From NCBI GenBank assembly GCA_963829245.1, contig CAWHIM010000008.1, forward strand, positions 67,452 through 131,451: a DNA stretch of 64,000 nucleotides, in the 5' to 3' direction. The translations under genes were made by a program, and so were the position numbers. This stretch comes from an uncultured bacterium (GTDB taxonomy: Bacteria > Desulfobacterota > Deferrimicrobia > Deferrimicrobiales > Deferrimicrobiaceae). Every line of letters starts with the position of its first letter. Positions within the stretch are counted from its first letter, which is position 1. A model generated the notes under the pieces. It did no database searches and had not been told where the DNA came from. It was given only the letters and a program-made list of their open reading frames with translations. Positions 1-64,000 of the stretch are shown in pieces.

Positions 1-431
1 TCGGCCTGGAGCAGGCAACTGACAAAACGGATCGGAAATTTCAGATTGTAGAAGAAATTTTTCACTCCAACCCGTGGGGCTTCGGGGATGACTTTTTTGT
101 ATCCCTGCGCTACGGGCTTGAGAGCCCAGAAGTACAGCTTGTCGTTGAAGCCGAACATGGCCCGGTTAAACGATTCCAGCGGGTCTGGAATCGTTGCTGC
201 TTCCTCCTCCTTCTGCATATCGTTATCGTTGAGGCTTTTCCTGTCATCCGAGGCCCCATTTCCGGAGACCCCCGACACCTCCGGGGATTCCTGAGGGATC
301 TGTTCTGAATTGGAAACCACCTTACCCGACGGGGGGAGGGGAGAAACGGCGGAGGAGCGATGGGCACAGCCCACGGCGAGAAACGCCAACAGTAAGACCT
401 GAAACGGGAGACGTTTCCGGGTCTTGATCAC
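1..431 (-). CDS. mlaA: MlaA/VacJ-family outer-membrane lipoprotein, N-terminal part (gene runs off the left edge)
   Basis: Absent from the ORF track because it is edge-truncated and starts with GTG (431-429) directly after the mlaC stop TAG (434-432). Hand translation of the minus strand gives VIKTRKRLPFQVLLLAFLAVGC (lipobox LAVGC), then IPDPLESFNRAMFGFNDKLYFWALKPVAQGYKKVIPEAPRVGVKNFFYNLKFPIRF, the VacJ/MlaA signature region. Confidence 0.8.
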   Translation of the reverse strand, partial: MIKTRKRLPFQVLLLAFLAVGCAHRSSAVSPLPPSGKVVSNSEQIPQESPEVSGVSGNGASDDRKSLNDNDMQKEEEAATIPDPLESFNRAMFGFNDKLYFWALKPVAQGYKKVIPEAPRVGVKNFFYNLKFPIRFVSCLLQA

Positions 432-1025
432 CTATTGCCCCTTCACCTTTTTCCGCAAAATCTCAAGCAACTGGTCGGGAGTGTTTTTCGCCAGGATCGA
501 GTTGAACTGGCTGCGATAATTCTGGACAAGGCTCACGTTCTCTATGACAACGTCATATACTTTCCAAGCGCCATCCTTCAGGATCACTCGGTAGAAAATG
601 GGGATTTCCTTTGAGGAGGTGATGACGTTCGTTTGAACCTCGGCCTGATTGTTCGAAAGCATGTTTTCTTTGGAGAAAACAATTTTCTCGTTGGTATATG
701 AAAGAATCTTGTCGATGTAAGCCTTTTCCAGTACCTGCCGATAAAGCTGGATGAACTCCTTCTGCTGAGCAGGATTCAGCTTGGTCCAATTCACCCCCAG
801 GGTTCGCTTGGAAAGTTCTACTTCGTCGAACATTTTCTCATAGATAGCCTCTAGTTTTTCCTTTTTTGCTCCTTTCGCCGACTCGTCTTTCAGCTTCGGA
901 TCGCGCACGACATCGAGGACCTTGTTGACATTTGTCGTAATCGTGTCGAGAGGTGCTCCGGCATGTACTGGAAGAGCAGATAGAAAGAACATAAAAATGC
1001 TTAACCCTATGACATATCTTTTCAT
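432..1025 (-). CDS. mlaC: MlaC/Ttg2D-family periplasmic phospholipid-binding protein
   Basis: ORF 432-1085 trimmed to ATG 1025 (SD GAGGTGG upstream). Signal peptide MKRYVIGLSIFMFFLSALPVHA. The body has the toluene-tolerance Ttg2D pattern (FDEVELSKRTLGVNW, FIQLYRQVLEKAY, VYDVVIENVSLVQNYRSQF). Lies between mlaD and mlaA. Confidence 0.8.
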   Translation of the reverse strand: MKRYVIGLSIFMFFLSALPVHAGAPLDTITTNVNKVLDVVRDPKLKDESAKGAKKEKLEAIYEKMFDEVELSKRTLGVNWTKLNPAQQKEFIQLYRQVLEKAYIDKILSYTNEKIVFSKENMLSNNQAEVQTNVITSSKEIPIFYRVILKDGAWKVYDVVIENVSLVQNYRSQFNSILAKNTPDQLLEILRKKVKGQ

Positions 1026-1056
1026 GTTTCCACCTCTTTGAACTGTTTTTACACCC

Positions 1057-1512
1057 TTACTGCTTCTTAACCTCGCCAAAGGCATACTTGCCGACGAGGT
1101 CTACCAGGTCCACCGCCGGCTGCGTTTCCGTGATGGTTCCACCGGGTCCAAGGAGTTTTCCTGATCCCCCGGGACCTATGCTGAGAAACATGTCACCAAT
1201 CAGCCCTTCCGTCTTGATGGAGGCAATGGCATCGTCATAGATCTTGATGCCTTTCTGGATTCTTATTTCCACCACCGCCATCTGGTCCTTCTGGTCCATG
1301 GTGAGTCCTCCCACCCGCCCGACCCCGATACCCAACATATTCACAGGACTGCCGACTCTCAGGCCGCTCACTGTGGTAAACCGGGCGAAAAGAGAGTAGG
1401 AGTTGTCGCCAAGCAAGGAAACATGGCCGAGTTTCACCGTCATATACCCGAGACAGAGCAGCCCGAAAACGAGAAAGATGCCGACCGTTGTTTCCACGGC
1501 GTACTTTTTCAT
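1057..1512 (-). CDS. mlaD: MlaD (MCE-domain) outer-membrane lipid asymmetry protein
   Basis: ORF 1057-1548 trimmed to ATG 1512 (SD GGAGGAG). N-terminal TM helix VGIFLVFGLLCLGYM, then an MCE domain (FARFTTVSGLRVGSPVNMLGIGVGRVGG). Confidence 0.85.
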   Translation of the reverse strand: MKKYAVETTVGIFLVFGLLCLGYMTVKLGHVSLLGDNSYSLFARFTTVSGLRVGSPVNMLGIGVGRVGGLTMDQKDQMAVVEIRIQKGIKIYDDAIASIKTEGLIGDMFLSIGPGGSGKLLGPGGTITETQPAVDLVDLVGKYAFGEVKKQ

Positions 1513-1516
1513 TGGC

Positions 1517-2761
1517 TTATCTCCTCCCGTCGCACCGAATACGGGCAATTTCTTTTTGTTGTTGTTTTGCAGAGCCGATGACGGAATCTATTTCCACAAT
1601 AGGTTGCCCCTGGGAAATTCCGGCCAGGATGGCAAATTCGACGCACTCCTCCGAAGCCGCGTAATTGAGAGCTCCGTCCCCAATGCCTCGAATTCCCTTC
1701 TTCTGGAAATCATCGATAAAATCCTTCAGCATGGCTTCAACCTCGGCAAGATCCGAATTGGGGAGCACCGTAACAAATTCATTGGTATAGCGGCGGGTGG
1801 AAAAGCCCCCCATGGCACCGAAGTGTTTATCGATATATAAGCCCATCCTCCGTATTGCCTCCTGAGCCGCTCCGTGGCCTAAGCGTGTAATGAAGGCATC
1901 CATCTCCTCCATAGTAAAAACCACAACCGAGTACGATCCCTTAAACGTTTTCTGCTTCAACTGAGTCTGATGCAGAACTTTGAACTGCCGTTTTGAGTAG
2001 AGGCCCGTTAATTCCTTCTGCAGCCCTTCGAGACTGTGGATGACTTCATCCTTGAACGGGTGATCGAACTTTTCAAGCTCCTCCGGAGTGCCTTGGAAAA
2101 CAATCGCCCGATCATAGAGGGCGAGAATGCGGTTGGAGATAAAATAGACATCCGGAATCTCATGGCTGACCAGGACCGCTGTAAAACCGAATTTTCTCTG
2201 ATATTGGGCAATCATGCTCAGGATTGCGTTTTTTCGAACGGGATCCTGGCCGGAAGTGGGTTCGTCAAAGAGGACGATTTTCGGATCGGTTACCAGGGCC
2301 CGCGCCAGGGCCGCCCGTTTCTGCATCCCCCCTGAAAGTTCCGAAGGGTACTTGTTGGCGGCATCGCTGAGTTCCGACTGTTCAATTCTGGCAGTAACCC
2401 TGAGGTCTATTTCAGCATTTTTCAGCTTTGTCGTTTCCCGGAGGGGCAGCGCGATATTTTCATATACGGTCATTGAGTCGAAGAGAGCGTTGTCTTGAAA
2501 CATGTAACTGATCCGGGCGAGGGAGGAGGCCTTCTCTTTCCTTCTCATCGTGGCGAGAGGTTTGCCCTTGAAAAGAATGGTCCCCTCATCGGGTTTGAGC
2601 AGCCCGATGATATGTTTGAGGAGCACGCTTTTGCCTGAACCACTTAGTCCGATAATCGTCGTTACCTGTCCTTCATAGATCTGAAGGTTTACGCGATCAA
2701 GGACGGTTCGGGGTCCGAAGCGCTTGGTGACGTCCTTGAATTCAATCAATGGGGCATCCAT
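1517..2761 (-). CDS. mlaF: MlaF-type ABC transporter ATPase with a C-terminal degenerate GGDEF-like domain
   Basis: Walker A GLSGSGKS, ABC signature LSGGMQKR, Walker B VLFDEPTSGQD. Residues ~255-414 are an extra domain with GGDEF-fold landmarks, but YTNEF replaces GGDEF (see findings). Confidence 0.85.
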   Translation of the reverse strand: MDAPLIEFKDVTKRFGPRTVLDRVNLQIYEGQVTTIIGLSGSGKSVLLKHIIGLLKPDEGTILFKGKPLATMRRKEKASSLARISYMFQDNALFDSMTVYENIALPLRETTKLKNAEIDLRVTARIEQSELSDAANKYPSELSGGMQKRAALARALVTDPKIVLFDEPTSGQDPVRKNAILSMIAQYQRKFGFTAVLVSHEIPDVYFISNRILALYDRAIVFQGTPEELEKFDHPFKDEVIHSLEGLQKELTGLYSKRQFKVLHQTQLKQKTFKGSYSVVVFTMEEMDAFITRLGHGAAQEAIRRMGLYIDKHFGAMGGFSTRRYTNEFVTVLPNSDLAEVEAMLKDFIDDFQKKGIRGIGDGALNYAASEECVEFAILAGISQGQPIVEIDSVIGSAKQQQKEIARIRCDGRR

Positions 2762-2769
2762 GGGTCTCT

Positions 2770-3618
2770 CTATACCAGCAGGGAAGTCACAACATAATCC
2801 GAGACCAAAATGAGCACACAGGAGAGCACGACGGCCGAGGTGGTGGCGAGGCCGACGGCTTTGGCGCCATGGCTATCTGTGCGCATATGTGCGAAATACC
2901 CTTGGAAACAGCATACCGTGGAGACGATCACCGCAAAAACAATCGCCTTGATGAAGCTTTGGGTGACATCCTCCATCTCCATGCTGGTCTGAACGCGATG
3001 TAGATAGGTGCCGGCATTCGCTCCCAGGAGCAATACCCCGGAGATGTAGCCGCCGGTAATGCCGATGAGGTCGAACAACGCGGTGAGCAGGGGAAAGCTG
3101 ATGATGGAAGCGGCGATTCTTGGACTGATGAGATACCTGAGCGGATCGATGCGCATGGTGTCAAGGGCGTCAATCTGCTCGGAGATACGCTGGATACCGA
3201 TCTCCGCGGTGATCGCCGAGCCTGCCCTGGCCGCAATCATGATCGCGGTGAGAACAGGCCCCAGTTCCCTGACCAGCGAGAGAGCCACCAGGGTGCCGAG
3301 CGCCCCTTCCGCGCCGACCTTGACCAAGGCACGGTAGGATTGGAGGCCCATGACCATGCCGGTGAACAGGCCGACGAGCATGATGATCATCGTGGATTTT
3401 GCCCCGATGAAATAGACCTGCTGAATGATCTTGGGTACCTGCTTGGGTCGTACTATCTTCAAGGTCGCCAAAAAGAGGAAAACTGCCGAGGCGCCCAAAT
3501 TGTTGCTCCAGTTGATCGCTGTCCTGCCGATAGCGGCGAACGGCTTCGTCAATAACATGACGAGCGGCCATCTTGCTTCGCCCTTTGAGAGGCCCTGACT
3601 GTCCGTATTTAGAGCCAT
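2770..3618 (-). CDS. mlaE: MlaE/Ttg2B-family ABC transporter permease
   Basis: ORF 2770-3636. ATG 3618 is preferred (SD AGGAG 8 nt upstream; none before 3636). Motifs VRELGPVLTAIMIAARAGSAITAEIG and QIDALDTM; multiple TM helices. Confidence 0.85.
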   Translation of the reverse strand: MALNTDSQGLSKGEARWPLVMLLTKPFAAIGRTAINWSNNLGASAVFLFLATLKIVRPKQVPKIIQQVYFIGAKSTMIIMLVGLFTGMVMGLQSYRALVKVGAEGALGTLVALSLVRELGPVLTAIMIAARAGSAITAEIGIQRISEQIDALDTMRIDPLRYLISPRIAASIISFPLLTALFDLIGITGGYISGVLLLGANAGTYLHRVQTSMEMEDVTQSFIKAIVFAVIVSTVCCFQGYFAHMRTDSHGAKAVGLATTSAVVLSCVLILVSDYVVTSLLV

Positions 3619-3660
3619 CGGTAATGCTCCTGCCATTGATGATGATTTACGGGCGCCGAA

Positions 3661-3824
3661 CCTCTCATCGTGTCCTCCTGTTTCCCTCGTCCTTCAACCG
3701 GTAGGCGCACGCATTCCCATATGCTTCTTACGGTAATCCTGCCCTCCGGCGTACGGAATCGGCTTCTGTCCGAACCGCGAATCATTGTTTGTCCTATTCT
3801 TCGACCGGTGTTTGTCCTATGGGG
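3661..3824 (-). repeat. Copy A of a ~165-bp repeated leader-like element (reads 5'->3' on the minus strand towards mlaE)
   Basis: The reverse complement aligns by hand to 6291-6455 with long identical blocks: ATAGGACAAACACCG, AATAGGACAAACAA, GATTCGCG, TTCGGACAGAAGCCGATTCCG, CCGGTTGAA, GACGAGGGAA, GGAGGA, ACGATG. Confidence 0.8.
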
Positions 3825-4122
3825 TAGTGCATCGGAGCCATGCCGCCAGAACCGGTCCTGCTCCATCCACCCTGCATCCGAACGACGGGATTCTCCGCTT
3901 CCAAGCGGAGGAAGCCCGGGGGAACGACTTGGCGCGAAGCCAATTTCCTGACCTGAACCATATTTCCTGTAGAATTCAGATGTGAAAACACGTGATCTCC
4001 ATCTGATCCTGATTTCCAGTGCTCGCGCCGGTTTCAGCGAATCGCGCCCTGTCGTTTTGACCGCCCGTAATGCCGATATCCTCCGGCTCGTGCCCCTCAT
4101 CCTCGTGTCCGGCGATCGATGA

Positions 4123-6237
4123 ATGGAATACATCCATACACTCCTTCCCGCCCTTGAACATTTCCGGATGCTCGGCTACTGGGTTGTCCTGCTTCTCTCC
4201 CTCCTGGAGTCCCTCGCATTTATCGGGGTCGTGGTGCCAGGCGCTGCGATCGTCGTGCTCGCGGGCTCCCTGGCGGCGAAGGGATATTTCGATCTCGGCG
4301 ACCTGGTCTGGTTCGCCTCCGCGGGGGCGATCCTTGGCGACGGCATCAGTTTCCGCATGGGCATGGGAGGGCATATCCGCTTCCGGGAAGAGAACCGGAT
4401 TTTCAAGCCGGGTCTTCTGGAAAAGGGGAAAGCGTTTTTTACGCGTCATGGCGGCAAAAGCGTTTTCCTCGGGAGGTTCGTCGGCCTGATCCGGGCCGTA
4501 ATCCCCTTTGTCGCCGGAGTCTCCGGAATGGCCCCGAAGAGGTTCTACCTCTGGAACATCACCAGCGGTATCCTCTGGGCGGCGACCCACCTGCTCGCCG
4601 GGTATTTCCTGGGACAGGCATGGCGCATCGTGGAAATGTGGTCGACACGGTTCGGCGTCGTGCTGGCCGCAATGCTGCTGCTTGCGATAGGCGCCTATTG
4701 GCTGAAAAGATTCGCCGAGAGACGAGGGAGAGAGTTCATCGAGTTCATCGCCTCGCTGTTTGCGTCGATCGGAAAGACGGTCGCTGCCGATCCTCATGTC
4801 CGGAAACTCGTCACGAACCATCCCGCCTTCTTCGCAATCGCCAGGAAACGGCTCGACAGGACGGTGTTCTCCGGCCTGCCCCTCACGCTGCTTGCCGCCG
4901 CATTTCTCTATCTCCTGCTGCTCCTGGCGGGTGTGATCGAGGACGTGCTGTCCCTGGACCCCATCGTCGCGCTGGACAGCCGCATCGAGAACCTCCTGTA
5001 TACCTTCCGCGATCCCCTGCTGGTAAAGGTCTTTCTCTGGATCACCCTCCTCGCGAAAGCGAAGATCGTCCTGGGTATCGTGTTGTTGCTTGTTGTCCTC
5101 TTCTTCCTCCGGGACAAGCGGGAATTCATCCTCCCTTTGATGGTGACGGTGGGCGGAAGCAGCATGTTCAACCTCTTTGGGAAGATGGCCTTTCATCGGC
5201 AACGACCGGCCGGCGTGGGCGTCTACGCCGAGACGTCTTTTTCCTTCCCGAGCGGCCATTCCACCACGGCGGCGGCTCTCTACGGATTTGCCGTCTACTA
5301 CCTGTGGCGCCAGGCGGCGACGTGGGGAATGCGGCTGAATATCCTCTTCGCCGGAATATTCCTCGTCGCGGCGATCGGGTTCAGCAGGCTCTACCTGGGA
5401 GTCCATTTCCTGAGCGACGTGATCGGAGGATACCTTCTGGGCCTGTTGTGGCTGATCATCGGCATCTGCCTGGTCGAATGGAATCCCCGCAAAGAACGCC
5501 CCCCGGCGGCGCCTGCCCTCGCGCCGGTCCCTGCGGGGATCGTTACGGCGGCGGTGGCGCTTGCCTGCGTCGCCTTCTACGTATATTCCGGCCTCCGTTA
5601 TCGCCCTGTCTCGTATCTTCCGCCCCCCCGCGCGATAACCGTCGTGGAGAAAACGGACATCCTGAAGAGGTTCGACCACGCGCTGCCGAAATACACGGAG
5701 AACATTCTCGGCGACCGGCAGCAACCGTTGAGCCTGGTCATTGTCGCTTCCGGCGGAGGGACTCTTGCCGATGCCTTCGCCAGGGCCGGATGGGTGGCCG
5801 CCGACCCTTTGCGCGTAGACACTATGATGAAAATGATCGGAGCGCTGATATCGAACGCGGGGTATCCGACGGCACCCGTAGCCCCATCGTTCTGGAACGG
5901 GCTTGTCAACGACCTGTCCTTCGAGAAAACGGCCCCGGCACGGACCGTGGGGGAACGGCACCAGGCAAGACTTTGGAAAACCGATATCCAAACATCGGAC
6001 GGGGGGAAGATTTATGTCGGGACGGCGGTTTTCGATGCCGGACTGAAATGGCAGGTGATCTACCGGATCGGGCCGGACCTCGACACCGAACAGGAGGGAT
6101 TGGCCCGCGATCTGCTTGCCGCCGGAGTGGTCGCCTCCACGGAACGGAACGGATTCGTACCCCCGATGACGGGAGAGAATTCTTTCGGAGACCCATACTT
6201 TACCGCCGGAAACATCACGACCATTTATCTGAAATGA
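4123..6237 (+). CDS. Three-domain membrane protein: DedA family + PAP2 phosphatase + LssY_C-like domain
   Basis: N-terminal DedA region (LESLAFIGVVVPG, GRFVGLIRAVIPFVAG). Central PAP2 motifs KMAFHRQRP, SFPSGHS, SRLYLGVHFLSD. C-terminal soluble LssY-like region (RHQARLWKT, IYVGTAVFDAGLKW). One uninterrupted 704-aa ORF. Confidence 0.8.
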   Translation: MEYIHTLLPALEHFRMLGYWVVLLLSLLESLAFIGVVVPGAAIVVLAGSLAAKGYFDLGDLVWFASAGAILGDGISFRMGMGGHIRFREENRIFKPGLLEKGKAFFTRHGGKSVFLGRFVGLIRAVIPFVAGVSGMAPKRFYLWNITSGILWAATHLLAGYFLGQAWRIVEMWSTRFGVVLAAMLLLAIGAYWLKRFAERRGREFIEFIASLFASIGKTVAADPHVRKLVTNHPAFFAIARKRLDRTVFSGLPLTLLAAAFLYLLLLLAGVIEDVLSLDPIVALDSRIENLLYTFRDPLLVKVFLWITLLAKAKIVLGIVLLLVVLFFLRDKREFILPLMVTVGGSSMFNLFGKMAFHRQRPAGVGVYAETSFSFPSGHSTTAAALYGFAVYYLWRQAATWGMRLNILFAGIFLVAAIGFSRLYLGVHFLSDVIGGYLLGLLWLIIGICLVEWNPRKERPPAAPALAPVPAGIVTAAVALACVAFYVYSGLRYRPVSYLPPPRAITVVEKTDILKRFDHALPKYTENILGDRQQPLSLVIVASGGGTLADAFARAGWVAADPLRVDTMMKMIGALISNAGYPTAPVAPSFWNGLVNDLSFEKTAPARTVGERHQARLWKTDIQTSDGGKIYVGTAVFDAGLKWQVIYRIGPDLDTEQEGLARDLLAAGVVASTERNGFVPPMTGENSFGDPYFTAGNITTIYLK

Positions 6238-6290
6238 TCTCCACGAATCCTTCCCGCGAACCCGGAAAGCAGTTTCCCTCCGATGTTCCG

Positions 6291-6455
6291 CCACATAGGA
6301 CAAACACCGATCCAAAAATAGGACAAACAAGGATTCGCGCTTCGGACAGAAGCCGATTCCGAAGGCTGGCGGGCGGAATTACCTTGTGAGTACACTGTAA
6401 TCGGTACGCCTGCCGGTTGAACGACGAGGGAAGCGGGAGGAAACGATGCGAGAGG
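6291..6455 (+). repeat. Copy B of the ~165-bp repeated leader-like element (reads on the plus strand towards pgi)
   Basis: Inverted with respect to copy A (3661-3824). Contains tandem ATAGGACAAACA boxes (6296-6307, 6319-6330), a GCTTC-GGACA-GAAGC hairpin (6339-6353), and an SD GGGAGGA plus ATG at 6446. Confidence 0.8.
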
Positions 6456-6639
6456 TCACGGTCCTTCGATGGGATGACGGCGGCAATTCCAGTTATCCCA
6501 CCGTGCATCCCTCCCGGAGTCGGCCATCGATCGTTCGCAGGAAGGTTCGATTGAACTATCGGCAGACCCGGACGATGGCGTTTTCGCCTGCTCGCGTCAT
6601 CCAGCGGTTGCCCGGACAAGCCCCGGAAGGAGAATGAGC

Positions 6640-8289
6640 ATGGCAACAGGCATCGCGCCAATCACCACACTCCCCGCATGGCAGGCGCTCGACGCCCATT
6701 ATCGGAACGTTCGGGGGTTGCACCTGCGGAAGCTCTTCGCGGACGATCCGAAGCGCGGGGAGCGCATGACCGCGGAGGCCGTCGGCATCTACTTTGACTA
6801 TTCGAAACACCGCATCACCGACGAAACCCTCAGGCTCCTTTTGCAATTGACGGAGGAGTCCGGCCTGCGGGCTCGCATCGATGCCATGTTCCGGGGCGAG
6901 AAGATCAACGTCACGGAGAAGCGGGCCGTCCTGCACGTGGCCCTGCGCGCCCCCAAAGGACATTCCATCGTCGTGGACGGCGAAGACGTCGTGCCCCGGG
7001 TCCACGCCGTGCTCGACAAGATGGCCGACTTCTCCACCCGTGTGCGCAGTGGGGAGTGGAAGGGCCACACCGGCAAGCCGATCCGAAACATCGTCAATAT
7101 CGGCATCGGCGGGTCCGACCTGGGGCCGGTGATGGCGTACGAGGCTTTGCGGCATTACAGCCGGCGCGACCTGACCTTCCGCTTCGTCTCCAACGTCGAC
7201 GGCACCGACTTCACCGAGGCCACCCGCGACCTCGACGCCGAGGAGACACTGTTCATCATCTCGTCGAAGACCTTTACGACCCTGGAGACGATGACCAACG
7301 CGCACACGGCCCGCGACTGGGCCCTCGAGACGTTGAAACATCCCGCCGCGGTCGCAAGCCATTTCGTCGCGGTTTCGACCAATACCGCGGAAGTGGCCAG
7401 GTTCGGCATCGACACCGCAAATATGTTCGGGTTTTGGGATTGGGTCGGCGGGCGGTACTCCATGGACTCGGCGATCGGTCTCTCGACGATGGTCGCCATC
7501 GGCCCCGAAAATTTCCGCGCCATGCTCGACGGTTTCCACCAGATGGACGAGCATTTCCGCACCGCCCCTTTCGAACACAACTTGCCGGTGCTCATGGGGC
7601 TTTTGGGCCTCTGGAACAACAACTTCTTCGGTGCGCACACCGTGGCGGTTCTTCCGTATGAGCAATACCTGAAGCGCTTTCCGGCGTACCTGCAGCAGTT
7701 GACGATGGAGAGCAACGGCAAGCACGCGACCCTGGACGGGACGGAGGTCGTCTGCCAGACCGGGCCAATCTACTGGGGGGAGCCGGGGACCAATGGCCAG
7801 CATTCCTTCTACCAACTGATTCATCAGGGGACCAGGATCATTCCCTGCGACTTCATCGCGTTTCTGCAGCCGCTGAACCGGCTCGGTCGCCATCACGACT
7901 TGCTCCTGGCCAACATGTTCGCCCAGGCAGAGGCGCTGGCCTTTGGCAAAACGCCGCAGGAGGTCCGTGCCGAGGGTACAGCGGCAAGTCTGATACCGCA
8001 CAAGACGTTCGAGGGGAACCGACCGTCCAGCACGATCCTCCTGGAACGGCTGACTCCGGCGGCGCTGGGAAAACTCGTCGCCCTGTACGAACACAGCGTC
8101 TTCACGCAAGGCGCTCTGTGGCAGATTGACTCCTTTGACCAGTGGGGGGTCGAACTGGGAAAGGCGCTGGCCGCACGCATCATTCCCGAACTTGAGACCG
8201 GAAGTGAGGACCAACTCAAGCACGATAGCTCCACCAATGCCCTGATCCGGCGCTACGGGAAATCCAGGAAGCTGTCCCATGGGCGATAA
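6640..8289 (+). CDS. pgi: Glucose-6-phosphate isomerase
   Basis: Full-length Pgi pattern ([34 protein letters not shown]). ORF track start is 6634, but ATG 6640 has better spacing to SD AAGGAG (6627-6632). Confidence 0.9.
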
Positions 8290-11008
8290 CACCAGTCCCT
8301 CGAACCGGGAGACCCCAAAGAAAGGCCACGAAGAGGCAACCGTGAATACTCCCGAATCGAAGCCGGGATCGAAGCCCGATGCGAAGGACGATCTGAAATC
8401 CCTTCCCATGTCGGAAGTGGAGAAAAAATTGGGATCGTCGCCGGACGGTCTCCATCAAGCCGAGGCACAGAAACGGCTGACCCAATACGGGCCGAACGAG
8501 ATCGAAGAAAAAAAGACCAATCCGTTCCTGAAATTCCTCACCTATTTTTGGGGTCCCATCCCTTGGATGATCGAAGCGGCCGTGATCCTTTCGGCGGTAG
8601 CCCGGCATTGGCCGGACTTCGGCATCATCCTCCTTCTGCTTCTGGCCAACGCCGTGGTCGGATTCTGGGAAGAACACCAGGCGGGCAACGCCATCGCCGC
8701 CCTGAAGGCCAAGCTGGCGATCAAGGCCCGGGTGAAACGGGATGGGAAGTGGACCACCCCGGAGGCGCGCGAGCTTGTGCCGGGCGACGTCATCCGCGTG
8801 CGCCTGGGCGACATCGTGCCGGCGGATGCGCGCCTGCTGGAGGGCGACCCGGTCGAAGTGGACCAGTCCGCGCTGACGGGCGAATCGTTGCCCGCCACGC
8901 GCAAGTCCGGCGAGGCGGTGTTTTCCGGTTCGATCATTCGCCAGGGGGAAATCGGCGCACTGGTCTATGCCACGGGTTCGAACACCTACTTCGGCAAGAC
9001 GGCGCAACTGGTGCAGGAGGCGCACACCGTCAGCCATTTTCAAAAGGCGGTGTTGAAGATCGGCAATTACCTGATCATCCTCGCGGTGGCCCTGGTAGCG
9101 CTGATTATCACCGTTGCGATCTTCCGCGGCGACCCGATCCTCACCACGTTGCAGTTCGCCCTTGTGCTGACCGTAGCCGCGATCCCCGTGGCCATGCCCA
9201 CGGTGCTGTCCGTGACCATGGCGGTCGGCGCGCGCCTGCTGGCCAAAAAAGAGGCGATCGTGACCCGGTTGGCGGCCATCGAGGAATTGGCGGGCGTGGA
9301 CGTGCTGTGCGCGGACAAGACCGGCACCCTGACCCAGAACAAGCTGACGCTGGGCGATCCGTTCGGCGTGAACGGCATCCCCGCCGATCAAGTCATCCTC
9401 AACGCCGCGCTGGCGTCGCGCGCGGACAACAAGGACACCATCGACCTGGCCGTGCTGGGCGGCCTGAAAAATGACCAGGCATTGAAAGAGTACCAGGTGA
9501 TTCATTTCCAGCCGTTCGACCCGGTACATAAACGCACCGAGGCCACCGTCAAGGGCAAGGACGGAAAGACGTTCAAGGTGACGAAGGGCGCGCCGCAGGT
9601 GATCCTGGAGTTGTCGGCCAACGCCGGTGAAGTAAAACCCGCCGTCGAGAAAGCCGTCGACGAATTCGCGGCGCACGGCTTCCGTTCGCTGGGCGTGGCG
9701 CGGGCCGAAGGAGAAGAACAATGGCAGTTCCTGGGTGTGTTGCCTTTGTTCGATCCGCCACGGGAAGATGCCAGCGCAACCGTCGCGACCGCGCGCAAGA
9801 TGGGCGTAAAGGTCAAGATGGTTACGGGCGATGCACTGGCCATCGCCCGGGAAACCGCCAAGAAATTGAGGATGGGCATGAATATCCTCGATGCCAGCGG
9901 CTTCGGCGATGTAAAGCATGAAGAGAGCACGCCTGTGGTCGAGTCCATCGAGAAGGCCGACGGTTTCGCCCAGGTGTTCCCCGAACACAAGTTCCACATT
10001 GTGGATGTCCTGCAGAAACGCGGCCACATTGTAGGCATGACCGGCGACGGGGTGAACGACGCCCCCGCGCTGAAGAAAGCCGACTGCGGCATCGCCGTTT
10101 CGGGCGCGACGGACGCGGCGCGCGCGGCGGCGGCCATCGTGCTGATGACGCCCGGCCTGTCGGTGATCATCGACGCGATGAAGGAGAGCCGGAAAATCTT
10201 CCAGCGGATGAACAGCTACGCGATCTACCGCATCGCCGAGACGTTGCGCGTGCTGTTGTTCATGACGCTGTCGATCCTGGTGTTCAACTTCTATCCGGTG
10301 ACGGCGGTGATGATCGTGATGCTGGCGTTGCTCAACGACGGCGCCATCCTGTCCATTGCCTACGACAACGTTCATTACAAGGATCAGCCCGAGGCCTGGA
10401 ACATGCGCGTGGTGCTGGGGATCTCCACAGTGCTGGGCGTCGTCGGGGTCGTCTCCGCCTTCGGCTTGTTTTATCTCGGTGAACGCGCCTTTCATCTCGA
10501 CCGTGCGCACCTCCAGACGCTGATGTATCTGAAACTGTCCGTGGCGGGTCATCTGACGATCTTTCTGACGCGCACACGCGGTCCGTTCTGGTCCATACGC
10601 CCTGCGCGGATTTTGTGGGTCGCCGTGCTCGGCACGCAAATCGTGGCGACGTTGATCGCGGTTTATGGGCTGTTTATGACGCCCCTGAGCTGGAGTTGGG
10701 CCGGGTTCGTATGGGGATATGCGCTGTTGTGGTTCCTCGTGAATGACCGCGTGAAATTGCTCGCGTATCGGGTGTTTGATCCAACCAGTGCGCTTCCATT
10801 GGCCAGGGAACCTGTCGATGTGACACCGCAGATCGCCAAGCGAGCCTATGAACTGTACGAGCAGCAAGGCCGCAAGGACGGTCGAGCCGTTCAGGACTGG
10901 GAGAAGGCGGAGCGGGAGATCAGGAATGATGAAACCCGGAAAGAAGCAGACGCGAACAACCCGGCTGACATGCCGAAGGGAAGAAGAGAGAATCATGACA
11001 ACGAATGA
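8279..11008 (+). CDS. P-type ATPase of the plasma-membrane H+-ATPase (P3A) type with a DUF2934-like C-terminal tail
   Basis: [70 protein letters not shown] and [46 protein letters not shown] closely follow plant/fungal AHA/Pma1 blocks. The start overlaps the pgi stop and the stop overlaps the zwf start. Confidence 0.8.
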
Positions 11009-12530
11009 CCAACTCGAACCAACCGTGTTCGCCATCTTCGGCGGGATGGGAGATCTGACCTGGCGGAAACTGGTGCCGGCCCTGTTTGACCTCTCCCGGG
11101 ACCGCAGCCTGCCCGCCGATTTTTCGATCATCGCTGTGGACCGGATCAAACTCAACGAGGAAAAACTGCGCCGGCGACTCCAGGACGGGGTCAGAAAGTT
11201 CTCTCGCCGGGGAAACGTCACGGCAGGCGAATGGGCCAAGTTCGCGAGCCATATCCATTACCAGCAGGGTGATTTCAAGAAACTCCGGACGTATGCGGTA
11301 TTGGGCGAACAATGCGCGAAGCTGGAAAGGGAATGGGGCGTCAACGTCCACCGCATCTTTTACATGGCCACACCGCCGAGCATGTTCAGCGAGATCCCGA
11401 AATACCTCGGCAAAGCCGGGTTGGCGCGGGACCGGGAGCTGGCGCGGATCGTGGTCGAAAAACCGATCGGTTACGATCTTCAATCCGCGCGCGCCTTGAA
11501 CGCCACGCTTGCGGACAATTTCGACGAGTCACAGATTTTCCGGATCGACCATTATCTGGGCAAGGAAACGGTGCAGAACATTCTGGCGTTCCGCTTTGCC
11601 AATCCGCTCTTCGAGCCGATCTGGAACCGGCGTTATGTGGAATATGTGACCATCACCGCCGCCGAAGAGGTGGGGGTCGAACATCGCGGCGGCTATTACG
11701 ACCACGCGGGGGCGCTTCGCGACATGGTGCAGAATCACCTGATGCAACTCCTTTGTCTCGTGGCCATGGAACCGATGGTCTCTTTCAATGCCGATGAGAT
11801 CCGCAACAAGAAAGTGGATGTGCTCCACGCCGTTCGTCCGATTCTGCCCGGCGCAGTCCATCAATACGTGGTGCGCGGGCAATACGGGCAGGGTTGGGTC
11901 GGCGGCAGGAAAGCGCCCGGGTATCGCGAAGAGGACGGCGTATCGCCCGATTCCCAGACGGAGACATATGTGGCGTTAAAACTGTTCCTCGACAATTGGC
12001 GCTGGCAGGGCGTCCCTTTCTACCTTCGGACCGGAAAGCGGCTTGCCCGGCAGGCCACGGAAATCGCCATCCAATTCCGCAGCGTGCCGCATCGATCGTT
12101 TCCGCCCGAGGCCAGCCTCGACTGGCAGCCGTCTCGTCTCGTCATGTCGATCCACCCCGACGAAGGCATCGTGCTGCGCTTCCAGGCCAAACACCCCGGG
12201 GCCAAGATGCATTTGCAGACGGTGGAGATGAAGTTCAACTACCAGGAAGCATTCGCCGTCCGGTCGCCCGATGCTTATGAAACATTGCTTTGGGACGTGA
12301 TGAAAAACGATGCCACATTGTTCATGCGCGCCGACCAGGTCGAGGCGGCGTGGCAATTGTTGATGCCGGTGCTTGAGGCGTGGGCGGTGGCCCTTCCCGG
12401 TGATTTCCCCAATTACGCCGCCGGCACCTGGGGACCGGAGGACACTCAGGGACTGCTTGCTCAAGGACACAGCTGGCCGCTGCCTACCGAACTGTTGGGG
12501 CTCCGCAAGAAGAAAGGAAAGGACTCGTGA
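10995..12530 (+). CDS. zwf: Glucose-6-phosphate 1-dehydrogenase
   Basis: ORF 10848-12530 trimmed to ATG 10995. NADP site [22 protein letters not shown], active-site RIDHYLGKE. Confidence 0.9.
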
Positions 12531-12569
12531 CTCGGCAAACCGTATTATCAGGCCAGGGGAGGGGAAATC

Positions 12570-13451
12570 ATGTTTAAGATCAAAGGCCCGATTCTTGCCG
12601 CGATGGATCTCGATAATGAATCCGACGATCTCCTTCGTCAGGCGGACGCCCTCGCGCGTGCCTACAACGTCAAACTTTCCGTCTGTCATGTCCTCCCCGA
12701 GATCTTCGCCGTGCGGCCCTTGTTTCCTCAGCTGCATCTTGACGACGCCCTGAAGCGCTCCGGGCTGGAAGCTGCGGTTCGCGACGCTCTTCTGGAGCGC
12801 ATTCGAGCGGTGACGGACCTGGAGTCGCCCCAAACAGGGATTGAGATCGAACAGGGCACCGTGCATGCGGGAATACTTGGTGCCGCCGAACGCATCGGAG
12901 CAGGGGCCGTGGTCATCGGGGGGAAGGTAGATCACAAGGGGCTCCACCTTCTCGGCAACGCCGCGGAGCATGTCGTGCGCTATGCGCATTGTCCCGTCCT
13001 TGTGGCGCGGCCCTCCCCTGCCGGAAAGGTACTTGCGGCGACCGATTTTTCCGACTCTGCCCTTCCTGCCGTGGAAGCGGGCGCCGCCGAGGCACGGCGC
13101 CGCAAGGCCGACCTGACGATCATTCATGCCATCGATCTGCTTCCGGTGATGGGTCCCTTTTATGGGGAGTTCCTAGGCATGCCTCCGATGGATCTCAGCA
13201 AGCAAATGAGTACGCTCTGGCAGACAAAACTTGATGAGTGCGTTCATCACTTCAAGGCCGAAGGCGGCGGCCTGCTCCGCAATGGTCCGGCGGCGCAAGC
13301 GATCTTGAGCGCGGCGTCGGAACTGCCGGCACAACTGCTCGTCGTGGGCACCCATGGCAGAACGGGGTTGAGCCGTATCGCTCTGGGCAGCGTGGCGGAA
13401 GCCGTCGTGCGCGCCGCGCCATGCTCCGTCCTGACAATTCGATTCACCTAG
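12570..13451 (+). CDS. Universal stress protein, tandem UspA domains
   Basis: Two Usp repeats, each ending in the ATP-binding G-x2-G-x9-G(S/T) pattern (VVIGGKVDHKG..., LVVGTHGRTGLSRIALGSVAEAVVRAAPCSVL). Confidence 0.8.
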   Translation: MFKIKGPILAAMDLDNESDDLLRQADALARAYNVKLSVCHVLPEIFAVRPLFPQLHLDDALKRSGLEAAVRDALLERIRAVTDLESPQTGIEIEQGTVHAGILGAAERIGAGAVVIGGKVDHKGLHLLGNAAEHVVRYAHCPVLVARPSPAGKVLAATDFSDSALPAVEAGAAEARRRKADLTIIHAIDLLPVMGPFYGEFLGMPPMDLSKQMSTLWQTKLDECVHHFKAEGGGLLRNGPAAQAILSAASELPAQLLVVGTHGRTGLSRIALGSVAEAVVRAAPCSVLTIRFT

Positions 13452-13475
13452 GAACGCGTGGAGGAGAAACGGGCA

Positions 13476-15563
13476 ATGAGCGCGACTACCAAGACAACTT
13501 CCGCTCCGGCGCAACCGGATCAACTGGCGATCAACACGATCCGTTTTCTGTCGGTTGACGCCGTGCAACAGGCCAATAGCGGCCATCCGGGCCTGCCCCT
13601 GGGCGCCGCCTCCATGGCCTATGTATTGTGGACCCGGTTTCTACGGCATAATCCGATCAATCCGCAATGGTCCGATCGGGACCGATTCGTCCTGTCGGCC
13701 GGCCACGGTTCGATGCTGCTCTACAGTTTGCTGCACCTCACCGGCTATGATCTGCCCCTTGACCAGATCAAGCTATTCCGCCAATGGGGCAGCATTACGC
13801 CCGGTCATCCGGAGCGCGGTGTGACGCCTGGCGTGGAAACCACCACCGGCCCGCTCGGCCAGGGGTTCGGCAACGGCGTGGGCATGGCGATTTCGGAAGC
13901 GCATCTTGCGGCGCGGTACAACCGGCCGGGGTTCGAAATCGTCGATCATTTCACCTACGGGCTGGTCAGCGACGGTGACCTGATGGAGGGCGTCGCTTCC
14001 GAAGCGGCCTCGCTCGCCGGGCAATTGAAACTCGGCAAGCTGATCTACCTCTTCGATGACAACCATGTGACGCTCTCCGCCGGCACGAACATCGCCACGA
14101 ACGAAGCCCACGCGCAGCGCTTCGAGGCGTATGGCTGGCATACGCAATCGGTGGAGGACGGAAACGATGTGGAGGCGATCGACCGGGCTCTGCGCGCGGC
14201 GCGGAACGAAACGAGGCGCCCTTCGCTGATTCTCGTTCGCACCCACCTGGGCTTCGGTTCCCCGAACAAGCAGGACACATTCGAAGCGCACGGTTCACCG
14301 TTGGGCGCAGAAGAGGTGAAACTGACGAAGAAGAACCTGGGTTGGCCTGTCGAGCCCCTCTTCCGTATCCCACCCGAAGCGCTCGCCCATTTTCGCGAGG
14401 CCCTGCCGCGCGGTCGGCGCGCGGAGTCGGAATGGCGGGACCGATTCTCCCGCTACGCCGCGAAACATCCCGACCTGGCCCGGGAGTTTCAAGGAAGGAT
14501 GCGCGGCGAATTGCCCGCCGGCTGGGATGCGGACATTCCCGTTTTTCCGGCGGACCCGAAGGGAATGATGACCCGCGTGGCTTCCGGAAAGGTGATGAAC
14601 GCGATCGCGCCGAAACTTCCGTCGCTGATGGGCGGTTCCGCGGATCTGGATCCCTCGACGCACTCCGCGCTGAAAGGCGCGGGAGATTTTGAATCTTCCG
14701 ATCGAGCCTCGGGCGACACGCAAGGCTCGTGCGGCGGTGGATGGAGTTATGCCGGGTGCAACTTGCACTTCGGTGTTCGCGAACACGGGTTGGGCTCGAT
14801 TCTGAACGGCATGGCCGTGCACGGGGGCATCATCCCGTACGGCGCGACGTTCCTGATCTTCTCCGATTACATGCGCCCTCCCCTCCGGCTGGCGGCCATC
14901 ATGGAGCAGCGGGTTATCTACGTGTTCACGCATGACAGCATTGGACTGGGCGAAGACGGGACCACGCACCAGCCCGTGGAACAACTCGCAAACCTGCGCG
15001 CCGTTCCGCGCCTGATCGTTGTCCGCCCCTGTGATGCCAACGAAACAGCGCATGCGTGGCGCGTGGCGATCGAGACGCAGGACCGGCCGGTCGCCCTGGT
15101 CCTGAGCCGGCAGGATGTGCCGACTCTTAACCGCACCCGCTTTGCCCCCGCCGAGGGATTGAAACGCGGGGCCTACATTCTGGCCGAGGCGGCGAACGGC
15201 CGTCCCGAGATCATTTTGATCGCGACCGGTTCGGAAGTGAGCCTGATCGTCGAAGCAAGGGAGCGATTGCAGCAGCAAAACATTCAAACACGCCTCGTTT
15301 CCATGCCCAGTTGGGAATTGTTCGATGCGCAAGCGGAGGAATATCGCCGCTCCGTATTTCCGCCGTCGATCCGCGCGCGGCTGGCTGTGGAAGCAGGGGC
15401 GACGCAGGGGTGGCATCGCTACGTCGGCGAACATGGCGACGTGATCGGCCTCGACCATTTCGGCGCCTCCGCGCCCGCGCCGGTGCTGATGCGCGAATAC
15501 GGGTTTACCGTCGAGAACGTCTGCAAGCGGGCACTGGCCCTGCTGGAGAAAAACAATGCCTGA
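13476..15563 (+). CDS. tkt: Transketolase
   Basis: ORF 13458 (GTG) to 15563; ATG 13476 is preferred (SD GGAGGAG 9 nt upstream). [43 protein letters not shown]. Confidence 0.9.
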
Positions 15564-16050
15564 TGCGCGGACAGTGCTCCCAGGGATTCCGAAACGTATC
15601 GGTGTCGCTGCGGATCATGGAGGATTTGAGTCGAAGGAGTATCTGGTCGGGATGTTGCGTGCGTCTCACTATGAAGTGGTCGACTTTGGCGACAGCCGGA
15701 AGGATCCGGAGGATGACTATCCTGATTTTGTCGTCCCCTTGGCCCGCGCCGTCGCTCGAGGCGAGGTGGACCGCGGTGTGGCCATCTGCGGCAGTGGCGT
15801 CGGTGCGTGCATTGCCGCCAACAAGGTGCCGGGCGTGCGGGCGTGCCTGATCCATGAACAATTTTCAGCGCGCCAGGGGGTGGAGGACGACGACATGAAC
15901 GTGATCTGCCTGGGAGGACGTGTGGTTGCGAATGCGCTTGCTTGGGAGTTGGTCGGAGCATTTCTCCAGGCACGATTCAGCGGCGCCGTGCGGCACCGGC
16001 GCCGTCTGGCGAAAATCGCAAAGCTGGAAGGCAGGGAGGCGGAATCATGA
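15556..16050 (+). CDS. rpiB: Ribose-5-phosphate isomerase B (RpiB/LacA/LacB family)
   Basis: [16 protein letters not shown] and [20 protein letters not shown]. The ATG overlaps the tkt stop by 8 nt. Confidence 0.85.
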
Positions 16051-16318
16051 GCGGCAACCCCTTGCATTGACAGGGAACGCCGGGGCAATCCCTCCGGCTG
16101 GCCGCATCCGGCGAGATCTACCGCGAACGCACGCGTGAATCCGGCGAACCGGTTTCCGTCCGCGTTACGACGACGGTCACCTCGGAGCAAAAGGGGATGC
16201 TTGAAATACTCTCGCCGGAACAGGTTCGCTCCACGGTTCCGGCCGGCGGGAAAACCCAGGCCATCCTCACTCGCGCGCCGGGCGACGTCGCGCCCATCGG
16301 CGGGTTGCCGATGAAACC

Positions 16319-17617
16319 ATGATCAGCAGAAAACCAATCGCAGAGGCGGAGCTGGCAAGGCTTCAGCACGTATCCTTCAGCTACTTTCTGCATGAGACGA
16401 ATCCTGATAACGGGCTGGTGATCGACAAGACCGCGGCGGATTGGCCTGCCAGTATTGCCGCTACCGGCTTCGCGTTGGCGGCTTACCCGTTGGCTGTCGA
16501 GCGCGGATTCATGCCGCGTGCGGCGGCGGCAGAACGAACACTGACCACGCTGCGTTTCTTCCGGAACAGCCCGCAAGGCCCCGAACCCGATGCCACCGGC
16601 TACAAGGGCTTTTATTATCATTTTCTCGATATGCGGACCGGCCGGCGCGCCTGGCAATGCGAACTGTCAACGATCGACAGCGCTTTTCTGCTGGCGGGTG
16701 CGTTGACGGCGGGAGTCTACTTTGACGCGGATACGGCGGACGAGCAGGAAATCCGAATGCTTGCCGACGCGCTCTACCGCCGATGCGATTGGCAATGGGC
16801 ACAAGACGGGGGCGCATTGGTTACGCACGGCTGGAAGCCCGAAAGCGGTTTTCTAAAATTCCGTTGGGAAGGCTACGATGAGGCGATGCTGCTGTATATC
16901 CTGGGACTGGGCTCGCCCGCTCATCCGCTGCCCGGGAGTTGCTACGCCGCGTGGACTTCGACGTACCGGTGGGAACACGTTTACGGGTATGAATATCTTT
17001 ACGCCGGGCCGTTGTTCACGCACCAGCTCTCGCATCTCTGGATCGATTTTCGGGGCATTCAGGACGCGTTCATGCGCGTCAAGGGCATCGACTATTTCGA
17101 GAACAGCCGTCGCGCGACGTATGTGCAGCAACAGTACGCGATGGACAACCCGCGCAAGTTCGCCGGCTATGGCCGCCATTGCTGGGGAATTACCGCGAGC
17201 GACGGCCCCGGCCCCGACACGGTCAACGTGAACGGCATCGAGCGCCAATTCTTCGAGTACCTGGGACGAGGCGTGCCGTATGGGCCCGACGACGGCACCA
17301 TCGCGCCGTGGGCGGTGGTGACATCGCTGCCGTTCGCGCCCGAGATCGTGCTCCCCGCGATAGACTATTATGTGAACCAGGTTAAATTAACAGCGATCAA
17401 CCCTTATGGTTTCAAAGCGACGTTTAACCCGACCTACCCGGTAAAATCCGGCAATCCCTATGGCTGGGTATCACCATGGCATTACGGGCTGAATCAAGGG
17501 CCGATCGTTCTGATGATCGAAAACTATCGTACCGGCCTTTTGTGGCGATTGATGCGAGACTGCCCTTACATCGCCAGCGGCTTGCGACGAGCCGGTTTTG
17601 GCGGGGGTTGGTTATGA
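16319..17617 (+). CDS. Glucoamylase-family protein (PF10091/GH144 beta-1,2-glucanase-like), apparently cytoplasmic
   Basis: ASIAATGFALAAYP, GFYYHFLDMRTG, ELSTIDSAFLLAG, GITASDGPGP and GLNQGPIVLMIENYRTGLLW match my memory of the DUF/Glycoamylase family. No signal peptide. Confidence 0.6.
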   Translation: MISRKPIAEAELARLQHVSFSYFLHETNPDNGLVIDKTAADWPASIAATGFALAAYPLAVERGFMPRAAAAERTLTTLRFFRNSPQGPEPDATGYKGFYYHFLDMRTGRRAWQCELSTIDSAFLLAGALTAGVYFDADTADEQEIRMLADALYRRCDWQWAQDGGALVTHGWKPESGFLKFRWEGYDEAMLLYILGLGSPAHPLPGSCYAAWTSTYRWEHVYGYEYLYAGPLFTHQLSHLWIDFRGIQDAFMRVKGIDYFENSRRATYVQQQYAMDNPRKFAGYGRHCWGITASDGPGPDTVNVNGIERQFFEYLGRGVPYGPDDGTIAPWAVVTSLPFAPEIVLPAIDYYVNQVKLTAINPYGFKATFNPTYPVKSGNPYGWVSPWHYGLNQGPIVLMIENYRTGLLWRLMRDCPYIASGLRRAGFGGGWL

Positions 17618-18401
17618 ATCTGTACGGCTTGTCTTTCCATCTCTTTTGGACCCCGGCATCATGAAAATTCCTGTCATCCATGATTTTATCCATGCGCAGT
17701 ACCGGAAGCGGATGGTGGGATCCATCGTAATCGAACGGAGCGCACCGGGAAATGTGTCCTTCGCGGGACGGACCCTGCGGGTTGCCGCCCTCCTCCTCCT
17801 GTTCGGACTGCCGGCACCTCCGGGAGTGTCGTCCTGCCCTGCCGACGCTCCCGGCAACCCGTCTTCACGCGGCGTATTGGTTGGGGAAAATTCCGCCGTT
17901 CTCCCGGAGAATGTCCGCGTATCCAAGCGTCTCTTCGGTCTTCCGGGACTCGCCAACGTCGGTCGCATGACTTTCGGAATTTTTCGTGGCGCCCAGCCGA
18001 AGCCCGAGGGGTTCGCCACCCTGAAGGCGATGGGCGTCAGAACCGTGATCAACCTTCGCACGCATCACGGGGAGGGGGAGGCGGTCAAGGCGGCGGGGAT
18101 GCGATACGTCGAGATCCCAATGAATGTGTGGAGAAAAGTCGACCCGGCAGCGGTGCGGAAGGCGCTGTCGGTGATGACCGACCCGGCGAACCAGCCCGTA
18201 TTCGTCCACTGCTCCCTCGGGGCGGACCGCACGGGGGTAGTGGCGGCGATCTACCGGATGGAGGTCGACGGGTGGAGCGAAGCGGAAGCGGAGGCGGAGA
18301 TGGAGGCCTTCGGCTTCCATGAGTTCTGGTCACAGTTCAAAGAGTTCGTTCGCCGGTACCCGGAGTACCGAATGGAGATCCGCGGCGGGAACGGCCCGTA
18401 A
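17598..18401 (+). CDS. Cys-based protein tyrosine/dual-specificity phosphatase-like protein
   Basis: P-loop HCSLGADRTG (HCx5R). Hydrophobic N-terminal segment LRVAALLLLFGL. Start uncertain (17598, 17661 or 17712). Confidence 0.65.
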   Translation: MAGVGYESVRLVFPSLLDPGIMKIPVIHDFIHAQYRKRMVGSIVIERSAPGNVSFAGRTLRVAALLLLFGLPAPPGVSSCPADAPGNPSSRGVLVGENSAVLPENVRVSKRLFGLPGLANVGRMTFGIFRGAQPKPEGFATLKAMGVRTVINLRTHHGEGEAVKAAGMRYVEIPMNVWRKVDPAAVRKALSVMTDPANQPVFVHCSLGADRTGVVAAIYRMEVDGWSEAEAEAEMEAFGFHEFWSQFKEFVRRYPEYRMEIRGGNGP

Positions 18402-18631
18402 ATCCATCGGGAGACGAAACGCCGCTTCGCCCTCGACTGGCGCAACACCCGGCCCTCGTCAGGCTCCTCCTGGAGGAGCGGCCGCGGATGGCCGTCTGCA
18501 CCCATTTCCTCACCGGGGAGATCTTTTCCTACCATCGCAAGAAGAAGAATCCACGCTCCGGAGTGTTGTCATTCAGTACCGGTAGCGATATCGTATCACC
18601 GCGAGGAAGAGGGCGGCCTCGAGGTGTACTG

Positions 18632-20353
18632 ATGAGCGTCGATATCAACATCCGTATCTCGGGCGGCGCCGGACAGGGAGTTCACACGGCGGGAGCGTTC
18701 CTCTCCCGCATGGCCGTGGCATCGGGATACCACTTCCACTCGATCCAGGATTACATGAGCCGCATCCGCGGCGGTAGAAACTCCTTCTCCGTGCGCATCA
18801 TGGACGCCCCGGTCCGCGCGGGCCGGGCGGAAGCGGACATCCTCCTTGCCCTCGACCCCGCGCACCTTTCCCACTTCCTGCCCGGGCTCCACGGGCAAGG
18901 GTTTGCCCTGACGGATCTCCCGGACGGGAGCGGGCCGGATAAAGTCCTGGCCGCGCCGCTGAAGGAACTTGCGGCCTCCGCGGGGAGCCCGATCCTCGGC
19001 AACATGGTGGGGGCGGGGATCGTCGCCTTTGCCCTGGGCGTTCCACTTGCTATCCCGGATCGGCTCCTCGCCATCGATTTCCGCGGCGAGTTTCTCGAAA
19101 AGAACCGGAAGGCGATCCGGTTGGGGGCCGAATGGGCTTCGGGGCGCGTCGCCGGGACATTCCGCCTTCCCGCGGCGCCGTTCCGTCCCCGCCTGATCCT
19201 CTCGGGAAACGAAGCCCTCGCTCTCGGCGCGGTGGCGGGAGGGTGCAAGTTCGCCGCGGGGTACCCGATGACCCCGGGGAGCGGCATTCTTCTCGGGCTC
19301 TCGTCCGACGGTCCCCCGCTCGGTCTGGTCTTCGAACAGGCGGAGGACGAGATCGCGGCCCTCAACATGGCGATCGGCGCTTCCTACACGGGAGCGCGCG
19401 CGATGGTGGCAACCTCCGGCGGCGGCTTCGCACTGATGGTGGAAGCCCTTTCCCTTGCGGGAATGTTGGAGACGCCGGTGGTGATCGCCTTGGGGATGCG
19501 TCCCGGCCCCGCCACGGGAATGCCCACGCGCACCGGCCAGGAAGATTTGGAATTCGCCCTCTCCGCCGGGCACGGGGAATTTCCCCGCCTGGTCCTCGCC
19601 CCCGGTTCGGTGGAAGAGGCGTATGCCCTCGCGTTCCACGCCATGGAAATGGCGGAAGAGCACCAGGTGCCCTGCATAATCCTTACCGACCAGTACCTCG
19701 CGGACATGGCCGTGGACATCGACCCGGAGGCCCTCGCAGTGGTCCCGGTCCATCGACGGATCGTCCACGGGAACGATGTACCGCGCAACCCGGACGGGAG
19801 GTACCTCCGGTTCGCCATCACGGCGAGCGGCGTATCGCCGATGGCGGTTCCGGGGGAGCCCGGGATCACCGTCGTGGCCGACAGCGACGAGCACGGCGAG
19901 GACGGCCACCTGACGGAAGACCACGGCATCCGCGTCCGCATGGTGGAGAAGCGGGCGCGAAAAGAGCAAGGCCTCGAGGCAGCGGGGCTTCCGCCGCTGC
20001 TGACCGGGCCGCCGGACGGAGAGGCGGCGCTCGTCGGATTCGGCTCTACAAAGGGCGTGATCGCCGAGGCGAGGGAGATCCTCGCCCGCGAGGGGGTGTC
20101 CGTCGCCGCGGTGCACCTGCGGCAGGTCTGGCCGTTTCCCGCCGCAGCGGTCGAGGAGATACTCTCCCGCTACGGGACGACGCTGACCGTGGAAAACAAC
20201 CGGCGCGGGCAGCTGGCAAGGCTCATCCGGAGGGAGACGGGGAAGGAGGTTTTCGGGACAGTGTCGCGCTTTGACGGGCTTCCGTTTACGCCCGAAGAAG
20301 TCGCCCGGGAGGTCAAGGAGAGGGTATGGGCGGAACGTTCGACACGGCGATAG
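18632..20353 (+). CDS. korA: 2-oxoacid:ferredoxin oxidoreductase, fused gamma-alpha subunit
   Basis: ORF 18488-20353 trimmed to ATG 18632. Gamma-type N-terminus IRISGGAGQGVHTAG, then an alpha domain LSGNEALALGAVAGGCKFAAGYPMTPGS. Confidence 0.8.
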   Translation: MSVDINIRISGGAGQGVHTAGAFLSRMAVASGYHFHSIQDYMSRIRGGRNSFSVRIMDAPVRAGRAEADILLALDPAHLSHFLPGLHGQGFALTDLPDGSGPDKVLAAPLKELAASAGSPILGNMVGAGIVAFALGVPLAIPDRLLAIDFRGEFLEKNRKAIRLGAEWASGRVAGTFRLPAAPFRPRLILSGNEALALGAVAGGCKFAAGYPMTPGSGILLGLSSDGPPLGLVFEQAEDEIAALNMAIGASYTGARAMVATSGGGFALMVEALSLAGMLETPVVIALGMRPGPATGMPTRTGQEDLEFALSAGHGEFPRLVLAPGSVEEAYALAFHAMEMAEEHQVPCIILTDQYLADMAVDIDPEALAVVPVHRRIVHGNDVPRNPDGRYLRFAITASGVSPMAVPGEPGITVVADSDEHGEDGHLTEDHGIRVRMVEKRARKEQGLEAAGLPPLLTGPPDGEAALVGFGSTKGVIAEAREILAREGVSVAAVHLRQVWPFPAAAVEEILSRYGTTLTVENNRRGQLARLIRRETGKEVFGTVSRFDGLPFTPEEVAREVKERVWAERSTRR

Positions 20354-21186
20354 AGACTGCCTGGTGCCCCGGTTGCGGGAACTTCTCGATCCTCGCTGCG
20401 GTAAAGAAGGCCCTGGAGCGCACGGGAAAGGGGAAGCACGAGATCGTCCTGGTCTCGGGGATCGGACAGGCGGCGAAGCTGCCGCACTACGTGGACGTGA
20501 ACGTCTTCAATGGCCTCCACGGTCGCGCTCTCCCGGCGGCGCTCGCGATCAAGATGGCGAACCCTTCCCTCGAGGTGGTGGTGACCAGCGGTGACGGCGA
20601 TCTCTATGGCGAGGGGGGGAACCACTTCGTCCACAACATCCGGCGCAACCCGGACATCGCCGTCTTTGTCCACGACAACCAGGTATATGGTCTCACCAAG
20701 GGGCAACCGTCGCCCACGAGCGATCCCGGCTGGACCGGTTCGCTGCAGCGGGCGGGCGTGATCTCCGGACCCTTCCCGCCCCTCGCCGTGGCGATCGCGC
20801 TCGGCTGCGGATTCGTGGCGCGGGCGCTTGCTCCGGACGTGGATCACACGGCGGAGTTGATGTACCAGGCGATCGCACACAAGGGATTCGCCCTCGTGGA
20901 CATCCTCCAGCCATGCGTCACCTTCAACAAGAAGAACACCTACCAGTGGTACGGGGAAAAGACGTACAGGGTGCCGCCGGAGCATGACCCTGCCGACCGG
21001 GAACGCGCTTTCGCCCTGTCGCTTTCGTGGGAAGAGAGAATACCGGTGGGTATCCTTTACCGGCGGGAGCGGCCCTGTTTCGAAGAGGTGCACCCCGGGG
21101 TAGGGGAACCGCCGTTACACGCCCGTGAAACTCCGGAAGATGCGGTCCGGGCGCTGATCGGGAAACGGGTGCTCACCCTTCCGTAA
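20326..21186 (+). CDS. korB: 2-oxoacid:ferredoxin oxidoreductase, beta (TPP-binding) subunit
   Basis: WCPGCGNFSIL, TSGDGDLYGEGGNH, VHDNQVYGLTKGQ. Overlaps korA by 28 nt. Confidence 0.85.
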   Translation: MGGTFDTAIETAWCPGCGNFSILAAVKKALERTGKGKHEIVLVSGIGQAAKLPHYVDVNVFNGLHGRALPAALAIKMANPSLEVVVTSGDGDLYGEGGNHFVHNIRRNPDIAVFVHDNQVYGLTKGQPSPTSDPGWTGSLQRAGVISGPFPPLAVAIALGCGFVARALAPDVDHTAELMYQAIAHKGFALVDILQPCVTFNKKNTYQWYGEKTYRVPPEHDPADRERAFALSLSWEERIPVGILYRRERPCFEEVHPGVGEPPLHARETPEDAVRALIGKRVLTLP

Positions 21187-21205
21187 CGTTGAACGAAAAA
21201 ATGCG

Positions 21206-22918
<1,713 letters not shown>

Positions 22919-23272
22919 TTACCCGCGGCTTTGACGTGATTCGTTGACCGTCCGTTCGACACTCCCCCTTGCCAAGAATTCGAAATGGAACAGATCATCC
23001 CTTATCCGGGGGTCCAGAATTTCCCAACCAGATCCGTCCAAATCACGATCCGGTTTCGCCCTTCGCACTTCGCCTTGAACAGCGCTTGATCGCTCTGCTC
23101 CAGGAGACGTTCGATCGAAGGTGAGTTTTTCTACTTCGCGGGAAAGCCGTGCGCATTCCAAACGCAATATTTCGATATCCTCTTGTGCCTTGCGCTCCGC
23201 GGCGATCGCCCTCTCGAGTTCCTGTGCGAGTTGCGGATGAACTTGTTCCGCCTTCTCTTCCCGTTGATCCAT
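22919..23272 (-). CDS. Hypothetical protein with a predicted coiled-coil N-terminus
   Basis: This is the only protein-like part of ORF 22919-23755 (MDQREEKAEQVHPQLAQELERAIAAERKAQEDIEILRLECARLSREVEKL...). Alternative ATG at 23284. No family recognised. Lies upstream of malic enzyme on the same strand. Confidence 0.45.
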   Translation of the reverse strand: MDQREEKAEQVHPQLAQELERAIAAERKAQEDIEILRLECARLSREVEKLTFDRTSPGAERSSAVQGEVRRAKPDRDLDGSGWEILDPRIRDDLFHFEFLARGSVERTVNESRQSRG

Positions 23273-23517
23273 GATTGGTATCATGCCGAAAAAGGCTGTT
23301 GTTTGCACGGGATTTGCAGTCCGTGCGGGGTCCTCTCCCAGAGTGCCCGTCATCGTGCGGTACCGCGCGCCAGGTTTATTGCCTGCTCCACCATGATTGC
23401 CATTTGCTCCTGAGGGTGGGCCTCGGAAGCTCCGCCTCCTCCAATTCGTCAGACCAATGGTGGGAAGCGGACAAGAGTGAAAAGAGGCGTCGTCATGGGA
23501 ACAGGGAATAGTGCCGT

Positions 23518-23838
23518 TCAGGCCAGATCCCGTAGCAACGACGTCTGATCCTCCCGCAGCGCCTGGAGGTCTTCCTCGTGCACCACCTCTTCTTGGATCG
23601 GGATGGCGAGGTTGCAGGTCACCGGGTCCATGCCGCTGACTTCCTCGAGCATCGCGTGGTATACGCCGATCTCGGAGCAGAGCCGGCCGATCGCATCTTT
23701 CCGCGACATCCCCGTGATTCCCTCGGCCGCACGGTTGAACGAGGTGATCCGCCATCCCAAGTCGACCGTGAAGACACCGTCGGAGATGCTTTCCGGAATG
23801 GCATCCGTCGGGGTTGGAGCGATCCCGTTTATGCGCAT
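23518..23838 (-). CDS. Short stand-alone PAS-domain protein (possible remnant of a sigma-54-type regulator)
   Basis: AIPESISDGVFTVDLGWRITSFNRAAEGITGMSRKDAIGRLCSEI matches the N-terminal PAS of regulators often found next to DUF134/NifX-like genes. The ORF ends after 106 aa with no AAA+ or HTH part. Confidence 0.6.
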   Translation of the reverse strand: MRINGIAPTPTDAIPESISDGVFTVDLGWRITSFNRAAEGITGMSRKDAIGRLCSEIGVYHAMLEEVSGMDPVTCNLAIPIQEEVVHEEDLQALREDQTSLLRDLA

Positions 23839-23862
23839 ATTTCGTTGAATCGAATTTCGTTG

Positions 23863-23890
23863 TTGACTAATATGAGCATATGTTCATAAT
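23863..23890 (+). promoter_or_regulatory. Candidate sigma-70 promoter for the DUF134 / NifX-like pair
   Basis: TTGACT (23863-23868), a 16-nt spacer, then CATAAT (23885-23890), 20 nt upstream of ATG 23911 in an AT-rich divergent gap. The near-palindrome ATGAGCATATGTTCAT (23872-23887) overlaps it. Confidence 0.45.
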
Positions 23891-23910
23891 AATGCCTGCG
23901 AGGGGATGAT

Positions 23911-24345
23911 ATGTCCAGACCACAATGTTGCCGCCGGGTTGCCGGGAGACCGATCGCGTCCGTGTTCCATCCCGCAGGGATTCCGGTCCGCGAGCTGGAC
24001 GAGATCGTCCTCACGCTCGATGAGTTCGAAGCGATCCGGCTGGCCGATCTGGAAGGGCTGTACCAGGAACAGGCCGCGGAGCGGATGATCGTGTCGCGCC
24101 CGACCTTCGGCCGTATCCTGGCGGCCGCCCACCGCAAGGTCGCCGAGGCGCTGGCCCACGGCAAGACCCTCAAGATCGAAGGCGGAACCATCCGGATGGA
24201 ACGGCTGCGTTCCCTCCGTTGCGAGTGTCCCCGGTGCCGTCCCGCGAGCGGCGTGGTCGGCGATGGGGAGAAAACGGAGCCGATGGATGCAAATGCTCCC
24301 CCTTGCCGCCGCATGCGGCGGAGGATGGGATGCAGGAATGACTGA
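23911..24345 (+). CDS. DUF134 (UPF0251) predicted DNA-binding protein
   Basis: FHPAGIPVRELDEIVLTLDEFEAIRLADLEGLYQEQAAERMIVSRPTFGRIL follows the DUF134 consensus. Cys-rich tail. Confidence 0.8.
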   Translation: MSRPQCCRRVAGRPIASVFHPAGIPVRELDEIVLTLDEFEAIRLADLEGLYQEQAAERMIVSRPTFGRILAAAHRKVAEALAHGKTLKIEGGTIRMERLRSLRCECPRCRPASGVVGDGEKTEPMDANAPPCRRMRRRMGCRND

Positions 24346-24390
24346 GCAGGAGTCCCGCAGCGAACCCTCAACCAAGAAGGAGAAAACATC

Positions 24391-24777
24391 ATGAACATCT
24401 GCATCCCCATCACCCAGGACAACGGCATCCGGAGCCCCGTGAGCCTTCACTTCGGTTCGGCGCCGATCTTCATGGTCGTCGACACGGAAAGCGGAACCTG
24501 CCGGGCCATCACGAACGGCAATCTCCACCATGCCCACGGCATGTGCCAGCCGCTCTCGCAACTCGCGGGGGAAAAGCTGGACGCCATGGTGGTCGGAGGA
24601 ATCGGGATGGGCGCCGTCAGCAAATTTAATGCCGCGAACATCCGCGTCTACTTTTCGGAGCACGCGACGGTCGAGGAGACGGTGGCCGCGTTCAAGTCGG
24701 GAACGTTACGGGAAGTGACTCCGGAGATGGCCTGCGCGGGTCACGGCAACGGGCCTCACGGACACGCCGCACATTGA
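24391..24777 (+). CDS. NifB/NifX-family (dinitrogenase FeMo-cofactor biosynthesis domain) protein
   Basis: HFGSAPIFMVVDTESG, HHAHGMC and DAMVVGGIGMGAVSKFNAANIRVY are typical of PF02579 small proteins. Confidence 0.75.
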   Translation: MNICIPITQDNGIRSPVSLHFGSAPIFMVVDTESGTCRAITNGNLHHAHGMCQPLSQLAGEKLDAMVVGGIGMGAVSKFNAANIRVYFSEHATVEETVAAFKSGTLREVTPEMACAGHGNGPHGHAAH

Positions 24778-24843
24778 AAGCGGTCCCCACGGGACTCGAA
24801 AACCACCGTATTTAAGAACTGAAACGCTTCCTATAACCAGGGG

Positions 24844-24889
24844 GGGGGTAGCGGATTATTGCCGCGCACCGCAATAATCCGCTACCCCC
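24844..24889. repeat. Perfect 19-bp inverted repeat (stem-loop, 8-nt loop) between the NifX-like gene and the crotonase gene
   Basis: GGGGGTAGCGGATTATTGC (24844-24862), loop cgcgcacc, then GCAATAATCCGCTACCCCC (24871-24889). No T-tract follows on either strand. Confidence 0.85.
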
Positions 24890-24943
24890 TCATGTATCAT
24901 GGAACAGGATTATATTTCGCGCGAGCCCCCAAAGGAGGGCACC

Positions 24944-25720
24944 ATGGAGGCGGAACCGATCCTCACCAAGAAACTGGGTCGAATCGGTGTGGTCACCCTG
25001 AATCGGCCCGAAGCCAAGAACACATTTACCGTACCGTTTGCCGACCAGCTTGACCAGGCGCTTTGGACCATGGATCAGGACCCGGAGGTCCTGGTCGTCG
25101 TGATCAACGCCAACGGGAAACATTTTTCGACAGGGATCTCTCTGGATCAGTTTCACCACGGATCTCAACGGGAGTACCGTGATTTTCTCTACCGGATCGA
25201 TGCGTTTTATCACCGGTTGGCCCGGATGAAAAAAGTCACCATTGCGTCCGTGCGGGGGTATGCGCTGGCCAATGGCGCCGGGCTGTCCACCGCATGCGAT
25301 ATAACAGTCGCCTCCGAAACGGCCACCTTCGGAACCACCGCGATCAACGTCGGACTGATCTGTCTCGGCCCCGCCGCGCCCATGATAAAGATTCTCGGGC
25401 GCAAAAAAACGCTGGAAATGGTGTTGACCGGCGACATGATCGGCGCGAGGGAAGCGGAAAGACTCGGCCTGGTGAACCGCGTTGTGCCTGACGATCAACT
25501 GGAAGCGGCGACGATGGAACTGGCGGAAAAACTGGCCGCGAAAAGCCCGCTGGCGCTGAGAATCGGCAAGGAAGGGATCAACCGGCTGCAGGATGTCCCG
25601 TACCACCAGGGATTGGACGCCATGGATGATCTGTTCGCCACCCTCTGTTCCACGGAAGATGCCGTGGAAGGGGTGCAGTCATTTCTCGGTAAAAGAGCTC
25701 CGACATGGAAGGAGCGATGA
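24944..25720 (+). CDS. Enoyl-CoA hydratase/isomerase (crotonase) family protein
   Basis: ORF 24899-25720 trimmed to ATG 24944 (SD AAGGAGGG 6 nt upstream). GVVTLNRPEAKN, VRGYALANGAGLSTACD, GLVNRVVP. Confidence 0.85.
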   Translation: MEAEPILTKKLGRIGVVTLNRPEAKNTFTVPFADQLDQALWTMDQDPEVLVVVINANGKHFSTGISLDQFHHGSQREYRDFLYRIDAFYHRLARMKKVTIASVRGYALANGAGLSTACDITVASETATFGTTAINVGLICLGPAAPMIKILGRKKTLEMVLTGDMIGAREAERLGLVNRVVPDDQLEAATMELAEKLAAKSPLALRIGKEGINRLQDVPYHQGLDAMDDLFATLCSTEDAVEGVQSFLGKRAPTWKER

Positions 25721-25807
25721 TGGATCCTTCCGCTTACGGAATAAAAGTGTTTCCCTGAGGGAGCGCCAGCTTGGGATGGAGTCACAGACTGGAGGAGGGT
25801 CGAGACA

Positions 25808-26662
25808 ATGACGCTATCGATCCGCACGATAGTATGCCCGGTGGATATGAGCCCGGCTTCCCGGATCGTCCTGCGCTGGGCAGGATTATTCGCCAAGGTT
25901 TTCGACGCGAAAGTGAAGGTATTGCATGCCGAATCCCTGGATCCGCCCCGCTACTTCACGCCGTCGCAACTGGAGTCGCTGGCCGCCCGGACGGAGGCGA
26001 ACAGGGCGATTTTGCGCGAGGAATTGCTCCAACGAACACGCGAGGTTTTCCCTCCGGGCGTATCGTGTGACGTGGTTGTGGCGGAGGGGCATCCCGTTTC
26101 CGTGATCCTCCGGCACGCCGCTGTGGAGCCGCCCGACCTGATGGTGCTGGGAAGCCACGGCCGCAGCGGAGTGGCCCGCCTTCTTCTGGGCTCGGTGGCT
26201 GAAAACGTAGTGAGGGAAGCGACCTGTTTTACGCTCATCGTCCGGGGCGCGGAAGGCGTGCCTCCGGGCGTCAAGCGGGTGCTCTGCCCGGTGAATTTCA
26301 CGGATCTTGCTCGCCGGTGCCTGGAGGTGTCCTCGGCCGTGACCGTTGCCTTCAAGGCCAAAATGGACGTCGCCCACACGGTCGAAACCAGGAGCAGCGA
26401 GCCGGAAGAGGAATATCAGCGTCTCTGCCGATGGGTTCCTGACGAGACCCGGGAGCGCTGCGATCTGGTCGAAATCGTTCGCGAGGGCGCGGCGGCGGAA
26501 CAAATCGTGCTCCTGGCGCGCGAGCATGCGGCCGACTTGATCGTCCTCGGTGCCCAGCACAACCCCTTTCTGGAGTTCACCACCCTTGGCACCACCACCG
26601 AACGAGTCATCCGACACAGCCCTTGCTCCGTACTACTGGTGCCCGGGAAGGATTCGCGTTGA
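25808..26662 (+). CDS. Universal stress protein, tandem UspA domains
   Basis: Two Usp repeats (LMVLGSHGRSGVARLLLGSVAENVVREATC, LIVLGAQHNPFLEFTTLGTTTERVIRHSPCSVLLV). Paralogue of 12570-13451. Confidence 0.8.
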   Translation: MTLSIRTIVCPVDMSPASRIVLRWAGLFAKVFDAKVKVLHAESLDPPRYFTPSQLESLAARTEANRAILREELLQRTREVFPPGVSCDVVVAEGHPVSVILRHAAVEPPDLMVLGSHGRSGVARLLLGSVAENVVREATCFTLIVRGAEGVPPGVKRVLCPVNFTDLARRCLEVSSAVTVAFKAKMDVAHTVETRSSEPEEEYQRLCRWVPDETRERCDLVEIVREGAAAEQIVLLAREHAADLIVLGAQHNPFLEFTTLGTTTERVIRHSPCSVLLVPGKDSR

Positions 26663-26676
26663 ACTGCGACACCCGC

Positions 26677-27147
26677 CTACTCGCCGAGAAAAGTCTCCGG
26701 CATCTGGACGGCCACGATTTCTCCTCGTGCGGTGGCCACTCCTTCGGCATATACCGTCGCTTCGACGATGACCTTCCGGCCTTTGATTTCCTTCACCCGT
26801 CCGCGAATCTCCAACTCGCCGCCTAACGGGGTCGGTTTCAGAAAATCCACCTTCAGCGAAGCGGTCACGAAGCGAAAGGGCGGTTCGCTGTCCATCGCGC
26901 GTCCCTCGACGCGGTACATCGCGGCGGCGGCGGTCCCCGTTCCGTGGCAGTCGATCAGCGACGCGATCAATCCGCCGTACACGTAGCCGGGAATGGCCGT
27001 ATGGAACGCCTCGGGACGGAAGCGCGTGACGGTCTCGTCCTCCTCCCAATGCGTTTTTATCCGGTAGCCATGCGCGTTCAAACTCCCGCAGCCGTAGCAA
27101 TGCGCCACGTTGTCGGGGTAGTAATCCTGAAATGCTTTCTCCGTCAT
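26677..27147 (-). CDS. PaaI-family (hotdog-fold) thioesterase
   Basis: ORF 26677-27252 trimmed to ATG 27147 (SD GGAGGA). HCYGCG near the N-terminus, then GYVYGGLIASLIDCHGTG and KVDFLKPTPLGGELEIRGRV. Confidence 0.75.
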   Translation of the reverse strand: MTEKAFQDYYPDNVAHCYGCGSLNAHGYRIKTHWEEDETVTRFRPEAFHTAIPGYVYGGLIASLIDCHGTGTAAAAMYRVEGRAMDSEPPFRFVTASLKVDFLKPTPLGGELEIRGRVKEIKGRKVIVEATVYAEGVATARGEIVAVQMPETFLGE

Positions 27148-27168
27148 GAGTCCTCCGGAAATGACATG

Positions 27169-27201
27169 AAAAAGGGGACTCCCCCGTGGAGGGAGTTCCC
27201 C
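27169..27201 (-). terminator. Rho-independent terminator closing the hdr/qmo-like operon
   Basis: The minus strand reads GGGGAACTCCC-tccac-GGGGGAGTCCCC followed by TTTTT (plus-strand A5 at 27169-27173). It lies 62 nt after the dsrE-like stop. Confidence 0.65.
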
Positions 27202-27262
27202 GTTCCCGTACCGTTTTCGTCCTTTCTCCCGCGGGATCAGGACGGACCCCAAGCCGGGGGCG

Positions 27263-27637
27263 TCAGTAGTTCAGTACGGCCTTCGCCTCGAGGCACTCCT
27301 GGACGACCCGGGCGGCCGCGATCAGCGACGCGCTACCGACCAGCGTCTCCGGGGCGATGTTCCGTCCCTTGATGCAGGGCGTGCAGAGAAGAATCTGCCC
27401 CCCCTGGGCAAAATAACTCGCAATCAGATCCTTCAGTGGAGGGAAACCGATCCCCTGGACGTTCTCGCCTGCTCCCTTCACCGCAAGGGTCACCGCGTTC
27501 CCTTGCAGGATGACGGTGGTCTTGACATCCATGGCCAACGCGGCGTTCGCCACCACGAACGGCAAGGTCGCCCGATCCGGATCCTCCCCGCCGTGTGTGC
27601 CGATGACGACGATCTTCTCCTCTTTTCCTTCCGCCAT
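27263..27637 (-). CDS. DsrE/DsrF-family sulfur-relay protein
   Basis: ORF 27263-27736 trimmed to ATG 27637 (SD AAGGAGGG). IVVIGTHGGEDPDRATLPFVVANAAL and Cys motif LLCTPCIKGR. Confidence 0.7.
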   Translation of the reverse strand: MAEGKEEKIVVIGTHGGEDPDRATLPFVVANAALAMDVKTTVILQGNAVTLAVKGAGENVQGIGFPPLKDLIASYFAQGGQILLCTPCIKGRNIAPETLVGSASLIAAARVVQECLEAKAVLNY

Positions 27638-27701
27638 TTCAACCCTCCTTGTGGAATGTGTGGAACAACGGCATCCGATTCCCCCGGAGCGCGACCAGGC
27701 C

Positions 27702-28835
27702 TCACGCCGCGCGTTCGGTTCCCCGGGCGGCGGCATCCGCCGCCCCTTGCGTCACCGCGGCCAGGTAGGCCGCGAAAGGCCGGTAGAACATGTGCCCCCA
27801 CTTGCCGAAGGGCACCTCCACGACAAGCATCGGGACCACGATGGCCATGTGTACCACATAGGTGGAATACGTCGCGAGCGGAAGGCCCGAGAGACGGAAC
27901 ACGTGGACCAGGATCCCGGTGAGCGCCACCAGGAACAGCAGGACCAGGAACACCCAGTCGGTGGGCTCGGAGAATTTATGGATGTTGTCCCGTTTGCGCA
28001 GTCGGCCCAGGAGGAAGTCTCCGGTCACGTACAGAAGGGCCGCGGTGGCGTAGTACCCCAGCAGGCGGGTGGGGTGATAGAAGGGGACGATCTCATCGGT
28101 CTGGAACCACCGGAGAAACACGATGACGAGGACCATCATCGTGACGTACCCGGTGACCAGCAGGAAATGCTTGAGCCACCGGGTGTTCGGTCCTTCGCAT
28201 TCCCGCCACTTTTTCTGCGTCGCGAAGTGCTCGAAAAACGCGGGCAGCTTGCGCAGGTACAGCGAAAAGGGGACGTCTCCCCCCTTCCCCGCGCCCATCA
28301 CCCAGCGGGACATCCGCCACCCGTTGGAGAGAAGGAGGAAGACCAGGATGCCGCCCATGATCCAGTCGCCGATCTCGACCCATTTCACGGGGGCGAAGGT
28401 GTTGAGCTCCACGTGGTCCGTCACCACGGGACCGTGGAAGAGGGCGAAAAGGGCGACGACGAAAAGACCGACCAGCCCGATCGCCCCGATCTCCCACGCA
28501 GGCGAGGTGTAGAACTTCTTCCCCAGGCCCGTCCAATCGTACATCCCCGTGAGGTACCGGCGTGCCGCCATCATGGTCTCGGCAGGGTTCGCTTCCCGGG
28601 GGCAGGTATCGGAACATTCACCGCAGTAATAGCAGAGCCAAGGTTCGAGAGATCCGGCGAGCTTCCCTCGGTGCCCCACCTGCAGGAGATGGATCATCCG
28701 GCGGGGAAACCCCCCCGCCTCCTGGGACTGGGGGCAGATGGCCGTGCAGTTGCCGCAGTTCATGCACGCCGTGATGTCTCCGCCGCCGAACTTCGCGACA
28801 TCCCTGTACAACCCCGGTGTCACCCGAACGCCCAT
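27702..28835 (-). CDS. QmoC-like subunit: HdrC-type 2x[4Fe-4S] domain fused to an HdrE/NarI-like membrane cytochrome b domain
   Basis: ORF 27702-28907 trimmed to ATG 28835. CMNCGNCTAICP and CYYCGECSDTCP, followed by about six hydrophobic helices bearing conserved-looking His residues. Confidence 0.7.
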   Translation of the reverse strand: MGVRVTPGLYRDVAKFGGGDITACMNCGNCTAICPQSQEAGGFPRRMIHLLQVGHRGKLAGSLEPWLCYYCGECSDTCPREANPAETMMAARRYLTGMYDWTGLGKKFYTSPAWEIGAIGLVGLFVVALFALFHGPVVTDHVELNTFAPVKWVEIGDWIMGGILVFLLLSNGWRMSRWVMGAGKGGDVPFSLYLRKLPAFFEHFATQKKWRECEGPNTRWLKHFLLVTGYVTMMVLVIVFLRWFQTDEIVPFYHPTRLLGYYATAALLYVTGDFLLGRLRKRDNIHKFSEPTDWVFLVLLFLVALTGILVHVFRLSGLPLATYSTYVVHMAIVVPMLVVEVPFGKWGHMFYRPFAAYLAAVTQGAADAAARGTERAA

Positions 28836-28845
28836 CTCCCCCCCT

Positions 28846-29088
28846 CTATGCCTTCGCCAGCTTGTACCGGTAGTAATCGTCCGCCTTTGGTTTCGGGATT
28901 TCCTCAAGGGCGCCGTACCGCCGAAGGGCCATCACCCAGAGCGTCACCTCCCGGGCCGGGCACTGCAGCGCCTCGGCAATCTCCGGGATGGTCCTGGGTT
29001 CCTCGCGAAGAAGAGACGCGATCTTCTCCTTCATGAGCATCTCGTCCCGCATCACCTCGGAAGGATCCCGTCTCCGTTCGGTCCCCAT
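28846..29088 (-). CDS. Small winged-helix-like (FeoC/MarR-like) protein of unknown function
   Basis: 80-aa ORF. SD GGGAGG lies 8 nt upstream of ATG 29088, which shares one base with the upstream TGA (TGATG). IASLLREEPRTIPEIAEALQCPAREVTLWVMALRRYGALEEI looks like a wHTH. Confidence 0.55.
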   Translation of the reverse strand: MGTERRRDPSEVMRDEMLMKEKIASLLREEPRTIPEIAEALQCPAREVTLWVMALRRYGALEEIPKPKADDYYRYKLAKA

Positions 29089-30821
29089 CAGACAGCCTCC
29101 CGGACCAGCGCGTCGATCATCCCCTTCACCTGGGCGTTGGTGTACCCCTCCAGGTCGATCGCCTCAACGGGGCACGCGGGGACGCACCCGCCGCACCCCT
29201 TGCAAAGCGCGGGGTGGACGTAGGCGATCTCCTTCTCCCCCCGGCGCACCTTCTCGACCGCTCCGTCGTAGGGACACGCTTTTTCGCACTCCCCGCACCA
29301 CGTGCACCGTTCCGTGTCGGCCTTCGCGACGAGGGGGGAAAGGTCGACATACCCCTTGAGCAGCAGCGCCGCCCCCTTGGAAACCGCCGCCAGGGAGGAA
29401 GCCACGCTCTCCGCGAGCGTTTTGGGCCCCTGGGCCGCCCCGGAGATGAAGACGCCGTCGATCAGCGTCTCCACGGGACGCAGCTTGGGATGGATCTCGT
29501 TGAAGAACCCTCCCGCGTCGATCGGGAGCTTCAGCACGTTCACGAGGGTCGCGTTCTCCCGGGGCACCATTCCGGTGACGAGGACCACGAGGTCGGCCGG
29601 GATCCCGATCTCCTCGCCGCCGAGAAGGCCGTCCCGGACCCGGACGAGCAATTCGCCGTCCGGCCGCTCCACCACCGGGGGAGCGTCCTCGGCGTACCGG
29701 ACGAAGACGGACCCTTTCCGTCCCGCCTCCTCGAAGAGGATCTCGCTTTTTCCGTAGGTCCGCATGTCGCGGTAGAGGTGATACTGGTTGACGCCGCCAT
29801 CGATCCCGTTGGCCAGGAGGGCGGTGTGGACCGCCGCCGTGCAGCAGTACCGGGAACAGTAGAGGTTCGGGTGGGGGTTCTCCTCCGTGGCCGCCTGGCG
29901 GCTGCCGACGCAGTAGACATAGACGATGTTCCGGACCTCCCGATCCGCGTATCGGAGTTTCCCGTTCGCCCCGGCAACAAGCTCCCGGAACTCCGGCAAC
30001 GTGATGACGCCCGGAAGCCCGTAACCGAATTCGCCCGCCTTCGGGGCATACGGGTCGAACCCCGTGGCGACCACGATGGCCCCGACGTGGAGCGCGATCT
30101 CCTCCGCACCGCGGACGCGGACCTTGACGGAAAAATCCCCGATGCATCCGCTTTTCCCGACCACCTCGGCGCCCGTGAAAAGCGTGATGTTCTCCCTCCG
30201 GCGGATCGCCCGATGCAGGGTGTCGATCATCTCCGCCCCTTCCCGGTCGTTGGGAAACATCTTCCCCCACGCGGGGACCCGTCCACCGACCTCCTCGGCC
30301 CGCTCCACCAGGTACACGGCCATCCCGAGGTCGGCGAGCGCCAGGGCCGCGCGCATTCCCGCGACGCCGGCCCCCACGACCAGCGCCGCGGGGGTCGTCT
30401 CGATCCGGAGGTCGGTCAGCGGCACGCCGAGCCGGGTCCGGGCGATCCCGGCCCGCACGAGGTGGATCGCCTTCCCGGTGGCCTCATCCCGTCCGCGCCG
30501 GTGCGCCCAGGAGCACTGCTCCCGGACATTGACCTGGGTGTACATGTACGGGTTCAACCCGGACCGCTGCGCCATGGCGCGGAAGGTGGTGAGATGCAGC
30601 TTGGGGGAGCAGGATGCGATCACGATGCCGTCGAGCTTCTCCTCCTGGATGGTCCGGATCATCTCCTGCTGGGAGGCCTCCGAGCAGGAGAAGAGGAACG
30701 TCTTGGCCACGGCGACCCCGGATTCCTTCTCCGCCGCGGCGCGGACCTTCTCCTCGTCGACGTAGTCGGAGATGTTCCCGCCGCAGTGGCAGATGAACGC
30801 CCCGATCCGTTTTCCGTTCAT
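29088..30821 (-). CDS. HdrA-like FAD/FeS flavoprotein (QmoA/B-type paralogue 2)
   Basis: IGAFICHCGGNISDYVD N-terminus, FAD site LVVGAGVAGMRAALALADLG, HdrA-specific cluster motif CVGSRQ...CSRYCC, C-terminal 2x CxxCxxCxxxCP. ATGA overlap with the upstream gene. Confidence 0.8.
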   Translation of the reverse strand: MNGKRIGAFICHCGGNISDYVDEEKVRAAAEKESGVAVAKTFLFSCSEASQQEMIRTIQEEKLDGIVIASCSPKLHLTTFRAMAQRSGLNPYMYTQVNVREQCSWAHRRGRDEATGKAIHLVRAGIARTRLGVPLTDLRIETTPAALVVGAGVAGMRAALALADLGMAVYLVERAEEVGGRVPAWGKMFPNDREGAEMIDTLHRAIRRRENITLFTGAEVVGKSGCIGDFSVKVRVRGAEEIALHVGAIVVATGFDPYAPKAGEFGYGLPGVITLPEFRELVAGANGKLRYADREVRNIVYVYCVGSRQAATEENPHPNLYCSRYCCTAAVHTALLANGIDGGVNQYHLYRDMRTYGKSEILFEEAGRKGSVFVRYAEDAPPVVERPDGELLVRVRDGLLGGEEIGIPADLVVLVTGMVPRENATLVNVLKLPIDAGGFFNEIHPKLRPVETLIDGVFISGAAQGPKTLAESVASSLAAVSKGAALLLKGYVDLSPLVAKADTERCTWCGECEKACPYDGAVEKVRRGEKEIAYVHPALCKGCGGCVPACPVEAIDLEGYTNAQVKGMIDALVREAV

Positions 30822-33532
30822 AGCGCCGCCCGCTTTCTCTGGAGAAAGGACGCGACCTGGGTGGCCGCCGCCCCGGAGTGAAGAATCGTGTCGGGGATGT
30901 CGCGGATCGCGGAGGCCGTCCCTGCGACGAACACCCCGTCGATGCTGGTCTTCCCCGGATCGAGGTCCTCGTCGACCTCGCGGACGTACCGGAACGGGTC
31001 CGCCGAAAGCAGGCCCGGAGGGAACATCCCGAACGCCTCGGGGTTGGCGGAGAGGCCCACCGACAGGACGACGAGGTCGTGCTCCGCCGCAAGCGTTCCC
31101 CCGTTTCCTTCGATATCCTCGTACCGCACTACGAGGTTCTCCTCCCCCGTCTCGTCGATCTTCGCCACCTTCCCCTTCACGAAGCGCACGCCCATCCCCT
31201 TGGCCTGCTCATAGAACTCCTCGTACCCTTTCCCGAAGGCCCGGATGTCGATGTAGTAGATGGTGACGTCGGCCAGCGGCAGCGCCCCCATCAGAAGCTG
31301 GGCCTGCTTGATCGAGTACATGCAGCAGACCCGGGAGCAGAGCCGGTTGTCGACGGTGCAGTCGCGGGAGCCGGTGCACAGGACGAAGGCGATGTTCGAC
31401 GGCGCCTTCCCGTCGGAGGGGCGCACGACGGCGTTGAACGGCCGGGTGGGGGCGAGGATCCGGTCCATCTGCATCGCCGTGATCACGTTCGGGTACTCTC
31501 CGAAACCGTATTCGGGCTTCCTCTTCGGGTCGAAGAGCTGAAAGCCCGTGGCGACGAGGATGGTGCCGACCTCGAGCGTTTTCCGTTCCTCCCGCATGTC
31601 GAAGCGGATGGCGCCGGCAGGGCAGGCCGCCACGCATTGGTGGCACTCCGAGCAGATCCCGCAATCCAGGCAGCGGCCGGCGCTGTAACGGGCTTCCTCC
31701 TCGGTCATCGTCTTTTCCACTTCTTCCATCGACCGGGAACGGGCGGCGGCGGGGAGCTCCAGCGGAACGACCGGAACCCGTGCCGACGGCGGCACATCCG
31801 CCCGGTCGAGCACCTCTTTGCCGTCCACCGAGGTGAGGCGGGCATCGAAGGTGATCCCGGACAGCGGGAGCCCCTGCAGGTACCGGTCGATATAGAAGGC
31901 GGCGCGCTTCCCCTGCGCGATCGCCTCGATGATCATGGAGGGGCCGGTCACGTCGTCCCCGCCGGCGAAAACGTTCGGAAGGGAGGTCGCAAGCGTCTCG
32001 GGATCGGCCTGGATCGTCCCGTCCCGGTTCAACCCGAGTTCGTTCGCGAACGGGCGGGTGCTCGGTTTCAGCCCGACGGCAAGCACCGCGATGTCCGCCG
32101 GGAGGGTGACGCCGGACCCCTTCACAGGGACCGGGCGCCGCCGGCCACTGGCGTCGGGTTCCCCCAGCTTCATGGAAAGCCACTCCACCGCGACGAGCTT
32201 CCCGTTCTCCCCGAGGAACCGGTTCGGGGTCCGGAGTTCGTGGAGTTCGACCCCCTCGTCGAGGGCGGACCGGACCTCGAAGTCGTGGGCCGGCATCTCC
32301 GCGCGGCTCCTGCGATAGTAAATGGCCACCGTCCCGGCGCCCATCCGGAGAGCCATCCGCGCCGAGTCGATCGCCACGTTCCCGCCGCCGATGACGGCCA
32401 CCCGCTTCCCCGAGAGGTCCATCTTCCCGCCGGCGTTTCCGATCGCAAGCAGCTCCATCGACTCCAGAACGCCCGGGAGCTCCTGCCCCGGCACCTCCAT
32501 CTCCTGCCCTTCCATCGTGCCCAAGGCGAGGAACGCCGCGTCGAACCCCTCGTCCTTCAGAGAGGCGATGGACACGACGGGTGTGCCGGTCCGGATCTCC
32601 ACCCCCAGGGCGGAGATATTCCGGATGTCCCGGTCCACCAGCTCCTTGGGGAGCCGGAACGGAGGGATGCCGTGACGCAGCATCCCGCCGGCCTCGGGAC
32701 CGGCCTCGAATATCGTAACGCCGTACCCCCTGCGCGCGAGGAAGTACGCGGCGGACAGCCCCGCCGGCCCGGAGCCGGCGACGGCGACCTTTTTCCCGTT
32801 CCGCGCTTCCGGCGGCCCGTACTCGGGCTCGGGGTGCCGCTCGTAGTAGTAATCGACCATGAACCGCTTGATCCCGCGGATGGGCACCTTCCCCTCGACC
32901 TCGTCCCGGGTGCACTGCCCCTCGCAAGGCGCGTAGCACGCGCGGCTCAAGGATCCGGGGAGGGGGGCATCCTCCATGTGCAGGCGGAACGCCTCCTCGT
33001 ACTTGCCGCTGCGGACGAGGGACACATAGCCGTGCGCCTTCACGCCCGCCGGGCAGGTGAAGGTACAGGGGGAGGAGCCGGCCCGATCGATGACCGCCTT
33101 CTTCGGGACCGCCTGTGGGAACGCGATGTGGGCGGCCCGCGTCGCCACCAGGCCGGCGTTGAACTTGTCGGAGATCGCCACCGTACACGCCAGCTCGCAA
33201 TCCCCGCACCCGGTGCACGCCGCGGGGTCCACGAAGGTCGGCTTCTTGAGGAGCCGGACGGCGAATGTGCCGTCGTCCTTACGGACGATCCCCTCCACTT
33301 CACTGTAGGTCAGGACGGTCAGGTTGGGATGATGCGCGGTGGCGGCCATCTTCGGGGTGGAGATGCAACTGGAGCAGTCCAGGGTCGGGAAGACCTTGCT
33401 GAGCAGGATCATCTTCCCGCCGATGGAGACCTCCTTCTCCACGAGAAGCACCTTGTACCCCATGTCGCCAAGCGTCAGGCCGGATTCCATTCCCGCGATT
33501 CCGCCGCCGACGACGAGGACGTCGTAATCCAT
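30818..33532 (-). CDS. HdrA-like flavoprotein with an inserted GltD/NfnB-like NAD(P)H-binding module
   Basis: HdrA N-terminus (VLVVGGGIAGMESG, FPTLDCSSCISTPKM, CTGCGDCELAC). Residues ~155-620 are GltD-like (CPAGVKAHGYVSLVRSGKYEEAF, CYAPCEGQC, VAVAGSGPAGLSAAYFLARRG, VAVIGGGNVAIDSAR, FAGGDDV). Then an HdrA C-terminus (CTGSRD...CSRVCC). Confidence 0.8.
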   Translation of the reverse strand: MDYDVLVVGGGIAGMESGLTLGDMGYKVLLVEKEVSIGGKMILLSKVFPTLDCSSCISTPKMAATAHHPNLTVLTYSEVEGIVRKDDGTFAVRLLKKPTFVDPAACTGCGDCELACTVAISDKFNAGLVATRAAHIAFPQAVPKKAVIDRAGSSPCTFTCPAGVKAHGYVSLVRSGKYEEAFRLHMEDAPLPGSLSRACYAPCEGQCTRDEVEGKVPIRGIKRFMVDYYYERHPEPEYGPPEARNGKKVAVAGSGPAGLSAAYFLARRGYGVTIFEAGPEAGGMLRHGIPPFRLPKELVDRDIRNISALGVEIRTGTPVVSIASLKDEGFDAAFLALGTMEGQEMEVPGQELPGVLESMELLAIGNAGGKMDLSGKRVAVIGGGNVAIDSARMALRMGAGTVAIYYRRSRAEMPAHDFEVRSALDEGVELHELRTPNRFLGENGKLVAVEWLSMKLGEPDASGRRRPVPVKGSGVTLPADIAVLAVGLKPSTRPFANELGLNRDGTIQADPETLATSLPNVFAGGDDVTGPSMIIEAIAQGKRAAFYIDRYLQGLPLSGITFDARLTSVDGKEVLDRADVPPSARVPVVPLELPAAARSRSMEEVEKTMTEEEARYSAGRCLDCGICSECHQCVAACPAGAIRFDMREERKTLEVGTILVATGFQLFDPKRKPEYGFGEYPNVITAMQMDRILAPTRPFNAVVRPSDGKAPSNIAFVLCTGSRDCTVDNRLCSRVCCMYSIKQAQLLMGALPLADVTIYYIDIRAFGKGYEEFYEQAKGMGVRFVKGKVAKIDETGEENLVVRYEDIEGNGGTLAAEHDLVVLSVGLSANPEAFGMFPPGLLSADPFRYVREVDEDLDPGKTSIDGVFVAGTASAIRDIPDTILHSGAAATQVASFLQRKRAAL

Positions 33533-33545
33533 AAGGCCTCCGACT

Positions 33546-33953
33546 TTACAGTTTGCTCAATGCCTCGGTGAATTGCCGCATGTGCGACACGAACGGCTCC
33601 GAGCAGACGGAGCAGATCGCCGCCATCTTCACTCGCCGGGGGTCCTTCCCGCGCTCCTTCAGCATCCCCTGCGCCCTTTCGGCGATCCGGGCGGTCCGGG
33701 TCGTGCAGTCGGGGAGATAGGCACAGTCGCCCCCGTCCGCGGCGATGAAGACCCCGTCGAACCCGGCCTCCAGCGCGTAGAGCACCCAGTTCGGGTTGAT
33801 GCCGCCGGAGCACGGGATGCTGATCACTTTGACGGATGGGGAGTATTCCATGTGCTGACTCCCCGCCAGGTCGATCCCCGGGTCGGAGATGTTGTTCGTG
33901 GAGAAGACCAGGATCTTCGGGCGCCCCTCCCCGGAAGGCGCGACCGTGGCCAT
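33546..33953 (-). CDS. MvhD/FlpD-like protein (methyl-viologen-reducing hydrogenase delta-subunit family)
   Basis: KVISIPCSGGINPNWVLYALEAGFDGVFIAADGGDCAY and a CSVCSE tail follow the FlpD pattern. The usual N-terminal CCxxC block reads STNNISD. Confidence 0.7.
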   Translation of the reverse strand: MATVAPSGEGRPKILVFSTNNISDPGIDLAGSQHMEYSPSVKVISIPCSGGINPNWVLYALEAGFDGVFIAADGGDCAYLPDCTTRTARIAERAQGMLKERGKDPRRVKMAAICSVCSEPFVSHMRQFTEALSKL

Positions 33954-34205
33954 CTATTTCCCCCGCTTCACGAACAGCCGCCAGTAGCCGGCCTCCTCGA
34001 CATTGCCGAGGAAGTCGTGCCCCACCTTCTTCGCCCAGAGGGGGATGTCCTCTTTGGTCCCCTCGTCGGAGGACATCACTTCCAGGACGCCGCCCACCGG
34101 CACCGCCGCGATGGCGCGCTTGGCATCGAGAAGCGGCCCGGGGCATGCCGTCGCCCGGGCGTCGATCGTCTTGTCCACTTTCAGGGTCGATAGATCCAGA
34201 GCCAT
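33954..34205 (-). CDS. tusA: TusA/SirA-family sulfur-carrier protein
   Basis: ORF 33954-34289 trimmed to ATG 34205 (SD GAAGGAGGG). IDARATACPGPLLDAKRAI holds the CPxP active-site motif. The stop abuts the mvhD-like ATG. Confidence 0.8.
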   Translation of the reverse strand: MALDLSTLKVDKTIDARATACPGPLLDAKRAIAAVPVGGVLEVMSSDEGTKEDIPLWAKKVGHDFLGNVEEAGYWRLFVKRGK

Positions 34206-34251
34206 GACGTTCCCTCCTTCTGCTTCGTTCGGAATGGATTCCAACGACCGC

Positions 34252-34599
34252 TTATAAGGCGGCCACCACGTACCGGGGGTCGATCTCAAGTGCGATCTGG
34301 CCGCGTTCCTTCATTTTGTCCAGCAGGACGGACCGGATCAGCGTGCACGCCTCGATGATCCTGCGGTCGGAGAGGCTGTAGTAGACGGTCTGACCATCCT
34401 TCCGGGTCTGCACGAGGCTTTGCGCCTTGAGCAACGACAGGTGCTGGCTCACGTTCGAGAGAGGGACCGAGATCACCTCCGCGATTTCCCCCACGCTCAT
34501 CTCCTTCTTGGCCAGCAGGGCGAGGATCATGAGCCTCTTTGGGTTCGAGAGGGTCTTGCACAGGTCGGCGTGCAACTCGAAAATATCGGTCTTTTCCAT
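34252..34599 (-). CDS. ArsR/SmtB-family transcriptional regulator (two Cys: C14, C85)
   Basis: LCKTLSNPKRLMILALL and MSVGEIAEVISVPLSNVSQHLSLLKAQSLV give the ArsR wHTH core. It is the first gene of the operon. Confidence 0.85.
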   Translation of the reverse strand: MEKTDIFELHADLCKTLSNPKRLMILALLAKKEMSVGEIAEVISVPLSNVSQHLSLLKAQSLVQTRKDGQTVYYSLSDRRIIEACTLIRSVLLDKMKERGQIALEIDPRYVVAAL

Positions 34600-34634
34600 C
34601 CTTCCCTCGTTTCTTTCGTTAATGCGTATATTCG

Positions 34635-34675
34635 TTATTCAATAAGTACGATAGCAACAAATCTTCCGCTGTCAA
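34635..34675 (-). promoter_or_regulatory. Candidate sigma-70 promoter plus palindromic operator for the arsR-led operon
   Basis: On the minus strand: TTGACA (34675-34670), a 16-nt spacer, then TATCGT (34653-34648). The palindrome TTATT-C-AATAA (34635-34645) sits at the predicted transcription start. Confidence 0.4.
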
Positions 34676-34888
34676 TATTTTTTTCCTTTTCGCATCCAGA
34701 GTGCTTTTGTCGGGTCTTTGTACCCGCGGTCCTCCGAAATTGCGCAACGCGTCCGGCGATCGGGAGGGTGAATCGCGAGAGGTCCCACCCGAATCCCATT
34801 CTAGAGTAGGTTCGATGGGGGGAAGGTCCAGGAAGGTTTTCGCTCCAAATCACGAGTTGACCGATCACCGGGAGGCGAGGAGATCGCG

Positions 34889-35440
34889 ATGAAACAGTAC
34901 AAAATAGCCGTTGTCGTCGGCAGTCTTCGTAAAGATTCGTTCAACCGCACGCTCGCAAGCGCCATCGTAAAACTCGCGCCGTCGGACTTCTCGTTCCAAC
35001 AGGTACAAATCGGCGACTTGCCGCTCTACAATCAGGACGACGATGCGGGCCCGGCCGAGTCCGTCACGCGCTTGAAACGCGAAATCACCGCTTCCCAGGG
35101 CCTTCTGTTCGTCACCGCCGAATACAACCGATCGATCCCCGGGGTACTTAAAAACGCGATCGACCACGCCTCGCGCCCTTATGGCCAGAGCGCCTGGGCG
35201 GGCAAACCCGCTGGCGTGATCGGTGTTTCGGTCGGCGCTACCGGCACATCCATGGCGCAACAGCACCTGCGGAATGTTCTTGCGTACCTGGACGTACCGA
35301 CGCTCGGCCAACCCGAAATTTTCCTCCAGATGAAGGACGGGTTGTTCGATGAGTCCGGCGGCATCGGAGCGGCAAGCAAAAAATTCCTGCAAAATTGGAT
35401 GGACCGGTATGTTGCCTGGGTGACGAAGCATGCCGCATGA
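34889..35440 (+). CDS. NADPH-dependent FMN reductase (ChrR/YieF-like)
   Basis: IAVVVGSLRKDSFNR, FVTAEYNRSIPGVLKNAIDHASRP. Confidence 0.85.
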   Translation: MKQYKIAVVVGSLRKDSFNRTLASAIVKLAPSDFSFQQVQIGDLPLYNQDDDAGPAESVTRLKREITASQGLLFVTAEYNRSIPGVLKNAIDHASRPYGQSAWAGKPAGVIGVSVGATGTSMAQQHLRNVLAYLDVPTLGQPEIFLQMKDGLFDESGGIGAASKKFLQNWMDRYVAWVTKHAA

Positions 35441-35457
35441 GGCGGCCGGAGGAAGTG

Positions 35458-35838
35458 CTACAGGATGTACATTATCGTAATTTTTTCTTCGTTGGAAACC
35501 CGGAGTCCGTGATCCGGTCGGCATACCTTTCGTTCTTTCGGAAAATCGGGAATCTTCCGGATCGCAAGGACGAGGATTCCCACCACGGAGATGAATCCGA
35601 GAAGATTGAACGAGGACTCGGCGTTCTCCTTCATCGTTTCGTGCCTGACATCGGTGGCCGGGGAAGGCTTGGGAAGCAGCAAGGTGCCCATCACATACGC
35701 GCCTTGCCATGCTAACCGCTCGGGAGGTATCGAGAATACCACGCAAGCATAAATCACGAGAAGCGCGGCCGCCGCCACGAGTTTTCTAAGAAACTTCTTT
35801 TTCTCGGTATCCTTTCGTGATTCCATGGTCTTCTCCAT
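35458..35838 (-). CDS. Hypothetical small membrane protein
   Basis: Two or three hydrophobic helices (LVAAAALLVIYACVVF, LLGFISVVGILVLAI). ATG 35826 has the better SD (GGAGAAG). AT-richer than its neighbours. No family recognised. Confidence 0.45.
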   Translation of the reverse strand: MEKTMESRKDTEKKKFLRKLVAAAALLVIYACVVFSIPPERLAWQGAYVMGTLLLPKPSPATDVRHETMKENAESSFNLLGFISVVGILVLAIRKIPDFPKERKVCRPDHGLRVSNEEKITIMYIL

Positions 35839-36099
35839 TCGATTCCCGGATCAACCCAGGTCCGTTTCTGTATATAAGATCGCCATCCGGCGAAAAATAT
35901 TCACCGAACCGTACATTTTTTATCATCCGACGGATATCCCTTCGCGAAAATGAAGGGGTTTCAGTGGAACCGGATGAAAATCCATCCCTTTCATGTTTTT
36001 TTGCGTTTCCCGAATCCCGAGGGAGGGTCATCCGAATCCAACTTGCATGCCCTGACTTGCACGCTTGCGAATCACTCCGGGACGGGAGGTCGGATTGCC

Positions 36100-36564
36100 A
36101 TGAAAAAAACAGTCCTGCTAACCTTCTTGATTGCCGGGGGTTTTTTGTGGAACGGATCCGGAATCCACGTACCAACTCCGTTCCCTCCGGAGGGCGGTTC
36201 CGAGGTCATGGCCGCCGACAACCCGGCCCGATTCGTCGAAATACCGACATTCGGGCTCGTCCGGGAAGTGACAGCCTACAACGTGGGAGAGAGGAGGCAG
36301 ACAAACGATAAGCCGTGCCTCGGGGCCACGGGGGAAAACCTCTGCCGCCTCGTCACACGGGGACTCAAGGTTTGCGCCGCGAACTTCGTCGCCCCGGAGA
36401 CGATCCTGAATATCGAAGGGTACGGCGAGTGCATCGTCCTTGATCGCATGAACCGGCGGTTTTCCCATCGCGTCGACATCGCGATGAGGCGGGACGAAAC
36501 CCACAAGGCCCTCGAATTCGGTATCCAGCGGCGGTACGTCGACGTAAAACCCGGACTCCCCTGA
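36100..36564 (+). CDS. 3D-domain (RlpA/MltA-like double-psi beta-barrel) secreted protein
   Basis: ORF 35950-36564 trimmed to ATG 36100. Signal peptide MKKTVLLTFLIAGG. EVTAYNVGERRQT and ECIVLDRMNRRFSHRVDI resemble 3D-domain proteins. Confidence 0.6.
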   Translation: MKKTVLLTFLIAGGFLWNGSGIHVPTPFPPEGGSEVMAADNPARFVEIPTFGLVREVTAYNVGERRQTNDKPCLGATGENLCRLVTRGLKVCAANFVAPETILNIEGYGECIVLDRMNRRFSHRVDIAMRRDETHKALEFGIQRRYVDVKPGLP

Positions 36565-36574
36565 AATCGGATCC

Positions 36575-37333
36575 TCACTGCATCCGCCGGATGCGCACCT
36601 CGGTCTCCTTCTGATTCCGGAGGAGTTCGACGATCCTGGAGGTGTCGGTCTCGCCGAAATGGTAGGGGTAGAGGATCTTCGGCCGGAGCATGCGGGCGGC
36701 CTCGGCCACCATCTCCGGGGTCATCGTGTACGGGAGATTCATCGGAAGGAACGCGATGTCGACCCCGGCGAGGGTCCTCATCTCGGGGATGTTCTCCGTG
36801 TCGCCGGCCACGTACACCCTCTTGTCCCCGAAGGTGAGGACGTACCCGTTGCCGTCCCCTTTGGGGTGAAAGGGTACGCCGGGGCTGCGCTCATGGACAA
36901 GATTGTACGCCGGAACGGCGATCACGCGGATGCCGGGAGAATTCTTCCGGGCGCCGGGGAACACCTTCTGGTCGCCGTTCTTCAGGACCACGGCGCCGGG
37001 AATCTTTTCGGCGGCGGCCGGATTCGCCGCCACAACGGTCCGGGCGCTTCGGATGGCCTTGATCGCCCCCAGGTCGAGATGATCGCTGTGCTCGTGGGTG
37101 ACAAGGATGATGTCGGCCTTCGGGAGGGTTGCATAGTCAGCCACCTTGCTGTAGGGGTCGATGGCGATGGTCGTGCCGTCGAAAGAGAAGAGGAGACTCG
37201 CGTGGCCCAGAAAGGTGATGGTGAGGTCGCCGGAAGCCGTCGGGATCACGTCCGTTTCATACCGCTCTTTCCCGAAAGCCGTTCCCGCCACCAAGGTCAT
37301 CAGAAACAGAAAAACGACATGCAATCCCTTCAT
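36575..37333 (-). CDS. MBL-fold metallo-hydrolase, secreted
   Basis: ORF 36575-37390 trimmed to ATG 37333 (SD GGGAGG). Signal peptide MKGLHVVFLFLMTLVAGTAFG. HxHxDH motif LVTHEHSDHLD. Confidence 0.8.
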   Translation of the reverse strand: MKGLHVVFLFLMTLVAGTAFGKERYETDVIPTASGDLTITFLGHASLLFSFDGTTIAIDPYSKVADYATLPKADIILVTHEHSDHLDLGAIKAIRSARTVVAANPAAAEKIPGAVVLKNGDQKVFPGARKNSPGIRVIAVPAYNLVHERSPGVPFHPKGDGNGYVLTFGDKRVYVAGDTENIPEMRTLAGVDIAFLPMNLPYTMTPEMVAEAARMLRPKILYPYHFGETDTSRIVELLRNQKETEVRIRRMQ

Positions 37334-37388
37334 TTCGGCCTCCCTGTTCTTGATGATGGTTCGATGTCGACGTGCCGAAGAAGGTTCC

Positions 37389-37727
37389 ATGCCGCGACCC
37401 GATGTTCGGGTGACCGGAATTGCTCTAATATACGTTGGGTTCCAGGAATCCCGGTCCGGAAGTCAATACGCTCAGGGTAGCCTGCTCCGGGAGCGGTTCC
37501 TCCCTCGCGTTCGCGAGGCCGACCGCTCGACGTATGTGACCGAGGCCCATGACAACCTCGACCCCTTCCGGCTATGGGACATCATGATGGCCAATGAGAA
37601 ACCGGGCGGCCACGGAGAGCGGTCGGTGGCGGTAGGCGTCATCGACAAACGTTGCATTCCGCACGGCGGACACCAGTTCGCCCTCAACATCGCCGCCGGT
37701 CGAGAATGGAATGGCCGGTTTGCCTGA
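37389..37727 (+). CDS. Hypothetical protein (112 aa), hidden inside a longer spurious ORF
   Basis: This is the 3' part of ORF 37161-37727, from ATG 37389. By hand count its third-position G+C is clearly higher than that of the competing minus-strand ORF 37572-37763, and its second-position G+C is near half. It fills the gap between the MBL and NmrA genes. No family recognised. Confidence 0.35.
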   Translation: MPRPDVRVTGIALIYVGFQESRSGSQYAQGSLLRERFLPRVREADRSTYVTEAHDNLDPFRLWDIMMANEKPGGHGERSVAVGVIDKRCIPHGGHQFALNIAAGREWNGRFA

Positions 37728-37740
37728 AATCCCGGGAGGC

Positions 37741-38643
37741 TCACGCCGCGGCCCGGTACGCATGGGCGAAAACCGATTTCGAAAAACTTTCCAGCGTCGT
37801 CGGCGTCGTGCTCTCCACGCTCCGCCCCCGGGTCGGGCGGATGATCCCGGCGTTGAAGCCGCGCTGCATCTCCAGAAATGCTTCGGTCACGCTTCCGGAC
37901 ATCCCCGCCCCGGTCATCGCTTTGCGCGCCTCTTCCTCGGAGAACTGAACGTACTTCAGCCCGGGCTTCCCGATCGCCCCCCCGAGGACATGAGTGGCCT
38001 CGGACATCGTAAGGTCCCGCGGCCCGAGGAGATAGCGGACCGCATGTCCGTGGAATTCTCCCTCGACGAACAGGCGGGACGCCGCGTTCGCGATATCCTC
38101 CGTCGCGATCATGGGGAGAGGCACGTCGGACCGGATCGTGCTCCCATTGATACCCCGGGTACGGATGAGGGGAATGTTCCATAGGTGGTTTTCCATGAAG
38201 TAGGCCGGACGCAGGCACACAACTCCCGCATCCTTCAGCATGCTCAACCCGGTCTCCATTTCGTGCAGACCGACGATCGGCCCCGTACCTTCGGCGAGAT
38301 GCGCCCCCACACTGCTCAAGGCAACGATTCGCGGGACGTTGGCCTTGGAGAGGGCAGACACGAGCGACGCCGCGAAACGGCTCTGGTACTCCCGGACATC
38401 GGGGGCGTCGTAGGTCGGGGGTATGAGGATGAAGGCTCCCCGGGCACCCGAGAAGACCTTCTCGAGGAACGCGGTGTCGCAGATGTCCCCCGGCCAAGGT
38501 TCCGCCCCCTTCGCGGCCAGCGGCCCGAGGCGGACCCGTTCCCGCCCCACGACCCGGACCGGTTCCCCGGCGTAAAGAAGAATCTCGGCGGTCCTGGAAC
38601 CGACATTGCCGGTCGCTCCACAGACGACAACTGGCGATTTCAT
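37741..38643 (-). CDS. NmrA-family NAD(P)-binding protein
   Basis: VVCGATGNVGS Rossmann motif. Length and pattern match the NmrA/atypical SDR family. Confidence 0.8.
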   Translation of the reverse strand: MKSPVVVCGATGNVGSRTAEILLYAGEPVRVVGRERVRLGPLAAKGAEPWPGDICDTAFLEKVFSGARGAFILIPPTYDAPDVREYQSRFAASLVSALSKANVPRIVALSSVGAHLAEGTGPIVGLHEMETGLSMLKDAGVVCLRPAYFMENHLWNIPLIRTRGINGSTIRSDVPLPMIATEDIANAASRLFVEGEFHGHAVRYLLGPRDLTMSEATHVLGGAIGKPGLKYVQFSEEEARKAMTGAGMSGSVTEAFLEMQRGFNAGIIRPTRGRSVESTTPTTLESFSKSVFAHAYRAAA

Positions 38644-38914
38644 CGCTACCCTCCTGTTCCGTTATTGCAGACTTTGATTAGTTAGATTCTTCGGCAGGGG
38701 GGAGAGATCCCCGGCCAGCCGAAAAAGGTCCCGCCGCCGTCCCGGCAGCGCCATCGGGTTCCCTCCGTCGAGGCAACATGATCACCGGCCATTACCCCGG
38801 TGGATTTCCCCTGATCCGCCCGCGAGGATGAAACCGGACGCGAGAAAAGTACCTCCTACGGTGGAAGGGCCGTGTGGATTCATCAATCGGACCGACGGCG
38901 AGCGGGGGAATCCG

Positions 38915-39442
38915 ATGGAACTGAACGGGAAATGCGTTGCCGTATTGGCGGAGGATCTCTACGAGGATCTCGAATTGTGGTATCCCGTGTATCGGTTCCG
39001 GGAGGCTGGAGCGAAGGTGACCATCGTGGGGGGAGGTGCAAGCGGATACTCCTCCAAGCACGGATACCCGGTTACTCCAGACGCGCCGGCGGAGAACGTT
39101 AACGCCGCCGACTTCGACGCGGTGATCATACCGGGCGGCTATGCTCCCGACCGAATGCGTCGACACAAGGCGATGGTGGACCTGGTACGCGACATGTTCG
39201 CGAGGGGAAAGGTGGTCGCGGCGATCTGCCACGGCGGGTGGATGCTCGTTTCGGCGGACGTGTTGCGGGACAGGAAGGCGACCTGCTTCTTCGCCATAAA
39301 GGACGATCTGGTGAACGCGGGGGCCCGCTACGAGGACCGGGAAGTCGTCCGAGACGGCAATCTGGTCACGTCGCGGAAACCGGAAGATCTGCCGGCATTC
39401 TGCCGGACGATTATCGAGGCGCTCTCCGGGTCGGTGGCGTAA
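38915..39442 (+). CDS. DJ-1/PfpI-family protein (type 1 glutamine amidotransferase-like)
   Basis: ORF 38828-39442 trimmed to ATG 38915. FDAVIIPGGYAPD, nucleophile elbow VAAICHGGWML, NLVTSRKPEDLPAF. Confidence 0.85.
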   Translation: MELNGKCVAVLAEDLYEDLELWYPVYRFREAGAKVTIVGGGASGYSSKHGYPVTPDAPAENVNAADFDAVIIPGGYAPDRMRRHKAMVDLVRDMFARGKVVAAICHGGWMLVSADVLRDRKATCFFAIKDDLVNAGARYEDREVVRDGNLVTSRKPEDLPAFCRTIIEALSGSVA

Positions 39443-39474
39443 CTTCCCGGCAGGAAAAAATGGAGGGAAAACGG

Positions 39475-39927
39475 ATGTGGAATCGGTTGTTGCATACTTC
39501 CGATAACGTGACGGATCTGATCCTGCGGCTGGCACTTGCGGTCGTCTTCTTTCCTCATGGCGCGCAGAAAGCGTTGGGATGGTTCGGTGGGTATGGGTTC
39601 ACCGCATCTCTGGGCTTTTTCACCGGGAAAATGGGGATCCCGATGGTGTTCGCCCTGCTGGCGATCGCGGCGGAGTTCCTCGGAAGCCTGGGACTGTTCG
39701 TCGGCCTCCTCGCCCGCGTGGCCGCCTTCGGGATCTTCTGCAACATGGCCGTGGCGGTGGCGATGGTCCACTCCAAGGTGGGATTTTTCATGAACTGGGC
39801 GGGGAAAATGCCCGCGGGAACAGAGGGATTCGAGTACCACATCCTCGCCATGGCGCTGGCGTTCGCCGTGATGGTGCGAGGAGCAGGCCCGGTCTCCCTC
39901 GACCGCGTCCTTTCCGGCAAGCGCTGA
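39475..39927 (+). CDS. DoxX-family membrane protein
   Basis: In-frame part of ORF 39238-39927 from ATG 39475 (SD GGAGGG 7 nt upstream). LRLALAVVFFPHGAQK; four TM helices. Confidence 0.8.
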   Translation: MWNRLLHTSDNVTDLILRLALAVVFFPHGAQKALGWFGGYGFTASLGFFTGKMGIPMVFALLAIAAEFLGSLGLFVGLLARVAAFGIFCNMAVAVAMVHSKVGFFMNWAGKMPAGTEGFEYHILAMALAFAVMVRGAGPVSLDRVLSGKR

Positions 39928-40063
39928 ATTCCCCGGTACGCCATCCCGGCGGCCGGTACACATGCCGGCCGAACGGAGCGTGGCATGCGATGAACTTTCG
40001 TCCCCTTGAAACCGTCCAATAGGCGGAAGAGGACGTGACCCCGTGAAAAGAAGGAGGCTTGGG

Positions 40064-40538
40064 ATGAAAAAGGGGACTATTTCTATTGCTGATTCTGGCC
40101 GTTACGTCGTATGGATGCGCGACGACGATGGGTCCGAAAGAATCGGGCGGGACGGTCATCGGAGGGGTTGGAGGGGCGATCATCGGCTCCCAGGTCGGGG
40201 GTGGGACGGGACGGCTTGTGGGCGTGGCGATCGGTACCTTGGCCGGCGCGTTGATCGGTCAGGAAGTCGGACGATCCCTGGACAGGGCGGACCGGTTGGC
40301 GATGGAGAACACGGCCCAGCAGGCTCTGGAATACAACCAAGCCCGACATTCTTCCGCATGGCGGAATCCCGACACCGGCCATTCCGGGACAATCACGCCG
40401 ACACGAACCTACAAGGAACCGGACGGCCGCTATTGCCGGGAGTACACGCAGACCGTCATGATCGGAGGCGAGCAACACAAGGCGTACGGAACGGCGTGCC
40501 GCCAGCCGGACGGTACCTGGAAAATCATCAACAAGTAG
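40064..40538 (+). CDS. Glycine-zipper / 17-kDa-surface-antigen-like lipoprotein, with an apparent 1-nt frameshift inside the signal peptide
   Basis: A strong SD AAGGAGG (40051-40057) serves ATG 40064. The mature body is ORF 40086-40538 (LILAVTSYGC lipobox, GGVGGAIIGSQVGGG, YCREY...CRQPDGTWK), one frame away. Removing one base from the A5G4 run restores MKKGLFLLLILAVTSYGC. Confidence 0.7.
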
Positions 40539-40581
40539 GGGCGGGCGGAAGGTCCCCCGCCGCGGAACAGGACACGATCGA

Positions 40582-41301
40582 ATGCATTATATTCCACTCG
40601 CCGCTCCGTTCTTTATCGCGCTTTTTCTTTTCTTTGTATCCATTGTCGTTCTGATCGAGCTTCGAATCCTCGGATACACCTACGAAAAGGTGGGGGTTGA
40701 CCGCCATTATATCTTTGCCCTGCTGCTGTTATCTTTCCTGGGAAGTTATATCAACATTCCCATTGCCCAGCTGCCGCCGGAGCAGATGCTTACGCCCAGG
40801 ATCATAGACTTTTTCGGCATGCAGTACGTCGTACCGGCAATGACCGAGCGACCGGGGACGGTTATCGCCGTAAACTTGGGCGGCGCGGTGATTCCCGTGA
40901 TTCTCTCCATCTACCTCATCGTGAGGAACCGGCTTTATCTTCGAAGCGTCCTGGCGGTCGGAATCGTTACGGTCACGGTCCATCTCATGGCGTATCCCGT
41001 TCAGGGTGTCGGGATCGCGGAACCGATGTTCATTCCACCTCTGGTTACGGCGGTCGTGGCCCTCGCCATTTCCCCGCGTCATGCCGCTCCCCTGGCCTAT
41101 ATCGCCGGGAGTCTTGGAACCCTGATCGGGGCCGACCTCCTGAATCTCCACAAGATTCATGGCCTCGGCGCACCGGTGGCCTCCATCGGGGGCGCCGGCA
41201 AATTCGACGGGATCTTCTTGACGGGGCTTATCGCCGTCCTGCTTGCGACCCTCGTAAGCCGAAAACACGAGGTTTCGCGATCCCTGAATTCGACGGAGTG
41301 A
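40582..41301 (+). CDS. DUF1614-family membrane protein
   Basis: VIAVNLGGAVIPVILSIYLI, IGGAGKFDGIFLTG; multi-TM; pattern matches DUF1614 from memory. Confidence 0.65.
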   Translation: MHYIPLAAPFFIALFLFFVSIVVLIELRILGYTYEKVGVDRHYIFALLLLSFLGSYINIPIAQLPPEQMLTPRIIDFFGMQYVVPAMTERPGTVIAVNLGGAVIPVILSIYLIVRNRLYLRSVLAVGIVTVTVHLMAYPVQGVGIAEPMFIPPLVTAVVALAISPRHAAPLAYIAGSLGTLIGADLLNLHKIHGLGAPVASIGGAGKFDGIFLTGLIAVLLATLVSRKHEVSRSLNSTE

Positions 41302-41307
41302 TCCGGA

Positions 41308-41493
41308 TCATGCGGCTTTCGCTCGAACGACCGACCGGGCTGCCTGATAGATCTCCTCGATCTCGAACCAGTCGTCGGTATGTTCCTCCTTCACGTGGCG
41401 CAAAAGGGAATCGATGACAATTTCCCCCGTTTCCCCCTCGATAACGAAATTACAGTCAATCCCAAGTTCCTTGCAGCTGATCGAGGTATCCAT
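41308..41493 (-). CDS. DUF1059-family small protein
   Basis: ORF 41308-41613 trimmed to ATG 41493 (SD GGAGGTG). MDTSISCKELGIDCNFVIEGET...HVKEEH. Confidence 0.7.
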   Translation of the reverse strand: MDTSISCKELGIDCNFVIEGETGEIVIDSLLRHVKEEHTDDWFEIEEIYQAARSVVRAKAA

Positions 41494-41763
41494 CGGCACC
41501 TCCAATCCTTCAACCGATTTGTCGCTCAATCCGGTTCTTCTGTTTTTATTAGGATATGCTCCTGCTCCACCGAAGTTTCGTCGGGCGGACAAATCGCATG
41601 GAACCGTCGTCAAGGATAGGTCGCGGAGGTCCCGTTTATCGCATTCGATCGGCGATTACGGGTCCAGGTGCCGTAGAGGGAACGAAGGGGGTAGAATCAG
41701 GTGGATACGTTGTGAATTGCCGGGGCTTGACCGGCGGGTGTACCGCCTGAGGAGGACGGCGGC

Positions 41764-43111
41764 ATGACGGAACTCGACCTGGCACGCGCGCAGATGGCGA
41801 TGCTGTTCGCCTTCCACATTCTCTTTGCGGTGGCCGGGATAGGTATGCCCGTACTCATGGTGATCGCCGAGAGGGCGCATCTTCGGACCGGGCATCCCGT
41901 CTATGCGGATCTCGCGCGGCGCTGGGCGAAGGGGATGTCGGTCCTCTTCGCGATGGGCGCGGTCACCGGAACCGTCCTGTCCTTCGAGCTGGGGCTGTTG
42001 TGGCCCAGGTTCATGGCGTTCGCCGGCGGAGTCATCGGGCTTCCTTTCGCTCTGGAGGGATTCGCCTTCTTCACCGAGGCGATCTTCCTCGGTATCTACG
42101 TGTACGGCTGGGACCGCGTCTCGCCGCGCCTCCACCTCGCCTCCGGTGTTCTCGTGGCCATCGGTGGGATCCTCTCCGGGATCTTCGTCGTTACCGCCAA
42201 CGCATGGATGAACAGTCCGGCGGGCTTCACCCTTGTGGACGGGAGGCCTGTCGACGTATCCCCCCTCGCGGCGATGCTGAACCCGGCCTCGGTCACCGAG
42301 ACGATCCACATGACCCTCGCCGCCTTCGCCGCCTCCGGGTTCGCGGTCGCGGGGATCCATGCGTACCATCTTCTGAGGGACCGGGAGAACTTATTCCATC
42401 GGAAAGCACTGGAAATCGCCCTCGCGGTCGGTTGTGCGGCCGCCGTGCTCCAGCCGATCAGCGGCGACATGAACGCGCGCTTCGTCGCGCGGGACCAGCC
42501 GGTGAAACTCGCGGCGCTGGAGGGGCAGTTCGAGACCGAACGCGGGGCGCCGCTTCGGATCGGGGGAATCCCCGACGTCGCATCGCGGACCACGCGGTAC
42601 GCGATCGAGGTACCGAAAGGATTGAGCCTGCTGGCCTACCACGATCCCGACGCCCGGGTGCGGGGACTCGCCGCATTCCCCCGGGACGAGTGGCCCGACC
42701 CCGTCCCGGTGCACCTCGCCTTCCAGGCGATGGTGGCCGGCGGCATAGCCATGGCTCTCCTCTCCATCGCCGCGGCCTGGCTTTTCTGGAAGAAAAGGGA
42801 GGGCTCTCTTCGGCCGCCGGTTCCTGACGGCCGTCGCCCTCTGCGGACCGGTCGGACTCCTCTGCGTGGAGGCGGGGTGGGGAGTCACCGAAATGGGCCG
42901 GCAGCCCTGGGCGATCCGCGGCGTCATGAGGACGGCGGAGGCGGTGACCCCCGTCGGAGGCCTTCTCCTCCCCTTCGCATTCTTCTCGCTTCTCTACCTG
43001 GGCCTCGGGGCGGCCACAGTCTGGCTGCTGCGGCGCGAAGTCGCCGCGAGCCCCTTCTTCCCCGCCGGCGGCGATGTGGCGGGTCCCTCCGCCCCTGAAG
43101 GGAAGGAGTAG
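41764..43111 (+). pseudogene. cydA: Cytochrome bd ubiquinol oxidase subunit I, one frame disruption near 42793-42799
   Basis: ORF 41764-43098 is CydA-like as far as AWLFWKK. The C-terminus (VEAGWGVTEMGRQPWAIRGVMRTAEAVTP) continues in ORF 42866-43111, one frame over. The junction is at the AAAAGGG run. Confidence 0.8.
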
Positions 43112-43114
43112 GCC

Positions 43115-44139
43115 ATGCCGGATACCGCAACGCTGTCGGCCGGATGCATCCTGGCATCCCTCGTTCTCTACGCCCTCTTCGGGGGGGCCGATTTCGGGGG
43201 AGGCTTCTGGGACCTTCTGGCGCGTGGTCCACGCGCGGCAGATCGGCGGCGGCTCATCGCCAAGGCCATCGGCCCCGTGTGGGAGACCAACCATATATGG
43301 ATCATCGTGGCCATCGTGATCCTCTTCACGGCGTTTCCCGTGGCGTTCGCGGTCGTCTGCACGACCCTTTTTATCCCGCTGACGATCGTTCTCGCCGGGA
43401 TCGTCCTCCGCGGGGCGGCGTTCGCATTCCACGCATACCGCCTCCATGAGAAGCCGTACGGCGGGACGGTGGGGGGTCGTCTTCGCCTCGGCCAGCCTCG
43501 TCACACCGGTCTTCCTCGGGGTCGTGTTCGGGGCGATCTCCACCGGGAGGATACGCGTGACGGACCGGTTGGCGTTCACGGGAGACGTGACGTCGTGGCT
43601 CTCCCCTTTCCCTGTCTCCGTCGGGTTCCTCGCGCTGGCCTCCTTTGCCTTCCTCGCCGCCGTCGTACCTCATCCTCGAAACGAACGACCCGGGGCTGCG
43701 GGAGGAGATCCGCCGGGACGCCTTCCGGTCCGCCGCCGCGCTCGTTCTCGTCTCCGGGCTGACCCTGGCGTCGGCCGCCCTCGATGCGAAGGAGTTCTTC
43801 CGGGCCCTCACGGGTAGACCCTGGTCGATGCCGCTTGTCGCAGCGGAGATCGCGGCCGCCGCAGGGGCGGCCGCCTCTCTCGCGCTTCGCCGCTACCCGC
43901 TCGCGCGCGGCTGCGCCGCCGCGCAGGTATCCCTCCTCCTGGCCGGCTGGGGCATGGCCCAGTACCCGTATCTCGTACGTCCGGACGTCACCGTGTTTTC
44001 CGCGGCCGCATCTCCCGAGACGCTGCGCCTCCTGCTCGGCGCGCTTGCCGCGGGAGCCGTCCTCCTTTTCCCGGCGATCTTCCTTCTCCTCCGGGTGTTC
44101 AAGTGGGAGGCGATCTCCGGAACTCCCCCCCGCCCATGA
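43115..44139 (+). pseudogene. cydB: Cytochrome bd ubiquinol oxidase subunit II, two frame disruptions (~43463 and ~43665)
   Basis: The protein runs through three ORFs in successive frames (43115-, 43446-, 43645-44139): FGGADFGGGFWDL...HAYR / RWGVVFASASLVTPVFLG...FLAAV / YLILETNDPGLREE...LLRVFKWE. Confidence 0.75.
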
Positions 44140-44987
44140 TCCCGTATTTCCCTCAACCCGAGTATCACCTGTTCGGCCCGGTCACCGTCCACGCGTTCGG
44201 GGCGATCGTCGCCATTGCCGTGATCGTCGGCTGGCAGATGGCCTTTGCCCGCGCCCGCAAAAAGGGCCTCGAACCCGAACTTTTCGAGGACCTCCTCTTG
44301 TATGTGGTCCTCTCCGGATTCGTCGTCGCCCACCTCTATTCCGTTCTCGCCTATTTCCCGCGGGAGGCGATGGAAGACCCACTTCTCCTTTTGAAGTTCT
44401 GGGAGGACATCAGCTCCTTCGGGGGATTCGCCGGAGGACTCCTCGGGCTCTGGCTCTTTTTCCGATTCAAGGCGCGGAATGTCGATGCGGCGACCCGGTT
44501 GCGGTACCTGGACGTCATCGCATACGTCTTCCCGTTCGCGTGGGCGATCGGGCGCATCGCCTGCTCGGTCGCCCACGACCACCCCGGCACGGTCACGACG
44601 TTCCCGCTGGGAATCAGCCTGAAATCCCCGGAAGCGCAGGCCTACATCGCTTTCTTTTACCGGGAGGCCGGCCGGTTGGCGGAACTTCCGCCCCCTTCGG
44701 AGCTTGGGAAGATGGCGTTCCATGACCTGGGATGGTACGAATTCCTCTACATGTCGTGCCTGATGGTCCCCGCCTTCCTCGTGCTGGACCGGAAACCGCG
44801 TCCGTCGGGGTTCTTCCTGATCGCCTTCCCGCTCTTCTACGTCCCGGTCCGCTTCTTCCTGGATTTCCTGCGCATCAGCGATGCCAGGTACTTCGGACTG
44901 ACTCCCGCCCAGTACGCCGGGATCCCGATTTTCCTCGCGGCGGTCTTCTTCATGGTTCGCATTGTCCGGCGGAAGAAGAAGGAGTAG
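44136..44987 (+). CDS. lgt: Prolipoprotein diacylglyceryl transferase
   Basis: ORF 44103-44987 trimmed to ATG 44136 (ATGA overlap with the cydB stop). FGPVTVHAFGAIVAIAVIVG, GGFAGGLLG, IGRIACSVAHDHPG. Confidence 0.8.
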   Translation: MIPYFPQPEYHLFGPVTVHAFGAIVAIAVIVGWQMAFARARKKGLEPELFEDLLLYVVLSGFVVAHLYSVLAYFPREAMEDPLLLLKFWEDISSFGGFAGGLLGLWLFFRFKARNVDAATRLRYLDVIAYVFPFAWAIGRIACSVAHDHPGTVTTFPLGISLKSPEAQAYIAFFYREAGRLAELPPPSELGKMAFHDLGWYEFLYMSCLMVPAFLVLDRKPRPSGFFLIAFPLFYVPVRFFLDFLRISDARYFGLTPAQYAGIPIFLAAVFFMVRIVRRKKKE

Positions 44988-45097
44988 CCATGCAGGGAAC
45001 GATCCACGCCGAGAAGCACTTCACCGCGTCCGAATCCGTCCTCGACGTGGCGATGGGGTGAGACCCGGGGAACTCCCGGGGGAGGAAGGGCGGGAAG

Positions 45098-46390
45098 GTG
45101 CGGGGTCGAGGAATGGGGCCGGAAGGCGAAAAGGAAACGGTGCGTCCCGGGGCGGAGGGGCCACCGCCGGGAACGACGAGGTCGGAACGTGCCGAAGGCC
45201 GCGGCGGCCGCTGGCGGGGATATCCCCGCCGGGTCTTTCGCTCCGGAACCGCCCTCCTGCTTCTCGTCGCCGTCCTGGTCGCGGCGTTCGCCGTGTACTG
45301 GTTCCGGTACAGGCCGTGGGTGTCCACCGACGACGCCCAGGTGGACGGCCACATCAGCACGGTCAGCGCCCGGGTCGGCGGATACGTAACGCGGGTCAAC
45401 GTGGACGACAACCGCAAGGTGGAGGCCGGTGCGATCCTGGCGGAGATCGACCCCTCCGGGTACGGGATCGCGTTGGAAAAGGCGAAGGCGGAGTACGCCG
45501 ACGCCGTCGCCTCCGCAGAGGCGGCGCGCACCGGCGTGCCCATCGCATCCGTGACCACCGCCAGCCAGCTGGCGACCGCCCGGGCGGCGGTGGAAAACGG
45601 CCGGGCCGGAGTCGTCGCGGCGGAAAGGCAGCTCGAAGGCGCGCAGGCCCGGGAGCGGGAAGCGGAAGCCAACAATGCAAGGGCGCAGAAGGACCTGCAA
45701 CGGTACGCGATGCTGGTGTCCCGGGGCGCCGTGGCGCGTCAGACCTACGACCTGGGGGTCGCAACGGCCAAGACCTCGGCGGCATCCCTGGACGTGGCGC
45801 GCGCCGCGACGCATGCCGCCGGGGAGCAGGTGGTCCAGGCCCGCGGCCGCTTGGCGCAGACCCAGGCGGAACTGCGGACGGCGGGCACGGGGCCGCGTCA
45901 GATCTCCATCACCCGGGCGCGGGCCGACAGCGCGGACGCCGCCGTGAAAAAGGCCCGGGCGGCCCTGGAGCAGGCGCGGCTCAACCTCCAATACACGAAG
46001 GTCGTGGCGCCCGTCTCCGGGATCGTCGGAAACCGGACGGCCGAGGTGGGACAGAACGTCTCGCCCGGCCAGGCGCTGCTCTCCATCGTGCAGGTCGGGG
46101 ACCTCTGGGTGACCGCCAACTTCAAGGAAACCCAGATCCGGGGCATGAAGCCGGGGCAGCCGGTGCAGATCTACGTAGACGTGAACGGCCATACCTACGA
46201 GGGACGCGTGGACAGCATCGGGGCGGCGAGCGGCGCGCGCTTCAGCCTGTTTCCCCCCGAGAACGCCACGGGCAATTACGTGAAAGTGGTGCAGAGAGTC
46301 CCGGTGAAGATCGTGTTCGAGAACGGCCAGGACGTGGAGCAAATGCTCCGTCCCGGCATGTCGGTGGAGCCGGAGGTGAAGGTGAGATGA
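45098..46390 (+). CDS. emrA: HlyD/EmrA-family membrane fusion protein
   Basis: WVSTDDAQVDGHISTVSARVGGYV, coiled-coil middle, YTKVVAPVSGIVGNRTAEVGQNV, NYVKVVQRVPVKI. Start uncertain (GTG 45098). Confidence 0.8.
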   Translation: MRGRGMGPEGEKETVRPGAEGPPPGTTRSERAEGRGGRWRGYPRRVFRSGTALLLLVAVLVAAFAVYWFRYRPWVSTDDAQVDGHISTVSARVGGYVTRVNVDDNRKVEAGAILAEIDPSGYGIALEKAKAEYADAVASAEAARTGVPIASVTTASQLATARAAVENGRAGVVAAERQLEGAQAREREAEANNARAQKDLQRYAMLVSRGAVARQTYDLGVATAKTSAASLDVARAATHAAGEQVVQARGRLAQTQAELRTAGTGPRQISITRARADSADAAVKKARAALEQARLNLQYTKVVAPVSGIVGNRTAEVGQNVSPGQALLSIVQVGDLWVTANFKETQIRGMKPGQPVQIYVDVNGHTYEGRVDSIGAASGARFSLFPPENATGNYVKVVQRVPVKIVFENGQDVEQMLRPGMSVEPEVKVR

Positions 46391-47973
46391 CGTCCCCGGC
46401 GGTCCCCGGAATCGGGGAGGCCTTGCGCGGGAGTGGCGTCCGCGCGCGAACCCCTGGGTCATCACCGCAGCCGTGATGATGGCCACCTTCATGGAGGTCC
46501 TGGACACGTCGATCGCCGTCGTGGCCCTGCCCCACATCGCCGGCAACCTCTCGGCGTCGACCGACGAGGCCACCTGGGTGCTGACCAGTTACCTCGTCGC
46601 CAACGCCGTCATCCTGCCGGCCAGCGGCTGGCTTGCCGAGTATTTCGGCCGCAAGCGGTTCCTCATCGCGTGCATCGGCATTTTCATGGCGTCCTCCTTC
46701 GCCTGCGGCATCGCGCCCAGCCTCGGTTTGCTGGTCGTCGCCCGGGTCCTCCAGGGTGTGGGGGAGGAGCGCTGCAGCCGATCTCGCAGGCGATCCTGCT
46801 GGAGAGCTTCCCCCCGGAGAAGCGGGGCATGGCGATGGCCGCCTTCGGGCTCGGCGTGGTCGTGGCGCCGATCATCGGCCCGACCCTGGGGGGTGGCTCA
46901 CGGACAACTACTCCTGGCGATGGGCCTTCTACATCAACATCCCGGTGGGAGTGGCGGCCATCCTCATGACGCGGGCGTTCGTGGAGGATCCCCCGTATAT
47001 CCGGGACGCGAAGCCCGGGAAGATCGACTCCGTCGGGTTCGGACTGATGGCGGTGTCGATCGCCACGCTCCAGGTCATCCTGGACAAGGGGCAGCAGGTG
47101 GGGTGGTTCGACGCGCCCTGGATCCGCTGGTTCGCCATCCTCTGCGCGGTGACGATGGTCGCGTTTATCGCGTGGGAGCTTCGCGTGGAGGAGCCCATCG
47201 TGAACCTCCGGGTGTTGCGCAACCGCAACTTCGCCGTGGGAACCCTCCTGATCACGTTGATGGGGATCGCCCTGTACGGCATGCTGACGCTTCAGCCGCT
47301 CTTCCTCCAGACCCTGATCGGATACACGGCGCTCCAGAGCGGACTGGCGGTCAGCCCGCGAGGCCTTGGGGCCCTGCTGATGATGCCGCTGGTCGGCTAT
47401 CTCACCAACGTGATGGACAAGCGCGTCATGATCGGGTTCGGCTTTCTCCTCTTCGGCGCCACCTCCCTCATGCTGGGAAACGTGAACCTGCAGGTCTCCA
47501 TGAGCAGCGTCGTCTGGCCGATCGCCTTGAGCGGGATCGCGTCCGCCCTGATCTGGGTACCCCTGGCCACCGTGACGATGGGGACCCTGCGCAGGGAAGA
47601 GATGGGAAACGCCACGGGGATCTTCAACCTGATGCGGAACATCGGCGGCAGCATCGGGATCTCCGTCGTGGCGACCATGCTGGTCCGGAACGCCCAGGCG
47701 CACCAGGCGAACATGGTCGCGCACCTGGTGCCGAGCAACCCGGTCTTCCACTCCCGCTTCCTGGAACTCCAGGGCGCCTTCCTGTCCCGCTTCGGCCCGG
47801 TCGAGGCTTCCCGCAAGGCGATGGCCGCGATTTACGCGGAACTCCTGCGGCAGGCGAACCTGTGGTCATTCGTCGACAACTTCCGCTTCGTGGCGTGGGT
47901 GTGCGTCGCCTGTTTCACCGCGATCTTCCTGCTGGAAAAAGCCGAAGGCGGCGGAGCGATCGGGGTTCACTGA
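46387..47973 (+). pseudogene. emrB: EmrB/QacA-family (DHA2) MFS efflux permease, three 1-nt deletions in G-runs
   Basis: ATG 46387 makes an ATGA overlap with emrA. The sequence runs MTSPAVPGIGEALRG / EWRPRANPWVITAAVMMATFMEVLDTS...VLQGVG / GGALQPISQAILLESFPPEKRGMAMAAFG...PTLGG / [17 protein letters not shown]... to 47973, with junctions at G3 46429-31, G5 46760-64 and G6 46888-93. Confidence 0.8.
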
Positions 47974-48103
47974 TCCGGGAGAGAGAGGGGCGGCCATCAT
48001 CGTCCCCACCGCTCCGGCCAACCTGATCGGTAACGTGCACCCGGCACGGCTCGGGCAGGCGGCGCCGGGCCTCCAAGCCACGATGACATCCCGCGGGATG
48101 CGT

Positions 48104-50542
48104 TCATGATCCACGGACTGCCACCTCGAAATCCCTCCCTTCCCAACGTCCCGCGTCCGTCCAGAAAAACGTAAAGCGGATCCGGCCGCCCTGTTGGGGG
48201 AGAATGTCGATATCCAGGTAATCGATCCCCAACGCGGTCGGGGTGGAATGCGAATCTTCGGTAGCCCCCCAGTCGTTGCGCGTCCAATGGAGGAGAAACG
48301 GCGCCCCTGCCAGGATGCGAAGGATGGACCCCTCCCGGACCTCGGGAACCTGGCGGTTGTGCTTCCAGATTTCCATAGGCTTGCCACCCCTCCTTCCGGA
48401 GAGATAGCGGTCCGCCACCTCGGGGACGAGGTCGAACACCTTGCCGTCCGCCGCCGACCGGAGCAACTTGATGTACTCGGCGTGCGCCCACATCAGCGGC
48501 CTGGCGGAGCCGGTGGGCCGTCCCAGGTACATGTAGAGATCGGGCCGGTCCGGCTCGTCCCAGACTTGTTCCGGCAGCAATCCGGTCCGGGAAGCGAACC
48601 CCTCCAACGCCTGGAGGTACGGACCCGGGGGCCGTCCGGCCGCCAGCTCGTAATGCCCCCGCTCCCCGGTGAGCAGGGGCCACGCGCGCCCCTTCCCATA
48701 CCCGACGAACGGCCCGCCATCCTCTCTCTGCCCGTACCCGTCATGATTGTACCGCCGCCAGCACGGGCCGTCCGGCGTGTCCACTTTGAGCAGGGCATCC
48801 AGGACGCGCAGGGAGTCGACGATCACGGGATCGTCCGCCTTCCGGATCCCGTACCGGACAAGCTCGAGGAACCCCCCGTCGACGATCTCCTTCGCGGGAA
48901 ACCGCCAGCGGGAACCCGGGGGCCTGTTGTTCAAGACAAGGAGACCGACATTGGGGTCCTCGTCAGGGAACGGGTCGTGCACATCCACCGGAAGAATGCG
49001 GATGAAATGCCTTGGTATCCCGGGGACGAGCGTCCCCTCCGTGGTCACCATCCATGCTTCGACGTGGCCTTCGAGAAAGTCGGCGTACTCTTCGAGGAAT
49101 GCGGCCGTCGCCGCGTCTCCCCCTTCGCGGGCGAAGGAGGCCGCGCAGACCAGCGCCGCGATGTTGGAGGCGATGGTGGACGGAGAATAGCCGCAGGCCT
49201 CTTCCCACCGCTCCTGCTGGGTCGCAGGTCCATGGAGGATCAGGTACCGTGCCGCCCCCATCACCATCGGATAGGGGTCGAAGTTCCCGAGATCCCCCTT
49301 GCGCAGCAGGCGCCACGCCAGGAGGATGGGGAAGGCCACCTCGTCGAGCTGGATCCCACGCCAGTACGGCTCGCCGTCGATCCAGAAGTTCTGGGGAAAT
49401 CCGCCGTCCTCGTCCTGGCTGACGGCCAGGTAGATCAGCGCACGCAACGGCGACTCGGTGTTCCCCGCGGCGAGGAGGCCCGTGGCCGTGTTGACCAAGT
49501 CCCTCGTCCAGACGAGGTGGTACCCGCCCCGATCCCTGTCGTCCCTGGCCTCCCCCCACGGGATGGACAGCGAAGCGATGAAGGCCCCGGGGAAGGTCTT
49601 GTCTTCGTGGGCGAGAAGCAGGCTGTAGCTCCCGTGATAGAGCTCCCCGCCGTCGGACGCCGCTTTTTCGAGCGGGAGGATGCGCCGGCAGGACCGGTTC
49701 CACTGGTCCGCGAACCGTTCCCGCTGTTCGGCGAAGGGGGTCGCGAGGGATTCCAGGAGCGTCGTCGCCGCGTTGTGCAGTCCATCGCCGAAAGCGAGCC
49801 CCATCGTGAACTCCCGGCGATCGCCCAGGTCCAGCTCGCCGGTGAGGGCGACATTTCCATCCGTGGCCCGGTCGAACTCCCACTCCATCCGGTAATCGGC
49901 GGAGAGGTCCGTCCAGCCGTCGCTTCGGCCTACGTAGCCGCAGGACAGGCGCGAGAAGGGAACGGTGGCCGCCAGCGCGAGCCAGACCCCGTTCTTCTCC
50001 GCGGTCAGGATTTTCCTGCCCGCGATTTCCATCACGCGAGCGTTGTTCCCCCACCCCCCCATCCCGAGGTGGGGGGCGCACAGGGCGTAAAGTCGGAGCC
50101 TTTTCGTTAATGATTCTTCCCCGGAGAGGGTCGTGTTCACGAGGAGGCACGGCAGGTGGGGGTCGGAGATGACCTCCTTGACGATGGAATAGCGCCCCTC
50201 CGGGTCGGAGTTCGTGATCCTGTACCCAAGAACATGATGGGAGAGACGTTCCGTCATGGAATGGAGATGACGCTTCTCCTCGTGGAAGAAACTCTCCCCG
50301 TCCGTGATAAGGAACTGGAGATCCCGGAGCTGCGGCCGATCCACGGTCGGGTAGTAGACCTCGGTGACGACCCCGTTCCAGATGGTGAACCAGAGCCTGC
50401 TGGAGCTGGCGTAGGCCGTTCCGACCCCGTCTTTAGCACCATGGGTCCAACGGGGCGGGATCCCCGGCCCTCCAAACGCCTCTCTCCGATCGGCATCCTT
50501 CCTCATCGCGGCTCCTTTCGGTGATAGGGGGGATTCCATCAT
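48104..50542 (-). CDS. GH15 glucoamylase/glucodextranase-family glycoside hydrolase
   Basis: Intact 812-aa ORF. N-terminal beta-sandwich region (WFTIWNGVVTEVYYPTVD), catalytic (alpha/alpha)6 region (GGYHLVWTRDLVNTA, GLLPEQVWDE). Confidence 0.8.
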   Translation of the reverse strand: MMESPLSPKGAAMRKDADRREAFGGPGIPPRWTHGAKDGVGTAYASSSRLWFTIWNGVVTEVYYPTVDRPQLRDLQFLITDGESFFHEEKRHLHSMTERLSHHVLGYRITNSDPEGRYSIVKEVISDPHLPCLLVNTTLSGEESLTKRLRLYALCAPHLGMGGWGNNARVMEIAGRKILTAEKNGVWLALAATVPFSRLSCGYVGRSDGWTDLSADYRMEWEFDRATDGNVALTGELDLGDRREFTMGLAFGDGLHNAATTLLESLATPFAEQRERFADQWNRSCRRILPLEKAASDGGELYHGSYSLLLAHEDKTFPGAFIASLSIPWGEARDDRDRGGYHLVWTRDLVNTATGLLAAGNTESPLRALIYLAVSQDEDGGFPQNFWIDGEPYWRGIQLDEVAFPILLAWRLLRKGDLGNFDPYPMVMGAARYLILHGPATQQERWEEACGYSPSTIASNIAALVCAASFAREGGDAATAAFLEEYADFLEGHVEAWMVTTEGTLVPGIPRHFIRILPVDVHDPFPDEDPNVGLLVLNNRPPGSRWRFPAKEIVDGGFLELVRYGIRKADDPVIVDSLRVLDALLKVDTPDGPCWRRYNHDGYGQREDGGPFVGYGKGRAWPLLTGERGHYELAAGRPPGPYLQALEGFASRTGLLPEQVWDEPDRPDLYMYLGRPTGSARPLMWAHAEYIKLLRSAADGKVFDLVPEVADRYLSGRRGGKPMEIWKHNRQVPEVREGSILRILAGAPFLLHWTRNDWGATEDSHSTPTALGIDYLDIDILPQQGGRIRFTFFWTDAGRWEGRDFEVAVRGS

Positions 50543-50586
50543 CCCCGATACTTGTCACGGCCGGTGCAACCCGGTGGAACGACGGC

Positions 50587-50964
50587 TTACGGGCCCGCCC
50601 TCGTCAGGCCGAACAGAAGAACCGCGAGGACGATCAGGGTCACCACGACGTAGGTGCGGTCCCTTTGCAGGGTGAAGGCGACCACGGAGAAGGCCACCCG
50701 CCCCACGGGGACGGCGATCAGCAACAAGAGCCCGAACTGGATCAACCCGCGGCTGTGCCAGGAAACGGCACCCCTCACGATTCCCGACACATTCCGCAGG
50801 TCCGACGGTTCCCCGCGAAACACCCGGTAATCGGGCATCGTGGACCCGTGGCGGACCATATACACGGCGCCTCCCGCCAGGACAACCGCAGCCGCCAGGA
50901 TGACCCCCCACCGCAGGAGAGTTCCGATCACCCACTCCACACGCTCATCGGTCCATGCGCGCAT
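50587..50964 (-). CDS. DUF1634-family membrane protein (usual partner of TauE/SafE)
   Basis: VEWVIGTLLRWGVILAAAVVLAGGAVYMVRHG, IQFGLLLLIAVPVGRVAFSVVAF. Confidence 0.75.
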   Translation of the reverse strand: MRAWTDERVEWVIGTLLRWGVILAAAVVLAGGAVYMVRHGSTMPDYRVFRGEPSDLRNVSGIVRGAVSWHSRGLIQFGLLLLIAVPVGRVAFSVVAFTLQRDRTYVVVTLIVLAVLLFGLTRAGP

Positions 50965-50977
50965 ATTCGGGATTCTC

Positions 50978-51815
50978 CTAAAACCTCCCCGTCAGGCCGT
51001 TGTAGATGAGTTCCACTCCGAGCGCCAGAATGACCAGGCTGAAGACGATGCGCAGGATCCGGGACTTGGCGCGGGCCAATACCTTTGCCCCCAGCGTGGA
51101 TCCCGCGAGCACCCCCAGCATGACCGGCATCGCCAGGACCGGGTCGATGTATCCGCGGCTCAGGTAGACTCCGGCGCTGGCGGCTGCCGTCACGCCGATC
51201 ATGAAGTTGCTGGTGGTCGTCGAAACCTTGAACGGAATGCGCATGACCTGGTCCATGGCGAGCACCTTGACGGCCCCCGACCCGATCCCGAGCAAGCCGG
51301 AGAGCGCTCCGGCGACGAACATCAGACCGAATCCGCCAGGGACATTGCGCACGCGGTAGGACTGCGGACCATCGGACGTCGGGTAGGTCGAATCCATCCT
51401 CAGGAAGGTTGCCAAAGGGTCGGGGCGGGTCGGCGGAAGGATGTTCCGGCCGGGAGCGGTTCGACAGGTACGCCGAGTAGAAGAGGACGACCCCGAAGAT
51501 GACCGCAATTGCGGAAGTGGACATCCTGGCGGCCAGGAAAGCCCCGGCCAAGGCCCCGATGGTTGTCGCGATCTCCAGGAACATCCCGATCCGGAGGTTG
51601 GAGTATCCTTCCTTGACGTAGGCCGCCGCGGCTCCGGAAGAGGTGGCGATGACCGAGACGAGCGAGGCGCCGATGGCATACCGGATGTCGACCCCGAACA
51701 CTAAAGCGAGGAGAGGCACGATGACGACACCGCCCCCCAGTCCCGTCAGGGAACCGAGGAATCCCGCCGCCACGCCCCCCAGACAGACAAGGAGCGAGAA
51801 TTCCAGGGAGTTCAT
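50978..51815 (-). pseudogene. TauE/SafE-family sulfite/anion exporter, one frame disruption near 51395-51445
   Basis: ORF 50928-51815 is TauE-like as far as LFYSAYLSNRSRPE. The remainder (DPLATFLRMDS...GALSGLLGIGSGAVKV...LGVELIYNG) continues in ORF 50978-51679. Confidence 0.75.
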
Positions 51816-51894
51816 GTCTCATCTCCAGGTCCGCCATCCACAATACTTGGAAACGTTTGCCCCCGACCGGATTCATAAAAAAGGAGGATCTCCC

Positions 51895-52701
51895 ATGGAC
51901 CCGAACACCCTGAAAGGTCAGCCCGCCCTCGTCACCGGCGCAAACTCCGGCATCGGTTACGGCGTGGCGAAAGCGCTCGCCGCCGCGGGCGCTTCCGTCG
52001 TCGTGAACTACGTGACGGATCCTCCATCCGCGGAACGGGTCGTCGACGAGATCCGGACAGCCGGCGGAGAAGCCATGGCGATCCGCGCCGACGTGAGCAG
52101 GGAAGACGAGGTCCAGGCGATGTTCCGGAAGATGTTCGACGTCTACGGCACGATCCACATTCTCGTCAACAACGCCGGGCTTCAAAGGGACGCCGGATTC
52201 GTCGACATGACGCTGCACGACTGGGAATTCGTTCTGTCGGTCAACCTCACGGGCCAATTCCTCTGCGCCCGCGAGGCGGCGCGGGAATTCCTCCGCCGGG
52301 GCGTGGTCCCGGAGGTCTCGTGCGCCGCGGGGAAGATCCTGTGCATGTCGTCCGTCCACGAGGTCATCCCCTGGGCAGGGCACGTCAATTACGCCGCATC
52401 AAAAGGCGGAGTGATGTTGCTGATGAAATCGCTGGCGCAGGAACTGGCCCCGCACCGGGTCCGCGTCAACAGCCTCTGCCCCGGGGCGATCCGGACCCCC
52501 ATCAACACCGCCGCATGGTCCACTCCCGAAGCGCTCTCCCGGCTATTGACACTGATCCCGTACGGCCGCATCGGCGAACCGGAAGACATCGGCCGCGCGG
52601 CGGTCTGGCTCGCCTCGGATTCATCGGATTACGTGAACGGAACATCCCTCTACATCGACGGGGGGATGACGCTCTTCCCGGGGTTCTCAACGAACGGGTG
52701 A
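51895..52701 (+). CDS. SDR-family oxidoreductase (glucose 1-dehydrogenase-like)
   Basis: ORF 51643-52701 trimmed to ATG 51895 (SD AAGGAGGA). TGANSGIGYGVA, NNAG, catalytic YAASK. Confidence 0.85.
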   Translation: MDPNTLKGQPALVTGANSGIGYGVAKALAAAGASVVVNYVTDPPSAERVVDEIRTAGGEAMAIRADVSREDEVQAMFRKMFDVYGTIHILVNNAGLQRDAGFVDMTLHDWEFVLSVNLTGQFLCAREAAREFLRRGVVPEVSCAAGKILCMSSVHEVIPWAGHVNYAASKGGVMLLMKSLAQELAPHRVRVNSLCPGAIRTPINTAAWSTPEALSRLLTLIPYGRIGEPEDIGRAAVWLASDSSDYVNGTSLYIDGGMTLFPGFSTNG

Positions 52702-52808
52702 CGCCGGAGAGGTCCCGCCCGGGGAGAGGATGGCACCAATTCCATTCGTCGTGCATCTATCTTTGCAAGAAGTCACGATTTCGTACCGGACGAAGGATCC
52801 GTGAACCG

Positions 52809-55497
52809 ATGAGCGGAAAAGGGGGAAGCGTGCATACCATCGGAAAATACTTTGTAGCCCTTGCGGTTGTGGCGCTCCTTTTCCTTCCGGTCCCCTCGCG
52901 GGCGGACGGGGAAGCGAATATCGTCCGGGCGAAACTCAAGAACGGGCTGCAGGTGGTCGTCGTGCGGAACGCGCTGGCGCCGGTGGTGACCACCGAGGTC
53001 AACTACCTCGCCGGTTCCAACGAGGCTCCGGAGGGGTTCCCGGGAATGGCCCACGCCGAGGAACACATGATGTTCCGCGGGAGCCCGGGGCTCTCCGCAT
53101 CCCAGTTTTCCACAATCAGTGCCGCGCTGGGTGGCGAGTCCAATGCCGACACCCAGCAGGTCGTGACGCAATATTTCCTGACCGTTCCCTCCGACGCCCT
53201 CGATACCGCGCTGCGGATCGAGGCGATCCGGATGCGGGCGGCCCTCAATACGGAAGAGCTTTGGAGGCTCGAACGGGGAGCGATCGAGCAGGAGGTCGCG
53301 CAAGATCTCTCGAATCCCCAATATATCTTCTACACCAGGCTGCTCGAAGCGCTGTTCGCGGGACACGCCGTACGCCCATGACGCGCTCGGGACGCGTCCC
53401 TCCTTCGACAAGACGACTGGAGCGATGCTCGACAAATTCCACAGGGACTGGTACGGACCGAACAACGCCATCCTGGTCATCGTCGGCGACGTGGATCCCG
53501 CCCGGGCGCTCGCGAATGTGAAACGATATTTCGGTCCGATCCCTCCGCGCGTCCATCCGCCCCGCGCCGAGGTCCGGCTTACATCGCTCAAGCCCGCCGT
53601 CATCGAACTCGATACCGACCTCCCGTACGGCCTGGCCGCGGTGGCCTACCGCCTGCCGGGCTATAAGAGCCCGGATTATGCCCCGGGGCAGGTCCTGGCG
53701 GACGTCCTGGACAGCAAGCGCGGAAATCTCTATGGCCTTGTGCCGGAAGGGAAGGCGCTTTCCGCGGGGTTCGACGGGGATGCCCTCCCGGAGGCCGCAT
53801 TCGGCTACGCAAGCGCGTCGTTTCCCCCCGGAGGGGACGGGGCCGCGCTGGTAACCGCGATGAAGGGAATCGTCGCCGGCTATCTCAAGGCCGGAATCCC
53901 GCCTGCCCTCGTGGAGGCGGCGAAACGCCACGAGGTAGCCGACGCCGAGTTCCGGAAGAATTCGGTGGAGGGCCTTGCGGCGGCGTGGTCACAGGCGCTT
54001 GCCATCGAAGGGCGGAACTCTCCGGACGACGACATCGAATCGATCCGGAAGGTCACGGTCGAGGACGTCAACCGCGTCGCGCGGGAATACCTTGTCAACG
54101 AGACGGCGACCACGGCCGTCCTGACCCCGCGTTCGTCCGGCGCCCCGGTCTCCGGGAATCGGTTCGGTGGCGGAGAATCGTTCGCCCCGAAGCGGGCGAA
54201 ACCGGCCCGGCTTCCCGGCTGGGCGAAGAAGGTCGTGACGACGTCCGTCCCTCCCGCGTCATCGGTGAAGCCGGCCGACATCCTGTTGGCCAATGGCCTG
54301 CGCCTGATCGTGCAGCCCGAGACCATCAGCCGGACGGTGACCGTTTCCGGCAGGATCCGGAGCAACCCCGACCTCCAGGCGCCGGTGGGAAAGGAAGGAG
54401 TCGATCGGGTCCTGAGCGATCTCTTTCCGTACGGAACGGCCACCCTGGATCGGCTCGCCTTCCAGGAGGCGCAGGATAACATCGCCGCGACCATATCGGC
54501 CGGAACGAGCTTCTCTCTCCGGGTCCCGACGGAGGGGTTCGACCGGGGGGTCCGACTGCTCGCGGAGAACCTCCTCCACCCGACGCTCCCCGAAGACGCG
54601 TTCCGGATCGTCCGCCGGCAGGTGTCGAACGCCGTGGCGGGGGATATCAAAAGTCCCGACTATCTCTCCCGGCGCGCACTCCGGACCGGGCTTTATCCGA
54701 AAGGCGATCCGGAACTGCGACAAGCCACGCCCGCGTCCGTGGAGGGACTTTCGCTCGAGGACGTCCGTGCCTACCACGGCAAGGTCTTCCGGCCGGACAT
54801 GACGACCATCGTCGTCGTCGGCGACGTGACGCCGGAACGCGCGAAGGAGGTCGTCTCGAAATATTTCGGGGGATGGAAGGCGACGGGTCCGAAGCCGGTG
54901 ACCGACCCTCCCCCCGTTCCGCCCAACGTTTCGTCCTCCGCGGCAGTCCCTGACGCGAGTCGGGTCCAGGACGAGGTGATCCTCGGAGAGACGCTCGGTG
55001 TGACGCGGGCCCATCCCGACTACTACACCCTCCAGGTCGGAACCCACGTGCTCGCGGGCGCCTTCTACGCAACCCGCCTGTACCGCGATCTGCGGGAGGA
55101 GACGGGCCTGGTCTACGTCGTCCAGGCGATGTTCAACTCCGGGAAGACACGGGCGGTCTACGCGGTCTTCTACGGCTGCGACCCCGGGAATGTGTCGAAG
55201 GCGCGCGCCCTCGTGGAGCGCGATCTCCGGGAGATGCAGACGACCCCGGTCTCGGCCGACGAACTCCGGCAGGCAAAGACGCTCCTGATCCGGAAGATTC
55301 CCCTGTCGGAGTCGAGCGTGGACGGAATCGCGGAGACGCTTCTGGATCTGTCGCAGAAGGAGTTGCCGCTGGACGAGCCGGTCCGGGCGGCGCAGCGGTA
55401 TCGGAAAATCACGGCGGAGCAGGTCCGGGCCGCATTCCTGAAATGGGTGCGGCCGGCGGATTTCGTCCAGGTGACTCTTGGTCCGGAGGGGAAATAG
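52809..55497 (+). pseudogene. M16 (pitrilysin/insulinase) family zinc peptidase, double-unit ~895 aa, one frame disruption at ~53364
   Basis: Signal peptide, then the inverted zincin motif GMAHAEEHMMFRG (HxxEH) in ORF 52320-53381. LFAG / TPYAHDALGTRPSF...MLDKFHRDWYGPNNA continues in ORF 53425-55497. The second half is an inactive M16 repeat. Confidence 0.8.
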
Positions 55498-55558
55498 GAA
55501 AGCGGAGCAGGTCCGCACGATCCGGGGGAACGGGGCTGGACTAAGTGTTGCGATTCGT

Positions 55559-55968
55559 AAATACGGTAACGAATCCAATCCGGGACTCCGGTCTCGCGGG
55601 GGGCTTCCACTCCGCTACGGCTCGTCGGCCGTCCATGGTCTCCTCGCCTGCGCTTTCGCTCGTTCCCGACGTCCCTGTCTCCACTTCGCTCCAGACGCCG
55701 CTGCGTGGAACCCCCCGCTGCGCCCTGCGTCCCATATACCTCCGAAGGCGCATCGGAGCGGGATACCCCTTCCGAGCGGGCATGTGTTTTTTCCGGCCGC
55801 TCCTGCGCATCCCTGCGCCCGCGGCACTTGGCCATCCATGGCCATCGGAGCCGGGCCGGGAGGGAAAAACACCTGCCAGTGAAGGCAGCCAGGGAGGGCT
55901 GCCGGAACGTAGCGAGGAAGGGGGTATCACGCGAAGATCAAAGCGCCTACGGTTACGTTACCGTATTT
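55559..55968. repeat. 13-bp perfect inverted-repeat pair bounding ~385 bp of non-coding DNA
   Basis: AAATACGGTAACG (55559-55571) and CGTTACCGTATTT (55956-55968). Partial matches extend ~18 bp outward to CTAAGT (55541) and ACTAAG (55986). Confidence 0.75.
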
Positions 55969-56012
55969 GTGAAATGGAGTACTAAGACTCACCGGCGTGA
56001 CGCTTCCGGTCA

Positions 56013-56714
56013 TCATTTCGCCGCCGGCGGAGCATACTTTTCCAGCGTTTTTATCAACGTTTCCGCACTCGCGGGCGTTTTGACCTCCTTCCCCGAGAGG
56101 ATGCCGGAGGGACGAACCTCTTCCTTTTCGTAATACGCGGCATTGCTCTTGTCGTCTACCTGCATGGAGGATCCCTCCAGGGAGACACCGGCGAAGAGTC
56201 CACGGCTCCGGGAGTAGGAATAGATCTCCGCCTTCAGCTCGATATCGGTGGCCGCCTTCACCGACCGTCCCACCGGACCTGCCGCCGCTGCCGCCTCGGC
56301 CCCAATGGTGTATTTCCCTTTCATGATGCCCTCGATGCTCCGGGGGGTCTTGAAAACAAGCACGAAGTCGGTGGATTCGGCGCCGATCTGCCACCCGACG
56401 CTGCCGCTCGTCAAGGTGATGAACACCGGCCTGCTCCATGCGCCGCCCTTCCCGCGGACGACGAGGACACCGCGGCCGTACTGTCCTCCCACCACGAACC
56501 CGACCTTGAGGACGTCGGGGATGATGGCGATCCCCTGGGCATCCGCCAGCAAGGCGGGGGGTATCGCCTTCTCGGGAATCTCCATGATCTTCGACAACAC
56601 CTCGGTGGCGGACTCGACCCTTCCCACCTCCTCGCTCGCCGCTATCGAGGATACCGAAGGAAGCGCAAGGAACAGGACAAGGAACACTGGAATCACCCGG
56701 GTGATTCTCGTCAT
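56013..56714 (-). CDS. SYLF (DUF500/Ysc84-like) lipid-binding domain protein, secreted
   Basis: ORF 56013-56876 trimmed to ATG 56714 (SD AGGAGG). Signal peptide. AQGIAIIPDVLKVGFVVGGQYGRGVLV, GSVGWQIGAESTDFVLVF, YSYSRSRGLFAGVSLEGS. Confidence 0.8.
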   Translation of the reverse strand: MTRITRVIPVFLVLFLALPSVSSIAASEEVGRVESATEVLSKIMEIPEKAIPPALLADAQGIAIIPDVLKVGFVVGGQYGRGVLVVRGKGGAWSRPVFITLTSGSVGWQIGAESTDFVLVFKTPRSIEGIMKGKYTIGAEAAAAAGPVGRSVKAATDIELKAEIYSYSRSRGLFAGVSLEGSSMQVDDKSNAAYYEKEEVRPSGILSGKEVKTPASAETLIKTLEKYAPPAAK

Positions 56715-57009
56715 GGCCGTTCTCCTCCTTTCACGCCGGATCACGAACGAACATACGATGAGATTTGCGGATGCCGGGTTCCCATCCCGATGGCCGCTCC
56801 TCCTCGCTCCTATTCCCCTGCCGCTTGTCCACGCGGAAGGAGTCGAAGTGGAACGGTGATTCAGGGGGGGGCACAACGTGTCGTTTGCGCCAGGTTTCGC
56901 TTACTTCCACAGCCGCAGCATGCCGAATTCTTCCGTGAAACCGGTCGGGACGGCAGGATTCGAACCGGCCCCGGTTTCTTGCCGCGGCTCGGAGCATGCA
57001 TTGCCTGCT

Positions 57010-57204
57010 TTATTTCGGTATCACCTTTGAAGTTTCCTTCGCCTCGTCAGCCTCTTTCGCTCCGTCGGCCATGGCCTTCTTGAATTCCCGGATCCCCTTC
57101 CCGAGCCCCGCGCCAAGTTCGGGGAGTTTGCCCGGCCCGAAGAAGATCAGAGCGATAACAAGAATGAACAACACGTGCATGGGTTGGAAAAGACCTTCGA
57201 ACAT
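57010..57204 (-). CDS. tatA: Twin-arginine translocase TatA/TatE-family subunit
   Basis: HVLFILVIALIFFGPGKLPELGAGLGKGIREFKKA. Confidence 0.9.
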   Translation of the reverse strand: MFEGLFQPMHVLFILVIALIFFGPGKLPELGAGLGKGIREFKKAMADGAKEADEAKETSKVIPK

Positions 57205-57279
57205 ATTTCCCCCCTTAATGAAAATCTTTATCCATTCTCCTCTCGGGAGAAATGGAATGTCAAGAGAGAGGAAATCCGA

Positions 57280-57648
57280 CTACACGTCGGTATCCCGCCG
57301 GGATCTTTCCGGCCTCCGAACAATCGGGGGCGTTGGATCCGTGGGTAGACGGTTCAAAACGTCCGCATTCTCCAGACCGGCCGATTGCGCCTTACTGTCC
57401 CGCCACCAAGCCAGGCAGATGGCCGAGGCGCCGACAAGGATCCCGCAGAAAAACCAGGCCATGTCCTCGTCGATGTCCGTATGTCCGGTGATCTGAACCC
57501 CATACCGAAGCGCTTTGGCGGCAACATCGTTCCTGGAGGAGAAATACGCAAGCGCAAGGATGGAGATTCCAAAAGTTAAACCGATCACAAAGGACAGGAC
57601 GACGTTGAAGTGGCGATGGATCCAACGCCGGAACTCCTCCAGCATCAC
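57280..57648 (-). CDS. Hypothetical membrane protein (two TM helices)
   Basis: VVLSFVIGLTFGISILALAYF and AWFFCGILVGASAICLAWW. Upstream of tatA on the same strand. No family recognised. Confidence 0.45.
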   Translation of the reverse strand: MMLEEFRRWIHRHFNVVLSFVIGLTFGISILALAYFSSRNDVAAKALRYGVQITGHTDIDEDMAWFFCGILVGASAICLAWWRDSKAQSAGLENADVLNRLPTDPTPPIVRRPERSRRDTDV

Positions 57649-57843
57649 GGCACCCCCAATCTTTTCCTTCGTTTCCTGTTGAAGACGTAAGATGCGGCCT
57701 GAAGGTTACAATCATTATTTGTTGACCGGTATCGAAATCGGACCCACGAACAGGCGCCATCGGCGTCCACACTTGGCCGGGGTCGGGGCAGGTCAGGCAA
57801 AGCAGGTCAGGCCAAGTTGTGCCTCCTTCGGATCTTTTCTATT

Positions 57844-58852
57844 ATGAGGACCATGCGCCGGAATTGGTTCCCTCTCCTTGGGCTCCTCCTCTTTTTTCCG
57901 TCCCTCGCGACGGCACAGGACCTCTCCCTGCTCGTTGGGGTCACGGAATCCGCGGTCTCGCCCACTTCCGGCCGCGCATGGCAACTGGAGTTCCGGGAAT
58001 CGCTCGGGCGGTATCTTGCCGTCTCCGGATCGTATGTGAACGAGGGGCATATCCAGGGCCACAAACGGGACGGGCTGGCCGCCCAGTTTTGGGGACGCGT
58101 CCCCCTTTTCCGCCAGCGGGTCTCGCTGGACTTCGGCGGGGGGCCTTACCGCTACTTCGACACGCAGGCCGTTGCCGGCAGTGGATACGTCGACGTCAGC
58201 GGGTGGGGGGGGGATCTTCAGCGCATCCGCCACACTCCACACGAAATCCCCCTGGTTCGCCCGGTTCGTGGTGAACCACATCTACGTGCCGAAGAACCTG
58301 GACGCGAACAGCTACGTCCTCGGCGTGGGGTACCACCTCTGGGAGGAAAAGCCGGAGGAACAGGGAAAACCTTGGGAGACGCCCGGGACCGATGAGCAGA
58401 AAGGGAAGATCACAAGCGACGAGATCACGCTCTCCTTCGGGCAGACAGTGGTGAACAGCCTCCAGGACCAGAAAGGATCCGCCGGGGAGATCGAAATCCG
58501 CAAGGGGATCGCGGAGCATATCGACTGGACCATGTCGTGGTTGAACGTGGGCGATGTGCATGTAAACCGCCGGAACGGGCTGGGGACGCAACTCTGGCTG
58601 GTGGACGAATATTTCGATAGCCGCTTCCCCGTCGGCATCGGCGTCGGGCCTGTCTACTTCCTCGATCGCAGGAAAAATCCGGAGGAGGGACAGGGAAACA
58701 CCCGCGACCTGGCGGGTTTGGTGACCCTCTCCGCGGCATATCGCTTCTCGGAGCACTGGTTCACCCGCTTCCACTGGAGTCGGGTGTTCACCTCCAACAA
58801 CACCGACGCCGACCTGTTTCTGGCGGGAATCGGTTACAAATTTCGGGAGTAG
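57844..58852 (+). pseudogene. Outer-membrane beta-barrel protein with two similar halves (possibly acyloxyacyl-hydrolase/PagL-like), frame disrupted in a G9 tract
   Basis: Signal peptide MRTMRRNWFPLLGLLLFFPSLATA. ORF 57817-58395 reads through to YVDVSGWGG; it continues as IFSASATLHTKSPWFARFVVNHIY... in ORF 58172-58852. Ends in ...FLAGIGYKF, a beta-barrel-type terminus. The family call is weak. Confidence 0.55.
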
Positions 58853-59038
58853 CACAACGGGTTCCTCCCGCCAGGACACGATTTCCGGTGAGCGCAATTC
58901 CGACGGAAGAGCGGCCTGCACCTCCCGGATCATAAACATTTTGCCGGATTTCCCGCGCTTCTTCCCAAAGCATGATATTCCCCGAAACCTTTCGGTGACG
59001 AGATTCGCCAAACATATAAATTACCGGGCGGGGGAGAT

Positions 59039-60349
59039 ATGTCCAAACAGCGAAACCCTGAGAATGATTCCCAAAACGACAACATTCCGCCGAATACCGT
59101 GGCGTCATCGGCTCGTACGGAAGCGGCAGACGAGCGGGCGATCCCTGGGAAACGCCTGAAATGGGGATGGGTTGCCGCGCTTGTTCTCTGCATCTTGGTG
59201 CTGGCGGGGTATGTCTTTCTGACAAGATCGGGAAAAGCGCAATCCGGAGCGGACAAAAAAGGAGGGGGAGCCGCGGCTCACAGCATGCCGGTCGCGGCCG
59301 TCCCGGCGAAAAAGGGCGACGTCGCGGTCTATCTTGCCGGCCTCGGAAGCGTTACTCCGAACAACACGGTCACCGTCAGGAGCCGCGTGGACGGGCAGCT
59401 GATGGAAGTCCTGTTCCGCGAAGGGCAGATCGTCCGGAACGGGGAACTTCTGGCCCGCATCGATCCCCGGCCGTTCGAGGCGCAGCTCGCCCAGGTCGAG
59501 GGGCAGCTGGCGCGCGACCAGGCGCTTTTGAAAAACGCCGACCTCGACCTCGCGCGCTACCGCACCCTGCTCCGGCAGGATTCGATCGCAAGCCAGCAGA
59601 TCGACACACAGGAAGCGCTGGTCCGTCAATATGAAGGCACCGTCAAGGCGGACCAGGGGCAGGTCGAAAGCGCCAAGCTTCAGTTGGTCTATTCCCGCAT
59701 CACCGCTCCGATCGGCGGCCGGGTCGGGCTGCGGCTCGTCGACGCGGGGAACATGGTCCACGCGACCGATCCGAACGGGCTGATCGTGATCACGCAGCTC
59801 CAGCCGGTCACGGTCGTCTTCTCCATTCCCGAGGACAGCCTCCCGGGGCTCCTGGCCCGGAGGAAGGGGGGGAAGAAGATTCCCGTGGAGGCATGGGACC
59901 GCGAAGGGAAGCGGAAGATCGCCACCGGTTACCTGTTTACGGTCGACAACCAGATCGACCCGACCACCGGGACGGTCAAGCTCAAGGCGGTCTTTCAGAA
60001 CACCGGCAATGAACTGTTCCCCAACCAGTTCGTCAACGCCCGCCTGCTCATGGACGTCGTTCGCGGGACGGTCGTGGTGCCGGCGGCGGCCATCCAGCGG
60101 AGCACCCGGGGCATCTTCGTCTATGTCGTGAAACCGGACAAGACGGCGGAGATGCGCCCGGTATCCCTGGGGCCGGCCCAGGGCGACGACCAGGCGATCC
60201 GGGAAGGAGTTGCGCCCGGCGAATTGATCGTGGTGGACGGCGCCGACCGCCTGCGGGACGGCGCGAAGGTCGAGCTGCAGACACCCGGTGGGAACGGGCC
60301 GCCGCGGGGAGGGACCGGCGGTCGGCCAGGAGACGGCGGCAAGAAATGA
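59039..60349 (+). CDS. mdtA: MdtA/MuxA-family RND efflux membrane fusion protein
   Basis: [65 protein letters not shown]. Confidence 0.85.
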
Positions 60350-63300
60350 ACCTGTCCCGCCAGTTCATCCTGCGGCCGGTGGCGACCACCCTGCTCATGG
60401 CCGCGATCCTTCTGGCCGGCGCCTTGGGATACAAGCAACTGCCGGTATCCGCCCTGCCGCAGGTCGATTATCCCATCATTCAGGTGCTCACGTTCTATCC
60501 CGGCGCCAGCCCGGACGTCATGGCGTCGTCCGTCACGGCTCCGCTGGAGCGGCAGTTCGGCCAGATGCCCGGCCTGCAGCAGATGTCATCCACCAGCTCC
60601 GGCGGCTCTTCGGTCATCACGCTGCAGTTCAGCCTGGACCTCTCCCTCGACGTGGCCGAGCAGGAGGTGCAGGCGGCCATCAACGCGGGCTTCAACTTCC
60701 TGCCGCCGGACCTGCCGAACCCCCCCGTCTACAGCAAGGTGAACCCGGCCGACGCGCCGATCCTGACGCTGGCGCTCACTTCGAAAACCATGACGCTGCC
60801 GCAGGTCGAAGACCTTGCGGATACCCGCCTTGCCCAGAAGATCTCGCAGCTTCCGGGCGTCGGGCTCGTCCGGATCAGCGGCGGACAGCGGCCTGCCGTG
60901 CGGGTCCAGGCCAACCCGACGGCGCTCGCCTCCTACGGCCTGACCCTCGAGGATCTCCGGACGGTGATCGGCGCCGCCAACGTCAACCAGGCGAAGGGCG
61001 GTTTCGACGGTCCGCGGCAGGCCGCCATCATCGGCGCGAACGACCAACTGCTTTCCAGCCGGGAGTACAAGCCGCTGATCCTCGCCTACCGCAACGGCGC
61101 GCCGGTCCGGCTGAGCGACGTGGCCGACGTCGTCGACGACGCCGAGAACGTGAACCAGGCGGCCTGGATGAACGAGTCGCCGGCGGTGATCGTCAACATC
61201 CAGCGGCAGCCGGGCGCCAACGTGATCGAGGTCGTCGACCGCGTCAAGAAACTCATGCCGCAGTTGCGGAGCTCGCTGCCCGCGGCCGTCGAAATCTCCA
61301 TCCTGACCGACCGGACCACGACGATCCGGGCATCGGTCCGGGACGTGCAGATCGAGTTGATGCTGGCCGTCGCGCTGGTCGTGATGGTCATCTTTCTCTT
61401 CCTCCGCAACCTCCCGGCGACGGCCATCCCGAGCATCGCCGTGCCGCTGTCGCTGGTGGGGACGTTCGGCGCGATGTATCTCCTGGGCTTCAGCCTGAAC
61501 AACCTGACGCTCATGGCGCTGACGATCTCGACCGGCTTCGTGGTGGACGACGCCATCGTCATGATCGAGAACGTCGCCCGCTATATCGAGGCGGGCGATC
61601 CCCCGCTCGAGGCGGCGCTGAAAGGATCGGAGCAGATCGGCTTCACGATCCTGTCGCTGACCGTGTCGCTGATCGCCGTGCTGATCCCGCTGCTGTTCAT
61701 GGGCGACGTGGTGGGGCGGCTGTTCCGGGAGTTCGCCGTCACCCTCGGCGTGACGATCCTCCTCTCGGCGGTGGTGTCGCTGACGCTGACGCCGATGATG
61801 TGCGCGAAGCTCCTGAAGCACGTGCCGAAAGAGAAGCAGGGACGCTTCTACCGCGCGTCCCAGCGGGTGTTCGACCGGACGATCGAAGGGTACGGAAAGA
61901 CGCTGAAATGGGTGCTGGGGCACCAGACGGCGACGCTTCTGATCGCCGTGGGGACGCTGGTCTTCACGATCTTCCTGTACATCGTCATCCCGAAGGGCTT
62001 CTTCCCGGTCCAGGACACGGGCGCGATCCTGGGCGTGTCCGAGGCGCCGCAGTCCATTTCGTTCACCGCGATGGCGAAACGGCAGGAGTCGCTGGCCGGG
62101 ATCATCCTCAAGGACCCGGCGGTCGCGAGCTTGTCGTCGTTCATCGGGGTGGACGGGACCAACGCGTCGCTGAACACCGGGCGGATCCTGATCAACCTCA
62201 AGCCACTGGAAGATCGGGACGCCAATGTGACCGAGGTCATCCGTCGCCTGCAGCCGGAGCTGGCGCGGCTCGAAGGCATCACCCTGTTCCTGCAGCCGGT
62301 CCAGGACCTTTCGGTCGAGGACCGCGTGAGCCGGACGCAATACCAGTACACGCTGGAGGATCCCGACCAGGCCGAGCTTTCCCGCCTGGTCCCCCCGCTG
62401 ATCGACCGGCTGCGCGCGCTTCCCGAGCTGCGCGACGTCAGCAGCGATATGCAGAACGAGGGGTTGCGCGCCTCGCTGGAGATCGATCGCGCCACGGCTT
62501 CGCGGTTTGGCATCACGCCCCAGATGATCGACGATACGCTCTACGACGCCTTCGGCCAGCGGCAGGTGTCCACGATCTTCACGCAGCTCAACCAGTACCG
62601 CGTCGTCCTGGGGGTGAAGCCCGACTTTCAGGACAACCCTTCCGATCTCGATGCGATCTATGTCCGCGCCGCGAACGGCGGCCAGGTGCCGCTGGGCGCG
62701 ATCGCGCGATCTTCCGAAACGACGGGGCCGCTCGTCATCAGTCGCCAGGGACAGTTCCCCGTGGTCACGCTTTCGTTCAACCTGGCCCCGGGCGTTTCGC
62801 TGGGACAGGCGTCGAAGGCGATCGAAGGGGTCATGGCGCAAATGAGGCTCCCCGACAGCATCCGGGGCAGCTTTCAGGGAACGGCCGCCGCCTTCCATTC
62901 CTCGCTGTCCAACGAGCCGCTGCTGATCCTGGCGGCGCTGGTGACGGTCTACATCGTGCTGGGGGTGCTGTACGAAAGCTACATCCACCCGGTCACCATC
63001 ATCTCTACGTTGCCGTCGGCCGGCGTCGGGGCGATCCTGGCACTGCTGCTGTGCCGCACGGAGTTCACCGTCATCTCGCTGATCGGGCTCATCCTGCTGA
63101 TCGGCATCGTGAAGAAGAACGCGATCATGATGATCGACTTCGCCCTGGAGGCCGAGCGCAAGGAGGGGAAGGGGCCGGTCGAGGCGATCTACCAGGCGTG
63201 CCTGATCCGCTTCCGTCCGATCATGATGACCACCATGGCGGCGCTTCTGGGCGCGCTGCCGCTGGCGCTGGGGCGCGGGGTGGGGTCGGAGCTTCGGCGT

Positions 63301-63465
63301 CCGCTCGGCATCTCCATCGTGGGAGGGCTCATCCTCAGCCAGGTGCTCACGTTGTACACGACCCCGGTCATCTATATTTGGTTCGACCGCCTGTCGAGGC
63401 GGGTCCGCGGCGTTCCTCCTGGAGAGCATGCGGAGAGCGGCGGCGACAGCGGTGTGGAGACGTAA
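60346..63465 (+). CDS. mdtB: RND multidrug efflux permease MdtB/MuxB
   Basis: Near-colinear with E. coli MdtB from memory ([60 protein letters not shown]). Intact 1039-aa ORF; ATGA overlap with mdtA. Confidence 0.9.
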
Positions 63466-64000
63466 TTGAACATCTCGGCTCCCTTCATCCGCCGTCCCGT
63501 CGGGACGACGCTTCTGACCGTCGGGCTGGCGCTTGCCGGAGCGATCGCCTACAAGCTCCTCCCCGTGTCGCCGCTTCCCCCGGTCGACTTCCCGACGATC
63601 TCGGTGTCGGCCAACCTTCCGGGGGCGGATCCGGAGACGATGGCGACATCCGTCGCCGCGCCGCTGGAGCGCCAGTTCGCGCGCATCGCGGGCGTGACCG
63701 AGATAACCTCCACCAGCAACCGCGGGTCGACAAGCGTCACGATGCAGTTCGACTTGTCACGCGACATCAACGGCGCCGCCCGCGACGTGCAGGGGGCGAT
63801 CAACGCCGCACGGGGATATCTTCCCGCGAATCTGCCGAGCAACCCGACCTACCGGAAGGTCAACCCGGCGGACGCCCCCATCATGATCCTGTCCCTGACG
63901 TCGAACGCGGTCGGCACGGAGAAGATGTACGACGCGGCCTCCACCATCCTGGCCCAGAAGCTCTCCCAGGTGGAAGGGATCGGGCAGGTGTTCGTCGGCG
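63466..64000 (+). CDS. mdtC: RND multidrug efflux permease MdtC/MuxC, N-terminal part (runs off the right edge)
   Basis: Not in the ORF track (edge-truncated; TTG start 63466 directly after the mdtB TAA). Hand translation: [76 protein letters not shown]... Confidence 0.8.

Follow-up and report, generated by a model that had tools for sequence, protein, structure and literature searches.

A predicted membrane-anchored, Qmo-like Hdr-type complex encoded in one operon with the sulfur carriers TusA and DsrE

The 64-kb window, by which we mean the whole stretch of DNA analysed, comes from a Candidatus Deferrimicrobiaceae-like bacterium and contains a self-contained operon of 8 minus-strand genes (Table 1). 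All 8 open reading frames (ORFs) were confirmed, and an ORF check and sequence scan found the genes, their junctions, a promoter-like site and a terminator where a preliminary description of this DNA had placed them. Its gene and domain calls were also upheld, by family models or, for the 80-aa winged helix, by an AlphaFold2 model. The mvhD ATG abuts the tusA stop codon (33954/33953), there is a 4-nt overlap between hdrL and hdrA (30818-30821), hdrA and the winged-helix gene have base 29088 in common, and the other intergenic gaps measure 10-64 nt.

Table 1 Genes and regulatory features of the operon, with positions in the window.
Feature	Position	Strand	Basis
ArsR/SmtB-family regulator, 115 aa, two conserved Cys (C14, C85)	34252..34599	-	HTH_5 and NF033788 matches
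TusA sulfur carrier, 83 aa, active-site Cys21 in CPGP motif	33954..34205	-	Pfam TusA, 78.6 bits
MvhD/FlpD-type [2Fe-2S] electron-transfer subunit, 135 aa	33546..33953	-	Pfam FlpD, 106.6 bits
HdrL, 904 aa, HdrA core with GltD/NfnB-type insert	30818..33532	-	PRK12771 and HdrA matches
HdrA paralogue, 577 aa	29088..30821	-	HdrA2 model, 450 bits
Minimal winged-helix protein, 80 aa	28846..29088	-	AlphaFold2 model, Foldseek, synteny
QmoC-like subunit, 377 aa, HdrC-type 2x[4Fe-4S] domain and six-helix membrane domain	27702..28835	-	NF038018
DsrE-family sulfur carrier, 124 aa, conserved Cys85-x-x-Cys88	27263..27637	-	Pfam DsrE, 56.8 bits
Sigma-70-type promoter candidate, TTGACA-16-TATCGT, TG before -10	34648..34675	-	Scan, 10/12 matches
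Palindrome TTATT-G-AATAA, 3 nt downstream of -10	34635..34645	-	Read from sequence
Intrinsic terminator, G+C-rich hairpin then U5	27169..27201	-	Sequence scan; close-relative nucleotide homology stops there

The region shows no enrichment of promoter-like sites, with 2 against 1.3 expected; the TTGACA and TATCGT hexamers recur ahead of arsR in L001, L005, L013, L021 and L062, all of them close relatives. The palindrome is a candidate ArsR operator, and different palindromes occupy the same position upstream of arsR in other lineages. At the distal end, the terminator hairpin reads GGGGAACUCCCUCCACGGGGGAGUCCCC, followed by U5. Nucleotide homology with close relatives (92-95% identity for the closest loci) extends from the promoter to the terminator and no further, boundaries that suggest a mobile unit.

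The 2 largest genes encode HdrA-type flavoproteins. Residues 140-643 of HdrL match PRK12771 (500 bits), which substantiated the NAD(P)H-type insert proposed for one HdrA, with HdrA matches on either side at residues 2-140 and 621-899. This FAD/NADPH module of the GltD/NfnB type sits within the inserted-ferredoxin domain of a thioredoxin-reductase-like HdrA core, and the protein has neither the HdrA N-terminal domain nor the C-terminal ferredoxin domain. In its second Rossmann motif, GGGNVA...YYRRS, both elements point to NADPH; the GxGxxG/GxGxxA cofactor rule has also been applied to archaeal HdrA with a GltD insert (PMC12054007). Among 59 sequences, 20 of the 22 HdrL cysteines are invariant, including those of the HdrA DCxxC motif (C53/C56). 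The 577-aa HdrA, whose residues 4-237 and 239-575 match HdrA 7-241 and 322-655, has a Cys-cluster domain at the N terminus, the FAD core, and a 2x[4Fe-4S] ferredoxin domain at the C terminus; it lacks both the inserted ferredoxin domain and the DCxxC motif. Judged by domain content, the two proteins are complementary: HdrL has the core, a split inserted-ferredoxin domain and DCxxC, and the 577-aa HdrA has the N-terminal and C-terminal ferredoxin domains. In the adjacent MvhD, Cys48 and Cys77 are present in 73 of 73 sequences, and Cys83, Cys114 and Cys117 in 63-64 of the 73.

The QmoC-like protein aligned end to end with NF038018, the NCBIfam qmoC model (E 7e-53), at 180 bits against an equivalog cut-off of 300 bits. 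It matches HdrC as well as QmoC, in keeping with the earlier assignment, and with two HdrA-type flavoproteins and MvhD it completes the Qmo-like architecture previously proposed. All 22 sequences retain 8 cluster cysteines and Cys213; His134, His223, His329 and His348 are found in at least 20 of them. PDB relatives cover the HdrC part only, as do Foldseek matches to the AlphaFold2 model (pLDDT 80), among which NarI ranked 48th (TM 0.36). Since NarI matches poorly and Nitrate_red_gam weakly (E 0.041), the prediction of a di-haem b membrane domain draws on the four conserved histidines.

In every locus with the region recovered (54 orthologues aligned), a winged-helix gene lies between hdrA and qmoC or hdrC. 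The family numbers 288 representatives at 50% identity, and relatives are annotated as hypothetical in their sources. Pfam matches to the 80-aa protein are all sub-threshold, and its single cysteine is not conserved; its model is a winged helix (pLDDT 83.6) for which Foldseek returned SmtB/ArsR, Zalpha and DsrD folds. Like DsrD, the small winged-helix partner of DsrAB, it is a minimal winged helix encoded amid redox-enzyme genes, and the two are similar in size; it matches DsrD structure 1wq2 with an rmsd of 2.2 A and a target-normalised TM of 0.74. Because neither sequence similarity to DsrD nor a Pfam DsrD match was detected, and scores for the ArsR/SmtB and Zalpha folds are no lower, this likeness holds at the level of the fold only. 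The protein is probably a subunit or adaptor, and could alternatively be a DNA-binding regulator.

The catalytic cysteines of both sulfur carriers are conserved: Cys21 of TusA in 74 of 74 sequences, and Cys85 and Cys88 of the DsrE-family protein, whose closest PDB relative is 3mc3, in 30 and 29 of 34. Of the cluster-linked ArsR orthologues, 21-22 of 27 keep C14 and C85, and this two-Cys regulator probably makes expression responsive to thiol or sulfane-sulfur status. Alanine occupies the position of the alpha2 Cys of BigR, SqrR and HlyU, so a role for this ArsR in persulfide sensing is tentative. Regulators linked to related loci are of the ArsR or CsoR type, and persulfide sensors occur in both families.

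A survey of gene neighbourhoods recovered the core tusA-mvhD-hdrL-hdrA-wHTH, with order and strand kept, in ~65 of 79 related loci from more than 12 phyla, and recurrence in so many independent loci is more than chance would give. Hosts include Gemmatimonadota, Chloroflexota, Actinomycetota, Dormibacterota and others; L066-L079 form a separate HdrC-HdrL-MvhD family with neither TusA nor the winged-helix protein. The slot after the winged-helix gene holds QmoC in 21 loci, including the operon studied, and HdrC plus a single-CCG HdrB in 33. The absence of an HdrB/C partner noted earlier is thus true of this operon but not of most relatives, and by this comparison the operon encodes the membrane-bound sister version of a soluble complex of the HdrABC type. 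One MAG carries both versions (L038, L043), L054 has them side by side, and the swap leaves the remaining module unchanged. Across the loci, tusA is next to mvhD almost everywhere, nearly all loci with enough sequence for the check carry a gene for DsrE or DsrE2, and rhodanese is linked in ~7. On this synteny, the sulfur carriers are part of the module and not chance neighbours.

Among the ~40 larger flanking ORFs scanned across the 64-kb window, no apr, sat, dsr, hdrB, lbpA or rhodanese turned up. As far as we found, the whole cluster is undescribed, which agrees with the preliminary description; the HdrA with a GltD insert, however, already has a name, either HdrL (PMC2702500, PMC5947623) or type III HdrA (PMC12054007). 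Also known are type II Qmo, reported whether or not the organism has Apr and Dsr (PMC10504309), and HdrL-MvhD modules, which in Desulfobacterium autotrophicum and Syntrophobacter fumaroxidans share with archaeal type III HdrA an HdrA/glutamate-synthase-small-subunit fusion beside mvhD (PMC2702500, PMC5947623, PMC12054007). Those modules are soluble and linked to dsrABC, hdrABC or fdh genes, whereas in our operon mvhD lies upstream of hdrL, and a second HdrA, the winged-helix protein, QmoC and TusA/DsrE are joined to them. As in MvhADG-HdrABC and related bifurcating heterodisulfide reductases (PDB 5odc, 8rvu, 7bkb, 9sfi), the FAD core and the cluster motif CxGSR(D/Q)...CSxxCC are retained in both HdrA proteins, DCxxC persists in HdrL, and MvhD and an HdrC-type domain are present. 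Unlike those enzymes, the operon lacks hydrogenase and formate dehydrogenase, fuses a GltD-type donor module into HdrA, divides HdrA function between two paralogues and replaces HdrB with a membrane quinone module.

We put at about even the chances that the operon encodes an NADPH-dependent complex of the Hdr type, Qmo-like in form, anchored to the membrane and likely bifurcating, that works with sulfane sulfur bound to TusA/DsrE; we infer complex formation, electron direction, bifurcation and sulfur chemistry alike from sequence. Tight start/stop coupling, synteny, domain calls, the complementary HdrA pair, the NADPH-type motifs and conserved catalytic cysteines argue for it. On the other side stand the sub-cut-off QmoC score, the poor matches of the membrane domain, an ArsR without the alpha2 Cys and, in the QmoC version, the absence of a CCG domain. 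The products would form one multi-subunit flavo-iron-sulfur assembly, with an asymmetric HdrL/HdrA pair plus MvhD and the small winged-helix subunit as its core and the QmoC-like protein (2x[4Fe-4S], predicted di-haem b) as its membrane anchor. NADPH would enter at the GltD/NfnB module of HdrL, QmoC would connect to the menaquinone pool, and the port for ferredoxin would lie at the C terminus of the second HdrA, in its ferredoxin domain. Most likely, flavin-based bifurcation would pass NADPH electrons to quinone at high potential and ferredoxin at low potential, or confurcation would run in reverse; in the soluble sister, the HdrCB disulfide- or persulfide-reducing site would take the place of quinone. 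TusA and DsrE most likely bring protein-bound sulfane sulfur (persulfide or polysulfide) for reduction or other turnover.

Two known systems resemble the operon closely enough to be weighed as its identity. QmoABC of sulfate reducers and Chlorobi also combines a pair of HdrA-like flavoproteins with an MvhD-type module in the larger assembly and a membrane subunit in which an HdrC-like 2x[4Fe-4S] domain is fused to a haem-b-type domain, and it too exists in alternative forms, QmoABC and QmoAB-HdrBC (PMC10504309). That the operon is an ordinary QmoABC serving APS reductase, displaced from aprBA, is nonetheless largely refuted and highly improbable: aprBA, sat and dsr adjoin none of 66 related loci, extending what had been noted for the window; the QmoC score falls below the equivalog cut-off; the GltD insert, separate mvhD, winged-helix gene and integral tusA and dsrE are non-Qmo features; and the module is spread over phyla such as Gemmatimonadota and Chloroflexota. 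Clusters of the sulfur-oxidising heterodisulfide-reductase-like (sHdr) type, dsrE3-tusA-hdrC1B1A-hyp-hdrC2B2-lbpA, pair TusA and DsrE-family genes with hdrA-like genes and an ArsR-type regulator, as seen here. Gene content contradicts an sHdr assignment, which we consider very unlikely, as the scan of larger flanking ORFs in the window gave no hdrB1/C1/B2/C2 and no lbpA, both HdrA proteins are of the Fe-S-rich methanogen type and carry extra Fe-S domains, one has the GltD module, QmoC is present, and the sHdrA-type chain (PDB 6tjr) matches the operon HdrAs far less well than methanogen HdrA does.

The remaining readings keep the complex and change the role of sulfur. It could be an NADPH:quinone/ferredoxin bifurcating enzyme with FixABCX-like energetic logic, sulfur not being a substrate and TusA/DsrE acting in maturation, sulfur supply or regulation. 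The QmoC version does offer three plausible redox ports, in none of its subunits is a site for disulfide or persulfide reduction recognised (there is no CCG domain), and exchanging HdrCB for QmoC leaves the other genes as they are; but the near-constant tusA-mvhD junction, a DsrE-family gene with both versions across phyla, and a strictness of catalytic-Cys conservation unusual in accessory genes make this unlikely. The favoured complex might also run oxidatively, on thiol or persulfide sulfur of TusA/DsrE, with electrons bifurcated downhill to menaquinone and uphill to NADP+ or ferredoxin. An identical parts list and the rhodanese linked in some loci are compatible with that direction, which by our own estimate is thermodynamically conceivable. 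Against it stand the lack of a recognisable catalytic site for sulfur oxidation, the missing LbpA and HdrB1/B2 set of sHdr, and hosts most of whose lineages are not known as sulfur oxidisers, and we judge it distinctly unlikely. Were it nevertheless true, the complex would draw reducing power from sulfide with no need for reverse electron flow.

What we chiefly add to the preliminary description is that the locus represents one of two versions, interchangeable with each other, of a conserved and apparently mobile module shared across phyla, with an uncharacterised winged-helix protein always among its members. The finding reported there proved real and its description accurate; the interpretation was reasonable but incomplete. 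All eight minus-strand reading frames (arsR-tusA-mvhD-hdrL-hdrA-wHTH-qmoC-dsrE, where hdrL encodes a 904-residue HdrA with a GltD insert, hdrA a 577-residue paralogue and wHTH the 80-residue winged-helix protein) were found exactly where it had placed them, profile searches bore out the families it had assigned, and scans recovered both its promoter candidate and its terminator (table below). Apart from the three abutting or overlapping junctions, genes in the operon are separated by gaps of 10-64 nt. The palindrome that follows the promoter candidate is replaced in other lineages by different palindromes at the same position. No Rfam RNA family and no tRNA were detected in the window.

Features of the window and of related loci, with positions in the window unless a locus is named
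Feature	Position	Strand	Detail
Operon	27169-34675	-	eight genes
Promoter candidate	34675-34648	-	TTGACA-16-TATCGT
Palindrome	34635-34645		TTATTGAATAA; after the -10 element; candidate ArsR operator
tusA/mvhD junction	33954/33953	-	tusA stop directly against mvhD ATG
hdrL/hdrA overlap	30818-30821	-	four bases
hdrA/wHTH junction	29088	-	one base common to both genes
QmoC Cys213	28197-28199	-	outside the Fe-S motifs
Intrinsic terminator	operon 3' end		GGGGAACUCCCUCCACGGGGGAGUCCCC then U5; scan
Hotdog thioesterase gene	start most likely 27147		downstream of the operon, beyond the terminator
Onset of homology with close relatives	about 34693-34707
End of homology with close relatives	about 27174-27257
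DUF134 and Nitro_FeMo-Co-domain proteins	23911-24777	+	pair, 2.4 kb downstream of the operon
DNA with a homologue beside the L062 operon	23851-24767		spans the DUF134/Nitro_FeMo-Co pair
Lower-GC stretch	34600-36600		GC 0.56; immediately upstream of the operon
NADPH-dependent FMN reductase gene	34889-35440		divergent; in the lower-GC stretch
ORF	35458-35838		in the lower-GC stretch
ORF	35950-36564		in the lower-GC stretch; no Pfam match
Cytochrome bd oxidase subunits I and II	41764-43762		7 kb from the operon
TauE/SafE (sulfite exporter family) membrane protein	50978-51679	-	Pfam match
Flanking ORFs			2-oxoacid:ferredoxin oxidoreductase, malic enzyme, crotonase, universal stress protein; Pfam
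Flanking ORFs			thioesterase, FMN reductase, metallo-beta-lactamase-fold protein; Pfam
Flanking ORFs			cytochrome bd oxidase, transketolase, phosphoglucose isomerase, RND efflux proteins; Pfam
HdrC-HdrB-like version, cultured carrier	L020:7144-8418
CsoR-family repressor (Trns_repr_metal), cultured carrier	L020:1170-1514	-	in place of ArsR
Adjoining QmoC and HdrCB versions	L054:44-13359		convergent
Nitro_FeMo-Co-domain protein near the module	L030:22140-22562

HdrL has hundreds of full-length relatives, and a scan of species-representative genomes returned at least 557 coding stretches related to it. Among the matches listed, the closest loci belong to Candidatus Deferrimicrobiaceae and Deferrimicrobium MAGs of the phylum Candidatus Deferrimicrobiota, at 92-95% identity. 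When the window's proteins were compared by tblastn with 79 fetched loci, tusA-mvhD-hdrL-hdrA-wHTH kept its order and strand in about 65. Carriers of this core are spread across Gemmatimonadota, Acidobacteriota, Alphaproteobacteria, Planctomycetales, Myxococcales, Armatimonadota, Ignavibacteriales, Chloroflexota, Actinomycetota, Dormibacterota, Verrucomicrobia, Zixibacteria, Krumholzibacteria, Coatesbacteria and FCPU426, and one among these loci, Desulfofundulus thermobenzoicus DSM 14055, is cultured. Separate from them is an HdrC-HdrL-MvhD family (loci L066-L079; 43-47% identity) without TusA, wHTH or the second HdrA, whose hosts are Actinomycetes, Anaerolineae and Dehalococcoidales.

What follows the wHTH gene defines the two versions. 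In 21 loci, the window's lineage among them, it is qmoC; in 33 others, including the cultured carrier and loci L012, L039 and L050, it is a pair encoding an HdrC-like ferredoxin of 100 residues and an HdrB-like protein of ~320 residues. The preliminary description's statement that there is no HdrB/C partner holds for the window, in which no HdrB CCG protein was found, and fails for those 33 relatives. Exactly one CCG motif is intact in the HdrB-like protein, the C-terminal one (CX34CCX33CXXC, in 32/32), and its N-terminal CCG domain has lost all cysteines. One Verrucomicrobia MAG carries both versions (L038 and L043), and in locus L054 they are convergent neighbours, a coexistence that suggests they are not redundant.

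Nearly every locus with recovered flanks has a DsrE or DsrE2 (DrsE_2) gene upstream or downstream of the module, often accompanied by a second TusA. Clustering of all flanking ORFs of the related loci revealed no recurrent neighbours beyond regulators (ArsR at 25 loci, CsoR-type at 5 and sigma-54/PAS activators at about 10) and rhodanese, found near the module at about seven loci. A CsoR-family repressor stands in place of ArsR in the cultured carrier and in L025, L039, L046 and L050.

The module looks horizontally mobile from its sequence. Nucleotide identity with close relatives is 89-93% and extends from promoter to terminator, the homology ending at the operon borders and the flanks differing among genomes (compared with L001, L005, L036, L062 and L002). 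On a 940-kb Gemmatimonadales contig the module is 76% identical in nucleotides and 81% in amino acids, which argues for transfer between phyla. Third-position GC is raised, at 0.84-0.90 for most operon genes versus 0.65-0.82 in their neighbours.

Both HdrA-like proteins match HdrA models and PDB HdrA chains (E <1e-80), and each retains the HdrA FAD core and the CxGxRD...CSxxCC [4Fe-4S] motif in alignments to 5odc and 8rvu. Across 52-59 orthologues nearly every cysteine of both is invariant, including the motif cysteines of the second HdrA (C304, C322, C326 and C327) and three of the four in HdrL (C719, C732 and C737), with C736 kept in 52/59. The insert of HdrL is of the GltD/NfnB type (PRK12771, 500 bits, residues 140-643) and has HdrA segments on both sides. 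Residues 2-140 align to positions 151-288 of methanogen HdrA, a stretch that takes in the FAD core and, with its canonical FPTLDCSxCI motif (the second Cys of which is marked X in PDB 9sfi), the first half of the inserted ferredoxin domain, and residues 622-894 align to HdrA 296-569; these boundaries place the GltD module inside the inserted ferredoxin domain. HdrL is without the N-terminal and C-terminal HdrA domains. In the second HdrA, whose residues 4-237 and 239-575 align to HdrA 7-241 and 322-655, an N-terminal cluster domain and a C-terminal 2x[4Fe-4S] domain are present, and the inserted ferredoxin domain and its DCxxC motif are missing. By alignment, the two proteins are complementary halves of what in methanogens is an HdrA homodimer. 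The second Rossmann motif of HdrL, GGGNVA, is followed by YYRRS; read by the GxGxxG/GxGxxA rule for nucleotide preference, which has been applied to archaeal HdrA with a GltD insert (PMC12054007), this points to NADPH. MvhD is encoded by a separate gene of 135 residues upstream of hdrL and scores 106.6 bits against the FlpD/MvhD profile.

The preliminary description had also taken the membrane subunit to be HdrC-like, and it does resemble HdrC and QmoC: the qmoC model NF038018 aligned over model positions 6-357 of 360 (E 7e-53; 180 bits, below the 300-bit equivalog cut-off), and in Foldseek the AlphaFold2 model (pLDDT 80) matched only through its HdrC domain. The eight cluster cysteines are kept in 22/22 sequences, and histidines 134, 223, 329 and 348 in at least 20/22. 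In the model these four histidines lie at predicted membrane-helix ends on alternating sides of the membrane, a layout that would suit a pair of haems b. A NarI-type fold was confirmed neither by Pfam (Nitrate_red_gam, E 0.041) nor by Foldseek, where NarI came at rank 48, too weak a match to be of use. Cys213 is invariant as well (22/22), in a predicted cytoplasmic loop just ahead of the His223 helix.

The 80-residue protein gave only sub-threshold Pfam matches and no significant sequence match in the PDB. Its AlphaFold2 model (pLDDT 83.6) is a minimal winged helix with SmtB/ArsR, Zalpha and DsrD as best PDB fold matches in Foldseek, and no specific function follows because these matches are generic to winged helices. 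Its gene lies between hdrA and qmoC or hdrC in every locus where the region was recovered (54 orthologues aligned). The family is small (at 50% identity it has 288 representatives in a set of 1.84 billion proteins), and its members are labelled 'hypothetical' in the sources. A DsrC-like role was rejected, since the protein has no conserved cysteine and its single one is not kept.

Both sulfur carriers clear their Pfam cut-offs, TusA with 78.6 bits (cut-off 28.6) and DsrE with 56.8 bits (cut-off 22.7). Cys21 of the TusA CPGP motif is invariant in 74/74, and the DsrE pair Cys85-x-x-Cys88 is kept in 29-30/34 (Cys85 in 30/34). NolR, HlyU, Rv0081, SqrR and BigR are nearest to the ArsR protein, which reaches 61 bits against the BigR model, below the 155-bit cut-off, and has its own conserved cysteine pair, C14 and C85, in 21-22/27. 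We rejected a BigR/SqrR-type sensor with an alpha2 and alpha5 Cys pair, as the alpha2 position is Ala (ILALL) versus Cys in HlyU (ILCML) and BigR.

A Pfam scan of about 40 larger flanking ORFs of the window found housekeeping or unrelated functions and, in keeping with the preliminary description, no apr, sat, dsr, hdrB, lbpA or rhodanese gene. Cytochrome bd oxidase subunits are encoded in the window, so the organism has a quinol-oxidising branch. The TauE/SafE protein is the sole other match in the window to a sulfur-associated family. A Nitro_FeMo-Co-domain protein like that downstream of the operon also occurs near the module in four other loci.

HdrA proteins with a GltD insert have already been named HdrL (PMC2702500, PMC5947623) or type III HdrA (PMC12054007), with MvhD as the typical partner, and the operon's HdrL likewise carries, within its HdrA sequence, a GltD/NfnB-type module for FAD and NAD(P)H. 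Known Qmo alternatives are QmoABC and QmoAB-HdrBC, and 'type II' Qmo proteins, whose hosts may or may not have Apr and Dsr, have been called functionally unresolved (PMC10504309). The literature searched contained no description of the full cluster tusA-mvhD-hdrL-hdrA-wHTH-qmoC/hdrCB-dsrE, of which an earlier mention is possible. With HdrABC-type heterodisulfide reductase the operon has in common the HdrA core, FAD site and cluster motif in both paralogues; HdrABC differs in having an HdrB with CCG domains, none of which was found in the window.

Starting from the parts list, cofactor motifs, conserved linkage and two alternative terminal modules, which are established, we propose a soluble head of HdrL, the second HdrA, MvhD and the winged-helix protein that would dock on QmoC. 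NADPH would enter at the GltD module of HdrL, and an HdrA flavin would bifurcate electrons to a high-potential acceptor and to ferredoxin, the second HdrA passing them to the latter by way of its C-terminal ferredoxin domain. In the window's version menaquinone, reached via QmoC, would be the high-potential acceptor; in the sister version this would be a disulfide or persulfide bound to HdrB. The proposed reaction may be reversible. TusA and DsrE, conserved so tightly in both versions that they can hardly be bystanders, most likely carry sulfane sulfur for the system to reduce or process in another way, and expression is probably set by an ArsR (or CsoR) repressor that senses thiols or sulfane sulfur. 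That the module forms an unrecognised flavin-based bifurcating class, coupling TusA/DsrE-borne persulfide or polysulfide to NADPH and ferredoxin and, in its QmoC form, also to quinone, with the winged-helix protein as a DsrD-like, non-DNA-binding subunit or activator, is a tentative possibility.

The weak point of this mechanism lies in the QmoC version, where no persulfide-reducing site can be recognised. A complex for which sulfur is not a substrate is unlikely. Operation in the oxidative direction, from persulfide to quinone or NADP+, seems distinctly unlikely. An sHdr-type system is contradicted by gene content and the neighbourhood survey and is very improbable: its hdrC1B1-A-hyp-hdrC2B2 set and lipoate-binding LbpA were found neither in the window nor in the conserved neighbourhood. 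The operon resembles QmoABC in its two HdrA-like FAD/Fe-S subunits, yet an ordinary Qmo displaced from its usual partners is scarcely credible on the same two grounds. In QmoABC the MvhD-like domain is fused to QmoB, whereas here it is a separate gene and the 577-residue HdrA ends in a ferredoxin domain; and whereas QmoABC is linked to aprBA and sat, neither was found in the window. The preliminary description had left open that relatives lie beside aprBA; no apr or sat gene recurred within 10 kb of 66 related loci.

Anaerobic energy conservation depends centrally on Hdr- and Qmo-type complexes, few of whose partner combinations have been characterised. This module's mix is unusual, combining an NADPH-type input, an asymmetric HdrA pair, a quinone or HdrB-type module and a TusA/DsrE relay. 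Its hosts include lineages of soil, peat and sediment (such as Gemmatimonadota, Acidobacteriota, Chloroflexota, Actinomycetota, Dormibacterota and Verrucomicrobiota) that, to our knowledge, are not counted among dissimilatory sulfur metabolisers. As a pair, the soluble and the membrane version offer a natural experiment on which acceptor is exchangeable. With its function at the level of a proposal from sequence, the operon gives a clear lead in a cultured organism, and the question is directly testable because the carrier D. thermobenzoicus exists in culture. If the module acts on sulfane sulfur, it would connect the trafficking of sulfur in the cytoplasm with the pools of pyridine nucleotides and ferredoxin and with the respiratory chain, a link both widespread and so far unrecognised; if the bifurcating reading is true, it would provide a widespread, horizontally mobile, oxygen-independent and energy-conserving route for sulfane-sulfur turnover.
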